Part shown: piece after piece, positions 1-64,000 of the stretch
Position numbering within the stretch: the first letter of the stretch is position 1
Layout: each line of letters opens with the position of its first letter
Assembly (NCBI GenBank): GCA_051047955.1
Contig: JBPGPT010000006.1
Span: forward strand, 372,001-436,000
Direction of reading: 5' to 3'
DNA from: Cystobasidiomycetes sp. EMM_F5
Lineage: Eukaryota
DNA: 64,000 nucleotides
Made by a program: the position numbers and the translations under genes
The notes under the pieces: generated by a model
What the model was told of the DNA's origin: nothing
What the model saw: only the letters and a program-made list of their open reading frames with translations
The model's database searches: none

Positions 1-633
1 GGGAAACATCTGACATGCGACCCCTCAATCTAGCCAACGCAACTTCGGCTGTCGGTCAGACCGGTCCCTACATAGCCCTTGGTGGCGTGTGCATGATCCT
101 GGCGGGTATCATGGAGTGGATTCTGGGCAACACCTTCCCTTTCGTCGTATTTACGACTTTTGGCGGATTCTGGATATCTTTTGGCATTCTACAGTCCCCG
201 GCTACCGGCATTGCCAATGCGGTCGGAACCTCCGGAGCCGCTGCCTTCAATGGCGGGTTGGCAATCTACTTGGTCTGCTGGGGAGTCTTGAATTTCATAT
301 AGTGAGCATATGTCCGCGTATTCGCAATTAATCTGCTGAGTGGCGCGTGTCTTGCCTTCCACCAGCTTACTGGGTTCGCTTCGAACCAATATTGCATTCG
401 TGATTCTGTTCTTCACCCTCGATCTTGCCTTCTTCCTCTTGGCATCTGCATACTTCCGTATTGCTGATGGTCGAACGGATTATGGCCCACTTCTCCAAGC
501 GGGAGGTGCATGCGCATTCGTGACGACTCTATGCGGCTGGTGGATCATGCTGTGTCTCATACTTGGCAGTACTGGAATGCCATTCAACGTTCCACTGGGT
601 GATCTTTCGGGCTTCTTAGCTAAGAAGAAATGA
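1..633 (+). CDS. GPR1/FUN34/YaaH family acetate/ammonia transporter (3' part; the gene starts before the window)
   Basis: Hydrophobic ORFs with family motifs GG..MILAGIMEWILGNTFPFVVFTTFGGFW and SLRTNIAFVILFFTLD. Intron 302-365 (GTGAG...CCAG) joins the two ORFs in frame. Confidence 0.9.
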
Positions 634-1438
634 AGATTTCAAGGAGAGATTGATGCAAGGAGAACGATGGAAAGACGCAAGGCGTATACTCGCGCGAGTC
701 AGAAACGGACGCAATAATGGTACCCAGAAGGAGATTATGAAGAGCAAGGGTAATAAATTGTTAGCATAGTGTAGCAAGAGGACTGAGATTAGCGGCCAAG
801 CACTAAGAAATCGCGAAAGGATGGTAAAGGCATGAAATGACTTTCAAATTATCGCGGGTCGAGGTCTCACTCAGCTACCACAGCATGGATGACCGCAATA
901 AGAGCATCGTCAGTTTCGGCCGCTTTCTGATTCTGCTGGGGACATGTCTCTTGCTCGTTGCGGCGTACGGTGCGCTGCGATGGTGCCCTGAAATCAGCAT
1001 GGGCTGATATCGCGTCGTGCAGCGATATCGTCTCAACCGCTGGCATTATTTTCTGAGGTGGGCTGAGAGTAATATACTTGCATGCTTGCCTCGCGCTGAA
1101 GGGTGCGTCGTGCTTGCGTCGTGTCTAGGCCACGCTACAAATTGTCGGATCGTTCCTGTTGCTGTGTGCTGGCGTCGCTATGACGGCTCCTACGCTGAAG
1201 CCGATAACATGGCAAGCGGAATTGAGGAAGCAGTACGGCCGAGTTGTCCTTGAATGGTCAGCAGTTCCTGCTAATCAACCTCGCTCGCCAGTACCATAGA
1301 TCAATCAGACTCGAGGCTGGGATTTGCCGACATCCATCACAGAGGAACGATTCTCTTCAAAGACAGCTAGTATCATACAAACAACACTTGTGTACATCTG
1401 TCACAGTCATCGCCGCACGGCTGCATACCCAGTCTCGG

Positions 1439-1776
1439 TCATTCTCGGTTGAGCTTCTTGAGCTGGTCGCATCAGAAATCGTCAGAGCGAGTCTGCACCG
1501 CGGTTCGTCGTTGAGGCTCACAAGCTCTCTGTCGCCTTCCGCTACACCCTCGTAGAGCTGCCGCGGTGGCACATATTCTTCAATCCTTAGATTTGGCGGA
1601 AGTGGCCGTTGTTGCGCTTGTGCTCTCCGAACCATCAATGCAGCTGTTGGGCTCCCTCTTTTAGCTGTCGACTTCGACTTCGATGTAGAGATCTTGGGTA
1701 GTATAAGGTCGTGTTTCGGGATCTCACGAGCAGGCAGGACTCGGACTTTCATGCACGCGCAAAGAGTGTACCGCAT
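1439..1776 (-). CDS. Small basic hypothetical protein (~92 aa), possibly mitochondrial
   Basis: MRYTLCACMKVRVLP...PPNLRIEEYVPP...DREL, then a canonical intron 1463-1521 (GTGAGC...CTGAC...CAG) and last exon LKKLNRE*. Lies head-to-head with the EMP65 gene. Confidence 0.5.
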
Positions 1777-1979
1777 CCTAAATTTCAACGACTGAATCAG
1801 CCCGGGTCCGGTGGCCATGTATCCCATATAATCTCGCCTTGCGCATACGCTCAAGCAGTATGTCCAGAGTTGTTGGTTGATGCAAAAGCGAGAGGACGGC
1901 CATTGCTTCTTGACCGATATCTGGAAGATGATCGTCAACTATACTGCATCCAGGCTGCTGATGAAAGCAGTGACTTGCA

Positions 1980-4601
1980 ATGACTGAGCGACTGCAAGCC
2001 TCGCACTCTGCTCCTGACCTCACAGACTTGCTCCAAGCTCGCACACATCGCCCAACGCCGGAACCCTGCGAAGATGGATATCGCGATGGTTCTCCGGACA
2101 ATGACGACGGACGCTGGAAAGCCAGACTGCTAACACCCGCAGATAGTCGCTCGCCCACTCCAGAACCCATTCCGGAAGATGTCGCAAATCGACACAAACA
2201 CAATCAGACCTTCCGTTTCGCATCTGCACCACCCGAAGAATACGTTCGCTTTCGAAAAGATAGCATTCACACAGAAGACAGTGTGGACGATGACTCTGCT
2301 GCAATTCATCTCCGACGCTCAGATTTACAAATTCGAGACAGTCAGGCAACCTCTGAGCAGGAGGATCCGGATGCCGCTGATGGACACTCGCCTTCGCCCG
2401 ACCCAAATACAAGTCATGCTCCGTCAGTGCGATCAACAAGGTCTGGCATTCCTCTCGCCAAGACTGCCAAAGTCCTTCGTCACCTTCCCGCCTCGCTTTG
2501 GGAATACTTGCTTGACGAGCTCCGCGCTACCGAGTTGGATGGCTCGCACGAGCTCAAGACCGAACGCGTGTCGAATTTCTTTAGTGTACCTATGGCAGTA
2601 GAGAAGGTATGTGTGCGTGAATTATGCGAGCCAACAATGCTTACGTCTTCCAGATTATCATATTTGGCTACTTTGTGTGCTTGGACTCCTTCCTATATAC
2701 TTTCACGATCTTGCCGATACGCTTCGTGATAGCACTAAGCAGACACGCAGCCAGCTACTTTACGCAAGGCAAAAGGTATGTAAGGCGTTAATGCACAAAT
2801 CCGTAGACTAAATCGTCACTCATAGGAAATCGCTAGCAGTTTCAGCCAAGTGCGATCTCGCAAAATTCGGCCTCATCGTATGCGCTTCGGTGGTTCTGCA
2901 TCACATCACCGACGCAAGTCAGATGTACCATTTCGTCCGTGGTCAGGAGGTCATCAAGCTCTATGTCATATTCAACGTGCTGGAGGTAATGTCCAGGATC
3001 CTACCGAATATAGCGGTGTTCTCATGTATCGACCGTGGTAGATCGCGGACCGTCTATGCTGCTCATTTGGGCAAGATCTGCTGGATTCGTTATGTTCTCG
3101 CGCCACTCTCGGGCGGAGAGAAGATGGCTCACAACCTCACTTCAGGCCAGCTGCGCTTTTTGCAATGTGCACCGTTTACACCAGTGAGTGATGCTTGAGT
3201 GTTTCTCAAAATGCTGGCTGAGACCAGCTCAGTCACGCACACCCTCGTCCTGTTCTACAGTCTCGTCTCGCTGAATGTTGCAATAAATTCCTACGACAAC
3301 GCTCTTCTAACCCTCCTGCTGTCAAATCAATTTGTGGAAATCAAAAGTGCAGTTTTCAAGAAGTTTGAAAAGGAGAATCTGTTTCAAATGAGCTGCGCAG
3401 GTATGTTCAACTGCGTAATGATGAAAATGTAGACACTGAGTGGTCATTCGTAGATATCGTTGAGCGATTTCAGCTATCGCTGATGCTTGGGATCATCGCC
3501 GTCAGAAACCTGATCGAATTAAGCGGATCGACGTTCTCGTTGTTACCTACCTCCTTCGTCCCTTTTATGCCCTCTGTGTCCCTCTTGCAAACCATTCTAT
3601 CACCTGTAGTAATCGTCATATTGTCTGAAATGATGGTGGACTGGCTCAAGCATGCCTTCATCACTAAGTTCAATCACAGTAAGCGGATACGAAGCCCTCT
3701 TCTTTCTTCCCAGCCCCGAATCTGACACAAATGCAGTACGTCCCGCAGTGTATGGTCGGTTTATCGACGTACTTTGCCGCGATTTAGTCACTAGCAACGC
3801 GGTCAACCCTTCAGGCGCTAAGCAGGTTAGTCCAGAGCCATTTGCGCGAGGCGAGTCTATGCTTACACCTGCTTTCAGGCTTTCGCAGATCAGAGTCCAG
3901 CTCTTGCGCGGCGCCTGGGCTTTGCTTCTCTACCATTGGGATGCCTGATTATTCGCGTAATCGTCCAGACTTTAGAGATGCTAGCCGATACCAGTCATAT
4001 CGACGAATGTGCTCCCAAGAAGCACCGCGGTCTGCCTCCGGCACGAGGGCTATTGGGGTTCATCACTATTGGGCCAGAAAGACAAGCCAAGCTGTTCGGT
4101 TGGATAGTTTTTGTGTGTGCGGTATTCGTGCTGTGGATATGGTACGTGACGCATCGCCAGGGGAATCGCTGGCCTAACATTGCCTTCCAGTCTCATTCTC
4201 ATAAAACTGCTAATTGGGTACATTCGACCTAGCAGCGCCTTGCAAAAAATTCTGAGCTGATTCACAAGTTTCTACAGCACCAACCTCAGAGCGTTTGCAG
4301 CATCCCGATATGATGGGATGGCGGCTAGAGCTGCCGAAGACCAGCTGAACGACCGATCAAGAGCTCCTATCGGTACAAATGCTGTCGAAAAGGTAATTGT
4401 GACTGCCGGATGCTTGAGGTAACCACGCGATTTAACGGTGCTTTCGATTAGGCACACGAGGCCGAGGTTAAGCGCTTGATATCAAGCTCGGCTTTCGATG
4501 GCGTCGAACGTACGAATGGACGTTCGGGCAATGCTGCCGGGACTCCAATTAGCATGGAGAATTTGTCGAGATTCTCGATGGTGAAGAGTCGCTTGTATTG
4601 A
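1980..4601 (+). CDS. EMP65: ER membrane protein EMP65/TAPT1 (DUF747), multi-exon
   Basis: Motifs ERVSNFFSVP.AVEK, DASQMYHFVRGQEVIKLYVIFNVLE, LNVAINSYDNALLTLLLSNQFVEIKSAVFKKFEKENLFQ, SEMMVDWLKHAFITKFNH. Ends ENLSRFSMVKSRLY*. Confidence 0.93.
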
Positions 4602-4757
4602 CCACAGTCGCAACAGCAAGATTCGGTATATACACTTTTCGCAGACGTGCAAACAGTCTTATATATCGTCAACAGATAACGGTCGCTTCTATGATACACA
4701 ATTCGAAGCTCAGAACTAAATGTCCATATTCTACTTTCAATGTTCGGCTGGCACTAT

Positions 4758-7465
4758 TTAGCAGCCAGTCAAGCTGTTCTTTGGCCAGATATTCTTCGGC
4801 CATGTCGTAATATTAGGGTTCGTGTACAAGTCCATATGTTTATTGATGTAGTTTGCCGTAGGGTGCGACCTACACAAATCGCGATGTTTAGCAAGCTCAG
4901 GGCCCTACACATACGCACATGACCACTTACGCTGGATCACACGAAACGTCTACCTTGCCTTGCTCTTGCCATACGCGCACATAGTCAATGCGCAAGACTC
5001 CCGGGAACTTGAGCTTGTTGAATTGCAGGGTCTGGAACGCAGGTGACATGCCCAGATTTAGGATAAGGTACATTGGTTCCTCGCTGGAAGGGTGCATATT
5101 CAGTCAGGTGGTCGTTCTCATTCCGAACGAGACTCACGCGATCGGCCTTTGACCAACACCGGTGCGAGAGTCCGGCTTAAAGGCGCCTGCCTTGAGAGTC
5201 CACGTAGGCTTGCCATTGACGGCCCAGGTAATCTGAGAATCGGTGGTAGCGCCGGGCACATATTCATAGCCATAGCTCTGGTAGGCAACTCCATTGTATG
5301 CCGTCGTGCCGATGTTCGTCACTGCTGAACAGGATTCCTGGGTCGCAGCACCTTTCCATTCGTTGAGATAAGTGGAAGTCTTGTTATAGATGACCATACC
5401 ATTTGCCGATGTATTATCCCAAATCCACTGGTAGTCGAAAGGCGCAAGCTGGATGGATTGCGAAGCGGTTCCGTATCCTCTCCAATCGACTTGAGCCTCA
5501 ATGATGTCTATTTCTGGTGCGCCCCGACCAACGTTGTTGCTAGGACCAGGGTGATCTTGGCCTGGGCACGTACATGCACTCGCACGTTGTCCACTCAAGA
5601 TCGATAAGCGACCCCGATAATCAGGCTGGCCGGATCCGTTATACGCTGCGATAGGAGTGTTGTTCGCGAACATTTGACCTGGCAACGTCCCGACATCGCA
5701 CTCGTTGTACGAGTAGGCTAGAGGATAGGAGCTAGTTAGACATGTCGCTTATTGACCCTCTCGTCACTGCGACTCACGCCACATGCCGTCGTTCGTTGCA
5801 CCATATCCAGCACGACCTAGATTGCCCATCGACCAAGCGCCCGGCCAGAAGCCAGATGCGATAGTGTCACCGGGCAACGACATCGCAACCTCGACATACA
5901 TGCCGCCATTAAAGCAGAGCTTGTTCCATGATTGAAGCATAGCTGAGCGGAAGTTGAGATTGTGAATTGGTTGTTCAGAAAGAGTGATTTCCAGCTTCCC
6001 GTTTTTCGTAGTAGCCGCGTCGGGGTCGTACCATTCGAGATCTCGAGTTTGCCAATAATTCAGGTCAACAGCTTCCCACTTTGTAAGTCAGATAGTCAGA
6101 AAAGGCAGCGATATTGATTCGCAAGTTTCACTCACGAAGGGATCATCGCCAGGGAAAAAGGTCCGACCCTCTCGGTTAAATTCGTCCGAAAAAGCAAGCT
6201 GGTACTTGCGACCATTGAATCCGGTTCTTACAGCATTCTTGATGTCGTCAGGGGTATCCTGATCAATGAGGCTTGGCAAGCCCGGAATATCAGGAACTTG
6301 ACCAGAGGCATTGATTCCACCTAGACTGAAGCCAAAAGATGCCATCGGAACATCGTTGAACAAGTCTGTACGCAACGCATAAGTAGGTAAGTACGCACGA
6401 TCTAGTCAGGCGCAGGGGCTGAATGGGACTGACATGTATGAACGGGCCATCCAAGAAACAAGGCTATGATACCGCCAACAAGGACCATGATGCCTGCTGC
6501 GTTGACCAGTCCCCTGCCCGAAGCGGGGAAGTGCCAGAACCTATCCGAATTACCGTTCTCTAGGGTTCGAGGGTCATGCAAGAAGCTAAGATCAAGCCTT
6601 TGTTAGTATCGCCTCTTAGGTGGACAATGCAAAGTCCCTACTCGTCTTGCTCCACATTCTTGACATTCCACAGCAAAGCTGCATCCTCCATATACTTGTG
6701 ATCGGTGTATAGCGTAGGACTGCTTGCCCCATCAAGGTACGAAGAGTCTCTCCGGGGATCCGTATTTAGGGAGTATTGTGAATGGCGGATGATGGGTGAA
6801 TCGAGGCCATGTTCTGGAAATTGGCCAGAGGTGTAACCTGCCACAGGCAGTTGGTCCAGAGGGGTAGCAATATCTTCGCCGCTCGCGCTCATAGGAGTGT
6901 GCATGAGATTGACTCCGAAGGGGCTGGAGTATTGACTCTGTGGACGCCGATAGTCCGAGGATGGCGGAGAAGAAAGACTGTAGCGAGAGTATGTCTGACC
7001 AATCTCTCCTCGGGCGATAGCGGAGGAGGTCGACGCTAGACCGACTGTATTGGATGCTGGTCCCATATACAGGGACGACCTGCCGTCTGGCGTGCCCGCA
7101 GTGATTTCATCGCTGATGATTCTTGGCCGGCTGCCGCTGCCACTTCCGCTGGCACTGCCACTGGCTATGGGCGAATCGCCTTGTCGAGAGCCATGTCCAT
7201 GGGAGCTCGACGATGCAGATGCAGGATCTGACCTAACTGGCCTTGGTCCCGTACCCAAAGAGGCAGTTCCAAAGTATCCCGGGACGAACGACTGCCGCTG
7301 ATCGTCGAAGCTTGAAGCTTGCTGGCGCTGCTGATCGGATACGCTGTTACTGCTACTACCACTGCTGTTACTGTTGTTGTCGGCTAGCCTCGCATTGTTA
7401 GGCAGCGACAAAGGCTGAGTTTCCCACGGCGATGACGGCCCCGAGGCAGCTGAATGCGGTTGCAT
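4758..7465 (-). CDS. KRE6/SKN1 beta-1,6-glucan synthesis-associated GH16 protein, copy 1, multi-exon
   Basis: Ser-rich N-terminus and one TM segment, then [58 protein letters not shown]16 motif [13 protein letters not shown]. Ends WPKNSLTGC*. Confidence 0.93.
5945..6135. repeat. Near-identical duplicate of 11613-11803 (KRE6 paralog exon plus intron)
   Basis: My manual alignment gives about 7 mismatches in the first ~140 nt, and both copies have an alignable 57-nt intron. Confidence 0.85.
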
Positions 7466-8179
7466 AACGGTGGCCCGGTCGGGTCAGGGCAGGTCAGCCC
7501 CAACGAGCGTAGTACTGCCGGGTTCTGTGCGCTGGTACTGCTGGTAGTACTGTGTCAAACTTCGAGGAAGCTTCTTCCAAGACGAGAGAGTGGTCCCACC
7601 GTACTTTCGCCCTCCAAGGCTTTAGTGAAAGTTGAATTCAAATTCACGCAAGTGATCAAAAAATCAATTGCAGTCTGGTGCCGGCGGTGCTCCTCATCTT
7701 TTAAGGCGCGCGACAGCGATGGAGCTTCTGCTTTTCAGCACGTCACAGAAGACATCAGGTGTGTCGCTGCTGTTCAGATCTTTGCAGGCGTGCAGCTGCA
7801 TTCCAACACTAATTTGACAAGCCTGTCAAAGTCGTCGATCACGCGCTGGCGGCGTTTGTGCCTGGAAGCGTCAATTGCGGAGGTCTTGCTTGCTGGGAGT
7901 CCACGTAGCAAATCTATGCACTGCTTTGCATCAGTTCTATCCATCTCCCTCCTCATTCCCGTTGCAGGCTCGATTGACGATCCGGCCAGCCTTGACGCGC
8001 CTTCTCTACCAGATCTGGCAGGCAGGTGGCAAAGCCTTCACCAGATATGGCTTATCACCTATTCAGAGAGAGAGCAAGATGTACAGGCAGAAGTTTGCGT
8101 AAAGTCAGCTAATCGCACACGCTGCTATGCCTTTCTCCATACACTGACCGATATTTACTCCTGACGCGAGTCCTGCATA

Positions 8180-9859
8180 ATGCTGAAAAGTCGGCATCCG
8201 AGCCAGTCTACACAGCTGCCAGCTTACACTGAAGTGCCGACGCGTCGAGAATCTCGCTCTGCTATCCCTTCTAAATGGCGACGGTTTCTTCTAGATCCAC
8301 GCAACGTAGTTTATCCCTTGATATTACTGGGACTGCTGTATCTGGCCGCTGAAAGACATAGAGCGCGTCAAAGCGAAAGTGGCTCTGGCACCAGAACGCA
8401 GTCCGTCGAGCAGCTAGATCTGGGCGAGCATCAACATCTTCAGTCTCCGTTCCTGCATGGCGGACGGGTGCGGCCCATTGAAGTTACGACAACTCTGATT
8501 GTGACATCGACCGTGCAAGCCACAGCAACTGTGACGACAACGGCGCAGATATTGGTACCTCCAACATCGTCGCCTGCGCTGCCGATGGAGTATACCAATC
8601 GTGCCATAGCTCCGTACACTTCGCCACAGGAAGCCAAGCCAGCAGCGAGAATAATCCACGACAGGACGATCATTGGCGACGTTGATGAGGGATGGACATT
8701 GATCGCTGACTGGAAATTGTCCGATGGGAGACAATTGGAAGATCAGCGAACCTGCCTGACGTATCAGGTAAGCCAATGAAGCAATTCAATTAAACCCAAA
8801 ACACAGCTGACGCTGCCACTCACTAAAGGAACGTTTTGCGGGGTACGATGTTCCTTTGGCTGCTGATACGCCCATGCCACCGACCATCGGCGCATCCACT
8901 GCATTTCTGATGCGAGTCCGGCCAGAATGGGTTCACAAGAACACTATCAACGATGTCCACATTCCGATTTATCGATCACTCATCACTGAGCTCCAAGCAA
9001 TTGGCATCGACGTGTACTTCCTCGTCCATCTCCGTCAAGAATGGAATATGGCAGGCTGGATGGACGAAGTTCATCCTGAATTCAAAGGCCGTGTGTACGC
9101 TTTCGTTTTCGAGGAATTCACTTCGCACTTCCTTCCTGGTACGTTCCGCGATCCCGTCTATGACAATCACGTCTCGCTTTCTTCCTTTATGAATTCGACG
9201 GTCGGACGACAGTACGAATTTGCGTGGTGGATGGAGGATGATATCCGAACCACGTCCAGCTGGTCGAATTTGTTCAACTACCTCAACGCGACTGTACCAG
9301 AGTTCGAGCCGAAGCCTTTGGAGTGGGAGCTTCGCAACGATCGAACGCATCTGCCAGAAAGCAAGCTTGGACGCTATCAGCCGGATCTTTTCTTGACTTG
9401 GCTGCACGACGGCTCACCAAAAGCCGAGGAGATGACGGTTGGCGATGGAAATCGATGCTCGGATTTCGTAAAGCCAAACGAGTTGGCAAAGGCGTTCATC
9501 ATGTTCACAGGATACTCGAGAAGAATGCACGACGCGATGATGTCGTACTATGCAAGCGGTCATTCTTGCTTCTGCGAGACCTTCGTACCAACCATCGCGA
9601 AGCGGAATCGACTCAATATCCATCTCGCGCAATTGCCTCAATACATGAATCCAGCGGTCCATGATGTGGTGTAAGCTTACGTGTCCAGTCTTGAAATTAC
9701 GCGCAATTTGCTAACTGCGGTCTTCCATGCAGTCCGACTTGGGGGCACTGGCATCCAAACGCAGCTACGCCCTTCTATGAGACCTGGCAAAAGAACGCGA
9801 CGCTTTGTCGGCCAGGTCCTGCCCTACTGCACAAGGTATGGGAGGGATGGACACCTTGA
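8180..9859 (+). CDS. DUF3405-like type II membrane protein (putative glycosyltransferase-like), 3 exons
   Basis: N-terminal TM anchor and Thr-rich stem. Introns 8768-8828 and 9671-9732 restore RTCLTYQERFAGY, TAFLMRV...YRSLITEL...VYFLVHL, YEFAWWMEDDIRTT and C-terminal LCRPGPALLHKV, resembling DUF3405 blocks as I recall them. Confidence 0.7.
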
Positions 9860-10411
9860 CGAGGCCGTAGCGCGGTATAAAGCATAACTTGACGGAGAGA
9901 ACATTGGCATCACACTGCCCTGTGTATCATAATCGCGAGCTTGTATTAGCAGTATAATTGCAGTAGGAGATGGGCGTCAAAGCAAGCGGGCAAATATCTG
10001 AAGCACTCCGCAAATGCTGAATACGCAAAGATAACTGAGGAACTTGGTGCCAATGCAATGCGAAACTGAAAACGAGGAGATCCTGCCATACAGAAAAACT
10101 AATGACTCTGCAACCATTGCTGATACTACTACTTGCGAGGCATGTGAGAGTGAGCAGACAATCAATCTGGTCGTAGCGATAGGTCTCCCTTTGTCGGCAC
10201 GCCCTTAAAGCATGCTTTGTCCTCGTTGCAAAAGGAACAGGCGGTCACTGGACCTAGGTAAAAGAGAGTTTGCATTACAAAGAGTCGAATATGTCAAATG
10301 TCCATTTTGACCGTCGTCATATCTTGATCGTGATGTAGAGGAGGTGCATGTTGATAGCGAGGCAAGTGATACTGGTACATCTTGAATGTTGGCGATTCAC
10401 GCGGATGATGT

Positions 10412-13142
10412 CTAACACCCGTTCAGACTGTTTTTCGGCCAGAGGCTCTTCGGCCAAGTCACCAGATCCCTATTGGTATAGTAATCTATGTATTTGTTGA
10501 TGTAGTTTGCCGTCGGATGGGATCTGTGGCAGCGAGTTAGGGATATCCTGCATGGGAGCGGTGGCGAAAACGAGAGACTCACTCTGGATCACAGCTAACG
10601 TCGGCCTTGCCCTTTTCTTGCCAGACTCGGACGTAGTCAACACGCATAACGCCGGGGAACGATAATTTGTTGAACTGCAGAGTCTGGAAAGCTGGCGAGA
10701 TACCCAAGTTAAGAATGAGATACATAGGTTCTTGACTGCAATGGCGTGGAGGCTACCGTCAGCAAAGTGACGTACTTCGTCACGATACGAACTTACGACA
10801 TCAGCCTCTGCCCGACGAGAGTTTGTGGATCCGGCTTGAAGGCACCGGCTTTGAGCGTCCAGGTTGGCTGACCACCAATAGCCCAAGTGATCTGAGAGTC
10901 TGGCCCTGATCCCGGAGTCAATTCGTAACCATACGACTGATACGCTGCACCGTTGTATGGCGCAGTCCCTATATTTGTGACTGCTGAAGCTGATTCTTGG
11001 GTAGCGGCACCCTTCCATTCGTTCAAGTGCGTAATCGAACTGTTGTAGACTACCATGCCGTCAGATGACATGTTGTTCCAGCCCCATCGGTAGTCGAACG
11101 GTGCAATCTGAATAGATTGCGATGCCGTGCCGTATCCTCTCCAATCGACTTGGGCTTCCAGGATGTCAATCTCGGGAGCGCCTCTCCCGACCTTGTTGTT
11201 TGGTCCGGGATGCGGCTCGCCGGGGCAAGTACATGCACTCGCCCTTTGTCCAGCTAGGATCGACAACCGTCCTCGGTAATCCGTCTCGCCGGAATCGCTG
11301 AAAGACACGGTCGGCGTGTTGTTTTGGTAAATCTGCCCAGCCAATGTGCCGACGTCGCAACTGGCATAAGAATACGCTGATTGGCACAGCAATGTCAGTA
11401 TCAGAGTCGCACAAGTGCGTGTAGTCTTTGCGCTGCTATACTTACGCCACATGCCATCATTCGTGGCGCCGTAACCTGCACGACCGAGGTTACCCATAGA
11501 CCACGCGCCAGGCCAGTAGCCAGAGGCAACAGTGTCGCCGGGTAAAGAAATTGATACTTCGACGTAGAAGCCGCCATTGAAGCACAGCTTGTTCCACGAT
11601 TGGAGCATACCAGAGCGGAAGTTGAGATTGTGAATCGGTTGTTCAGAAAGGGTGATTTCCAGCTTCCCGTTTTTCGTGGTAGCCGCGTCGGGGTCGTACC
11701 ATTCCAAATCGCGAGTTTGCCAATAATTCAAGTCAACAGCTTCCCACTTTGTTGGCGGGATAGTCAGAAAAGGTAGCGAATTTGATTCAGAGGCTATACT
11801 CACGAATGGATCATCGCCAGGGTAGAATGACCTGCCATCTCTGTTGAACTCATCAGAGAAGACGAGTTGGTATTCCTTTCCATTAAACCCTTTCCGGATC
11901 CCATTCTTAATCTCGGGTGGTGTGTCTGCGTCGATGAGATTCGGAAGACCCGGAATGTCTGGAACCTGCCCAGACGAATTTGTGGCACCCAAACCCCATC
12001 CCCAGCCTGCGCCGTGCCCGGCAATGAGATCTGTGTGGATAGTATTGTTCAGTCTATACAGCTTGCCAGATATCAACGCGATCGAGGGGAAAGCAGCACG
12101 TACACGTATGGATTGGCCAGCCCAGGAACAGGGCGAGGAAGCACCCTAGCAGGACAATCAAGCCCAACACGTTTACAATACCACGAGTGGATGTGGGAAA
12201 GTTCCACCAGCTGTCCGACTTTGCAGTCTGCAATGTCCGGGGGTCGTGTAAAAAGCTGTATTGATTTTTGGGTCAGTCACAGTCACGTGCCAATTTTGCA
12301 AGACGGCCTCACTCGTCTGCCTCGACATTCTTTTCGTTCCACAATAACGACGTGTCCTCCATTGACTTTGTGCGAAAGTACTGTACCGAGTCTCGATGGT
12401 TGCCGTTTGTGCTCGAGTCGTACAGGGTGGAATCGCGAAAAGAGGGTGAGCCGACCGAGGCAGATTCGGGCATGCCGCCATACTCGGAGTACGGTCTGCC
12501 AGTATTATTGTACAAGCCTGGCGTTACCAGGGGCATATGCTCCATCTCGCTGTGTACGCCAATCTCCTCTACCTCGTTGAGCGTGCCCGCTGTCGCATAG
12601 CTGCTCGACCTGTACATGCCTGGAGGACCGAGCGGAGTCGACATGCGCTGCTGCGACGAGCCACCGGGGCTCATTGACCCGCTTGCAAGGTTTGCCAGGC
12701 TGGCCGTAGAGTATCTTGAATAGTTTGCGCCTACTTCGCCGCGGGCAATAGCAGCCGACGTCGAATCAAACCCGACGGCATTGTTTGACGACGAGCCCTG
12801 GGGTGTCATGTAGAGTGAGGACCTCGGAGGCCCAGACGTCGGTGCTGGAGGGAGTGGATGGTTGCTGTAGTACGGAGTGGACGGCGAGGAGGGCTGAAAA
12901 TGCGGCGAGACTGGGCTGAGCAGGTTTGGATTCGACGTCGCTCCAGCTAGCGGGACAGATTCGCTGCCCAAACGATCCTCCTGGTCGCTCAGACTGCCGC
13001 TGCCCGATGAGCCCCGCGACATGACACCTCTGCTGCGCTGCATGTTGTTGCTGTTGCTGCCTGAGGCTGCGATATTGTCGCCCGAACTCGAATTGCTGCT
13101 CGAGCCACTTCGAGCGCGTCCGTAAACCCGGCCACTGGCCAT
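10412..13142 (-). CDS. KRE6/SKN1 beta-1,6-glucan synthesis-associated GH16 protein, copy 2, multi-exon
   Basis: Same motifs and matching intron positions as copy 1: [46 protein letters not shown]. Ends WPKNSLNGC*. Confidence 0.93.
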
Positions 13143-13701
13143 TGTTTGAGCGGTGCGTGGACTTATGCGAGCGCAGTTGCACGTCTATGCTGCTGAGGTG
13201 GGTCGTATGGTCTGACACGTTTCGCAGAGTCGTCCAAGTCCGAGCGCCCGTATTTCGTTGCGAGCTGGCCTGAGCTGGCTGGGGCTTGCAGGATTCCGGT
13301 TCGACAGACGTGGGCAGGCTGGCTGTGCTATCGAACGACCAGACCAGACTGCAGCTTTGGTGTGCGAGTTGGTGTGCGTGTCTGCCGCTGCACTCGCTAA
13401 TTAATAATACTGCTACAAATGATTGTTATTTTCCCTTGTTATTCCCAAAACTTGCCGGGGTCTGTGCCCCTGCCTCCCTCCGGAATGTGAGCATGATCGG
13501 AGGATCCGTAGTTACAACAGGGCAACGATATGCGTGTAAACAGGTAAGTTATGCATGCTGTGATATGCGCTATGAAGCAGTCAAAACCTCGCGAGACAAA
13601 AAGTCGACGTCGAGCCTGCGATGCCGTAAAGTGCTTGTTTATCGCGAAAATCAGACGCGACTCGAGCCACGTGACGCGTATGCGAAAGATTGAATATGCG
13701 T

Positions 13702-15949
13702 CTAGGTGATGGAGTACCTATAGCACAAGTAATGAATCAGACACGCTCACGCCATCTCGCATCGCGACTTACTTTGGCCCTCCCATCGGTGGAACCCATT
13801 CAATGTCCTGCGTGGGCACTTTGATGCTGCACGTCCTTTAAAGGCGCGCAATGCTCATCAGCAAAAGCCACACACGCGGCCCATCTCCGTCTCACTCACT
13901 TGCAATGAATGCAATTCTGCGAGTTGATGACAAATTTTTTACCGTCCGCATGCTCGCCCGCTTCGCCTGGCTCCACATCCTGATATTCGTACACTGCCGC
14001 TGGACATGCATTGCCAAGCAGGCCAGCAAACGGTTTCGCATTTTGCCTTGTATGTCTTGCATAGTCTCCATCCTTGACGACAAGATGGACCGGCTGGTTC
14101 TCGGCGTGATTCGTGCCCGTTCTCGCGACGCTCGTCAGAATATCGAATGACAATTCCCCGTCTGGCGCAGGATAGTCTATCGGCTTGTAGTCTTTGGCAG
14201 GTCTAGTTGCAGCATAGTCCTCTCCCGGGTGATGGAACGTCCAGGGTACCCTCCCTTTGAAGAAGATGGAATCTAACCCGCTGTATGCTATACCGCCAAT
14301 CATGCCCAGCGGATTGTGGAAAGAAGGTCGGAGATTTCGCACCTCCTTCAGCTCCTTCATGACCGAGCTGTTATCCAATGCCGTCTGGTAGGCTGGAATG
14401 TCTAACGATTGGAACGGCTTTGTATCGTCCTCACTCTGGCTTTCTTCAGCTTCAACTTCCGGTGCAGCTTGGACGATGGCATCGAACGCCGCCTCGGCCG
14501 CTAGCATGCCAGACTTCATCGCCGTATGCGTGCCCTTGATCTTTGGCACGTTCAGGAAACCGGCGGCACAGCCAATTAGACCGCCACCAGGAAAAGTGAG
14601 CTTGGGTATCGATTGGTATCCTCCTTCATTCAGCGCACGAGCTCCGTACGCAATACATTCTCCGCCTTTCAGTATTTCAGCAAAAAACGGATGATGCTTC
14701 ATGCGCTGGAAATGGCGTGGGCGTCAGTGAATTTGCCGAGAGAGAGCTAGCACAGCCCACCTGAAATTCTCTGAAAGGCGAAATATACGGGTTCTTGTAA
14801 TCTAACCCGATGACCAGCCCCAGCGATACCATCTCGTCTTCCATATGATACAGCCAACTTCCACCGTATGTATGCCTGTTGAGGGGCCAGCCGAGCGTAT
14901 GCACAACTTTGCCAGGTACATGCTTCTCTTTTGGTATTCTCCACACCTCCTTGATTCCCAAGCCGTACGTCTGTGGGTCTTTGCCTTCGCGAAGGTTAAA
15001 GTGCTTGATGGCCTTTAGCGACAGTGACCCATGTGCACCTTCAGCAAGCAGCGTGACTTTGGCTCGAAACTCCATGCCTGGCTCAAACTGCTCTTTCGGC
15101 TTGTAATTCTTGTCGAGCCCAATGTCATTCGTAATGACACCGCATACTCTTGTCTTGTCTTCATTGTACAGCAGCTTCGCTCCAGCAAAACCAGGATATA
15201 TCTCCACCCCTAGCTCTTCCGCTTGTTCGCTCAGCCACCGTGTCAATTTGGAAAGCGAAATGATGTAGTTGCCCTTGTTGTTCATCTGGGGTGGATGAGG
15301 TAGCGGCCAAGATCCTGATGGAGTAAGATAGCGCATTGTGTCACTCGTAGCGGGCTGGTTTAATGGAGCGCCCAGTTCTTTCCAATTCGGAATCAGCTCG
15401 TTGAGTGCGGATGGCTGAATGACTGCGCCCGAGAGAATATGGGAGCCTGTAGATATATGTCAGCCAGTGACATCAACAGAGTAGGAAATTCATAGACTTG
15501 CCGACTTCGCCTCCTTTCTCCAGCACTACCACCCGGATCTCACGGTCATTCTCCTTTGCGAGCTGCATCAAGCGTATCGCAGCGCTCAAGCCGGCCGGCC
15601 CTCCGCCCACGATGCATACATCGACTTCATCGCTCGTCCGTTCAACAGCGTCCAGGTCGAATGCTTCTTCCGCATCCGCTTCGTCGACTACAGGTTGGTC
15701 GACAACGGTGGCCAAATGTCGTTTTGCAGATGTGGACAGGTGACGCGGAAGATATGCGATGCGTATGTTGTGTCGGTCTATGCAACTGGATACTGAGGCT
15801 CTGGAAGTCCGGGTGGTGAACGATGCGCTCCTCGAGCACGATGCCACACAGCTGAGATTTCTAGCTCGAACATGCAGCGACGGTTCTACGTATTTGACGA
15901 GGCACTCGATAGTTCCCTGGCGCACTCGTCTTGACAGGGTATGTTGCAT
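13702..15949 (-). CDS. ETFDH: Electron transfer flavoprotein-ubiquinone oxidoreductase (ETF-QO), mitochondrial; start codon uncertain
   Basis: DVCIVGGGPAGLSAAIRL, HILSGAVI, GARALNEGGYQSIPKL, VPKIKGTHTAMKSG and the 4Fe-4S motifs ACPAAVYE and NCIHCKTC. The last small exon ends YSIT*. Confidence 0.95.
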
Positions 15950-16110
15950 ATTTGCAGAGTTGTGCAAAGGAAAAGCGCACCTCGTTACCACAAGTTTGCC
16001 AACTCTGCCCAACATACGGAACTCCGTCGTCGCCGAAGCCGGTGGGCACCTTTTGGTCCAATCAGCGGAGTCGAGTATACGCATACGTCTAGAGAGGAGA
16101 GCTGCACACC

Positions 16111-17226
16111 ATGTCTGTACCATCTGCAGTAAGAGCGGGCAACGTCGCAGTCATCACTGGAGCTGGCAAGTCGCGGCGACTTCCGCTGCTATAGCGAGTC
16201 CATCGTCTAATATTGGAAGTACAGGCTATGGCGGAATCGGCTACGCGCTCGCAAAGACGTTTGCGGGGCACAAGATGAAGCTCGCGCTCATCGACAATTC
16301 CCAAGAGCACCTCTCAAAAGCCGTCTCGGAAATGCAGAGTGGCAGCAGCAACGATGACGTCCTGAGCGTCAAGGCAGACGTGTCCAGCTTTGAAGACATG
16401 CAAAAGGCTGCAAAGGAGGTCAATGACAAGTTTGGAAAGGTCAACGTATTGTGCTTGAATGCGGGAACTGGCGCAAAAGGCGCAAACACCTTTGATTCTG
16501 ACATGGCCTCGTGGCAAAAGGTGAGTCCCAATCGCAGGCCATCTTCACCTGGCTCACGCTATCATATAATCTGTGATCAGGTTCTCGGTGTCAACTTGCT
16601 AGGCGTCATCTACGGCAGTAATGCCTTTGTCGGCGACATGGTCAAGAGTAAGGAGGATGGGTTGGTAATCGTTACTGGCAGCAAACAAGGCATCACTTGC
16701 CCGCCTGCGTCAGGAGCAGCATACAACGTCTCCAAAGCAGGTGTCAAGACATTTACAGAGCAGCTCGCTCATGAACTGAGGGAAGCGACCGATGAACGGA
16801 TCACGGCACACTTGCTCGTCCCAGGCTGGACTTTTACAAAGGTCCGTACACCAGTGCTGATACGTGGAAGAGAGTCTAGTGTCTGACCAAGGGATGTTAG
16901 CTGACAAACGGAAGCGGAGCAACGGAGAAGCCGAAAGGAGCTTGGTATCCCCAGCAGGTCGTCGATTACGGCTTGCCAAGAATAGCCAAAGGAGAATTCT
17001 GTGCGTCTCGGCAGTGTTCGTATTTGTAAATTTTGGCTGAGACATTTCGCTCCCCACCATAATAGACATAATTTGTCCCGATGACGACGTGACAAGCGAG
17101 ATGGACAAGGCGCGGATGGAATGGTCTGCCAACGACGTTGTCCAGAATAGACCGGCTCTCTCGAGGTGGAGCAAGTCGCACAAGGATGAATTCGAAGCCT
17201 TCATGAAGCAGAAGCTGGGCAATTGA
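16111..17226 (+). CDS. Short-chain dehydrogenase/reductase (SDR)
   Basis: VAVITGAGYGGIG is rebuilt across a GC-AG intron 16166-16224. Also LNAG, TGSKQG and catalytic YNVSK. Ends MKQKLGN*. Confidence 0.9.
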
Positions 17227-17410
17227 AGAGTGTGGCATAAGCGAACGCGGCGAGAACGTTGTAGCTTAGAACCAGCATAATTGCATTCACTATAGCAACA
17301 ACATCAATGAAGTCGAAAGATATCGCACTTCCCACGGCAACTGCGACGACGTGTCTATCAACCAGGCCCAAAAAAAGGCTGCTCGTGCGCGATACAAGTA
17401 TGTGGGCAAA

Positions 17411-17789
17411 TCACTTGGATTCGTCGTAGATGGCACCGAAGCATTCTTTGCCAGTCTTGGAGTGTTTATTCGAAGCGTGCTCGTCCATTCCCTATCAGAA
17501 GCACATTTATCGCGTCAGTCAGGTCAATGGAGATTTGGGAAAAGAAAAAACCTGCTCCGACCGACGCACCTTTTTGTTTGTCGTAGCAAAGAAGGATTGT
17601 TTGCAGATTGTGCATTGCTTGTTCATAGCTGCTTCGTTGGTCTTGAGCTGAGACTTGGCTTCAGCTTTGCCCTTGCCGTCGTTTCGTTCACGCTTTTGCT
17701 GAGCCTGGGGGCCGCAATGGGTCTCAGTTAATAGGCGGACCGCAGACTGAACGGTGCGTAGTAATATGTACCTTTGCACCGTTGCCCAT
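17411..17789 (-). CDS. Small C2H2 zinc-finger protein of the ZNF706/At2g23090 family
   Basis: Spliced product MGNGAKAQQKRERN...KSQLKTNEAAMNKQCTICKQSF...DEHASNKHSK...CF, built from 3 exons. Confidence 0.88.
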
Positions 17790-17993
17790 GGCTGTGCAAG
17801 TGCGGAGTCTGCAGTAATGTGGAGTCTGGGTGCGTTAGAGTCAGAGGACTGCCTACTCAAGTGGCAACAGGCTGGGCCAAGCAGGGATGCACAACTATCA
17901 ACAGATTGAGCAGAGCGTATATACATCCTGTGTCGGACTAGAGCTACATAGATTTCACAGACAGAAAAAGCGCTGGAACAAGTGGAGGTCGCT

Positions 17994-18725
17994 TCAAGCA
18001 CGATGAGCGGAGGCTGGAGCAGCGACTGGTGCAGACGTAGTCGAGGAAGGAATAGCAGTAGTGGCGGTAGTCCTGGTTGGCTCCTGTGTCTGAGCAGCCT
18101 CGCTTGCGGAAGAGTCTCCGGCTACCTTTGTGGAGATCCAGTCGTATGCCGATGTGAAGATGCCTACGACAGGGTGCGGCGGAAGATCGTACTCTGGCTG
18201 AGGCGTCTTGGGATTTGGCTTGCCCTTGCCATTTGGATACTTGAGCGCGTTGAGCTCTGTCTCCTTCTTGGACAGCTCAGTCCTGGCTCGAGCTGGATGG
18301 AATAACGCATCATCCGACGTGGACACGAAAGAACAGAAAGTCAGCGATTCCCAGAGGCGGACGGCGAAGCGTGAGCACATACACAGCCTCGTCTTTGCCT
18401 GCGTGCAGTATGTATACGATCAGCCCACTGCCCTTTCCGGTATAAATGTCGGCCCACGCACATCTTCAGCCACCTCTAGGAGACGACTCGTCTCGAGGTT
18501 GCCCGTCATGCCCCGGCGGGCATTCTCTCTGGACGCGCGGGCAGCAAAGTCTGCCTGTGCCATTGCAGTTGCGTGCGCGTCTTCCAGCCTTGGAATCTCG
18601 GCCTTGAGCGACTGCACCTCTTGCTCGAGCACCTGGACCGGCGAGCCCGTAAACTTCTCTGCGGCAGGCCCGGTGACGGCGTGCTTCTTTGCTGCTTCCT
18701 CGTCGATGGTGAATGGCGGGGACAT
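17994..18725 (-). CDS. Hypothetical coiled-coil protein
   Basis: ORFs 18420-18725 and 17994-18380 join in frame through two GT-AG introns and a 16-nt microexon (AKTRL-S). No family recognised. Confidence 0.6.
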
Positions 18726-18850
18726 GGTGCTGAGTGTGAGTATATGTTGACGTGGAGGAGGAGCAAGTCGGCATCAGCGTCACTGCAGCAGCCCGAATGA
18801 CCTGATCGACAAATTTTTGATGTCAAGTCGGGCAATTACCAGAGTGATTT

Positions 18851-20455
18851 ATGAGCATTCATACTGCAAGCATGTCTATGCAAGACTATGACTTGGACAA
18901 TCTGATCCTCGATGCAGCTCCGTTGCTGTCGACGGCAGCTTCGGCGTCAAATTCGGCTTTGCGTGGCATGGCAAAGAATTTCCTCACAACGCCAGACGTC
19001 GTAGCCGAGATTCGAGACAAGACTTCGAGGGAACTCTTTGCAACAACACTCTCAGTACTAGGCTTGGAGACTCAAGATGGCGCAGAGACTGGCGGACTGC
19101 AAGTAAAGGAGCCGTCTCTGGAAAGTGTGGCAAAGGGTATATACACAAGGTGGTAGCTTTTTCCCGCTCTGAGCTGATAAAAGCTCTTCACCTTGCAGTA
19201 ACAAACTTTGCAAGGCTTACAGGCGATATCGCTGTTCTTTCGCAAGCCGATATCAGGGTGCTCGCCCTTACGTATGCCCTCGAAGTCGAGTTGAACGGTA
19301 CCAGGAGACTCCGCGAAGCTCCTGGTCGTTTGAGCGAAGAGGAGACTGTTCGAGAACAGAAGAAGCGCGAGAGGTTGGCAGCCAAACCTCCTAAGGCAGA
19401 CAGCGAACAGTCAGCAGAGCGGCCTGAAAAACCGCTACCTGTTCAGCAGGAACCAGAGGCGCAGTCTGCAGGACTTGATGCATCGTCCAGCGACCACGCA
19501 TCAACTCCAAGTGAGGGCGAAGAGCCCGTCGCTGGGCCGAGCAAACCAAAGCACGAGACCACAATAGCCGAAACCGAGTCAGATCAAGTCCCTACTAACG
19601 ATGACGATGATTCCGATCCTGATTCAGGGGAATGGATCACCCCGAAAAACGTTACGCTACACAAGTCCCGAGATCTAGGCCTCTTCCCCTCCTTACCATC
19701 TAACGCGCCGGAAAATTTGGCAACGTCAAAGTCTGGAAAAAAATCAAAGTCAAAAACGGTGCTGAAGGTTGCTTGCCTTACTGGAGATTTTGCCATGCAG
19801 AATGTGGCTCTGCAAATGGGTCTGAATGTGTTTGGCGTGGGCGGCAAGAAAGTCAAGGAGGTCAGGACGTGGATATTGCGGTGTCATGCGTGTTTCAAGT
19901 GAGTCTGGCGTATCTATCGCACAATTTTTTGATTTGCTAAGTCAAGCGAGCAACAGGCTCTGCAAAGACCCCACAAAGAAGTTCTGCCCGTCGTGTGGTA
20001 ATCCAACTCTCCTGCGGACATCCATCAGCTACGTAGAACCGACACCGGATAATCCACAAGGTTACATTTTGCATCTAAAGTCAAACTACCAATATCATAC
20101 TCGCGGGACGCAATACAGCATCCCAAATCCTAAGCCTGGCTCGTCCAATGCGCTGAAGAACGTGTCAGATGGGCCGCTCATCCTGCGAGAGGATCAAAAG
20201 GAATGGCAAAGAGGTGTGAAACGAGCAGAGATCGCCAAGAGCAAGCAAGAAAAGGCGGCTGCGAAAGCGATGCGAGAAGGTAGAGGGAATGCCGTTTTCG
20301 GAGGCTTAAGTCTTGACGACCCTGACTGGATGCCGGGCATGATGCTTGGAGATGGAAACAAGTCTGGAGGCCCAGCTAGCGCCAGGACTGGCAAAGACGG
20401 TTTACCCATCATTGGATTTGGTCGGAGAAATCCGAATGCCAATGGAAGGCGCTGA
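18851..20455 (+). CDS. NOB1: 20S pre-rRNA D-site endonuclease NOB1
   Basis: PIN domain (LILDAAPLL, VVAEIRD, TGDIAVLSQADIRVLALTY), GEWITPKN, DFAMQNVALQMGL and the zinc ribbon LRCHACFK...FCPSCGNPTL. Confidence 0.95.
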
Positions 20456-20872
20456 CAGATCCGTTCACCAACTGGGAGTTAGATGAAGATGGGAGTATGG
20501 TGTTGTCTCCGTGTAGAATCACGCCGGGCTTTTGCTCAATCCTAAGCGATAGGACGTTTCACGACCGATGACAAGGTGACATGGTCGCTGACGGATCTTG
20601 GTTGACTGGTCCGGCGCGTTCGACCGACAGAAAATGGACGGTTGCACAGTATCATGCTCGCGCTGTACTCACAGGCTGACGATCATAGTATTTTGCACAG
20701 GCCTTCACGCACCTTGGATCAAACTAGAGTCCTCCAGCTATTCATCCCTCCTTGAGAGCTGTCGCTATCACGACCGCGCTCTTCGATTCAATAAGCTGTT
20801 GATACGCAAGGGTACTTCCAATCTCACCAACTACAGCGAACCCTGTTGACAACACCCGTGGCTCGATTGATT

Positions 20873-22078
20873 ATGACGGATTTGAATTCACCGTTTCCGG
20901 ACGATGTCGTCCGAAGCATTTTCGGGATCTTCGAGGCGGAGCAGCTAGGAGGGACCTTCGAATGGGAGAAAGATGTTCTTGCTTACCAACGCCTCTGGCT
21001 CGCTTTGACTAAGACATGCCGGCAGTTTCGTAGAGTGGCTGCCCAATTTCGGCGAGTCGTGACGCTTCAGGATAATGCTGCTGTCCGCAGCTTCACCTCC
21101 TACCATCGACGATACCCTGTTCATGGTCTACGCATAATCTGTGCACCTCACATCACAGCTCGAAAATCGGCTAGGCTGCACAGACAAGTGGGACCTGCCG
21201 TCACTCATCTCTCTATCCCATACAAGTGGATGTGCTCAAAGAAGGGCTACTGTATGCTGGAGAGCAATATAACTTCGGTACAGTCCGTGTCAATCTATCA
21301 CGTGTCGTGGCGTATTGCGCGCTACCGGGGAGCCGGTACCAACAGCCGCTTTTGGGACCTGGCTTCTCGCTTAGAGCGCATCGACCGCGTCCGAAATCTG
21401 CAATTAAGTTGCCTTGACATCAGGTTGGGACTGAGCATCTCGGTCCATCTACGCAGCCTTTGTCTAGACGGAATCACCTTCACCAGTGAGGAGTCTGCCG
21501 TACATTTCGGCAGAACCTGCAAGATGGCAGTTCGAGAGTTGCAGCTACGCAATATGAGCGTCACTTATTCGGAAGTGTTTTGTTTTCTCAATGCAATTGG
21601 ACCCAGTCTCGACGCTCTTACCTGGTACTGCAGTATTAACGACTGGTTACAATACCAATCAACCCGGATAAACCCTAAAGAGGGAGCTGAGGGAGCTAGT
21701 CTGCGCTCTTCATGGCCCTGGCGTCTGCTCAGTCTGGACTTCGGTGAAGAAAACTCACGCAAAACGATTTCCGCTGCTGGATCGCTTGTCCCTGCCATTC
21801 GTGCGTTGCCTTCGGGCCTCACTTCGCTCTCCATACGTGGTATACTTCCTCCATTGGCAGAAGCGCTGTTTGCCGAATTTGCCGCCAACACCGTATATCT
21901 TCGACACTTACGTGAGCTACCACGATTGTGTCCGACTGGTGCGCTAGGTGTTGCTACATTCCATCTATGTCTCGGAGAAGATGGCATTATGAATAAGACA
22001 ACAGCACTGACTGCGTTGAGGGCGCGTGGTATCGGCATTTCAGATCATGCACTAGAGACGACGGTTTGGGGCCAGTAA
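20873..22078 (+). CDS. F-box-like/LRR-like protein, tandem array copy 1
   Basis: Intronless ~400 aa ORF. F-box-like start (FPDDVVRSIF...LTKTCRQFRRVA), LxxLxL repeats, and C-terminus ALTALRARG...TVWGQ shared with its neighbours. Confidence 0.75.
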   Translation: MTDLNSPFPDDVVRSIFGIFEAEQLGGTFEWEKDVLAYQRLWLALTKTCRQFRRVAAQFRRVVTLQDNAAVRSFTSYHRRYPVHGLRIICAPHITARKSARLHRQVGPAVTHLSIPYKWMCSKKGYCMLESNITSVQSVSIYHVSWRIARYRGAGTNSRFWDLASRLERIDRVRNLQLSCLDIRLGLSISVHLRSLCLDGITFTSEESAVHFGRTCKMAVRELQLRNMSVTYSEVFCFLNAIGPSLDALTWYCSINDWLQYQSTRINPKEGAEGASLRSSWPWRLLSLDFGEENSRKTISAAGSLVPAIRALPSGLTSLSIRGILPPLAEALFAEFAANTVYLRHLRELPRLCPTGALGVATFHLCLGEDGIMNKTTALTALRARGIGISDHALETTVWGQ

Positions 22079-22569
22079 GATCGCTACGCGCTTAGTTGTG
22101 AGTGTATCAGAAAGCTGCTGGACTTTTACGCAAAGTCCCTGCCTTTTCGACTTCGTCGATCAGGGTCGGAAGTGCTGTGGCTTCCCTCTTACTCGTTAAC
22201 GCACCCATGATAATTCTCTCAGGCCACCGCCTTTGCCCTGACATTTGATTGTCGTGCTGAATACGCTTTTCACATACCCTTGGTCAAAAGACTGATAAAC
22301 GACAAATGCCTTCAAGTTGCAGTCGGTGTTCGCTCACTGTAGCTTTTACTTAATGAGCCATATCCGCAGGACAGGCTAACAAAATTGTTCCTCCAGAATT
22401 GATGTCCGGGCTTCTAAGTTATCTAACTTTATCTCATGGGACCGGTAACGATCTGAGAACTTGGAAGAGCTGACATCGGCAAAAAGCACTGATTGGCCGC
22501 TTGTCTGACACTTCAACGAAAAGTGCGCCTATCTCTTCATCTCATACTTACAGTACAGAGACTTTGTCG

Positions 22570-23917
22570 ATGACAGATAGGATTTCAGCTGGATGGAAGA
22601 CGGCAGCATGGGTAACATATCCGGCATCAAGCTGGGTGAGTCACACCGTTGTGGCAATTAGATGTTTGACCGGCACTGATAGATGCCAATCTGCCTCAAA
22701 GACACGCTCAAAGCCAAGTCTCTCGATTGATATAATTGCTCACATCTTCGACATCATCGAAATTGAAGAGCTTGACGGAAAGCAGCCATGGAACGAGATT
22801 GCTACTGCGACGCAGTGGTTATGGTCCCGGTTCAGCCTTGTCTCTACGCAGTGGTACAAGCTATCTACCAGGCATCGCGCATCGTCAGTCTTCAGAATGA
22901 TAAAGCTGCTCTCAGCTTTCTGAGTTTTCAGAGAGACCATCCGCAAAAGGATGTCCACCTCAAGATTGGCGAACATCTGTCCGCTGCTGTGCAACTCCAG
23001 CTCGGAACAGAGCTGGCTGCTGTTGTCACTCATCTCGCGATTCCTTCTTCCGTGCTCGTGGGGAGGATGCCATATTCTTTCTTCTTTGTTGGAGGTGCGC
23101 CCCTTCAGGCTATCACTATTTATGCGACAGACTTCTTCCCGAGGATACGTGAGTGTATCCACTCCGTATCCCTGTCACTACCGTTCTGGCGCACCGCTTG
23201 GAATCTCATGGAATTTGCATCGGCATGTCACGTCCGACTTTCTGTGGCTGCCATCTCCGCTCAAGTCGGTGGTTTCTCCCAGCCTTTTGGTAATATCCGT
23301 AGCTTGTCTCTCTACAAGATTGAATTCAAGAATGTGGCGGCGCTCGAGCACTTCGCCAGCGGTCTTGTGGCTACGTTGAAGCATCTGCAATTGCGAGATG
23401 TGACGTGTGGCGGCTCTGGGGACGGTGCCACATTTCAAACTTGTTTGGTATAGTCGGTCCTGCCCTCGAAACTCTCCGCTGGGAGTGTTCAGTGGAAGAC
23501 TACATGCGACTGCAACCTCATGACCCGGGAAGCACCCACGATGGCAATCAGCCCCTGGTCAATCTACAACGCCTTGATTTAAAGTTCTCGCGCTGCACTG
23601 TCGACCCCGCCGAGCTTAAAATATGGGCACTGCAATCTAGCGTATTCCCCTCATCAGTCAAATTTTTGACGGTCGAGAATATCCCACCAATCTTCGCCGA
23701 AGGCTTATTCGAGCAACTGGCCACTAATCGGCGGTTTCTTCCGCTGTTGGAGGCCCTTCCCCGACTGCGACGGTTTCGTTACAAGACAGACTTGTTTCTT
23801 GACAAGATAGGTAGAGACGGTATAGCAAGCAGAGACAAGGCGCTACGAGCATTGCGAGCCCGTGGCATACGGCCAACGGCTCGTGAGCTCGATATGACTG
23901 TTTGGGGACTGCAGTGA
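22570..23917 (+). pseudogene. F-box-like/LRR-like protein, tandem array copy 2, frameshifted (pseudogene or assembly error)
   Basis: Homology to copies 1, 3 and 4 is split over three frames, with shifts near 22879 and ~23420-23445 and no room for introns. Ends ALRALRARG...TVWGLQ*. Confidence 0.65.
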
Positions 23918-24257
23918 TGAAACTGTTTTGTTCATAGTATAAGCGAAGTTCGAAACCATCATCCTGGGACTCGCTGTCCCCGTCAATGACCGACGATGAC
24001 CGTTTGACGCAACGCTGACTGTCTGACTGTAATTTCCACTGCATAAATATGTTGACTTAGCTCTCACGGGTAATAACCTGCTCCAACTGCATCTCTTGCT
24101 GTGTTCACGGCAGAGAGAAGGCACCAGCGTTGCCTACAACAGCCAAGGCTGCAGCTCTGCCGAACATTCCCTTCACCAGCTACAAGATCATCTGTCCGTG
24201 CAAGCCGTTCTTTGCAACACAAACGCAAATCGCTGCTGGCTGCATCCGAAGGGAGTC

Positions 24258-25445
24258 ATGACAGTAGCAAGATTGTCAATCGATGTAGTGGCAATCGTCT
24301 TCCGAATCCTGGAGGCTGAGCAACTGCAAGACACATTCACATGGGAGGAGGATGCTTGGCTTCATCAAAGGGTTTGGCTTGCTCTGACGAAGACATGTAG
24401 ACAATTTCATAAATTGGCGAGCAAGCATCGCAGGGTCATCTTACTTCACGACGACGCAGGAGTTCGCAGTTTTGGTTCTTATCACCGTCGGTATCCGCTG
24501 GATGGGCTACGCATCAAATGCATGCCTGACATCACTGCTAAAGGAATTACTCGGATTCAGAAACGAGCAGGTGCAGCAATTACGCACTTGTCAGTCCCAC
24601 CCTCGTGGATACGGTCAGGCAAAGTGCAAAGCATATTGCACCACGACATCATGTCAACATATGCGCTCTGTATCACTCCTAGTACGCCCAAAGAAATCAG
24701 CGACCCGAATCTTGGGATGACTAGCCTGTTCTGGAATTTGGCAAAAACATTGCAGCACTTCAAGTATATACGAGCGCTTCAAATTAGCAAAATGCGGATC
24801 GAACAGCTCTTCATACCATACAATGACATTCATATTCAGCACATATATTTCGATGGGGTGACATTTCTCGACGAGCGGTCTGCCCAACATTTTGGCAGAA
24901 TGCTGAAAGAAAATGTACGCAACCTCCGGATGTGTAACATGGGAGTCGCAGACAATAAATTGACAGACTTTCTATATACCATTGGACCGAGTCTCGAGTC
25001 TCTTCACTGGGATTGCCGCTACAAAGACTGGCAGCGATTTCAATCACCTTCGCTGAGCCGACAGCTGCTGTTTCAGAAGTCTACGTGGAATCTACGACGT
25101 CTCACTCTCGACTTCACTTCCAGCGGATATGGTGTCCTCGACCATGAGAAAGCTGGCGCTGCCGAATTTTGGTTACCCTCATCGCTCAAGTCTCTTGCTA
25201 TCAAGGCAATACCTCCACAGGCAGCAAAGTTCCTTCTCATGAGATTGGCATTGCAAGATGCGTTCCTTCCGGACTTGCTTGAACTACCGCGACTATGTGC
25301 GCCCAGTGTACAGGATTATCCCGGGTTTCAGCTATGTCTGGGTAAAGACGGCCGGGAGTACAAGGTGCTGGCCTTGGCTGCACTGAGGGAGCGCGGTATT
25401 AGTATGTCTACCTGTGAGCTAGACCTGACGTTATGGGGTGCGTAA
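24258..25445 (+). CDS. F-box-like/LRR-like protein, tandem array copy 3
   Basis: Intronless ORF and closest paralog of copy 1 (shares WLALTKTCRQF, VRSF.SYHRRYP..GLRI, IGPSL). Ends ALAALRERG...TLWGA*. Confidence 0.78.
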   Translation: MTVARLSIDVVAIVFRILEAEQLQDTFTWEEDAWLHQRVWLALTKTCRQFHKLASKHRRVILLHDDAGVRSFGSYHRRYPLDGLRIKCMPDITAKGITRIQKRAGAAITHLSVPPSWIRSGKVQSILHHDIMSTYALCITPSTPKEISDPNLGMTSLFWNLAKTLQHFKYIRALQISKMRIEQLFIPYNDIHIQHIYFDGVTFLDERSAQHFGRMLKENVRNLRMCNMGVADNKLTDFLYTIGPSLESLHWDCRYKDWQRFQSPSLSRQLLFQKSTWNLRRLTLDFTSSGYGVLDHEKAGAAEFWLPSSLKSLAIKAIPPQAAKFLLMRLALQDAFLPDLLELPRLCAPSVQDYPGFQLCLGKDGREYKVLALAALRERGISMSTCELDLTLWGA

Positions 25446-26084
25446 GGTAGAAAACATACCTGCGGAGATCTAGGCCAATATAGAGTATCTTGATGTGCTT
25501 ATGCACAATGTCGCCATCCTTGAGCTCTTCAGACCATGCCATTAGACCATGCCACTGCTTTGAAATATGTATGTACGGGTTCCAGTTCTTCCCATCTTTT
25601 CAACATCAGCAACGCAGGGCAGTCTGAAGGAATACATCTGCTCAGATCACAGATTCGTAAAATATGCTGGCTCCTGACTCTCCATCGATATCGTCTGACT
25701 TGTCTTGTCGAGCTGATTTTCTTCTGCGCCGGTAATGCCGCTGATCATCGACATCACCACTGTGCTTATCATGCTTGGGAATAATCGTAACACACACGTG
25801 GGGAGTACTCCCATCGAGTGTTTCATTGACTAAGAACGGGCCTCGAGATCCGGCAACGGGCATACGCCGCCGGGTCCACCCGCTGACGATGGTGAGTTGC
25901 GGACCCGCTACAGCGCGTGATTCACTCCTGCTCTCTTCCGTGCTGTATGCTCTGCGCACACTATCGCGCGTACATTGAAGCCAACTGTCAACGTCGTACT
26001 TTGGACAGTATGCCCAGACGCGCACATCATATCGGAGCAACCAAGGCTCTAGTGCGACTGCAGCAACATTTCCAGGACGTCAAC

Positions 26085-27389
26085 ATGCCTCGCAAAATCA
26101 TTCCAGAAATTCCAGCCGACATCGTCAATCGGATATTCGACATCATCGAGGCTGCGCAGGTGTACAGCCACCTGGAATGGCAACTGCAAAACAGAACTCA
26201 CCGCGACGTATGGAACAGACTTGGTCTAGTGTCTAAAGCCTGGCACAATCTCGTCGTACGTCGTCCGTACATAATAGACATACGCAGCCCGCGCGATTTC
26301 GATATTTGCCTCCAACATATTCAGCACAACTTCAGGAGGGAAAGTTTCCGGATCGTGTATGACGTGCTACAATTCAAAGACATACAGCGGGTGCACCGAG
26401 AAATAGCGTGCAACGTTACTCATCTGGCCGTGCCAGCCGCGGTTTTCGAGAGATCCACAGATACGGCACGCCTTCTCCTCCAGAAAGCTCATTCATTCAA
26501 GTCTATCGTGCTGTTTCACAGTGGAACCCACCTGAGCGCCGAAAATATGATCCTTTTGCTACAACAGCTGTCCGCAGCCCGCAACCTTTGCGATCTTCGC
26601 TTGGACTTTGAAATTGCAGGCAGCCTAGACGACGTCCCGCTTCTACCGACATTTCGGGTACTTCGAAGTTTGTCGTTGGCCATAGGTGAATGCGATGACT
26701 ACAACCTAGCCAAGCAAATCGCAGGCTGCTTTCAACCGACCGTGCGAGACTTGCACCTCCGAGGTCAGATCGAAATCGCGTTCCTTCACATACTGGGTTT
26801 GCGCATCGAAGCACTTCATTGGGAGTGTGTAGACCTCGTGGACTTCTACGACGCGCTCGGATGCAACATAGTAGCGTTGCACGCAGTTGGGAGAGACATT
26901 GCTTTTCATCATCTGTGCAGTCTTACACTGGAGATAAGAGACGAAGAAGAGGATTTGTATTACGACGAAGAAGACGACGGCTACTTGACTATTCCCGACC
27001 ACAAACTTCAAAGCGTATGGAGCCGGATGCTACCTGGCACGCTTAGATCACTGCATCTTATTAACATTCCCCCACAAGCGACCGCTTGGTTGTGGAAGCA
27101 GTTCGCAGACGATAGTCGATTTCTCCCGCTTCTTGACACGATGCCCAACTTGCCTTGGCCGAAGAGGGGAAAGCATCTTCTTCGTTACCTGCGGGAAGTA
27201 GGTGTCAGCACGTACGCGCTCGAGAGCGGCGCGCAGGAAGTCCGAGGGCCCGTCGAACGGTTTGCACGCGATAAGCGTGCATGTTTGCAGCGCGCTTGAA
27301 GCGTAAGGAATTCGGCGCTATCCTCGCTCCGCTCTCGAGGCCTGTCTGTCGATCAAGCTCATGTCCAGCTGTCGCTTTGGGTAGAATGA
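26085..27389 (+). CDS. F-box-like/LRR-like protein, tandem array copy 4; the family C-terminus lies beyond an in-frame stop or intron
   Basis: IPADIVNRIFDIIE...WNRLGLVSKAWHNL, LRR-like repeats, NIPPQA...FLPLL..MP.L. The family tail ALSSLRSRG...LSLWVE* follows the TGA at 27297-27299. Confidence 0.7.
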
Positions 27390-27497
27390 CGCAAGCGAAT
27401 GGCACCCTAAAGTCCATTCTTCCGTTTTAGACGTAATGGGATCAGCTCTCCACGAGGCTTCATATCTTGTTGCCACTCGGTGAGTCCTTAGTGAGCT

Positions 27498-28359
27498 TTA
27501 CTGCCTGTACAACAAATCCGTCCGAACGGTATACTTTACTCCTGAAACTACTGGCTCTCCCGAATGCAACAGCCCTTCGTGCTGGAAGATGAGGACCCTT
27601 CCTCTTCTTGGCTCGACGTCGACCCTTCTTTCGCCTCTCTTGTCCCAGAACGATGTTGCTCCACCTGATCCTTCCGGTGCGTCCGACAGATACAAGTGCA
27701 AGGTATAGAAGGTAGTTTCCTTCTCATCGGGCGTTGTGTACTGGCCATCGTAGTGCTCTGAGAATTTGTCACGTTCAGAAGTTGCTTGGTGTGTCAGACA
27801 GCGCACTTACTGGAAAAGAAATGACCCGGACCGTACTTTAGAAATCGCAATCGCTCATTCACTCTGCTGAACGTCCAGCTTCCGCCTTCGTCATCCTCGC
27901 ATCTTCCAATTTTCTGCAATAGTGCGGCTTCTTGATTGTTCTGACATCGAGCCCAGATGCGTTTTACAATGGTCGCAGAATCCCAAATGATGCGTTCGCT
28001 GTCCCTGCGGATCCGTCTTGTCAACAGCGCACTATTTATGACATGCGATCTGCTCACCGATAGTTGGCGATACGAGCCTCCATGCCATTGCCGACGTTCA
28101 CCAGTGCAGGTTGCCAGCTTTTTTGCCCGGCAGACTGCTCGGCTAGCGAGATCAATTCCGCACATTCGTACGGTGATAGCACGTTGTCCAAAACTATTGC
28201 AAACTTTCCTGCATACTCGGGAAGGGGACTGTTCGCGAAATCGATTTGCTTGACGGTGACAGGCTGTGCATCCGAAGGTGCATCGGTGAGGAAGGTATCT
28301 GGGATTGCAACATCGCAGGAGGAGTAGATGACGCGGACAGGCTTGTTCGAAGTGAACAT
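27498..28359 (-). CDS. 2OG-Fe(II) oxygenase, prolyl 4-hydroxylase-like
   Basis: LDNVLSPYEC, NERLRFLKYGPGHFF, HxD (HYD), TLHLYLSD...GGATSF, distal His and Arg in FQHEGLLHSGEPVVSGVKYTVRTD. Two introns. Confidence 0.9.
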
Positions 28360-28630
28360 GACTACAGGTTGAATGGGTAATGTTGGTGAAAGACAAGGGT
28401 CAAACAGAGCGGCCTGACTTTCTCGTCAGTGACTCAGGCCGCAGGCGGCACAGCCTGACGTGACTCCAGCTTTCGACTTCCAGCTTCTCGGGGTTGTGAA
28501 TATCAAGTGTTTGAGTGATGTTTAGTACTTGTCAGGTCTGCGTATACGAACGTGTCAGTCTGGACTGTCAGCTTTTGTGGTCATTGGATATCCGTTGCCA
28601 CTGCAGCAGCCAGTCTTCAATGCCCCAACC

Positions 28631-30569
28631 ATGGTCGTACTTGCACCTGAACTTCTGCGCAGTATATTAGTATGCCTGGATCCATGTGAACCGCTGTCTG
28701 GCGTTACAGTCTGCCGCTTCCAGGCGTGCTGCCGCGACTTTAACGATGTCGGCAGCGATGATGTCTTGTGGCAGGGACTTCTCACAGGAAGATGGCATCG
28801 ATACAAGTCTCGCGGGGAGTTGGCTCGACTGGCACTGGTTTGCCGTCCGGGAAGCAAGGCGGACTTGAAGATTTGGAAGATCACATACGGCCAGAGACAT
28901 GTTTGCGACCGCGATGCCTTGGATAGCGTAAACAGGATCACGAATCTGACCTGCGGGCGGCTACGACACGCAAGAAGAATTCTAGAAGATTACAGGATGG
29001 ACGTCTTTGATGCTCTGCTGGCTCAACAGAGGCGCCTTCTCGCATCAACGTCCCCCTATGACGCACTGACTGCTAAACTATGGCTACGAGATATCCTAGA
29101 TGCTCTGCGAAGGGCCGAATCCCTTGGCTGGTGGGCTAGTATGCTCTTTGAGAACAACAGTCACTCGACCATTCGGGCAATCAGCGTCTTTTCCGGGTTT
29201 CGCGGCGCTGACAACATCGAAATCGAAGACAAGTTTGATAGATTGGCTTTAGCTACACGGCAATCACTTGGCAAAGACTACCTCGCTTCTCGACCAGATC
29301 AACGCGAAGTCGCAAGGGGCATATGCAGGGTGATGCGGGAGCATGGTATCTTCCCCGCCCAGCCACAAGATTTCCACAAGCTAAACAACAACTTTATAAG
29401 TCTCGTTATCGATGGGTAGGTGTCGTCTCGCATGACGTAACAGGCCTCGACTGACGTGCTCCCACAGGCCAATGTCCACTCTTCCGATGTCTTTGGTCTG
29501 CATTTTCTGCGCTATCGCAACGCGGATCGGCCTAGAAGCAGATGTGGTCGGTTTCCCTGGTCGCATCTTGTGCCGCGTGTCTGGGTGGACGGCTGACAAG
29601 CTACCGAGCACAACAGACGACGCGGAAGCAAGCGAAACAACATTCCATGTCCTGGATATATTCGACGATGGTGCCGTGTTGACTGAGGACGAAATATCTC
29701 GACGATTGTCAGCTATCGGTATCCCACCATCTCAAGCTGGCAACTTTCTACGCCAAGCATCTCCTCAGGAGATAGTCGCTCGGATCGCTCGTAATATCAT
29801 CACATCGCTTAATGCCGAAGACGTCACACAGTCAACCGTTTCAGACACTCGTCGATCTGCACACGCTGCAGTGGCTGCGTTGGTCACCCTACAACCCAAC
29901 AACCTGATTGATGCACTCCCGAATATGCTTCACCAGTTTCCGGCCGATGTCTACAGTATCAAGAACAACTACGTCCCTCTAGCGAGACGACAGGGAATCG
30001 AAAGTGATATACTAGTCGAGCGACTCATGCGGGTTCATAATTCTATACTCGAAGCAGATGCTAAAGCTCCAGAGCCGAGGTTTCGTCAACAAGAACGTAA
30101 CATAGCGCTCGGCGACGACAAGGACGTGCTACATTACGTCGGTACGATCTTTAGACACCGTAGATTTGGCTATGTAGGCATAATAAAGAGCTGGGACCCA
30201 CGCTGCTGCGCAAGCGAGACGTGGATGCAAGATAACAACATCGACCGTCTGGACAATGGAGGACGAAAGCAGCCTTTCTACCCGATATGCGCCGACGACG
30301 GATCGGAGCGCTACATTGCACAAATCAACGTAATGCCAATGAAGTCGGTAGCTGCAGAAACGCTGCATCGCCTGATACGATGTCACGATGACTTGGGTCT
30401 ACTATTCGATCGTGTCGACCCGGATCATGCTATATTTGTGATGAACGAGTGTGCGCGGGCGGAATACCCCGAAGACGCAGCTTGGCAGGATCAGCTGTTG
30501 ACATCAGAGCAGGATCTTCTTGCGAATGAGGGTGAGGCTCGCTGCGCATCGGTGAGCGCAGACTCTTGA
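28631..30569 (+). CDS. FBXO21-like protein: F-box + transglutaminase-like (SirB1) + YccV/hemimethylated-DNA-binding domain
   Basis: N-terminal F-box (LAPELLRSIL...SDDVLW), TLPMSLVCIFCAIATRIGL...VGFPG, and YccV motifs YVGTIFRHRRFGYVGIIKSWD...QPFY...RYIAQ.N. One intron. Confidence 0.88.
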
Positions 30570-30799
30570 GATACACTCTGGAGCGTCCAATGAAGCCGTC
30601 CCTCTTCTTTGTGCCAGCTTGGTCGCATCAGGAGGACATATAGTGCGCCCTCTAGAAGCTTACACATGTAGCATAATCCATTCACTACACAGCGTCCATA
30701 TGTCTTGAGTAGTACAGATTGTTTTACATCAACATTGTACAAACGAGTCGAAGGAGATGATAGTCGGGCGAGGAAAGTTGTGCAACTTGTGACGAGGCG

Positions 30800-31415
30800 T
30801 CATGAGGCAGGTGGTTCTTCGCCAAAAGCATTATCGGGTACTGCCGTCTGCTGTGCGCTGAGCCCGCCCGCGAGTAGATATGTGAACGTGCCTGGTCGCT
30901 TGTCTCGAGGGTCTGCCGTCTCATAAGCGACTGGCAGAATTCATCGCAAGTTCAGCATGACCAGCGAGCGAATGTATGAGTCACGGAAATCACCTAATAA
31001 TTCGCATCGTGGACATCTTCGCCTCCATTGCTTTTCGTACCCATTCGGCCGCTGGACGTATACCGCCTCTTTATCGGTGTGCGCATTGAGTTTGTAGACG
31101 TGCTTTGCGCCGTATTGCTCGGTTGTCGTGTTCCGGAGAATGTAGGACTTGTCGGTAGGGTTTCTTGCGAGGTTGTCTAGTTCAACGTTTCCGACAAGCT
31201 TGTACAGGAATACGCATCAGCCAAGAGTGGCAGTGTAATGTGTATACTACCCACGATGTATTCTCCGCACAGACAGTAGTATGTTGGCAGGACCGTTGCG
31301 ACTGTGCTGTCGCTTTGCTGGTTGATGCAGCAGAATGTCAAAAAGCGCAAGTGCAGCTTAACGCTGTATCGCGCACACTGATGTTCGTCCGGGATAATCT
31401 ACCCTGAGGCGGCAT
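30800..31415 (-). CDS. STEEP1/CXorf56 (UPF0428) homolog, 4 exons, absent from the ORF track
   Basis: Spliced product MPPQGRLSRTNIS...TYYCLCGEYILV...LARNPTDKSYIL...GYEKQWRRRCPRCELLVAYE...FTYLLAGGLS. Confidence 0.85.
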
Positions 31416-31690
31416 GGTGCAGTAGATAACCACCTAATGTAGCAGCAATTGGAAGTGGTTAGAAGCCAAGAATACACTGGACTCAAGTGATATTGGTGCG
31501 ATTTCGCTCGAGATGTATCATTGATATTGGCGATAGGTTGCGTATAATGACAACTGCAGCAACATGCAATACATCTATATGCTACAGAGCAGGCTTTGCC
31601 AATTGACTGTTACGCCTAAGTGAGTGGCGAACGCAGCTGGAGTGCGCAATGAACAAAGTCGTAGTGAGCAGGCAGAGATGAGGTATGCCT

Positions 31691-32196
31691 CTATTTCCGA
31701 AATCTGAAGAAGGCCTTGTACCTGCGGGCGTGTGAGCGAGCATCAAAAGCAATTTCGTGAGCCAAGATCTGTACGATCCGAGAAGTTGTCACCAAAACGT
31801 ACCAAGGCTCTTTCTCGCCTCGTTCCGCACGCTTCAAGCCGTCCATGAGGTTTACGTAGTGCTTTGGCGAGCCAGGAGGTGTCTTTGTCCTGTCACCCAG
31901 CGGGTACTGATTTCGACCAGACATCAGTCTACAGCCCAAAGAGATCGCAGACATCGAATACGACCAACTTGTCTTGCAATCTTGTTGGATAGAAGCCTAT
32001 CGAGTGCACGGACTAGCTCCTGCCCGTCTCGTATTGCAGACGTCGCAGCGGCAGACGTAGAAGCTTGCGACCACGCCGGCTGGGAATCTGCAATTTTGGT
32101 GATGGCTTCGCTGAACTGATGGTTTGGACGGATAGCGTCCCTTGGCCATTGCGACGCTACTCGTAGCAGCTGGCTCTTGACGGTCTGCGTAGCCAT
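31691..32196 (-). CDS. CBP6: Cytochrome b assembly factor CBP6/UQCC2
   Basis: WPRDAIRP, ALDRLLSNK...YPL...P.SPKHY..L...E. Three exons. Confidence 0.8.
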
Positions 32197-32273
32197 ACTT
32201 GAAATCAGTTGAAGTCGAAATCAGACTCAAGGCAACCAAACCATCGTCACTGTTCAGACTGAGACCAATCTGC

Positions 32274-33608
32274 ATGCAAACCAGACTGCAAAGCCTACGT
32301 TCATTTCTGCGGACGCTGAGCTCTTCCATGACATCTGGTCAACATGCGCAGAGCAGGATCCTAGCTTGCGACTCTGCCTCAATATCCTTCTCTGCCGACG
32401 GTCAACCGAGCTTCAGCAACGAAGAAACTGGTCAAAATATCAAAAGAGCTGCACAAGAATTACGAAACAGCTCACTCGTAGCATTTCCTACGGAAACAGT
32501 CTATGGACTAGGTGGCTCGGCATTGCCAGACAGCACGGCCATCCCAAAAATCTACAGCACCAAAGGCCGTCCGTCTGATAACCCACTCATTGTCCATGTG
32601 GCGTCAAGAAGCCAGCTCGACAAGCTCGTACATCCTGCACACCGAAATTCTCTACCGAGATGCTATGAGTCCCTCATTGCTAAATTCTGGCCGGGGCCTC
32701 TAACGCTGCTCGTCCCAACTATTCCAGGCGAGCTGGTTTCGCATCGAGTCACGGCTGGCCTAACCACAGTCGGCGTCCGTATGCCAGCACATCCAGTCGC
32801 AAGAGCACTGATAGCGACAGCCGATGTCCCTGTGGCTGCTCCGAGCGCAAATACGAGCGGCCGGCCTTCACCAACGACAGCTCAACATGTCCAAGATGAC
32901 CTTCGAGGAAAGCCAGATCTTGCATACATCCTGGACGGCGGAAGTTGTCAAGTTGGTCTGGAGAGCACAGTCGTGTCGGCTTTGCCTCATATGCAGGACG
33001 ACCATATAGCAGCAGAGCACATGTCCAACGGACATTTATGTAAAGAGACATTGCGCATTCTTCGTTTAGGCGGAGTGTCGCCAGAGGAGCTGCAGCGATG
33101 TTTACAAGACGCTGGGTTGAGCGAGAGAGTGGATCTCCAGATCGCGACTCCGCATAGCTCTTCATCATCCTCATCTGCTAAGCCCGATGATCCAGAACAG
33201 CCGCAACCAGACTTTGTTCCATCCACGCCAGGGATGAAGTACAAGCACTACTCGCCTACTGCGAGGGTTGTACTGCTAAGGCAGAGCGATAAGGAACACG
33301 CCGAAGCAGTCGAGACGGTACTCGAGTCGTTCTCTGGCAAGAAGCTTGGGTTGCTTTATCTTGAGTCATCCCTTCTGACAGAGCGACTGCAGAACGAGAC
33401 GTCGTACACAGCTCGAGTATCTCTTGGGTCGGCATGCGACTATGCTACGCAAGCCCAACGCTTGTTTTCGGGACTTCGCGATATCGATGCAGCAGGAGTA
33501 GACGTGATCCTGGTCGAGTGTGTCAAGGAGGAAGGATTGGGTCGGACAGTCATGGAACGCCTAGGCAAGGCAGCTGGTAATGTGCAACCGCTCGACGTGC
33601 GGGTGTAG
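32274..33608 (+). CDS. SUA5: Threonylcarbamoyl-AMP synthase SUA5
   Basis: VAFPTETVYGLG, KGRPSDNPLIVH, FWPGPLTL, AAPSANTSGRPSPT, GLESTV, PGMKYKHYSP. Intronless. Confidence 0.96.
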   Translation: MQTRLQSLRSFLRTLSSSMTSGQHAQSRILACDSASISFSADGQPSFSNEETGQNIKRAAQELRNSSLVAFPTETVYGLGGSALPDSTAIPKIYSTKGRPSDNPLIVHVASRSQLDKLVHPAHRNSLPRCYESLIAKFWPGPLTLLVPTIPGELVSHRVTAGLTTVGVRMPAHPVARALIATADVPVAAPSANTSGRPSPTTAQHVQDDLRGKPDLAYILDGGSCQVGLESTVVSALPHMQDDHIAAEHMSNGHLCKETLRILRLGGVSPEELQRCLQDAGLSERVDLQIATPHSSSSSSSAKPDDPEQPQPDFVPSTPGMKYKHYSPTARVVLLRQSDKEHAEAVETVLESFSGKKLGLLYLESSLLTERLQNETSYTARVSLGSACDYATQAQRLFSGLRDIDAAGVDVILVECVKEEGLGRTVMERLGKAAGNVQPLDVRV

Positions 33609-33804
33609 CAATAGACGGAGGGATACATGAGACTGGCCGACCAAGTTTAGAGATGACAGTGCAGTTTGCAGCGAAAAGGTGCAGTGCCTCGTGTTGTTGT
33701 AGACGAGTTCTTTCGAGTAATTGTTGGCATATTGCCTTGTATTCTGGCTGCAGTCTGCATCTCGTTGAAGGGGACTTTGGGAATAATGACAGTGTTGCCT
33801 GTTG

Positions 33805-34329
33805 TTATTCAGCTTCCTCTCCCCGCTGCTGCTTTGTGACGGTGTAGAATCCAGCCAAGTGTGTCTTGTTTGCAAGTCGAAGCAGCTCTCTCCCGCTGGC
33901 AGTCAGAGCATCCTTTGGAATATCCTCTGGCCTTCTGTTCCAATCCAACGGCATCCCCTCGCCTTCTGGCCATATGCGACCGTCTGGGAGGGTATCGTGA
34001 CTGTCGTGAGACGCAAGCGACGCATCTCGCACTCCTTCGACGAGTCGCACGAGCTCCTCGAGCTCCGCCTTCTTTTGCTGAAAAGCTAGACTGTCAGGAG
34101 GGGGAGGAGTCAGTGCAGCCAGCTTGTGCAGGTGCATAAACTGCTGGTCCGATATGGCTGGCTGGGGGAGACTGGCGAGGAATTGCTTGATGCTGTAGGC
34201 TGCCTTGACGGGGATGCCGTCCTCGTCGACGGGCGTGATGGAAGACTGGCCAGACAGCTGCCGACATATCAGCGTAGCGCATTGCCTGCACTGCGGTGAT
34301 CTCTGCAGTCTCAGTATCACAACTTGCAT
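33805..34329 (-). CDS. Mitochondrial Glu-tRNA(Gln) amidotransferase small subunit (GatC/GatF-like)
   Basis: Presequence-like N-terminus, then DGIP...YSI...L, HLHKLAAL.PP, LVRLVEGVR, DGRIW, GRELL.LA...GFY.V. Confidence 0.6.
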   Translation of the reverse strand: MQVVILRLQRSPQCRQCATLICRQLSGQSSITPVDEDGIPVKAAYSIKQFLASLPQPAISDQQFMHLHKLAALTPPPPDSLAFQQKKAELEELVRLVEGVRDASLASHDSHDTLPDGRIWPEGEGMPLDWNRRPEDIPKDALTASGRELLRLANKTHLAGFYTVTKQQRGEEAE

Positions 34330-34423
34330 TATGAATTGGAGCTGCGTCAACCCTCGAATGACCTGAATGACGCTGCTTGACTTGCTGTCGACCGCCATTT
34401 TATTTTGAATGAATATTTGATTC

Positions 34424-36989
34424 ATGTCTGGGCCACTCGACCCGCTGCAGGGTCTGGCGAGCATACCATCATCCTCCTCAGCATCCTCAGCCAGCAGCCC
34501 CCCAGCTACACCGTCAAAGTCGCGCATTCTCGCGAGACCCCCGCCATATCAACGACCCCCAGTCCAGCTGCCAGTTGCGCAGCCTCAGCAGCAGCAGCAG
34601 CAGCACCTACCGCCAGCCTCGCCGTTGAGCATTGCATCAACACCCGCGTCTTCATCCTCAGCGCCCTACTTTGCTGAACCATGGGCCGCAGCGCAGTCGT
34701 CAAAGTCGCCGATGGCTCCAAGACCACCGTTGCCAGGTCAGGCGCCTCGACCAGTGTCTCCGCTGAATGGGCCATCGTTCTTTCCACAGCCGCCAGCTGA
34801 AAGTCCGTTTGCACCGGCTAGCCCAAATGCTTGGGCGACGTCGACGTCTCCACCGCGGTCGTCTACGCAGGCTGGTGGTCCCAGCACAAGCACGAGCAAC
34901 AGCACCCTCACCCCCTCTACCGCTGATAATGCAGCCAGTCCAGCTCGCTTGCACAGTCCAGGTCTGCCCCGGTCGCCCGTCGTCGAAAGTCACAGACCAC
35001 TTAGTGGCAAGAATGGGCAACTCGCAGCACAGCAATCGCAACAGCCAAGAGTGCGCCCTCCTCCATCGTTGAAGGTGCGCATTCAAGGTATTGACAGAGC
35101 AAAGAAGGAGCTTGGGATTAAGATGGACGCTTCAGTCAGATACATACCCCGCCTGACGTATCGCAACTCGACCACTGACTCTTACGTCGACAGACAAACA
35201 TCCCAACATATCACAGACAACACTCTGCTATATTCGCTCGCACATACAATGAGTTTGCAGCTCTGCACAGTGCCCTATCAGCCAATCACCCTGAAACTAT
35301 CTTACCTGCAATGCCATTACCCCAGACGTCGGCTGTCAACACCGAAGACGAAGACCGCTATCTGCGCAACATATTCCAACGCTTCATGGACCGCATCTGC
35401 CGAGACAATGTCCTCGTCCTAGATGACGAACTGCGAGCCTTCGTTGAGGCAGACTTTGGGGTGAGTATCCATACTGTCAGATTATTGCTTGGTGTCCCCC
35501 GATCTCATCATACTTACGACAGTACGCACCAATAACACGAGCCAAGAAGCTGAGAGCAGGAACCGGCTTCCTCTCGCGCTCTACAAAACCATCTCCACTG
35601 AATGATAATGGCGAGCCAGACTTTCTAGTCAGCGCAAAGATACACTCTGCTGCACTAGAGTCTGCTCTTGGAGAGACGTCAAAAGCCTTGGAGAAGGACA
35701 TCAAGGCGGGAGTTGCCGCTGCTACCGCTTATGCCGACTTGAAAGTCAACCTGGCATCTTTTGCTACGACGGAAGCGCATCTGCCGCTATCGAATGCAAT
35801 GAAGGACTTGGCAGAGACCATGCAGGCTTTGGCGGAGCTAGAGGTGGGTCAGACGAACGCAGCCGCTCTTGTGCTGGGCGACGCTCTAGCGTACGAGACT
35901 GTCGAAGCGCGAGGTGCCAAAGAGGCATTATTGCAGAGGCAGTACAATCTGGACGATCTCACGTCGAGCATAAAGACGACTATCGGTAAACGGAGAGGGG
36001 TGGAGAAATTAAGGGGAAGCAGTGCGCCAAAGAGCGATCGTGTAAACGAAGCACTAGAAGATCTCGAAGAAGCCGAAAAGCATGAACAGGCGCTACAAGC
36101 TCGCGTTCAAGCCATATCTACAAACCTTCGACCGGCTCTGCAGACTCACTTGAGGACTATGAATGAGGATCTGCTCAATACCTTCCTGGCCAATGCTCGA
36201 ACTAACCTCGCTTACGAGACCAGGAGGTTACAGCATGTCACCGCAATCAATGACAAGCTACACAAGATTCCAGATCGAGTCGTAGCCGAATCTGTCTATG
36301 TCCATCCGCCTGCTTCACACACGTCTGCGGTAGCTTCGACGAGCAGCCCCGCAAAGGCCTCAGGGTTGGGCGCTACGCGAGTAATCTTGCCAGATGCAGC
36401 CGAACCGGTGCAGCTGCCACAGCCGCAGCCAGCCGAACGTGCCGCAGTTTCCCGCTTTGCTGCTAGAGAAGCGGAAATCAAGGCTCAGATGGCCGCATCT
36501 CAAACTATCAGTCCTTCTCCTTCTCGTAATGCACTCGCAGCGCCTTCATTGCCACGAGTAACACAAATACCGTCAGCGATGCCGGTACCCGCTGCAAGCC
36601 AGTCTAGCTCGAATCGATCACAGCAACCACAACAAGGCATGGCACAGTCCATGTACATACCATCAGCACGGACAGTATTATCTTCGATTCCCGCGCAACC
36701 TGAAAGAGTAGCCTATTCGCAGAATCCATTAGGCGACGCTAGTACTGCCCAGGTCACTCCGGCAGCATCCGGATATGCTGGGCCTACAAGCGGGCAGTCG
36801 CCGCATGCGAATCTGCAAGTTAACAGGAACGCCATGACGCAGTCTGTGATGCTCCCTGGACGTAATGCCAACGTCAGCGGGTATCCTGGTCAGCCGCATC
36901 TTGGCCGCCCTGTAACGCAGAACCCAGCCGATGAGCGAAAACGGGTTGATGCGAGAAAGGCGGCCAATCTACTTGCGGGCGCTCTCTAG
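34424..36989 (+). CDS. VPS17: Retromer sorting nexin VPS17-like (PX + BAR/Vps5 C-terminal)
   Basis: Pro/Ser-rich N-terminus; PX-like LKVRIQGIDR...RTYNEF.ALH.AL..NHPETILPAMP; helical BAR region (AKEALLQR, KSDRVNEALEDLEEA); ends RVDARKAANLLAGAL*. Confidence 0.75.
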
Positions 36990-37213
36990 GTTATTGCCGA
37001 ATCGGCGGTGCGCACACTCACGAAAAAATATAATGATCAGTGGTTTGTCAGTGAATCCGGTCGGAAGTGTTGTTTCGCTTTCTCCCAATTTTGAGAAGAT
37101 TACAATCTCTGTTTCGTGTGCTGTACAACAACATGACTGATTCCGAATGGTTCGTAAATGACTGCCTCGATGGGGATACGACAGGATGCGACAAGGTAAA
37201 GAAGGTGCAGTCG

Positions 37214-37905
37214 TTACGCACGCTGCACAGTGATGTTATAGCGCTTTGTGAATGCCTCAAACTCTGCAAGACAATGTCGGATAAGCGTCCAAAGCAATGT
37301 CTATTGGCAACGTCGGCATACCTTCTTCGCGCTTTTTATACGATGTTGATAATTGGTCTATCAGGTTTTGAATCTGAAACGGAAGTTTGGCACATCAGAA
37401 GGTTTCCAACGCATTGCAATCGACTGCGTGAGCCTACGCCTTGTAGGTTTGTCTGTAGCTGCGGCATGATGTCTTTAACTGTCCGCTGTACCAGAACGCC
37501 GCCAATCATTCGAAAGCATTTCCGGTCCGGATCTTCCTCCTTTACTTGGCGCAGTGTTTCCAAGACGAGTCTGCCAGCGAGCATTACATCAATATTGCGG
37601 ACATTGTGCAGCTGTTTTGAAATACATACGTATGTTCATCCGCGTCACGTTCTAATTCAGATACCTTATTGACAACTGTACGGGAAACGACAAGTCAGAA
37701 GAACGTGGGGTTTGGGCTCGTAGGGGAGCAAGCGCATACTCTCGGATAGTTCTGTCCGCCGTCTATTGTATTCTGATGTGAGCTCTGTTGCAAACGACAG
37801 TCAATCTCGAAATGCCATCTTCTACGTCGAGTCCGACAAACCCTGATCCGACGGCCTTGGTCCAGTGCTTCCGCTTCCAGTTGCTGGCTTTGCGCTGCTG
37901 CTCAT
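37214..37905 (-). CDS. GIM4: Prefoldin subunit 2, 6 exons
   Basis: Spliced KVSELERDADEHTLVLETL...DPDRKCFRMIGGVLVQRTVKDIMPQL...FTKRYNITVQRA*. Confidence 0.92.
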
Positions 37906-38153
37906 GATATTGGTGTAGTGTATAGCAAGACTACTTTCATTCCGTGATGTATGGGGTATGGATAATTCCCCCGGGTGGGCTCAGTTTGACTTGGGCGTTT
38001 TGAGCTGAATTGCCACCAGATCTGGGTTCCGCATCTCGACCTTCTGCGATTGGAGCTCTGGCTTGCGCAAACGGCAAAGGCTTTCGATAGCAAGCTCAGT
38101 CAACAAGACTTCAAGACTCGCCTAGACTTATCAGGCAGTCGGCATACAGCACC

Positions 38154-39124
38154 ATGGCTCTCCAGCTCACCGCGTCGCAGCTCATTGCGAGAAACGGGTC
38201 CCGCTTGTTGCCTCTGCTGGCCTCGTCGTCGCAGCGCAGCTTCCATGTAGCTGCATTTCGAAGGGCAGCCGCTGGTGCAGATGGCTCCATTCACTCCGAG
38301 TCTGGACTGCCCGGTTCCGCAAAGTCGGCAATGAACTCTGCGCCTGGATCGGTCGTCGGCGGCCACGCTGGGGTGATTGCGCCCTCGCAGGCCATGACTG
38401 AGGAATGGGGAGTGCAGCGAGAGTACCCAGACTACTCAAAAGGCCCCTCAGCACTCGATAAAGCTTCAAAGCTCTTCTTCTTCACCGAAATCCTCAGAGG
38501 GATGTGGGTAGTGTGAGTTTGGTGGTTGCTGTTCTGGTGGAAGTGTCTGCAACACGACTGAGCCTGTTCCCTTAATCAGACTCGAGAACTTCTTCAGAGC
38601 ACCCTTGTACGCAATACTACCACCCCCTGCCGAGTTTAAGCCACTAACGTCTTCTTGCGCAGCACCATCATGTATCCCTTCGAAAAAGGTCCAATGTCTG
38701 TACGATTCCGCGGCGAACATGCTTTACGGCGATATGCAACAGGAGAGGAGCGATGTATTGCGTGCAAACTATGCGAGGCTATCTGCCCGGCACAGGCCAT
38801 CACCATTGAATCCGAGACCAGAGCGGATGGCGGACGCAGAACGACACGCTATGATCTCGACATGACAAAGTGCATCTACTGCGGATTTTGTCAAGAGGCT
38901 TGCCCCGTCGACGCTATCGTTGAAAGTGAGGCCCACGTTGCATGTCCTGAAGACATTGGCGCAAATGGGCTAATCTTGACTCTCCGTTCTCAGCACAAAA
39001 TATCGAGTATACCACCGAGACTCGCGAAGAGCTGCTCTACAACAAGGAGAAGCTGCTAGCAAACGGTGACAGAATGGAAGCGGCCATTGCTGCCAACCTC
39101 CACGCGGATCATCTATACCGGTAA
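38154..39124 (+). CDS. NDUFS8: NADH:ubiquinone oxidoreductase TYKY/23 kDa Fe-S subunit
   Basis: [49 protein letters not shown]. Ends ADHLYR*. Confidence 0.97.
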
Positions 39125-39220
39125 TAGAGCGTGTCGAACACCTTTGTTGTATCAGCTGAGAAGGTCCGTTGGACAAGGATACTTCGCAGAGAAACTTTAT
39201 GAGCATGGCGCAGTAGCATA

Positions 39221-40384
39221 TCATCTAATAAAGTGTTCTCTTCCGCTTGCCCTGTCAACGCTGATGATGACTCCGTCTGCCTCGACTCCACTGAAAGCGA
39301 ATCATCAGCCTCTTACTGTCTCGCAGTGATAAGTATCTCGACTGACTTCATCGCGCTTATTGCTTCAGGGATGGCCGATTCGTCGTGAAACTGCACAAAC
39401 ACGCTAATTCTGCCGGGCTCATCGAGAGCGGTAGCATGCACGATGCTACCGAACTCCTGGAACACAGTCTGCAAGTCTCATAGTCAGTGTCGGTGCAGGC
39501 TTGTGATCTTTGGGCATACCTTGACGTCTGCGGGACTGGTGCCGGCAGCTAAACCTCGAACCACAATGGACTTTCTTACTTGGCGATGATGCAGCAGAGG
39601 CTGCTGTTGACGATACTTGGGGTGATGCGCAAAGCGAGATGGCCGGCTTCGCGTCTTATTATTGTATTCTGTGTTGACGTGAGAGTATCGTGAGGCTGGA
39701 CTAGTGCGCCTGTTGTATGAAAGTTTACGACGCAGATAAGGTGCATAGTGCGGCACGTAGCGATCGATACGATGGACTAGACGTTCACCGCCATGGGACA
39801 CTGGAAGGCTGAAGCGCGATTGAAGCGAATCCATATCCTGTCAGAGTACGAAATGCATAGATGATTGGATGGAGTCTAGTAGCATCAGCTGCGTACATTG
39901 CGTTGGGTATGGAGATGAGTTGGCCTACGATAGATGCAAAAGTCGTCTGATCTGTGTTGATTGACCCGATCGCTGCTGGCTCAACGGTGTCCTCTCCGCG
40001 CAGGCACAACTCGATAATATTGGTAGCTTCAGCTAGGGCTGTAGTCAATCGGCTTTGACCTATTTCGGCCGCCCTTCCAGAATGACCTTGTTGGACAGAG
40101 TCGAGCAGCTCTTGTAGATAAGTCAAAGCCAGCTGTAACGATGTGTCTGATGCAGCCATAGATTCTCTCAATGCCAGTAACGCGCTTGAATCGAACATCG
40201 TGTTTGCTTTGGCTTCATCGGCTTCTCGAGCCAAGTAGAGGTCATGTTGCCATCTACCGTTGATACTGGTTCCGCGTCCTAGACGTATGTCCTGTGAATG
40301 GATATACAGTTACATTACTTCTCATACGTAGGAGAGTGAATGTCAGAAGACAGAGCATACGGAAGTAGAGTCTGTCAGATCCAT
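39221..40384 (-). CDS. WxHD-motif RRM RNA-binding protein (ALYREF/Yra1-like motifs)
   Basis: Hand-spliced model: GRWQHDLY, a helical segment, IDRYVPHYAPY, then RRM SIVVRGLAAGTSPADVKTVFQEFG...VFVQF...AISAMNGVEADGVIISV. Confidence 0.65.
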
Positions 40385-41136
40385 CGTGGCGGTACAGGGA
40401 TACAGTATACGTTCAAACTGGTGTGCTTCCAGCAAAGCCGTTCTCGATGCCAAAACGCGTGCTCAGACGCAGCCAGCTGACGCTCATATACTTTGAGGTT
40501 TTTGCGTTGTGAGAGTTGGAACGATCAGGCTATTACTGATGTACGGCAGCGAATACACGAGTCTTTGGCAAGAAGTGGATGATTTGGAAGAAAGACAAGA
40601 TGTGTGGCATTCTATTGCGCAGCTTTATGTTCGGACGCTGTGGGAGCTCGAACTGAGCGCTGACTCTTTCGAGGCTGAGGCCTGAGCGCATAAAGTGAGC
40701 TTGATTAGCAGCGTTCGAGTAATCAGTGTGATCTACGAGAGGGATGTGGAGTCTATGGTGCGTATTAGCGAAGGCGGCCAGTGCAGGCTGCCGTATCAGC
40801 ATCGGAGTTTGTGAAGACTGTTTGCCATTATATTGCGGCGGGGCACAACAGGAAACTGAACATCTTGAGCCATTCTAAGCTGTTCTCACAGATTGACGAG
40901 CCAGCGATATCGTTCAATTATGATATAGGCGAGCCTGGGACATCCAACGCCATTCCGTGAAGATTACACTTGGCTGGTCCAGCTCGACAGGCTCTTGCCA
41001 TGCTCGTAGGAGCGCATTCTCCTCACGCAAACCAGCCAATACGCTCGCGGTGGAGAGCAAAGCTACGAAGCATTCCCCGAGCGGGCAAAGTGTGTCGACT
41101 GCTGGCTCAGACTCGCCCGCAGCTGTCGAGCATGGA

Positions 41137-43113
41137 ATGGATCCATCAGTATCCCAGCTTGCGAGCGAGCCGACGCCGGGTCTTGTAGTTCGCGAGTTGA
41201 GCAGAGGAGAGCTGATGTGCTCGATTACAACACAACTTGGCCTGGCGACTTTGATAATTCCCAGCCTTTGCCCAACTGATTCAGTGTCTGCGAGTCGTCG
41301 CAATGGGACGGCCTACGTCGGAAGGCGTAGATCTACAACTCGCGACAAAGGTCAAATTGCTGCTGTACGGCCAGAATAACGTCGGCTTTTGAATGGTGCG
41401 CTGACGTTTTGATGCGAAACCAGACGCAAAGCATTCGAAGACCGTACGAGCGGCAAGGTAAACTACTCGCACGAGTGCGGCGTCACCTACGAGCACTTTG
41501 TGCGCCAGCTGGACGTGGATGACCCTGTTGCCATAAAATGCGTTGAAATACTGGCCAAAGACGTCTTTACTCGGGTACGGCTACGCAAGAGGGCCATCAA
41601 CACGATTACATACCCCAGAGTCCCAGTACGAGTCGCGCCATCCAACATTCCCATTGCAGATGAACGGCCATCGCCTCCCTTGAGCCGACCCCACGCGCTG
41701 GAAATGAGCGAATACGATGCCATCATTGCGGATGCGCAACGGCGTGTAACGTCTCCTCTGCCCATGCCTTCGTACTTGCAGCAGGATCAGCACCGCTGGT
41801 CGAGCAGCGTCCTCGCAGATCCCCCGCCGGCTGCAAGCACATCCAGATTCGCCGACGAAGAATTGGACGGTGTTGATCCTTCAGACGTGTATACTCGTAA
41901 TCCATGGTTGTCTGACTCATCTGCAAGCGGTTCCGATACCGAAGAAGAAGAGACGGCTAGAGTACAGGACGCTGCAAGAACGCTTAGCGGTGTGCAAGCG
42001 GCGCGAGATTCACCAAACAATAGAACTCGACCTTCTTCGAATCACGACGTTGCTGGTTCCTCGGCAGCCCTTCGAGAACGCATCATCAGTCGGTTAGAAC
42101 ACCGACGGCGGGACCGCTTAGCGCGAGCAGAAGTAGCCCCTTCATCAAATCCTCACTTCAATGTCAACATATTTGATTTTGACGATGAGGAAGTAGTCGA
42201 GCAAGGCTCGACTGATGTCGTGCCTCTTCGGACACGGGGAAGCGGCCCGTCAAGCAACGTCAGCCATTCGAGCGCTATACCGAACCCGTTAACAGCTTCA
42301 CTGCCAATAGTCATTGGCAGCGAGTACGCCAGTTCCCCTCGTACAATATCACAATCGGGAAATCATCGCACCCTGCGCATGAGTTATCCCCGCATACCCC
42401 AGAGGTCCAATAGCATTCGCCGCTCCGGCTACCACGACACGACTGCAGCTTCAGTCTCGAGGCGGACCAATGACGTTCGCGCAGACAGTCCAGAGTCGCT
42501 CCCTCTGTCCATTTCGAGGCCTTCTCCTCCGCCTCTTCCCTCGCCGCCCCGTGCTGATCCTAGTGCCGACTCCGCTCGCGCGACTTTGCGGGCTATCGCA
42601 GCTCGAGATTCGAGCTCAGCGTCGCACAATCCAGGATCCTCGCGACTTTCCGATTACAATGATATAACGCATACCTTGTCGACTCGTGCTTCCGCATTCG
42701 AGGATTTCGCCCGCATCACTCGGCAAGCAGCACGCAATCATCAAGAGGGACAAGATAATCATCGGCCTGACGAGAGTGGATCACTTTCATTGTCCTCTTC
42801 TATGCGACGGACTCGTCGCCCTGATCAAGCAGAGGAAGACCCGACTCTGGTGCCACCATTTGCTGTTCAGTCGGACTCGACGGCCGAGTTGCTCGGGTCT
42901 TCTTCGTCTGTTGCAGCACTAGACTATGCACGCAACTATCGTCCTTCCTCCCCAGTCGGAGAGACGTCTCGGCCGTTTGTTGCGCGGGCCAATTCTCCGC
43001 CCAATGCGCCGTTACTGCAACATCGCTCGTACCCCTTCGACATTACGACCCCGCCGGCATCTACTACATTCGGTGAAGATGTGAGAGCGTACGACGCAGA
43101 CTTGCCGAGCTGA
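41137..43113 (+). CDS. Hypothetical protein with a short folded N-terminal domain and a long Ser/Arg/Pro-rich tail; start uncertain
   Basis: 537-codon ORF plus upstream exons giving AFAQLIQCLRVVAMG...KVKLLLRKAFEDRTSGKVNYSHECG. Confidence 0.6.
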
Positions 43114-43350
43114 ACGACTGGCTGTCGAGTACAGTCGAAGCAGTGGTTATGAATGACCTTGTTTCGACAATAGAGCTGCTGTCGTGCATCTTTTCAGCAA
43201 GGAGGAAGGAGGATGATACCAAATACTTCGCATGTAGCTATAGTTCTGCCCAGATTTCTGCTTTGCAATATGCGGGTCTTGACTTGTGTTTTGCAACAAA
43301 GCTTACTCCCTGACCAAACGTTAGTCGATGCGACGGCGGCGACGGCGACC

Positions 43351-46300
43351 ATGGACTCTGTTACCCTGAAAGGCCTCAATGACAAGATTTATGATAAACG
43401 GAAAGCTGCGGCCTTGTCGCTGGAAACGTCAGTTTTGGCTATGACGGCGTACCGTAGTTCTGGCTGGGAAAGCTAACGGGTCGGCCTGCTATACTATGGC
43501 AACGGGCTCAATGTAGAGTTATCCGGGATGCTATCGCACACAATGAGCACGCCAAAGTTAGAAGTATCGTCAGGCAATTGCGAGACTTGGCCAACAATAC
43601 CGCCCCGGCAATGTCAAATACACGAAACGGGGGTATCATGGGTCTGGCCGGAGCGAGGTCTGAGTGCAAGCACTTGGTCGCTTTCTGATTGCTGATGCGA
43701 TGGTTTGTTGCGTTCGCAGTATCGCTCTGAGTCAACGAATAGGACCATATTTACAAATCATCATTCCGCCCATCCTGGCTTGCTTTTCGGACCCGGATCA
43801 TCGAGTTCGCTACTTTGCTTGCGAGAGCATGTACAATGTAGCCAAGGTAAGTCCACGTTATCGTGTACTGCACCAAATCCTCCTGATGTAGTGGCATCCG
43901 GTAATTCGACCAGGTTGCCAAGGGGGAACTGCTGGTATACTTCAACGAAGTTTTCGATGCGATGAGCAAGGTCCGTTTCATCACAGAATTCTCCAGAAGA
44001 ACATCGTCTCAGGGGTTGTGTGTACACAGCTAGCCGCAGATACGGATCAAGCAGTACGAAATGGCGGAGAATTGCTAGACCGTCTAGTCAAGGACATCGT
44101 GATTGAACAGGCATCGTCCTATGTATCGACACAGTCTACGCCACTGGACGAGACGGACTATCCGGATGACGATGTTGTCGACAACAAGGAAGACAAACGT
44201 CCTCACGAGCGTACGCATACTCAAGCTAGTATGGTCTCCGCTGGCCAATTCTCAGCCGGCACGGCAACAATATTGTCTAGAGAAGGAAAGAAGGCATTCT
44301 CCCTTGACCGATTCGTGCCGCTACTAGCTGAAAGAATGGCTGTCTTGAACCCATTCACGCGGACCTTCTTGGTCTCGTGGGTGACGGTACTAGATGCAAT
44401 TCCAGAACTGGAGCTGGTGTCGTACTTGCCGCACTTTCTTGATGGCCTCATCAGGTATCTTGGGGATCCTTCCGAGGAGATTCGCTATGCCACTATGCAC
44501 GTCTTGAGTGATTTTCTGAAAGAGATACGAGATGTTGCAGAGGTGAACCGGTCAATGGAAGAAGCCAAGGTTGCAAAGCGAGCAAATATACCGGCAGTCA
44601 AGGCTATCGATAGGTCGCCCAAGCAGAAGGCTTCGTTACGTGACAATAAAGCGGAAGGTAGTTCTGGCGTTGATCCATCTGCAGAGGATGCGCGCTCCGC
44701 AGCCACCTCGCGTCGACAGTCGCTGGAAGTACAAGAGAAGCCTTCAAGCAGCTTGAATGGGCAGCAGCCTTCACATTCGGCCGGAAGGGAGCAATCTACA
44801 AATGCCTTGCAAGGCATCAGCGAAGAAGAACAGCGTGAATCTGGAAGGACTAATGCGGAGCACTCGCAAGATGGGATGGGCAGCGACGTGGACGACGAAT
44901 ATGACCCAGACTTAGAAGATGCCGGTCACTGGATACCGGGCCAAGGTGTGAAGGTGGATCATGCGGCGATTGTGGAGATCTTGCTAAGTAACCTGTCGAC
45001 CACTGGTGAGTCAATTCGCCTTGTGAGTGCGTGCTTGTACTGAGAAGGTGTCTGCTTTGTGGTCCAGATGAGGAAGTTCAAGCAATCTGCCTGAGGTGGA
45101 TCGCAGAGTTTCTGCTCTTTGTCAAGGACACTATGGTTATGTTTACTCCTCGCCTAATTCCCGTCATGTTGCCGTGTCTAGCACATCACATCCCCGTCAT
45201 TCGGCAAGCTGCTCGTCAGACAAACGACAACCTGTTCCACGTCGTTCAGCAGCTGCCAGTCACTACTCAAGCACAACAATCGCCAGTGCCGTCGACAGAA
45301 GTATCGCCGCCTTCTGTGCCTTCCCAGCCAGGTCACGGAAGACGCGACTCGGCTTCTACAGCAAGGACTAATTTATCGTCCACTCAAACCGCTCCAGTCC
45401 CCTTCCCTACATCCACCCAGGTGAATGCCCTTGCTAAAGACCATGGAGGAAACAGTCTCGATGCCATGGTCAGCGACATTCACATTACCACCGAAAATGG
45501 CCAAACATCGCAAGCCAACGAAAAATATTCTCTTGATGGCTCCGATAGCACTCAAGATGCTCTCGATTACCCAGCGACAGTCAACGCGCTAACTCTACAG
45601 TTTTTGAATGAGAACGACAAAACCCGTGTTGCTGCTTTGAAATGGCTGTCGATGTTGCACTGGAAGGCTCCGAGAAGAGTCAGCATATCAAAAAGACAGC
45701 ATGATTTTGTAATACTGACTTCGCTGTCAATCTCAGATACTTTCTTTACATGACGGAACTTTCCCTGCGCTATTGAAGACACTTTCCGATCCTTCGGAGG
45801 ACGTAATCAGGGCGGATCTGCAATTGTTAGCGCAAATATCTTCGAATTCTGAGGAGGACTACTTTCCATACTTCATCACGAATCTGCTATCCCTTTTCAG
45901 TACAGACAGAAAGTTGCTGGAGACGCGTGGAAGTCTCATCATTCGTCAGCTCTGCACGAGCTTGAATACCGAGCGGATATACAGGACGTTCGCGGAATTG
46001 CTCGAGAAGGATGAAGTGAATTGATTTCCAGCATACCGTATTCAACATACTGATGAAGCTCTGCAGGATCTGGAATTTGCCAGCATAATGGTCCAGAACC
46101 TGCAATTGATCATGATCACATCACCGGAACTTACGGACTTTCGAAAGCGTCTAAAGAATCTGGAGACGAAGGATGGACAGCTTCTGTTCACAAATTTATA
46201 TAGATCTTGGTCCCATAATGCTGTGGCAGCATTTTCGCTTTGCTTGTTGGCTCAGGCATACGAGCATGCAGCGAATCTCCTTCAAATATTGTGAGTGTCG

Positions 46301-47060
46301 GCGCGCAATTTGCTCCTAAGCAGCGCTAATGCATCGCGATTTCCTGTAGCGCGGACTTGGAAGTCTCCGTTTCTCTGTTAATTCAGATCGACAAGTTGGT
46401 GCAGCTGCTAGAGTCGCCCGTATTTACGCGTGAGCAGCGTGTCTTCGAATGATTAGAATCCCTTCGCTAATGCATCTTTGAATAGCCCTGAGACTACAGC
46501 TGCTCGAACCCGAAAAATACCCTTCTCTGTACAAGTGTCTGTATGGCCTTCTCATGTTCCTGCCACAAAGTAGTGCTTTCCTCACTCTACGGAATCGGCT
46601 CAACGCCGTCAGTCCTCTTGGTTACTTGAACGCGGCACCCCGTGCGGCTTACAGCGCCCCGTCTGTGTCGAGTCCGGGTAGCGTAGGACCTCGATCCACA
46701 GTAAGGCGAACAGACGAGATCAAATGGCAGGAACTCCTCGTACACTTTCGTCAGGTACAGCTCAAACACCAGAGGTTACGTGCCCAAACATCAGATATCG
46801 ATGTTCCGATTCAGCCTAGTACATCTGCTGGTCTGAGCATCTCGAGGTCAGGAGCGAGCAGTGCCGCAGGTAGACGCACAGGCAATGGCGAAACCATGGC
46901 TGTCACGCAACAGAGGGTGGCGAGCGGTAAAATGGGAGGACAAACTCCAAGAAGCGCAAGCGGCAGACCTTTGAGTCCACAGTCTCAGTCTCAGTCTCAG
47001 CAATCTTCATCGGCAGGCAGGGGTCGACGCGGCACCGGACTGACTAGACCAAGACCATGA
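43351..47060 (+). CDS. VAC14: PI(3,5)P2 regulatory scaffold VAC14
   Basis: GLNDKIYDKRKAAAL.LE, RNGGIMGLA, VRYFACESMYNVAK, GGELLDRLVKDIV, LLETRGSLIIRQLC, LYRSWSHNAVA, QIDKLVQLLESPVF, LPQSSAF.TLRNRL. Confidence 0.96.
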
Positions 47061-47155
47061 TGCATGTATGTTAGGGATAAGTGGGGATAAGTACACATGT
47101 TGTTGTCTCATAAAGCGTCCTCAACTTGCCTGACGCACCGACGCGCGTTCAAGGG

Positions 47156-48482
47156 TCACGACTCTTCCTGTTTGCCATTCGTTTGACCGTGCGCCTTCAG
47201 TGTCTCGGAGCGAATGATCCCCAAAATGCGAAGCAAAGCTCTGGCGAAATGCTACAAAGGGATTGTTGACGCTGAGTCAGGGTCGTGTGTGATCCCAGAA
47301 TAGACTGACCTCGGCATCATCGTCCTTTTTGGTATATTCCTTGGCTGTCTTCGCCAGCTGTTTATCAATCTTGCCATCCTTGAGGAACTCTGTTGACTGT
47401 AACGTCAGCACGAGCCACGAACCAGCCCACGCAGTCTAAGCACCATCCACCAGCGGGTCTATCACGTCCGCTCCCCTGCAATCGAGGCATGTCAGCTTGA
47501 TGACACCTTCCGTTGCAGATATTCCGCCTGGCCTACCATTCGGGATGACCTTGGCTAGTGATAATATGCACGTCGCGATAAGGTGATATACTCGACAGTC
47601 CATGTGCATAACCCGGTGCTTTGCCTTCTTCGGTGTCTCGTATCTTGTAGTACTTGGCCAAAGCCTGGATGCGGACCTTCTCACTAGAAGCCAGTAGGAC
47701 AAAGTCCTCGGGTATCTTGGTGACATGATCGGCGTGAACTTGCTGTATGCGCAACACATCTTCCGCTTGTCCAGGAGTCCCAAAAAGCTTCTTGCCCTCG
47801 TCCGTTAGCTTTAACCTTGTGGAGCCGATTTCCCAACCATTCGAGTTCGGCTCGACTCTGGCTCCAAATGCTCGAGCGATGACTGTGAGTGCAAACGAAC
47901 TGAGGTTTAGGACTTTGGAAAGGTTGGCTGACCCTACTTTGGTGACCTGTGCAATTCGTTAAATAGGGCGTAACCGACCGGGTTGCACTCCACGAGACCT
48001 ACCGAAACAGATTCCTACCAGGCGGATACGTGGCCATTCATCGTGGAGGTATACAATCTATAACCATAGGTCAGAGATTGTACGATTGCGCACGGCCACA
48101 GACAGTAACGCACAAAACCGGCCAGTCTCGCTATCCACGGCGTGTCCGCGCCGGCATCCTCCACGAAGCTTCCGGATATGCAGACGCAGTCGATTGTTTC
48201 GAGCTGTTCTCGCGATGGATACTCGCGCTTCTCCACCACATCGTACCCTTTCGTAATGAGCTTAACGTGGTCGTGTTCTTTCTGCATGAGCGGCTCCAGG
48301 AGGTTGTGAAGCATGCTGCAGAGTATCAGTGTCAGGACACAACCTAAACACTTTATTGTACTGTAGACAGACTCGTCAAAACCCCCATGCTTCTTCAGGG
48401 TAGGTTCTGCAGGTTCGTCGCATATTAGAAAGGCGATATTCAGCTCTCGCTGTGCCGGCGAATCAGTACGGTCAGCAGGCAT
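47156..48482 (-). CDS. Class I glutamine amidotransferase-like protein
   Basis: IAFLICD, CISGS, nucleophile GICFGHQIIARA (rebuilt through a microexon), GWEIG, QQVHADHV, QGHPE. Confidence 0.9.
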
Positions 48483-48637
48483 GTCGGTTCTAATGGTCAA
48501 AATAAGTCCAGCAAGAAAAACAGCGAGCCCGGTAGCATTTTGCGACTGTCGATGTGGTCATCGATATATGTGGCGCACGGGCCCTTGGCGTGCGTACGCG
48601 CAGATCAATATTGCTTTTGCAATCAGGCTCTTCATCC

Positions 48638-49439
48638 ATGTCTATGCGACGAGCTGCCAGCAAGATGTGTCGAAGCGCGTTGCGGGGAAGCGTGGTCGCG
48701 CCGGCTAGGCTGTCGGTCCTACATCCAGCTGGAAGTGCTGCAGTGGTCGCCGGCAAGAAGTCATGGACACGGAATATTGCGACAAGCCAGCGCCGTCTCA
48801 GTGTATACGACGAGTGAGGCCACGCAGCTAAGAGATCGCATTGAATGGCGCGCTTAGATTGTTTCTTGCGCTTTGTCGTGTGGAGTTTCGTCAATATCCT
48901 TGATGACGGCGAAAGGCCCGCGATACAGGTCAATTCGTGCACCGAGACGACTTTCCAGCTCACCGATGGCATTATTATTCCTGCTTCCGCTATCTTCCTC
49001 AATGGCGCTGCGTTCATGTGGGATGTGCCGCCCGCGAGTTTCCCATGGACCGGCTGGTCAAAGGAGATGTTCCAAGTGTTTGAAGTAGTCACGCCAAAGC
49101 CTGGTGAGAACTCACGGTGTCTCTACTGTCCGTTCAGGCTGACGAATACACCACTAGATATTGTCATTTTCGGAACGGGTCGGACAGTCTTTCCAGCCCC
49201 ACCCTGGCTGAGACAGTATCTCAATTCGCTCGGCATTCAGCTGGACGTGATGGACTCGGTAAGTTAGAGTCTCCTCAGTATTGTAGTAGATTGACGCTGA
49301 TATATAGTAATCCAAGCGCAATGCATGCTCTACATTCAACCTCCTGACAGAGGAAGGCAGAAGAGTGGCCGCTGCAGTCTTGACACTGGCTCCAATGGAC
49401 TCCCGCTCTGGGATGCCTCTAGAAACTTTGCCAGTCTGA
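48638..49439 (+). CDS. NDUFAF3: Complex I assembly factor NDUFAF3 (Mth938/DUF498)
   Basis: Presequence, then VTPKPDIVIFGTG, LGIQLDVMDSRNACSTFNLLTEEGRRVAAAVL. Confidence 0.9.
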
Positions 49440-49542
49440 AAAGGCCCACGAGAGAGAGAGATGTCATACCATTCACAACAACAATGGGCTATACGTTCAA
49501 CACGACTCCACTGCAAGAAGAAAGACAATCTAGCCAATGGTG

Positions 49543-50952
49543 CTATCGACAATGACGACCGTCTGAAGCCAGCATACTCGCTATCAGCTGTACAGACTGG
49601 CTGCCAAGCTGCCACACCCCAGAGTTGGAATGCAGATCAAATATGGCAGTGTGCGCTTCAATTTCAGTCTTGGCAGTTTCGTTCAGATTGGAAACAAATT
49701 TGCTCTCCGCTTGTATGTATGCGCCGGGTAAAGTGGAAGCGCTGGGCAGGACAATGAATGTCCGGCCCTTTTCGTTGAGTAATGTATAGAAACTGCAAGG
49801 TGGCTTGTTAGAAGCAATAGAATGGAATGATTCCGAAACTGACCAATGAAATTGTACGTTGGAGTCTGCAAGCTCGAGAACTTCCTCCAACCGCTCTCGC
49901 ATTGCTTGCTCTTTCCACAGTTCGCCGACAAACTCGAAGTGCGAAGTGACCCAAAGCTGACTATTTGACGCAGTTGTAGCCAACTTCTCTCGACTATACC
50001 ACGCAGTGCCTGCCGCAGCTGCCAGTCTGAAAAAGTAGCATTTCAGCCTTGATTCCCGTCTCGATGAGCAACACTACTCACGCTGTCGCACCGGCTGCTG
50101 CGTACCCATACTTTCCCCACGAGCTTGCCGCCGCGGAGGCCTGTGCAGCTTTGCCCGCTCCTTTGAGCGACTGCGTGAGCGAGGAATCGTCGTCTGTAGC
50201 CCGCTGCTTTCCTTTATTGGTTGAAGCCGCTTTTGCCTTGTTCTTGCCATCGTCCTTGCCTTGGAGGAATGCCCAGCCCGCGCCGACAGACGTAGCGACT
50301 GCCTGCGCTTGTTGAACATAGCTCCATGCTTCACTCGCCCCGTTTTTGAAGACGCCAGGGTGTACACCCAGGTACGGAGTGTCGTATGCGATGATGCCGA
50401 CAAGACGGGGCCACATCCGTTCCTTCTCTCCCGCTTGAGCGTATCCACGAGCTATTGAGCGTGCACAGTCTGCGATGACGATACCACCCATGCTGTGGCC
50501 AATCAAGACGACTCTGGCGAGTTCCTTCTTGCCATTTCTAATGGTTGCGGCATAGTTCATCTCAATCTCCGCGACCTGAGTTGTGAGCCAGCTCCCGAAA
50601 GCTTCAACGCAGGCTGATAGCTCTCCCCTGGTCTGGAAAGCGGGGTATACGAGGGTGTGTACTGCAGTCAGCGGACGAGGCGAGGAAGTACCGCTGTCGG
50701 CATTGCCGTCGATGGAGCTTCTCGGGGTCGCCGTCGCTCCGGCATTGAAGAGGGTAGTCAGGTTGTGCTTTAAGCGGGAAGGAAAGTCGAGAAACGTCGT
50801 ATCGTCGCCTGCCAGACTGGTCAGCATTGTTCCGCCCAGCGTCACTGACATCCCAAACCTTTGAAGCCGTGGACAAAGGCCAGCACCGCGAGAGCTGGAC
50901 CATGGCTAGCCTGCCCGGTACTGCTGAGCGTGCCCGTATCGTCGACGTCCAT
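49543..50952 (-). CDS. Alpha/beta hydrolase, DUF676/lipase-like
   Basis: FVHGFKGDDTTF (across an intron), YPAFQTRGEL, nucleophile GHSMGG, AYDTPYLG, HFEFVGELW, EIEAHTAIF. Confidence 0.85.
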
Positions 50953-51115
50953 GCTCAGCCGTCGATCAGCATGTCATCGAGGTTCGGATATCAGAGCAAT
51001 GGCAACCTTCCAAACAATCTCCAACCCTTTTACAAAGCTCACATGCTCAACTAAATGCCCATGAACAACACACGCCGGCAGTGCTGACAGCCAGGCTCAG
51101 GGCAATATCAAAACC

Positions 51116-54100
51116 ATGCCTAAACCCTCTCTAGGCCAGAAGCTCTCTGGCAAGCCGAGCAGAAGTTACCTCGGTAGCGGGGCCTTCAGCGAGACTGGCA
51201 GCGTAGCTTCGTACCGCAGCGGCCTCGACAGCTTCACTTCCAACGACGTCTTTGGCTCCAAGCGGAAAGCCGCGGCGGCTGATGGCACCCCACCGGGCTC
51301 GCCGCTCCTTTCGACACCACAGGCAACTCCGTTGAAGAGCAGCCTGCGGTCCAAGCCTCGCGGATCAGCAGCTTCGGATGCGGGTATGGTCTATGGAGCT
51401 TCCCCGACGAGATCGAGCCCGTCAATAGCTTCTCGACTCTTTGGCGCAAGAATGGGTAGCAGCAGCGAGGCCGGGGGAAACCGCAAGTCTGTAGCTTTCA
51501 GCGAGTCGGACCCGTGGGATAGCCAGCCTGTGCCATACAATCCAACAAGCTATGCAAATGGATCCTCTTCTGGGCGTATTGGCAGTCTCTCGTTACAGAA
51601 TGTGACACAGCATGCAGCCTACAGCTCGCCTGTGCGCCGTAGGACACCTTCAATTATGTCGGACGGTGCTGGATCAGTCATATCTGATACCGGATCGATT
51701 TCCCGCAAACGCGGTAGTCGATCTGATGTGATAGTTTCGTCAATGTTGGGCACTAGTCCAAAGCCAGTCTCCCCACTCGCGACCAGTCCGAGTTCAGACA
51801 GGTGGCATAGGACACTGGGTGGAAAAGGAGATTCATTCACGCCAGGACCGCCAGCCTCATCCCGAAGCAATTATTCTTCTCGCTCGCCAAGTAAACTCAA
51901 TCAAGTCACAGACATCATACCCCGAAAGTCTTCCATGCGCAAATCACCATTCGACTTGGGCGACCCACAACCCTCGCGTCGGTACTCCATACAGCCTCCT
52001 GCTGCTGTAGCTGCCAGCGTTCCGGAGGCGCCCATCCCAAACCAGGCATCAAGTACCGCTCCCGCTCCCAATGGAACACCTCTTCTAAGCGTCCCAGAAG
52101 CAGATGACGATGCGATTTCTACGTCGTCTGCCAAATCTTCCACAAGTGGTGGACAATCAGCCGGAAAACGGAAGAAGCCCAAAGCTGCATCACTGACTTC
52201 TGCAGATGATCCGCCTCAAATTGCGAAGCATACTGCAAACGGCACGGAAAGGCCACAAGGCAGTGGTACTGTCATTGAGGAGAATATGTTTGGCAAAGAC
52301 ACCAGGACAAGTAGTACTACTGCGATGCCATCAACCGCGCAGACGTTGCATTCCGAAACATTACGCAACACGTTGCTGGCAGCCACTCCAGTCACCCGTC
52401 CCCAAATTGTCAGGGTGGGTCTGCAATTAAAGCGTCCGCCCGTTTCTTCGCTTGTGTGGCTGACATCAGATTATATTAGAACAAGTCAGCTGAACAAATT
52501 GTTGAGGCTCTCGCTAAAGCTGGCTTACTTGAGCGAGTCATGGAGGTCGTGCAGGAAGCCGATGAGGAGGGTGATACTTCGCTTGATTCGCGGCGGTCCT
52601 CAATGGCCGGCTTACCCAGGAGGAGCAGCGATGACACGATACAGGCGCCTAGTCGCACATACATGCAACAGCCTACTTTCATGGTGACCAGCCCGACTGT
52701 ACCGGATCTATCCACCGATGTCCATCAGACCCAGAATCACGACGTGCATGCCGCGACTAACGAAGCGGAATCTGTCTTGCCCTACGGCATGACGTATACG
52801 CAGCCAAAAGGCGCTAACACTGTGCCGGCTGCGTACACTGTGGTAGACAAAGTTTCCGGAGAACAGGGCACTGCTGTGGTCAACGAACCTCAGTGGGGTG
52901 TGGAGGACGCAAAGGAAGCTCTTCATATGGCGAGTGAGCCTGTTGTAAAGGCAGCCACTGCCGCCGAACAGCCCAAGCAGATCGATCAATCTCCCGCGAA
53001 AGAGTTGCACGGCATGCATGGTGCTGGAAAGGATGGCATCGACCAACAGATGCCGTCAGCATCGAGCCCTGTCATTTCGGCTGCCTCTCGCAAATCTGTG
53101 GATTCGGTGTATTCTACAAACTCGATAGGACAGGAGGCTGATGGGGAAGGCAAGCCTCAGGTCGATGTACCGACCGTCGCTCCGATATTGAATGCGAAAA
53201 ACGAATCGTCTTCGTCTAGCACAGCACCGCTCGAGACGAGCTATGCGGACGGCGAGACGCCTCAGATCGCTTCCTCAAAACCGCACGACTTGGTCTCTGA
53301 ATCGCCGTCTTCTCCGACATCCGAAACTCCAAGGCCAACGTCTCCAAAGAGTCCTCCGCGCCCCACAGCACCCACGCGAGAGGTATTGTCATTGATTGCC
53401 GCTGGATCTTTACCATTGCCTATACCAGGACTATCGCCCTTGCGTCTGGAATCACTCTCGCTCGCCAGCACGACTTCCCCAACCTTCTTCTCTCGCTCTC
53501 TCGCCGGCACTATTTTGGCACATGGTACTGCCACCCAAAGCACCGTCTCAGTACGTCTAACTTCCAATGATTGGCAGAGTCATGAGGAGATACCGGCCTT
53601 AAGTCAGCCGTTAAGTGCAGGCGACGCTGCCGATTTTCATCGGTATTCATTTGTATGGCCAATACCGCCGGGATCACGCTTTACTGCAGTATCCCTCGCA
53701 CTTCGCTTGGACGATGGAAGTGGTGGTTCTTATTGGGACAATAACGACGGTAAGAATTATTCCGCCAAAATTCCGGCTCTTCGTCGAACATCTTCCGTTC
53801 GAACTGCTTCCACTGCCAGCTTTGTATCGGTCATGCAGACGCCGCTCTCTTCTCCGCCGCTTGGCTTCAGCCGTGATGCGAGCACAGTCGAGCACGCTCA
53901 TGACACTCAGAACGCAAACATCGCCCGGATGCTTCCCAGAACGACAGACAGTGCCAGATTTCCAGCGGCGTCTCCGCCGTCGAGCAAGGACCGCGTGTCC
54001 CAGATTACGGTCGATCACAGCCAAGCTAATCAGCAACATGGTGCCACTCTTGGCGAGCCAATCGCACTAGCAGGTGAACAAATACCTGACACGCTAGAAA

Positions 54101-55848
54101 CGCTAGAAAGGTCTTCGGCGGATACGAATCCTACAAGTCAGCGAACCGCAGTCGCATCAATCGGAAATGCGGAACCTGCCCCATCAGCAGAGCTTGTCAG
54201 CGAGAGGCATAGCCATCTTCCCCATGGAGAGCGTAATGATGAAACACAAGGATTGCACCAGGCAGCAACTCCGGAGGGCCATGTACTTGGGCAGACTTCA
54301 GTAGATGGACCTTCAACAAAAAGCGCTGCCACTGAATCTGCCAAGCTACCGAACGGGCATACAGACATTGTCGATTCTAACCACCACGGGACACCTCCTC
54401 TGCTTACGTCACGCAACGCGGACCCGGACACAATCAGAAATGGCAACGAGAAGATGTCAGGTACGCAAGGCCTGCCGATGAATATGAAAGTCGGCGTGCC
54501 TGTCACAGGTACCGAAATAACAAGCAGTATCCCTGCGCCAAGATCCAATTCTGTTATGCGGTCGTTGTCGTTAGCTAGTCCGGTGCCGCAGACGCTCAAC
54601 AAAAGCTTCTGGCGTAATAATACCAATACGAAGCTTCGACAGAACCCACAGGCCCAACCCGCGCCTGCACTCAAGGGCTTTTCCAGTCCTGGCAGTATCA
54701 CATTCAATAGCATGACACCAGTCCCATACCGGATCCGGGGTGACGAGGTGCTCGTCAATGTATATGCGTCTGCAATCGACTTTTGGGATCGGACTAAAGT
54801 CGACGTCCTACGCGGAAGAAGCTCTGGGTACGGCTTCATTCCAGGTCGAGCTTTTGTGGGACGTGTCGTAGATACTGGGTCGGATGTCGATCCACGCCGA
54901 ACGAGGAAAGGCGATTTCGTCTATGGCGTTAGCGAACTGAAGACAGTAAGCGATCTCCGTTTCGTTATCGTGCTATCGTGCTAAATTTCTGATGTTGTGA
55001 CAGTCGGGTGCTCTAGCTGATTTTATGGCTGTGCATAGAGATAATCTTGCAAAAGCACCAAGCGGCGCACTCAGTCTCGAGCAAATTGCTGCCACTGCGC
55101 TTGCTGGCATTCCTGCTTACCAATGCATGGAGGAGTTGTGCAATAATCTTGTGAAAGGGTCGAAGTTGATTATACTCAATGCGCATGAGGGCGTCGGTGC
55201 CATCGCTCTGCAACTGGCTGCGGTTTTGCGACCCGAAAACGACCTGCATATTCTGGCGCACCACCCTCCGGACTTCACGAACGGCAACGCGGTCCTGCGT
55301 GGCTTGGGTGCAAACGAGACTTTAAGTGGTGAAATAACCTCTGCATTAGGGACTCTCAAAGAGTCGGGATACGATGCATTACTCGACAGCGTTGGAGGGC
55401 GCAAAGTGTACGACGCCGGGAAACACGCTTTGCGCAATGATGGCCTTTTTGGTAAAAAGTCATCTCTACACACGTGTATAGGCATTTCTGAGAATTTGCT
55501 TGCAGTCACGACTGTCGGTGATGCGCTGTCCGCTCCAAACGCTAGCGGGCAATGGAAAAAGAATATTAAGGCGCTGTTTAAACGAACAGAGAAGTCAAAG
55601 GCAAGTGCGCGAATGATTTGTTTTGCACGTCACCACTAACATCGACGTGCGGTCAGGCTATCTCATACTGGTTTCCGCAACCGGACGAGCACAATCAAAG
55701 ACTTGCTTTGGATCGATTGCGTGACATTTGCGAGCGAGGTCAGTTGCGGCCGGTCGTCAAGCGCGTGTACAAGTTTGAAGAAGGCGGAAAGGCGTTTGTG
55801 GGTCCCAACGAACAGGCCGTCGTCATGCTGCATCAAAAGACGGGATAA
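51116..55848 (+). CDS. Large protein: disordered region with RVxF motif + CBM21 domain + C-terminal MDR (GroES-like/Rossmann) oxidoreductase
   Basis: Intron 52415-52479 joins the 523-aa and 814-aa ORFs in frame. CBM21 motifs LRLESL...LAGTI...VSVRLTSNDW...YWDNNDGKNY. MDR motifs EVLVNVYASAID, GFIPGRAFVGRVV, GALADF, NAHEGVG, LDSVGG, GQLRPVV. Confidence 0.8.
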
Positions 55849-56055
55849 TACAACACGAGGCCTAGGGCTAAGGGGAGAACATATACACTGCATATCATCA
55901 GTAAACGGGCACGTAACATATAATACTCATGCATCAAGCACATCGTGTTGTCGTTGTCGATTTCGAGCGGAAAAGCTTGCGGAACATACGTCTAGGATAT
56001 GTTGGCCGCCTGCTCCACTTTGCCGTCCCCTCGACTGCGTCAAATCAGCCTCATC

Positions 56056-56568
56056 ATGGCCTCGCCAAACATATACGGCCAGGACCTGCCACCGCCTGGC
56101 GGCTTCGAGGCCATCAGATACAAGCGCAACCTTCCATCCAGAGGGCCTGGCGGTGCCGTCGTTTTTGCGGGAGTCTTCGCCGTCTGCCTGTTCGGGTTCT
56201 GGCGAGTTGGGCAAGGAAACTTGGAAAGACGGTGCGTACATGCTCAGGCAAACCAAGATATGTTCCGCACACTGGCTGAAGTGACAGCGGCGCAGTGAAT
56301 TACAACGGGAGAAAGCCTGGTCGAGGATTCACCTGGTACCGCTGCTGACGGCTGAAGGCGACCGCGATGTCTATCGAAGGTCACAAGCGGCTATGGCGAG
56401 GGAGCGAGAAATTATGAAGGATATTCCAGACTGGGAGGTGAGGCGGAACACTTCTCCAGGTCATCGCCCGCCGACTGAGCATCTGCCGTACTCACATTCG
56501 ACCAACAGGTCGGCAAATCTGTATACAACACCAAACGATACATCGCGCCAAGCATTGTAGTCCTGTAG
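56056..56568 (+). CDS. NDUFA13: Complex I subunit NDUFA13/GRIM-19
   Basis: QDLPPPGGFEAIRYKRNLPSRGP, EKAWSRIHLVPLLTAEGDRD, WEVGKSVYNT. Three exons. Confidence 0.95.
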
Positions 56569-56843
56569 AGCTTCCGGATATCTGTTTCATATGTGCATCA
56601 GCTTCTTAGCTCAGTTTCGTCTGCAAGGCCAATCAAGATGACGGGGCTACGGTGACCGCTGAGCTGCGTTCCGCGCTGAACACCGCATGAAGAGCAGTGG
56701 AGTGACTCTTTAATGATCAAGTGCTTTGCTCGTTATCAACAACATTCACTGCGAACAGCCTGACTACCAAGGACCAGCCGAATGAGATAACGGAAAGACG
56801 TATAGTACTAAGCCGTTTGGCGGCGCCTCATTGGCTGCGAGTA

Positions 56844-59728
56844 CTAACGCCTAGGTGATACTGACATTGCTTCGAAAGAGGCGGAAAAACCATGATTGAG
56901 CGAAGTCTGGTTGTGCCCCAGCAGAGCAGGATCGATCAGGTCGTGCATTGGCACCGACGCGACATCAAATGAGGGCCTGTAAGGTGCAGCGTTCATACTT
57001 GTGGCCATGTAGTCGTCGCCTGCTGAGTCTGAAACAGATGTAGAGACTGCCGAACTATCTTCCGCCTCAGTGTCTGCATCGTCATCTTCGTCGTCTTCTA
57101 CAAAGCCGGAATCCCATGCTCGATAGATATCTGTAATGAAGGTAGCCGATAATGGCAATTTGTACGGGTCGAAAGGGAAATGTGAATCGATTTGCGCTTC
57201 CTTAAGAGTCTGCTTGACCGATACAGAATCTACCGTTGAAGGTTGCGACGTCGAACGAGGGAGAGAAGGGTGCGGTGGACGAGCACCAAGATCATCACTG
57301 CTATAGTTGTCCGATGTCGGTGATGCTGCTATGACTGTATTGCGGCGTGAGCGAGACTGGCGATTGTTGGCGTCGACAATGGAGTGACAGTACATAAAGT
57401 CTGTCTTATGGGCCATACGAGCAAATTGTGTTGTCACGATAGATGAACACATCTGTTCATGGTGCACACGAGCGATCAACGGATGAGGCAAGACAATCAG
57501 ATACTTGACTTACCAGAAGCGGATTGAAACCACTAGTAATGGCTTGCTTGAGAATGTCGAGTTCGGCAACCCATCTGCGCGACGAAGGGACTCCCTCAAG
57601 ATCCTCGATTTCGTGCTCATTCTCCTCGAGAAGATCTCTCCAGCGGAAGCAAAAGATGTAGCATGCCGCCTGGACAACAGCATAAAAGATGACACTGCTC
57701 TTGGCAATCTTATCTGCAGCAGAGGCTGTATGGAAGGAGCTGGGAGCAGATGTTTGCACAGCCATAAGCGCATGGCGGAGCTCCTCCATCTCGTCTTCAA
57801 GGTACGTGCAGAGAAGGCCCATAACCCGCTGAGTGGCGATTCTGTCGATACTTTGTGCGCGCGCCACAAAGCTCGCAACATATCCTGCTGCTGCTGCTCG
57901 TGTCACGATAGGCGTATCTCTGTCGTCTAGCGCTCGGCTGATGAGAGATCCGGTGAAATGGTCTGCAAACTCGGCAGAGAGCGAAGCGTACCAAAAGAAG
58001 ATGAACTGAACGTGGCGCGTCTTGAACGTATGTAATACCTTCTCGTCAAAGATGGTAAGCAGGATGTCGAATATCGTCCGACGCAGGATGGCAACTGTGG
58101 CTGTTGTCATAGTGGTGGGAACCGCATCAACTGCATCAAGGGTGGGAGTCTCGGCATTCGGAGCCAATGATGGATCAGAAGGCGACGTCGGCAAGAATGA
58201 GAAAGCGCGTTCGATGGCAGTCGGTGTACGCGTATTTGAATGGGATGAGGAGCTGAGTCTTTGCAAGAAATCGAAAATCACCTTCATGATGGCATCCAAC
58301 TTTGCCGCCATTTCCTTTAACCGCTTGATGGCTTTCGGTGTCAGCTTCTTCTCCGTAGAACCGGCAGCTACATCTTCGCCACCGTTGTCATTATCCATAT
58401 CGCCCTCATGATCGCTGCCAGACGATATAGCATCCAGGTCTTGACCTTCGTTGTCGGACTCGCTGTCAGAATCATCTTCATCGCCAACAACTCGGTCAAA
58501 TGCATTCTCGACCGTATATCCGAAGACTTCCTGATCGAGCTGACCGTCTTCGTCTTCGAGTTCTTCGACATCGACCTGAATTTCGGTCTGCATGTTGGAC
58601 ATCAGCATATGTCGTTGAGTGCTGCATCAATATTACTCACGTCAATGTCCAAGGCTCGCAAAATGACAGCTCCTAGTACGTTCTCGCCAAGACTCGGACA
58701 GTACTCGATAATCCTGAGAGCATTCGAAATATACACGACTTGCGAATTGCGATTCTCTCGCTTATGCGGGAAGTGCCGGTTCAGTACTGGCCATAGCGTC
58801 GATGGGAGTGTGGGTATGAGATATATGAGTGAGCTGAGCAGTCGATGTAAGCGTTCGTACGTCTGTCGGCGAGTGACAGCATCCGTAAGCTGCTGCGACG
58901 AGCCTTCCGAAGAATATGCAGTGTGAGACTCTGCAGGATAACACCTTTAGTATAAATACACAGCTTCAACTGTGGTGCAGCGTACGGAAGCGGAAGCCTC
59001 TGATGATCTTATCCAGAGCAGATCCGACGAATTCTGACCGGGCCGACAACAGTGCTTGTACGAAGCGGACGTAAGCATTCACGAACAAATCGTCCATTGC
59101 CGTCCACGGCAAAGACGTGATTGCTTCGACCAGGGACGATGTCGAACGGTCGAGTTGTGCGACGTAGTGAGTGAGTGCCTCCAGATAGGCTTTCAACGTT
59201 GCGGATGACGGGGCAGACGCCGTTGAAGTGGAAGCGGAACCAGACGGCCGGCTCGACGCAGCGTTGTCCAACATACTGGTAGGGGAAACTGCCCGGAACT
59301 GCGACACCAATTCGTTGTATGATCCACTTCGACCCTACAAATTCGACGGAAAAGGTCAGTATAGATCTGTCAAGCGATACCGCACCATCTCAGCTCGCCT
59401 TGCGACGTTCTTGCAGAGCGTTGTCGACAAAGGCTAGAAACATGCCGCGAGAATATGGCAACGGAGCATGAGTCGCGCCCATCTTTGCCGGACTCGATGT
59501 GGAAGCCGAGGCGGCAGCAGCTACAAACGAGGCCAGCTTGTTTTTCTTGCGGTTCTGCGACATGTGGGACAGGTCTGGGCTGACGCTGAGTGCCGCTGGC
59601 CGTTTTCCAGGTTTTCCTCCAATGCTGCGGTCCTGATGATGCGCTGATGGCAGAATGTGCCGCGATACGCTGCCCGCCCCGCCAGTAGAAGGTGCACCAG
59701 CGCTTCCAGTGCCCGCCTTACTCACCAT
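56844..59728 (-). CDS. RRN3: RNA polymerase I initiation factor RRN3
   Basis: FPHKRE, YISNALRIIEYCP, DVEIQVDVEELED, KLDAIM, TRHVQFIFFW, AAGYVASFVARA, FYAVVQAACYIFCFRWRDL, FNPL, HFPFDPYKLP. Confidence 0.95.
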
Positions 59729-60077
59729 GCCGCCAGCATGTCCAGTATATCGCCAAGTTGCAGAATTGTCGGAAAAATCTTCGATGTCATGTTTTGAAAC
59801 AGCCCACCCGGGGGAACGCCACAATGTCGGCTTTATATCTTGGACACAGGCCGGTGCTCAGACTTGTCACATTTCCTCGAACGCAGTTTGCAGCTTTGCT
59901 TCTCTCCTCTCTGACAATCAATACTCATCTTGGAAATATTGCCCACGCGTCGAGCATGTCTGGCTAACGAATGACGCAGACGCGCTTAACCCTCTCCACT
60001 CACACGCTCTTTTAGAAAGCCCAGTCCATACTTATCCACACGATATATCCCTTTGACCTTCGCGGTCTGCCCTCACT

Positions 60078-60974
60078 ATGGCTGTCACACAGAATAGGCT
60101 GAGGTACAAGCCATCATCCTTGGTGACCCATTCCTCATCTCACCCAAAAACACGCATCTACTTGGAAGATTCCGCAAGCTACCGGCAGCAACGTCAGCGA
60201 AGACGTTATGGACCATACAAAAGTGTAATTTCGCATAGCTCGCTCGATGGTGTTGATCCGAACTGATATTCGCACTAGCCCTTCATACAGCCGCCTTTCC
60301 GGCTTGGTGTCGAAGCAGCCAAGTGGACGCATGATTTGTTTGCCTTGAACAACCGTGTTGGACCATCCACCCCCTGGCTTAGATCACGCAGAAGAGGCCG
60401 TCGTGGCGGCCGTGCGCGTGCCTCCCGAAACACGATTGACAGTAGCAGTTTGTATCACGCTCCCCATCACGGCCCGCGCTCCATGCCCTCGGATCGTGGC
60501 AGTCAGAATGCTCCTACGTACACACTTCGCTCAATCCTACAGAATCAGCGGATTGTTGACCCAAATCAGCGCGAGATGTTGTATGCTGTCACCGCCTCAA
60601 ATCCGAACCACGCAACCATCTCGCCACTTCCAAGCGGCACAAACACTCAAGTAAAGGATCAATTGGTTCTGACAAATACGCTGATCGACTCGTACGTCCC
60701 CCACTACGCACATCATCCCGACCGCAAGCGAGAAATCAGTGCAACAGAATCCTCCTTCCCTCGCAATTTCTACCTGTCTCACCTGCACACTGAGCAAACG
60801 CAACCTGATCGTACCTCTGCCGTCTGTCTAGAATGGGAAAAGGCATTCTGCGCGTCCGAGGTAACTGAAACGCCTCGATTCTCTTCGACAACACGTAAGC
60901 CGGGCAATGACATACAGGACTCTGGCGCTTTACTCCGCCTGTATGATCATCTCGAGATGCTTCGTCTGCAGTAG
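60078..60974 (+). CDS. Hypothetical WxHD-motif protein related to the gene at 39221-40384; 3' end uncertain
   Basis: Exon 60078-60224, intron 60225-60278 and an in-frame second exon give RRYGPYKSPF...RLG...KWTHDLF, an RG-rich tract and IDSYVPHYA. Confidence 0.55.
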
Positions 60975-61328
60975 TACCCCCGTAGATCGGATGGCTCACT
61001 CAAGGGATAGTACCGACATTGAATCTTGGAAAGCGTTTTAGGAGACGCACCGGTGAACCGATCTGGGCATATAGCTTCGAAAGGCGGCAGACTTGGACGA
61101 AGCCAGAAAATTCGAGCTGAACATCATCGCCTCGCTGGGTCGGGGTCGCAAAGGTGAAGGAGTGATATTGTTATTCTGTGATATGCAGACAACTTCGACT
61201 GAAAGGGACATGAAGTCTTCCATGCAAAGTATAAGAGGTGTGATCAGTGAGCCGGACACGTCAAGTGCATCCCGTTGTAGCACACGGCAGTGATCCGCGT
61301 GGACTATTGTAATAGATACACTAATACG

Positions 61329-62612
61329 CTACCGAAATTTTCCCTTCGGCTGTAAAAGTCCTTTCCGTTTGAAGCGCTCTGCAACAATATCGTCTGTTGC
61401 CATCTGACCTCGCCCAACGTTCCTGCCCTCTTTCTTAAAGTATTCGGACATTTCCGACTCGTACTTTTCGTCCTCGCTATCGTCCTCGATACCAGCCTCG
61501 ATTTTGGCTGCACGAAGAGCGTCGAACTCCGTCTGATTGCCCTTGTTATGCCTAAAGAATCGTGTGCCGGCGTACGTAGAATCGTGATAGTCGGCAAGCT
61601 GGCCGCCTGTACTCGCTGATGCGGACCGTACTTTTTCGCGTACTTCTAGTAACCTCCGCTTGGCTACCTCGGTTGCTTCGATGTTTTTGAGTCGGTTACT
61701 GTAGGACTCGTCAGCTAAGCGCTGCTCTGAGATAAAACCTTGTACTGACTCTATTCCCAAATCGACTTCCGGAATAGCAGTCAACATCGCAGAAGATGTA
61801 GCAACATTGCCCTCATCCACATTAGGCTTTTGTATCCGATACTTTTCCGCAACGCGAAACAACTCATCGCGTGGGTCCAGCTTCTGCATCTCTTTTTCAG
61901 CATCGAACTCTCCCGATTCTTGCCCGCGCCGCTTTTTAAGTTCTTTTTCGATGAATGCCATCATGTGCTTGTCAACATCGACGATTCCAGTCTGTAGAGT
62001 GAAATTATCCGTCTTCATGATCTTGCGCGTGATGGCAGAAGCTTCGTCATCGTCGCCGCTGTCGAAGGTGCATTGTTCAGCACATCACATTCTGTGGGGA
62101 ATTGTATTTGCATAGACGAACCTGTCTCCGTCCCTGCCCGCATCGTTTTTCTTCTGCAAGCCATAGGATTGTTGTTGCCCATCTGCGGCAGCTTTCCGCT
62201 TCTTTCGTTTTGTAGAGGCAGAATCCTGGCTTCCAGCATTGACTTTCTCGACATCGATTCCGACCTTCCGCGTAGATTGGCGTAGTTTCCGTAGGGCTAT
62301 CAGTTCCGCTAAGTTAGCGGGACTTTCCTCTCTGTCTCTATCGTCTTCCTTGTCATCAGCATTATTCCTGACATACAGCATATCCGAAATGCACATCAGA
62401 GATCCGGTTCAAAGTCACCAATTGCCTGCCGGACGTGCACACCTGACTACTCCAGCGCCAGTGCTGGTTCCTTCTCCTTTATCATCTACGCCATCGGGTC
62501 CACTTGTGGCCTCGTTTGCATTGTTTCCAGCCGTCCTGCGACTAGCCGAAGTGCCCGTTGTCTTGCGCTTCTTGAAAACCACGGCTGGAGCAGCTTCTGC
62601 AGCTTCAGACAT
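61329..62612 (-). CDS. C9orf78/Tls1 (hepatocellular carcinoma antigen 59) spliceosome-associated protein
   Basis: LIALRKLRQ...GID, NFTLQTGIVDVDKHMMAFIE.EL, MLTAIPEVDLGI.NRLKNIEATE.AK, ATDDIVAERFK. Confidence 0.9.
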
Positions 62613-62793
62613 AACAGGAACTGTAAAAAAATGCTGGAAGCTTAACAAGTTCAAGTTGGTGCAGAGCGAAGTATCATTCCAATTGCCGTTTTGGTTGGCC
62701 GATTCTTGGATCCGCTCAACTCCAGCAAGGTCACCACGCTCTTGCTTTCCTTGTACTTCCGCTTGTAGTTGCTCAACCCACACTCTTTTCAAT

Positions 62794-63793
62794 ATGGTGA
62801 GCACCGATGTCGCGTTGGAAATCAGGTCAATCTGATAATGTACGACGCAGTCACGAGCAGCGGCCGTTAGTCGGCATTCCCAAAGGGAAATGGGGTAGAT
62901 GAAGCTAATACACGCCTACTGAACCAAAAAGACAACTGATACGTAAATTTATCACAACTTCTAGCCGCTTCGCTTCCACAGCCGCTTTGCGGGCGCAACA
63001 GCGAGCTTTACTGGCTCCCTCGTCACGGTGGCGGAAAGAATGGGTCAAGCCAGCGTCTGCTTCTGGACAGTCTTCATACAAGGTTCTGAAATGGGTCAAG
63101 TTTGATGAAGGCGGCGAGGGTGCGGAAGAAGGTGACCAGCCGACCGAAGAACAGGTCACCGTTGCCATTACTGGCGCTCAGACGCTTTTGGCCCCGCCTA
63201 CCGCTGGCGAAAGCGCGCCAGATACGCCGTCGGCATCCGCCGCAGTTGGTAGTAGTCTTGCCGCAACGCCTGGCGGCTCGTTGCATGTGCCTTCAGTCGG
63301 TGGAGCGACAGGGACGACTACGCCGGGCATATCAACTGGGGCCAATACGCCTACTCTTGTCCCTCCGCCGCCCACCGGGTCACATCCTGTTCTTGGACCT
63401 TCCTCGCTGTCGCAGACCGTAGGATATGCCGCTCGCTCGCCTGTTGCCGAGCTGGCATCGGATCCCGGGGTCCCAGGCGATGAGGCATCGGACCCTGCTG
63501 ACCGACCGCCGACCACAAGGCAAACGGAGAGCCATTCGATTCAGGCTGATCTCGTGCCGGGACGCGAAGACAGGGGCGATGATTTGGAAATGGAAGCCGA
63601 ACAGCGCGAACACGACGTACGTCTTGTGCCGGAATTGGTTGGCGTTGAGGCAAGAGATGCAAGAACTGCGCTTGGTGTGTCTGATTATTTCTCCTATCAA
63701 TGTTAGATCCGCTAAACAATCCTTCCAATAAATCTAGGCATCAGTGACCCAGTTCATGGCGGGCCGCCGGAATTGACAGCGGCTCAAATGTGA
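62794..63793 (+). CDS. Small protein with a BCL7/Rtt102-like WxKxWV...YKVLKWVK motif and a disordered tail; 5' exons uncertain
   Basis: ORF 62987-63706 contains RWRKEWVKP...SYKVLKWVK. A probable last intron 63675-63737 leads to a stop at 63793. Confidence 0.6.
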
Positions 63794-64000
63794 GGCAGTA
63801 ACCTATGAAATAATGTCGTTGTAAAGACCTGCGTTAGTAATGTTATAAAGATTTTACTTCGAGTCTGCAACCCGCTTGTTTGCGTGAACAAGCCTTGCGG
63901 ATTCCGGGGTTGGCCATGGCCAATAACAGCAATCCGGATCGCGTGAGCAAACGCGTCTGACAGGCCCTCGTACGGCAAAAATAACTGATGCAGCTCAATT

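Follow-up and report, generated by a model that had tools for sequence, protein, structure and literature searches.

Proteins of the Kre6/Skn1 family in Saccharomyces cerevisiae and their fungal homologs, including CnKre6/Skn1, are marked by the PF03935 domain, a type II topology with a long tail and the GH16 motif ExDxxE, and they occur as paralog pairs; the two genes described here share all of these features. Contiguous paralogs, KRE6a and KRE6b, have already been described in Candida auris (PMC13604645), and duplication is frequent in Agaricomycetes, which have about 10-18 Skn1-domain genes (PMC10282164). The donor for the synthesis of β-1,6-glucan is UDP-glucose (PMC13604645; PMC11620752), and the synthase itself, which the preliminary description of our locus called elusive, is still undefined according to the first of these, a 2026 review.

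We have analyzed a window of 64,000 nucleotides from Cystobasidiomycetes sp. EMM_F5 (the whole stretch of DNA, to which all coordinates refer). As the preliminary description had it, two KRE6/SKN1 paralogs with intact EIDxxE motifs flank a gene for a type II membrane protein bearing the acidic motif WWMEDDIR, here a member of the DUF3405 family, and the gene order is KRE6 copy 1 (minus strand), DUF3405 gene (plus strand) and KRE6 copy 2 (minus strand):

4758..7465, minus strand: KRE6/SKN1-family gene, copy 1 (7 exons, 783 aa; Pfam PF03935 and splice model)
5497..5514, minus strand: EIDIIE, the GH16-type ExDxxE motif of KRE6 copy 1, residue 571
6453..6509, minus strand: membrane helix of KRE6 copy 1, residues 301-319 (Kyte-Doolittle 19-residue mean 2.46)
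7466..8179, no strand: divergent spacer from the ATG of KRE6 copy 1 to the ATG of the DUF3405 gene (714 nt; putative promoter)
8180..9859, plus strand: DUF3405-family gene (3 exons, 518 aa; PF11885 and splice model)
9860..10411, no strand: convergent spacer from the stop of the DUF3405 gene to the stop of KRE6 copy 2 (552 nt)
10412..13142, minus strand: KRE6/SKN1-family gene, copy 2 (7 exons, 784 aa; PF03935)
11156..11173, minus strand: EIDILE, the GH16-type ExDxxE motif of KRE6 copy 2, residue 572
12123..12179, minus strand: membrane helix of KRE6 copy 2, residues 303-321 (hydropathy 2.83)
13896..16150, minus strand: ETF-ubiquinone oxidoreductase (ETF-QO) gene, upstream of KRE6 copy 2 (PF05187, PF21162 and FAD-binding Pfam families)

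The divergent spacing, put earlier at about 700 nt, thus holds when measured from ATG to ATG, and the spacer may act as a promoter. It also contains a stop-free frame of 236 codons. The ETF-QO gene is context and lies outside the proposed KRE6-DUF3405-KRE6 module.

Both KRE6 copies are recovered as complete gene models. The exons of copy 1 (7465-6642, 6585-6434, 6365-6136, 6078-5778, 5717-5138, 5083-4931 and 4869-4758) join in a scripted splice model to an open coding sequence of 2352 nt that runs from the ATG at 7465 to the TAA at 4758-4760 without an internal stop, and those of copy 2 (13142-12313, 12255-12104, 12030-11804, 11746-11446, 11376-10797, 10735-10583 and 10523-10412) run from the ATG at 13142 to the TAG at 10412-10414. 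Against PF03935 (SKN1_KRE6_Sbg1), whose curated cut-off is 30 bits, exon frames of copy 1 scored 180, 165, 58.5 and 67.6 bits (E 6.7e-53, 3e-48, 5.3e-16 and 9.5e-19) and those of copy 2 scored 381 and 71.9 bits (E 8.1e-114 and 4.8e-20), all above the cut-off. Each product has a cytoplasmic tail of about 300 residues, Ser-rich in copy 1, followed by a single membrane helix and a luminal domain in type II topology, and the GH16 catalytic motif ExDxxE is intact in both.

All six intron positions are common to the two copies. The duplication is old, as judged by changes at 114 of 178 four-fold sites (64%) and by a luminal identity of 363/463 (78%); identity in the tails is 40%. The nearest named KRE6 relatives are from a Cyphobasidiales MAG (70%) and then from Microbotryomycetes (50-58%). 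In addition, KRE6 copy 2 retains an ETF-QO neighbor that is also present in Rhodotorula, for the KRE6/ETF-QO order at gene model P0070 of Rhodotorula kratochvilovae is the same. The two copies remain linked, and a single gene remains between them, although their synonymous divergence is close to saturation; this could itself be a sign of selection on the arrangement.

The gene in the middle has exons at 8180-8767, 8829-9670 and 9733-9859, separated by two introns (61 and 62 nt) that start with GTAAGC, contain the branch sites CTGAC/CTAAC and end in AG, and the N-terminus of its product, MLKSR, is similar to the MLKRR of a relative (P0021). Three further features of this gene bear on what follows:

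8297..8353, plus strand: signal-anchor segment of the DUF3405 protein, about residues 40-58 (hydropathy; relatives)
8829..9670, plus strand: exon 2, core of the predicted GT-A-fold domain (AlphaFold model; Foldseek and VIA-align)
9225..9248, plus strand: WWMEDDIR, residues 329-336 (family alignment; exon-2 model)

Exon 2 alone matched PF11885 (DUF3405) with 26.0 bits (E 4.8e-6), a marginal score against a cut-off of 25 bits and a lower bound for the whole protein. The profile was matched by the middle protein and by all 14 of its aligned relatives. P0001, a relative with 73% identity, scored 35 bits. A phmmer search with exon 2 found 16 representatives in the databases at E ≤ 0.001, including P0012 (E 2.5e-6), P0013 (E 2.9e-6) and P0017 (E 5e-4), which score 89, 102 and 83 bits on PF11885; of 15 relatives, only 8 clear the threshold of 25 bits. 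Members of the family are also present in chytrids, in an orbiliomycete and in Mixia, and our literature search, consistent with the earlier statement that DUF3405 has no described function, found no paper naming DUF3405, PF11885 or IPR021822.

The anchor of the middle protein is of moderate hydropathy (best 17-residue window 1.63), and a hydrophobic N-terminal stretch stands at the same place in relatives P0007, P0012, P0013, P0015 and P0017. Its N-terminal flank contains 8 Lys or Arg against 3 Asp or Glu residues and hence fits a type II orientation. A stem follows the anchor, and 72.5% of residues 96-135 within it are Ser, Thr, Val, Pro or Ala.

What does this protein do? An AlphaFold model of exon 2 (pLDDT 86.8, pTM 0.87) gave 100 matches at E ≤ 0.001 in Foldseek, among them the GT31 enzyme B3GalT5 (8zwp; E 2.9e-6, probability 1.00, TM 0.48-0.53). 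B3GalT5 was also the best match by VIA-align in a search space of 48,161 chains (Z 11.7, rmsd 4.0, 207 aligned), ahead of B3GalT6 (11.4), B3GNT2 (10.9), mannosylglycerate synthase (10.6), AfGfsA (10.4) and Manic Fringe (10.2). Best Z scores of 7-8 are common with this tool for models without a true match, and we take 11.7 as pointing to a GT-A fold with a score that is good but not overwhelming. Modeling of a relative that is 46% identical (P0003) agreed, yielding a GT-A match with Z 11.8, and the fungal wall enzyme AfGfsA scored 10.4-10.7 across the window and P0003 models. Thus, the models of exon 2 and P0003 both match GT-A enzymes, with their Rossmann-like α/β/α fold, the best being of family GT31, as the preliminary suggestion of a glycosyltransferase would predict. 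With TM values of 0.4-0.5, an rmsd of about 4 Å and identities of 6-12%, the relationship to solved GT-A enzymes is a distant one.

Nucleotidyltransferases of the same fold also matched: for MobA, Z was 11.0 with the P0003 model and 9.1 with that of the window; for GlmU and IspD it was 8.5-10.2 across the DUF3405 models. Because these enzymes share the fold and score nearly as well, the transferase chemistry of the DUF3405 protein is not proven, and the protein might have a GT-A-like fold without glycosyltransferase activity, being instead a nucleotidyltransferase-like enzyme or a non-catalytic chaperone or lectin of the secretory pathway that binds glycans or nucleotides. Such a role would also suit the searches for sequence-level membership of a glycosyltransferase family: none of the 14 aligned DUF3405 members matched any glycosyltransferase profile in Pfam at E ≤ 10, PF11885 alone being found; a search of PDB sequences with the family profile gave no match at E ≤ 10; and an NCBIfam search linked no named glycosyltransferase family to the protein. 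We nonetheless consider it quite improbable, given that the seven best VIA-align matches to the window model are glycosyltransferases without exception, that Golgi transferases have the layout seen here, type II and luminal with a Ser/Thr stem, and that the acidic residues are conserved. E332 and D334 are near-invariant and R336 and W341 invariant in alignments of 14 and 22 relatives, and two more acidic residues of the family, D382 and E446, are likewise invariant or nearly so. The E-D-D triplet lies directly after the strand at 131-135 of the exon-2 model, where the DxD of GT-A enzymes would be expected, in a comparison of strand position rather than a residue-level superposition. The description of WWMEDDIR as a DxD-like motif is compatible with this placement, ExD being the near-invariant form.

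In the view that we favor, the DUF3405 protein is therefore, most likely, a catalytically active glycosyltransferase with a GT-A fold that works in the secretory pathway, its activity and its Golgi or ER location being predictions from the model and the topology. Its N-terminus would be short and cytoplasmic and would lead through a signal anchor and a stem rich in Ser and Thr to the catalytic domain, in which the ExD (E332 and D334), located where the fourth core strand ends, would bind both the metal and the nucleotide-sugar. Since inverting enzymes of GT31 have the nearest solved folds, the likeliest chemistry would be an inverting reaction that makes a β-linked product from a UDP-sugar.

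As to the acceptor, it is possible, though we hold it only tentatively, that the enzyme acts on a surface glycan other than β-1,6-glucan, whether a mannan or galactan side chain, an O- or N-glycan decoration of proteins or a lineage-typical glycolipid head group, with shared regulation or history accounting for the link to KRE6. The nearest folds, which include galactosyl-, GlcNAc- and galactofuranosyl-transferases (AfGfsA among them), are in keeping with this, as are the nearest named KRE6 relatives, which place the window in Pucciniomycotina; and the occurrence of the family in chytrids, an orbiliomycete and Mixia argues for varied acceptors. This proposal overlaps with the view that we favor, however, and differs from it solely by naming the surface glycan. 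As leads only, the named look-alikes in the ESM Atlas were GT15 and STELLO clusters (score ≤ 0.90), and a further cluster, automatically named GT25, had PF11885 in 13% of its members.

The preliminary description went further and proposed the DUF3405 protein as a partner of KRE6, with the clustering as a clue to its function. In the form of this proposal that we considered, the DUF3405 enzyme would be a UDP-glucose-dependent inverting β-glucosyltransferase that primes or elongates β-1,6-glucan in the secretory pathway, the Kre6 paralogs would be GH16-type transglycosylases acting on its product, and the divergent spacer would coregulate the gene with KRE6 copy 1. The predicted fold, the ExD and the nearness of inverting GT31 enzymes would provide chemistry for making a β-glucoside from UDP-glucose; the luminal type II topology is the same as that of Kre6; the synthase is undefined and its donor, as noted above, is UDP-glucose; and the gene has been kept between the KRE6 copies while these diverged almost to saturation. 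Moreover, haptophytes, in which the Atlas look-alikes are commonest (again a lead only), have Kre6 homologs and a β-1,6-rich glucan (PMC10543733). However, a Kre6 homolog from a haptophyte, produced as a recombinant protein, is reported to use UDP-glucose itself (PMC10543733), which lessens the need for a separate transferase.

The partnership was not supported by comparisons across genomes. Both families could be placed in a single relative, Mixia osmundae, and there DUF3405 (E5Q_01056) and KRE6 (E5Q_04597) lie on separate contigs in each of two assemblies. In the 11 strains of Microbotryomycetes for which two or three KRE6 paralogs are listed, locus tags were never closer than 118; the synteny comparison consists of one species and this locus-tag arithmetic, and among close relatives, in the order to which this fungus belongs, a conserved cluster may still exist. 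PF11885 was fused to, or listed for, none of 106 long KRE6 relatives, and two metagenome scans for KRE6-DUF3405 linkage were empty. Between the upstream regions of the two KRE6 genes, the longest common word was 11 nt, a length that 37 of 200 shuffles also reached and that does not exceed chance. The small number of close DUF3405 relatives in the databases also weighs against the proposal, as does the wealth of Skn1-domain genes in Agaricomycetes, with which many genes must neighbor a KRE6 (PMC10282164). Taken together with the Mixia arrangement, these results make the partnership unlikely in our judgment. Saccharomyces and Candida make β-1,6-glucan without a known DUF3405 protein, which counts against it as well.

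More far-reaching, and very improbable, is the idea that, in the lineages that have them (many fungi other than budding yeasts and perhaps haptophytes), DUF3405 proteins represent the missing β-glucosyltransferases, inverting and dependent on UDP-glucose, which start or extend β-1,6-glucan in the secretory pathway and pass the chain on to GH16 transglycosylases of the Kre6 type, the locus being a preserved trace of the partnership. A role for DUF3405 in the β-1,6-glucan pathway is possible but unproven, and the middle gene is a testable candidate, so far unsupported, for a helper in wall glucan synthesis. We infer that the DUF3405 protein is not obligately coupled to KRE6.

The account that we consider probable, taken as a whole, is that the locus comprises three separate genes of carbohydrate metabolism, each encoding a type II membrane protein that faces the lumen, and that old KRE6/SKN1 duplicates flank a likely GT-A glycosyltransferase of the secretory pathway in a lineage-specific arrangement rather than in a conserved KRE6-DUF3405 module. 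The placement of the gene between the KRE6 copies would be peculiar to the lineage and compatible with a role in a cell-surface glycan.

How, finally, does the locus compare with known systems? Whereas KRE6a and KRE6b of C. auris are contiguous, the window paralogs have between them an unrelated gene that is read from the other strand. Within Pfam DUF3405, chytrid and orbiliomycete relatives score 83-102 bits against 26 bits for the divergent window protein. A basidiomycete precedent for an unassigned GT-A-type enzyme in the organization of wall glucan is Goe1 of Cryptococcus neoformans, a single-pass membrane glycosyltransferase-like protein whose loss alters cell-wall glucan (bioRxiv 10.1101/2023.10.24.563850). 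Unlike the middle protein, Goe1 resembles glycogenin, with an identity of 35% to Cn Glg1 according to the preprint, and is not a DUF3405 protein; it affects glycogen and β-1,3-glucan, and the available portion of the preprint reports no link to KRE6.

By structure, the best matches are members of GT31 (human B3GalT5, B3GalT6 and B3GNT2, as well as Manic Fringe and Aspergillus fumigatus GfsA, Z 10.2-11.7). Membership of GT31 by sequence was considered and rejected, the 14 family members showing no Galactosyl_T or Fringe match in Pfam at E ≤ 10; with a GT31-like fold but no glycosyltransferase-profile match among those 14 and none in the PDB search, we do not file the DUF3405 protein as GT31. 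A DDD motif is characteristic of GT31. The DUF3405 protein differs in having Glu as the first acidic residue, in its invariant Arg and Trp downstream and in a sequence identity of 6-12%, but it resembles GT31 enzymes in its type II topology and in an acidic triplet that follows a hydrophobic strand.

The window is fungal DNA with introns, and the interval 4758-13142 contains three genes: two members of the KRE6/SKN1 family (copy 1 and copy 2) and, between them, a DUF3405 (PF11885) gene, which we refer to as the middle gene. Gene models and Pfam searches bore out every element of the cluster as first described, namely two KRE6/SKN1 genes with intact EIDxxE motifs flanking the middle gene. The divergent spacer between copy 1 and the middle gene, put at about 700 nt in that description, measures 714 nt from ATG to ATG, and the middle gene and copy 2 are separated by 552 nt from stop to stop.

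Genes and motifs of the cluster
ATG 7465 to TAA 4758-4760, minus strand: KRE6 copy 1, 783 aa, seven exons
5497-5514, minus strand: EIDIIE, intact GH16 motif in the luminal domain of copy 1
exons 8180-8767, 8829-9670 and 9733-9859, plus strand: middle gene, 518 aa, without internal stop
residues 329-336 of the middle protein, plus strand: WWMEDDIR motif
ATG 13142 to TAG 10412-10414, minus strand: KRE6 copy 2, 784 aa, seven exons
11156-11173, minus strand: EIDILE, intact GH16 motif in the luminal domain of copy 2

The KRE6 models were built by enumerating GT..AG introns and retaining those that gave an open frame and a peptide context shared by the two copies. The six introns occupy identical positions in the two genes, the exon frames match Pfam PF03935 (E 6.7e-53 to 8.1e-114), and both products comprise an approximately 300-residue tail, a single helix of strong hydrophobicity (hydropathy 2.46 in copy 1 and 2.83 in copy 2) and the luminal domain. 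The introns of the middle gene, 61 and 62 nt long, have GTAAGC donors, CTGAC/CTAAC branch sites and AG acceptors. Its start codon is supported by comparison with P0021, a longer open frame from a 73%-identical relative, since the initial MLKSR of the window product is matched by an internal MLKRR and sequence similarity ends upstream of that point.

A 236-codon stop-free frame (7454-8164, plus strand) fills the divergent spacer and shares its reading frame with exon 1 of the middle gene, from which it is parted by a single TGA (8162-8164). We considered whether it extends the middle gene at the N-terminus and rejected this as unsupported: the frame has no match in a Pfam search, is not similar to the upstream extension of P0021 and has an ambiguous codon score of 0.0, where training exons score 0.09-0.12 and a held-out frame 0.03. 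A 34-nt inverted repeat (4545-4578 and 8245-8278, 71% complementary), with one arm downstream of copy 1 and the other within exon 1 of the middle gene, is probably due to chance, and an Rfam scan of 4000-14000 gave no matches. The upstream neighbor of copy 1 is a gene of the DUF747 eukaryotic membrane protein family (about 2000-4200, plus strand). Outside the cluster, no Pfam-annotated frame of the 64-kb window, in which many long frames are without a Pfam match, suggests an obvious function in the cell wall; a CBM21 starch-binding module (52480-54984) is the sole other carbohydrate-related Pfam match.

What is the product of the middle gene? On its own, exon 2 (280 aa) reaches 26.0 bits with PF11885 (cut-off 25); a relative, P0001, reaches 35 bits. 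When 1.84 billion representatives were searched in full with HMMER, only 16 proteins were returned at E<=0.001; apart from the window's own, 13 of the remaining 15 match PF11885 at E<=0.1 and eight reach the cut-off, the best with 83-102 bits. Named relatives belong to Mixia osmundae, two chytrid genera and one orbiliomycete; word-index searches for further homologs, which gave one and two matches and missed sequences of the query alignment, were too insensitive for the range of the family to be concluded. Pfam searches at E<=10 with 14 family members found only PF11885 and no named glycosyltransferase family, a sequence search of the PDB at E<=10 found no match for the family, and NCBIfam held no meaningful one. 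Nor did a literature search for DUF3405, PF11885 or IPR021822 find a publication. Among look-alikes in the ESM Atlas, which we treat as leads only, were unnamed eukaryotic clusters at 0.95, most frequently from haptophytes, one cluster automatically named GT25, 13% of whose members carry PF11885, and, among those lacking PF11885, GT15 and STELLO clusters with scores of at most 0.90.

The protein had been described as a type II membrane protein, and this is a reasonable reading. The best 17-residue hydropathy (1.63) lies at residues 42-58, preceded by eight K/R as against three D/E; next comes a stem where 72.5% of residues 96-135 are Ser, Thr, Val, Pro or Ala; and relatives with complete N-termini likewise have a hydrophobic stretch near the N-terminus. 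Together, these features make the predicted type II topology a sensible one.

A GT-A fold, set beforehand as the test of the glycosyltransferase proposal, was what the structural comparisons returned. AlphaFold models were obtained for exon 2 of the window gene with a 22-sequence alignment (pLDDT 86.8, pTM 0.87) and for P0003, a 46%-identical relative, including its C-terminal part (pLDDT 75.6, pTM 0.79). When compared with the PDB by Foldseek, both models had B3GalT5 as the top match (E 2.9e-6 for exon 2 and 2.5e-5 for P0003; probability 1.00, TM 0.38-0.53), and the matches at E<=0.001 (100 and 92, respectively) were, among those listed, GT-A glycosyltransferases and a few nucleotidyltransferases that share the fold. 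An independent structure search of 48,161 chains with VIA-align gave, for the exon-2 model, B3GalT5 (Z 11.7, rmsd 4.0, 207 aligned), B3GalT6 (11.4), B3GNT2 (10.9), mannosylglycerate synthase (10.6), CHSY3 (10.5), AfGfsA (10.4) and Manic Fringe (10.2), and a similar list for the P0003 model (top Z 11.8). In this search, models that lack a true counterpart often reach a best Z of 7-8. The present values are clearly higher and indicate a relationship between the modeled fold and these enzymes, yet a distant one at 6-12% identity.

In two alignments, with 14 and 22 relatives, E332 and D334 of the WWMEDDIR motif hardly vary, and R336 and W341 do not vary at all. The E-D-D triplet directly follows strand 131-135 of the exon-2 model, and in GT-A enzymes the DxD motif is located directly after such a strand; we infer that the triplet would be the equivalent of DxD. 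The middle protein very likely has a GT-A fold and is probably catalytically active. The most likely product of the middle gene is an active GT-A glycosyltransferase that faces the lumen, is GT31-like and belongs to the DUF3405 family.

The two KRE6 copies are 78% identical in the luminal part (363/463), 40% in the tail (103/260) and 64% overall (480/748). The third base differs in 114 of the 178 identical four-fold-degenerate codons, and the duplication is therefore old. Against this background, exon 4 is 86% and intron 3 is 75% identical at the nucleotide level, the other exons being at 59-73%, and exon 4 has only seven mismatches in its first 130 nt. This tract may reflect gene conversion between the linked copies.

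Features bearing on the history of the KRE6 copies
5778-6135 versus 11446-11803, minus strand: high-identity tract of exon 4 and intron 3, from nucleotide comparison of the copies
13896-16150, minus strand: ETF-ubiquinone oxidoreductase (ETF-QO) gene, followed by KRE6 copy 2, in the order and orientation of P0070

The closest named relatives of the luminal exon are from a Cyphobasidiales metagenome-assembled genome (70%) and then from Microbotryomycetes yeasts (50-58%), which places the window in the Pucciniomycotina. In P0070, a gene model from Rhodotorula kratochvilovae, ETF-QO (residues 87-616) is fused to a KRE6 domain (817-1321); since 10412-16150 of the window has the same order, copy 2 is in an old, conserved position, and the ETF-QO/KRE6 microsynteny is conserved across classes of the Pucciniomycotina. 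The Cyphobasidiales genome encodes two KRE6 proteins (P0036 and P0147), located on separate contigs of 32.5 and 43.2 kb and sharing more than 90% identity; they could represent haplotypes or a recent duplication. At 35448-36989 (plus strand), 22 kb away from the KRE6 pair, is a gene for a Vps5-like sorting nexin, and a Mycena chlorophos gene model listed with the protein P0104 joins a KRE6 domain to PX and Vps5 domains, a hint that this neighborhood is old.

Does the middle protein act with KRE6? The preliminary description had proposed a glycosyltransferase partner of KRE6, and of this proposal the glycosyltransferase is supported by the predicted GT-A fold, whereas the partnership found little in its favor. 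Consistent with a partner in beta-1,6-glucan synthesis, or neutral toward it, are the retention of the middle gene between linked KRE6 paralogs despite near-saturating divergence and a predicted topology and likely inverting chemistry that would suit a UDP-glucose-dependent beta-glucosyltransferase. However, in both assemblies of Mixia osmundae the DUF3405 gene (E5Q_01056) and the gene for the sole listed KRE6-family protein (E5Q_04597) are on different contigs (77.5 and 212 kb in one, 504 and 666 kb in the other). PF11885 occurs in none of 106 KRE6-family proteins (at least 339 aa, E<=1e-40), three of which are fused gene models, with ETF-QO, with an amidase plus a permease, and with PX/Vps5. 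The locus tags of the two or three KRE6 paralogs listed for each of 11 Microbotryomycetes strains are at least 118 apart, assuming that tag order is genome order. The longest word common to the KRE6 upstream regions is 11 nt, a length reached by 37 of 200 shuffles, and tblastn of the window detected no second DUF3405 copy or relic; nothing in it points to a transferase duplicated together with KRE6. All of these are indirect tests of a module. Metagenome scans with a narrower DUF3405-family alignment and with a KRE6 alignment yielded 216 and 94 pattern stretches, none of them confirmed. A partnership with KRE6 in beta-1,6-glucan synthesis is a hypothesis that we consider unlikely, and the stronger proposal, that DUF3405 is the missing glucosyltransferase, highly improbable.

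How do these findings relate to what is known of beta-1,6-glucan, an essential wall component that bears on immunity and is a possible drug target? According to a 2026 review (PMC13604645), the core machinery that catalyzes its synthesis has yet to be fully defined and the polymerizing enzyme is undefined; UDP-glucose is the donor, Kre6 and Skn1, proposed transglycosylases, are the most plausible catalysts, and Candida auris has contiguous KRE6a and KRE6b. An eLife 2024 study (PMC11620752) calls the biochemical function of Kre6 unknown. Inukai et al. (PMC10543733) describe a recombinant Kre6 homolog from a haptophyte that uses UDP-glucose itself; if this result is correct, a separate transferase is less needed. 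Nagy et al. 2023 (PMC10282164) count 21-36 GH16 genes in each agaricomycete, of which about half contain a Skn1 domain, and describe frequent duplication and loss; on that account KRE6-type genes in basidiomycetes would have many neighbors. The locus offers a concrete, testable candidate: a transferase from an unstudied family, predicted to be luminal, GT31-like and probably inverting, whose gene is flanked by KRE6 genes. Even if the KRE6 link fails, the predicted GT-A fold and the conserved ExD/R/W signature provide an entry point to a family without published function.

Finally, we considered Goe1 of Cryptococcus as a member of the DUF3405 family and rejected it, the preprint describing it as glycogenin-like (bioRxiv 10.1101/2023.10.24.563850). 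In this respect Goe1 differs from the middle protein, but it provides a precedent for a membrane glycosyltransferase-like protein that shapes wall glucan.

Follow-up and report, generated by a model that had tools for sequence, protein, structure and literature searches.

A predicted five-exon gene for a CBM21-MDR protein

Nucleotides 51116–55848 of the forward strand of the window (the whole 64,000-nucleotide stretch of Cystobasidiomycetes sp. EMM_F5 contig JBPGPT010000006.1 that was analysed here) are predicted to form a single fungal gene of five exons and 1499 codons. Its product is a mostly hydrophobic-poor protein with two folded parts, a PPP1R3-type CBM21 domain in the middle and, C-terminally, a QOR/RTN4IP1-like MDR domain, and sequence comparisons indicate that this CBM21+MDR fusion is real and conserved in related fungi. 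An earlier note on this DNA had placed both domains in one gene, and in this it was right: the predicted ortholog P0016 joins both parts in one protein.

The start ATG lies at 51116 and the stop codon TAA ends at 55848. Exon 1 (51116–52414, 433 codons) is Ser/Pro-rich and low in hydrophobic residues (19%), contains short motifs that are conserved, matched no family in a Pfam scan, and is assigned from its open reading frame, the splice phase and the homologues P0152 and P0153. It is followed by intron 1 (52415–52479), a 65 nt phase 0 GT-AG intron with the sequence GTGGGT...CTGAC...TAG, in which CTGAC is the branch site. Exon 2 (52480–54945, 822 codons) carries an acidic helix block, the CBM21 domain, a linker and the N-terminal part of the MDR domain in one open frame; the uninterrupted 814-aa ORF with CBM21 and the start of the MDR domain that the earlier note described is present as stated and is entry P0001 in a public protein collection. 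Downstream are intron 2 (54946–55003; 58 nt, GT-AG, phase 0, its junction matched by P0016), exon 3 (55004–55451), intron 3 (55452–55505; 54 nt, GT-AG), exon 4 (55506–55600), intron 4 (55601–55656; 56 nt, GC-AG, GCAAGT...ACTAAC...CAG, its junction fitting P0016) and exon 5 (55657–55848, which includes the stop codon), all on the forward strand. Intron 3 is in frame and stop-free, and the 18 residues of its translation are missing from P0016. This protein (1589 aa) is the sole full-length CBM21-bearing relative among those compared, and all three splice junctions downstream of exon 2 are confirmed by its sequence.

The predicted join between exons 1 and 2 rests on the splice signals and on P0016, which has both flanks of intron 1 in one protein; the canonical intron that had been proposed to link the upstream part in frame is thus supported. 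It is very improbable that two genes have been wrongly joined here, with exon 1 belonging to a separate 523-codon gene that ends at 52687 and a CBM21-MDR gene starting at ATG 52540. Gene callers do start the 814-aa ORF at that ATG, but 20 conserved codons precede it, right after the AG acceptor and a stop codon, and the conserved peptide AEQIVEALAKAGLLERV is encoded 5' of the earliest in-frame ATG in exon 2. In addition, P0016 begins MPKPSL, as does the EMM_F5 gene, and in CBM21-less relatives, too, a single protein bears this N-terminal motif together with the helix block. A decaying pseudogene is ruled out by intact frames and conserved signatures.

The family and the arrival of CBM21

Family HMMs find both CBM21 and MDR domains in 14 of 96 family proteins, the EMM_F5 protein included. 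A Pfam scan of 60 matches found 13 with CBM_21, and 11 of the 60 also have ADH_N. All 14 CBM21+MDR proteins fall on one side of a branch with 100/100 support. The fungal family that emerges from these comparisons is recognised by a shared N-terminal motif, an extended stretch of low complexity, the acidic helix block and an MDR domain whose loop reads "AHxG". In one of its two deep branches, CBM21 follows the helix block and precedes the MDR domain. The N-terminal motif MPKPSLGQKLSGKPSRSY (51116–51169, forward strand; M..P[ST]L...L..PS..Y) is common to 13 stored family proteins, including CBM21-less ones, and is a short helix in the predicted model of P0051. The conserved acidic helix block AEQIVEALAKAGLLERVMEVVQEADEE (52489–52569, forward strand) has a core pattern that occurs in 11 family proteins, five with CBM21 and six without. 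Because the CBM21-less relatives also have the N-terminal motif and the acidic helix block, CBM21 is best read as having been inserted into a pre-existing "disordered region + MDR" protein, and it appears not to have arrived as part of an RVxF+CBM21 module.

Of the 96 family ORFs, 51 stop within 30 aa past the position of intron 2, and their tails at this position read K/R/T/A/Q-V in all but one of the 25 examined. Public protein sets of the ORF type break the family off at this conserved intron, and its architecture is thereby concealed from surveys of protein domains. A metagenome scan with alignment A1 retained 80 loci, which were matched in the CBM21 part only; tblastn searches of these loci for the N-terminal and MDR portions gave no match, nor did a word-index search among the longer proteins.

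The CBM21 domain

The CBM21 domain (53395–53778, forward strand; residues 739–866) was identified by Pfam, the family HMM, a PDB profile and AlphaFold/Foldseek. The Pfam CBM_21 match (E 3e-11, 44 bits against a cut-off of 28.9) covers exon-2 residues 338–428 (53491–53763), and so the CBM21-like domain with YWDNNDGKNY (53731–53760) that had been noticed by eye stands. The family CBM21 profile matched only PPP1R3C, PPP1R3A and PPP1R3B in the PDB (E 5e-13 to 2e-9); the AlphaFold model is a β-sandwich with block-mean pLDDT values of 55–78, and its top eight Foldseek matches are all PPP1R3 CBM21 structures. By sequence and model the domain is thus of the PPP1R3 subtype. A glucoamylase-type starch-binding domain was considered and ruled out, as only PPP1R3 chains were matched at E ≤ 1 and 2djm came just ninth by Foldseek.

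The two ligand sites of this fold have fared differently in the family. The WDNNDGKNY patch (site I; 53734–53760, forward strand) is equivalent to the glycogen-synthase recruitment patch of GM. The pattern WDNNxGxNY is present in 14/14 family members and in 54/54 other CBM21s, and in alignment A1 the residues R, W, W, N and N do not vary. Site I of PTG includes W246, N248 and N253 (PMC9582199), and site 1 of GM, with N228, recruits GYS1 (PMC6235537). The primary glycan site of PTG is, on the other hand, site II (PMC9582199). The equivalent loop of the EMM_F5 protein (53506–53541, forward strand), mapped onto PTG N177, F180, E181 and K182, reads G..A.G....S and has no aromatic residue. The GVNK pattern G-x3-[VI]-x-N-x4-K is found in 0/14 family members versus 43/54 stand-alone CBM21s, a loss that is read from the HMM alignment of a loop, and the pattern N-x-x-[FYW]-x-K in 1/14 versus 44/54. 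The label "glycogen-targeting module" given earlier is therefore not supported, since GVNK/site II, a defining feature of such modules, is missing in all 14 family members. With WDNNxGxNY kept and GVNK lost, the domain would present glycogen synthase or another client instead of binding glycogen tightly, and site I might still bind glucans.

The MDR domain

The QOR-like MDR domain (54556–55845, forward strand; residues 1126–1499) is spread over exons 2–5, and its N-terminal part shares the open frame of exon 2 with CBM21. Pfam matches to it on the EMM_F5 protein are sub-threshold or split across exons. ADH_N scores 19.2 bits, under the cut-off of 23.5, from 54742 onward, and the family HMM puts the start at 54538–54556; together these place the start of the MDR domain in the same ORF as CBM21, where the earlier note had it. 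In P0016, ADH_N (31.7 bits) and ADH_zinc_N_2 (37.2 bits) are both above their cut-offs, and the matches of this ortholog to QOR-like chains in the PDB reach E 1e-13. In P0051 the Rossmann region is modelled with pLDDT values of 90–96, and the best Foldseek matches of the P0051 model are RTN4IP1 and VAT-1 (up to 1e-23). The domain is thus predicted to have a GroES-like N-domain and a Rossmann domain and to belong to the QOR-like branch of the MDR superfamily.

Its dinucleotide loop, NAHEGVG (55178–55198, forward strand), is atypical in having Glu where QORs have the central Gly; it aligns to GAGGVG or GASGGVG in 2vn8, 3fbg, 4ida and 3tqh, with Glu against Gly in 4/4 shown. The canonical glycine-rich loop (GxGxxG or AxxGxxG) was not found in the EMM_F5 MDR domain, the AHxG form being family-wide; over 18 full MDR domains, conservation is 89% for A, 83% for H and 89% for G. 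The signatures D..D, PGRxFxG, Q and D..GG are conserved in the same 18 domains. The loop had been called degenerate, and it is indeed atypical, but it is not the product of decay, since AHxG is a conserved family signature. By textbook rules, Glu at the central glycine of a Rossmann dinucleotide loop is expected to block NADPH binding, and we infer from these rules that the Glu of NAHEGVG may do so. A GXG(X)2G loop is reported to be conserved in all 20 MDRs of T. asahii (PMC10889790). PGRxFxG is invariant in the family, and PGRAFVG of EMM_F5 aligns to PGHEVVG of 2cf5, with GRA against GHE; the catalytic zinc ligands of the GHE motif were not found in this alignment of the EMM_F5 domain, and this replacement rules out a zinc alcohol dehydrogenase.

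The family thus shares the GroES-like and Rossmann folds, and the lack of a zinc-type GHE, with QOR-like MDRs such as human RTN4IP1 (2vn8), VAT-1 (6lhr/6k9y), strawberry enone oxidoreductase (4ida), ceQORH (5a3j) and 3fbg. It differs from them in its loop (AH[E/D/x]G versus (G/A)xGG), in its own signatures D..D and PGRxFxG, and in the attachment of the MDR domain to 400–1200 residues of low-complexity sequence. With its Rossmann fold and Glu at the central glycine, the domain is probably a non-canonical ligand-binding, sensor or assembly module, and probably not a standard NADPH quinone reductase.

The RVxF-like motif and PP1 docking

The string RKSVAF (51482–51499, forward strand; residues 123–128), followed by S-E, has the position and the fit to the PP1-docking consensus that were claimed for it, and is the sole match to the RVxF pattern in the whole protein. 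Whereas the two domains lie far beyond what chance would give, such short patterns do occur by chance, with at least one match in 51% of whole-protein shuffles and in 13% of exon-1 shuffles; RKSVAF rises above chance because it is conserved in two relatives. In these two close homologues, P0152 and P0153, compared as exon-1 homologues only, R, S, V, F and S are all retained, and residue F+2, E in the EMM_F5 protein, is D in both; RKSVAF ties for third among the conserved 8-mers of exon 1. GM has the acidic residue D70 at F+2 of its RVxF motif (PMC6235537), and KKVAF of eIF2-gamma and RHNVRW of Ypi1 are validated yeast precedents (PMC6506691). The motif is conserved in 2/2 close relatives but does not extend to the full-length CBM21-bearing P0016. 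The pattern is matched by 10 of the 13 proteins with an intact N-terminus (per-protein chance 0.08–0.31), a count that amounts to about three independent motifs because relatives inherit motifs; P0016, P0023 and P0026 have no match. The sister clade has its own conserved motif, W[AS]KD[VI]RW, in 17 proteins, and this also fits the RVxF pattern. The idea of RVxF and CBM21 as one module is not supported, since RKSVAF lies about 650 residues from CBM21 (the spacing in C. albicans C1_01140Cp is about 135 residues) and the N-terminus is common to CBM21-less relatives.

Three readings of the whole protein deserve consideration. We tentatively favour, at somewhat under even confidence, a regulatory scaffold that would combine PP1 docking, a client-presenting CBM21 and a non-canonical MDR domain, and that would not be a classical glycogen anchor. 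Here the conserved R-[KR]-S-V-[AT]-F-S-[ED] site would, judged at the level of the motif, dock PP1 (Glc7).

A somewhat doubtful alternative is that the protein is no PP1 regulator at all: the RVxF-like strings would be phosphorylation or other short motifs within a disordered region, the role would be that of the wider fungal "disordered region + AHxG-MDR" family, which might be catalysis with an unusual substrate or cofactor, and CBM21 would add only localisation or client contact. The commonness of the RVxF pattern by chance and its absence from 3/13 proteins fit this alternative, as does the MDR domain's own strongly conserved signature, which suggests a selected activity; RTPSIMSD, PSRRYS, PRVxLxRTxSD and other basophilic-kinase-like motifs are also conserved as well as or better than RKSVAF. 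Against it, two clades each keep an RVxF-fitting motif in a low-confidence region, and CBM21 domains of this type are otherwise found in PP1 subunits.

It is unlikely that the protein is a classical Gac1/PPP1R3 glycogen-targeting PP1 subunit whose added MDR domain, NAD(P)H-dependent or -sensing, links glycogen control to redox state. The PPP1R3-type CBM21, the RVxF-like motif kept in close relatives and the intact MDR fold would all agree with such a subunit. However, site II is absent from all 14 family members with CBM21, the N-terminus is older than CBM21, and the whole family has another residue in place of the central Gly in its dinucleotide loop; moreover, Agaricomycetes are reported to have separate Gac1 orthologues besides Basidiomycota-specific CBM21 orthogroups (PMC10282164).

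Relation to known proteins

In sequence and fold, the WDNNxGxNY patch included, the EMM_F5 CBM21 belongs to the subtype found in the PPP1R3/Gac1-type subunits (PTG, GM and GL; yeast Gac1, Pig1, Pig2 and Gip2; C. albicans C1_01140Cp). The protein also resembles them in its extended stretches poor in hydrophobic residues and in having, N-terminally, an RVxF-like motif whose F+2 residue is acidic. Unlike these subunits, it has no GVNK/site II, its motif is distant from CBM21, its PP1 docking is putative, it has an extra C-terminal MDR domain, and its N-terminus is homologous to CBM21-less MDR proteins. The Basidiomycota-specific CBM21 orthogroups of Agaricomycetes are described as unassigned in function and distinct from Gac1 orthologues, as here, but as having CBM21 alone (PMC10282164); they may or may not be members of the EMM_F5 family with truncated gene models. 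Fungal Hybrid B heme peroxidases likewise join a redox-type domain to a CBM21/CBM34-like module whose glycan-binding residues are not conserved; they differ in being secreted proteins of ascomycete plant pathogens with a CBM that resembles the glucoamylase-type CBM21, and they are unrelated to the MDR family (PMC5571214).

Literature searches that combined CBM21 or RVxF with MDR, quinone or enoyl reductase, or alcohol dehydrogenase terms found no description of this architecture, and the combination is apparently unstudied. CBM21+MDR proteins are, however, already in public predicted-protein sets (P0016, and a cluster in the Atlas that was given the automatic name "Enoyl reductase domain-containing protein"), so the suggestion that the architecture is undescribed holds for the literature searched and not for the databases. 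To our knowledge, textbook glycogen-targeting PP1 subunits are scaffolds without an enzyme-like domain. A broader proposal, which we consider improbable as a whole, is that the entire Dikarya-wide family, with its N-terminal motif, a disordered region whose RVxF-type site is particular to each clade, the acidic helix and an AHxG-loop MDR pseudo-oxidoreductase, makes up a class of PP1 regulatory subunits not described before. Its MDR domain would sense a metabolite, and the PPP1R3-type CBM21 inserted in basidiomycetes, devoid of glycan binding but with its glycogen-synthase patch retained, would direct the phosphatase to glycogen synthase in a metabolite-controlled way.

The EMM_F5 gene thus appears to represent a PPP1R3-type CBM21 built into a conserved fungal MDR-family protein, in which both modules have no canonical ligand sites and yet seem to have stayed under selection. 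Binding to PP1 and glycogen synthase, if it occurs, would make the protein a new control route for storage-carbohydrate metabolism in basidiomycetes, and would provide an example of an MDR fold serving as a regulator.

Structure and splicing of the gene

The CBM21-MDR gene lies on the plus strand at window 51116–55848, in ordinary fungal chromosomal DNA (GC about 0.5–0.58), and its five predicted exons (51116–52414, 52480–54945, 55004–55451, 55506–55600 and 55657–55848) would give a 4500-nt coding sequence and a 1499-amino acid protein. Introns 1 to 4 are 65, 58, 54 and 56 nt long; three of the four are GT-AG and intron 4 is GC-AG. The latter (55601–55656) has the GC donor AAG/GCAAGT and a perfect ACTAAC branch site, and its junction is confirmed by ortholog alignment. 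Intron 3 (55452–55505; 54 nt) is in frame and has no stop codons; if retained, it would add 18 residues to the Rossmann domain with the frame kept.

We infer this splicing from the relative P0016, the conserved start of exon 2 and the ends of family ORFs. P0016, a public-collection protein of 1589 amino acids and the only full-length CBM21-bearing relative in the set, has the same MPKPSL start and can be aligned over its whole length (blastp E 6e-88). Its sequence continues unbroken through each of the three downstream junctions, without the 18 residues of intron 3. Relatives also conserve the first 20 codons of exon 2 (NKSAEQIVEALAKAGLLERV); since these follow a TAG and precede the frame's first ATG, they require an upstream exon. 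These two observations support the earlier note's proposal of a single gene with an in-frame intron. In public collections 51 of 96 family ORFs end no more than 30 residues past the intron-2 position, and K/R/T/A/Q-V stands at that point in all but one of 25 ORF tails examined, consistent with conservation of a phase-0 GT donor. ORF-style calls (P0001–P0010 and P0011) either break the family at this conserved intron past the MDR N-terminal block or, for P0010 and P0011, run through introns; domain surveys would thus obtain "CBM21 alone" or lose the MDR part.

A phyllosphere metagenome run (X1) contains two 151-nt contigs identical to window 53744–53894 and 54021–54171. The match of a third record is confined to 55001–55035, with both flanks different and a GCTAAC-containing stretch upstream, where our gene has intron 2; it may come from a relative whose intron sits at that position. 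The neighbours are a Vac14-like gene (43892–45043), an alpha/beta-hydrolase ORF (50078–50905, minus strand), the gene for the complex I subunit GRIM-19 (55996–56298) and RRN3 (56844–58626, minus strand); no functional connection between any of them and the CBM21-MDR gene is evident.

Conservation and origin of the fusion

Used as query in an exhaustive HMMER search, the CBM21-to-MDR part retrieved 207 proteins at E ≤ 1e-3. A Pfam scan of 60 of the 150 matches listed from these, a check of domain architecture such as the earlier note had proposed, shows CBM_21 in 13 (8 above the cut-off) and CBM_21 together with ADH_N in 11. Family HMMs place the MDR N-terminal block in 96 stored proteins and a CBM21 upstream of it in 14, the spliced protein studied here being counted in both. 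In a maximum-likelihood tree calculated from 71 rows and 131 columns of that block, a 100/100 branch separates all 14 CBM21-bearing proteins from 40 rows, none of which carries the domain. Many rows are ORF fragments, so those on the CBM21 side that lack it have often simply been cut short.

Thirteen stored family proteins, among them CBM21-less members of the other branch, share the N-terminal motif M..P[ST]L...L..PS..Y, and an acidic helix block, R[VM][MS][EA]V.[EQ]E.[DE], is found in 11, five with and six without CBM21. In CBM21-less proteins the MDR domain comes next after this block, at a distance of roughly 90 residues in P0051; in the CBM21-MDR protein the two are about 660 residues apart, with the CBM21 in the interval. 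By these shared features CBM21 is an insertion into an older protein. Since the N-terminal motif and helix block are common to CBM21-less relatives, the RVxF-like site and the CBM21 did not arrive as the single Gac1/PPP1R3-type module for which they had been taken.

The CBM21 domain

The CBM21 seen at first reading is borne out by Pfam, where CBM_21 scores 44 bits (E 3e-11; cut-off 28.9). The PDB matches of a profile built from six relatives are all CBM21 domains from PPP1R3C, PPP1R3A and PPP1R3B (E 5e-13 to 2e-9), with no glucoamylase domain at E ≤ 1. An AlphaFold model of P0001, the 814-amino acid ORF, rests on a shallow six-sequence alignment (mean pLDDT 40); its sole confidently folded unit is a predicted beta-sandwich at P0001 residues 280–410. 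The top eight Foldseek matches to the model are PPP1R3 CBM21 structures, and the ninth is the Rhizopus domain.

Binding sites were mapped by alignment to PTG (PPP1R3C; chain offset 130, checked on W246 and N177) with the residue lists given in PMC9582199. Site I (R187, W193, W246, N248, N253) is conserved in our protein. Site II (N177, F180, E181, K182), termed the primary site in that source, is replaced by G, T, Q and S, and its loop, the "GVNK" motif, has no aromatic residue. Among all CBM21 segments from one search, G-x3-[VI]-x-N-x4-K is present in 0/14 members of the CBM21+MDR family versus 43/54 stand-alone proteins and N-x-x-[FYW]-x-K in 1/14 versus 44/54; a WDNNxGxNY-type patch is found in all 14 and all 54. 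In GM (PPP1R3A), site 1 (N228, conserved patch) is described as recruiting glycogen synthase and site 2 as binding glycogen (PMC6235537). With site I kept and site II replaced, this CBM21 thus looks built for a protein client rather than for glycogen, and the glycogen-targeting role first proposed for it is not upheld.

The MDR domain

On single exons the MDR domain scores weakly in Pfam (ADH_N 19.2 bits; ADH_zinc_N_2 14.3 and 24.5 bits) and it is clear in P0016 (31.7 and 37.2 bits, respectively), whose PDB matches are QOR-like chains (4ida at 1e-13, then 3fbg, 3tqh, 2vn8 and 5a3j). The truncated MDR start in the P0001 model is predicted as a few short strands (block-mean pLDDT 44–54). The P0051 model has pLDDT 80–96 in most 10-residue MDR blocks and 52–68 around residues 630–660; among known structures it most resembles RTN4IP1 (E 1e-23), with VAT-1 next. 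An MDR domain in the same gene, as originally proposed, is thus supported. The zinc-type GHE motif is GRA here.

By textbook rules, a side chain at the central glycine of the dinucleotide loop hinders pyrophosphate contact. In the NAHEGVG loop a Glu takes the position that is the central Gly (of GAGGVG or GASGGVG) in all four PDB relatives compared. The pattern xAH[E/D/A/V/K]Gx recurs in 28 family segments, and across 18 domains with lengths of 280 amino acids or more A, H and G are conserved at 89%, 83% and 89%, with D1200, D1203, P1221-G-R, F1225, Q1325, D1383 and G1386 invariant. To the earlier note the loop looked degenerate; atypical it is, but its family-wide conservation argues against decay or a local accident. 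A survey of T. asahii MDR proteins reports GXG(X)2G in 20/20 members (PMC10889790); these span 308–416 amino acids, so the present family is not among them.

RVxF-like and other short motifs

RKSVAF is the protein's only match to [RK]-x(0,1)-[VI]-{P}-[FW], a pattern matched by chance in 51% of whole-protein and 13% of exon-1 shuffles. The exon-1 homologues P0152 (50% identity) and P0153 (38%) have RRSVTFSD at this site, with R, S, V, F and S invariant and F+2 acidic; GM likewise has the acidic D70 at F+2 (PMC6235537). The block ties for third among conserved exon-1 8-mers. Conservation of the proposed docking site therefore holds in these two homologues but not in P0016, which, like P0023 and P0026, has no match. 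The pattern is found in 10 of 13 proteins with intact N-termini, against a per-protein chance of 0.08–0.31, although these amount to about three independent cases because the motifs are inherited among relatives. PP1 docking by the RKSVAF clade is plausible, with the chances for and against it about balanced.

W[AS]KD[VI]RW, which also fits the pattern, is strongly conserved, almost invariant, in 17 proteins of the CBM21-less branch (P0029, P0035, P0036, P0041–P0043, P0047, P0048, P0050, P0051, P0055, P0056, P0060, P0072, P0092, P0094 and P0141). In P0051 it precedes the acidic helix block by about 65 residues, in a part of the model that has low confidence, and P0035 has KRVSW near its N-terminus too. 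Close precedents for such sites are KKVAF and RHNVRW, two motifs validated in yeast (PMC6506691).

The best-conserved exon-1 blocks are RTPSIMSD (51641–51664), SRSYLGSG (51158–51181) and PSRRYSIQ (51971–51994), and several such blocks look like RRxS-type phosphorylation sites. Downstream of CBM21, the linker motif P-[RKQ]-[VIM]-x-[LVF]-x-[RS]-[TS]-x-S-[DEQ] is present in 11 of 14 CBM21-bearing members (relatives P0002–P0024) and degenerate in our gene (ARMLPRTTDS, 53923–53952); it looks like a basophilic-kinase site.

Relation to described proteins

A review of fruiting-body genomics notes Basidiomycota-specific CBM21 orthogroups of unknown function, "CBM21 alone", separate from the Gac1 orthologs (PMC10282164). 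The single CBM21 protein described for U. crameri (1007 amino acids; PMC11546739) is near in length to P0010 (1021 amino acids, running into an intron), which is a lead only. P0016 is present letter for letter in the ESM Atlas, where the clusters closest to it carry automatic names (enoyl-reductase-domain or hypothetical proteins); one is recorded for Basidiomycota and others for Ascomycota. A literature search for the CBM21 and MDR architecture found no paper describing the combination. The finding is real, with an anatomy unlike that first pictured: judged from sequence, this conserved and uncharacterised variant is a fungal scaffold protein of the MDR family with a built-in CBM21 that is of PPP1R3 type but has no glycan site.
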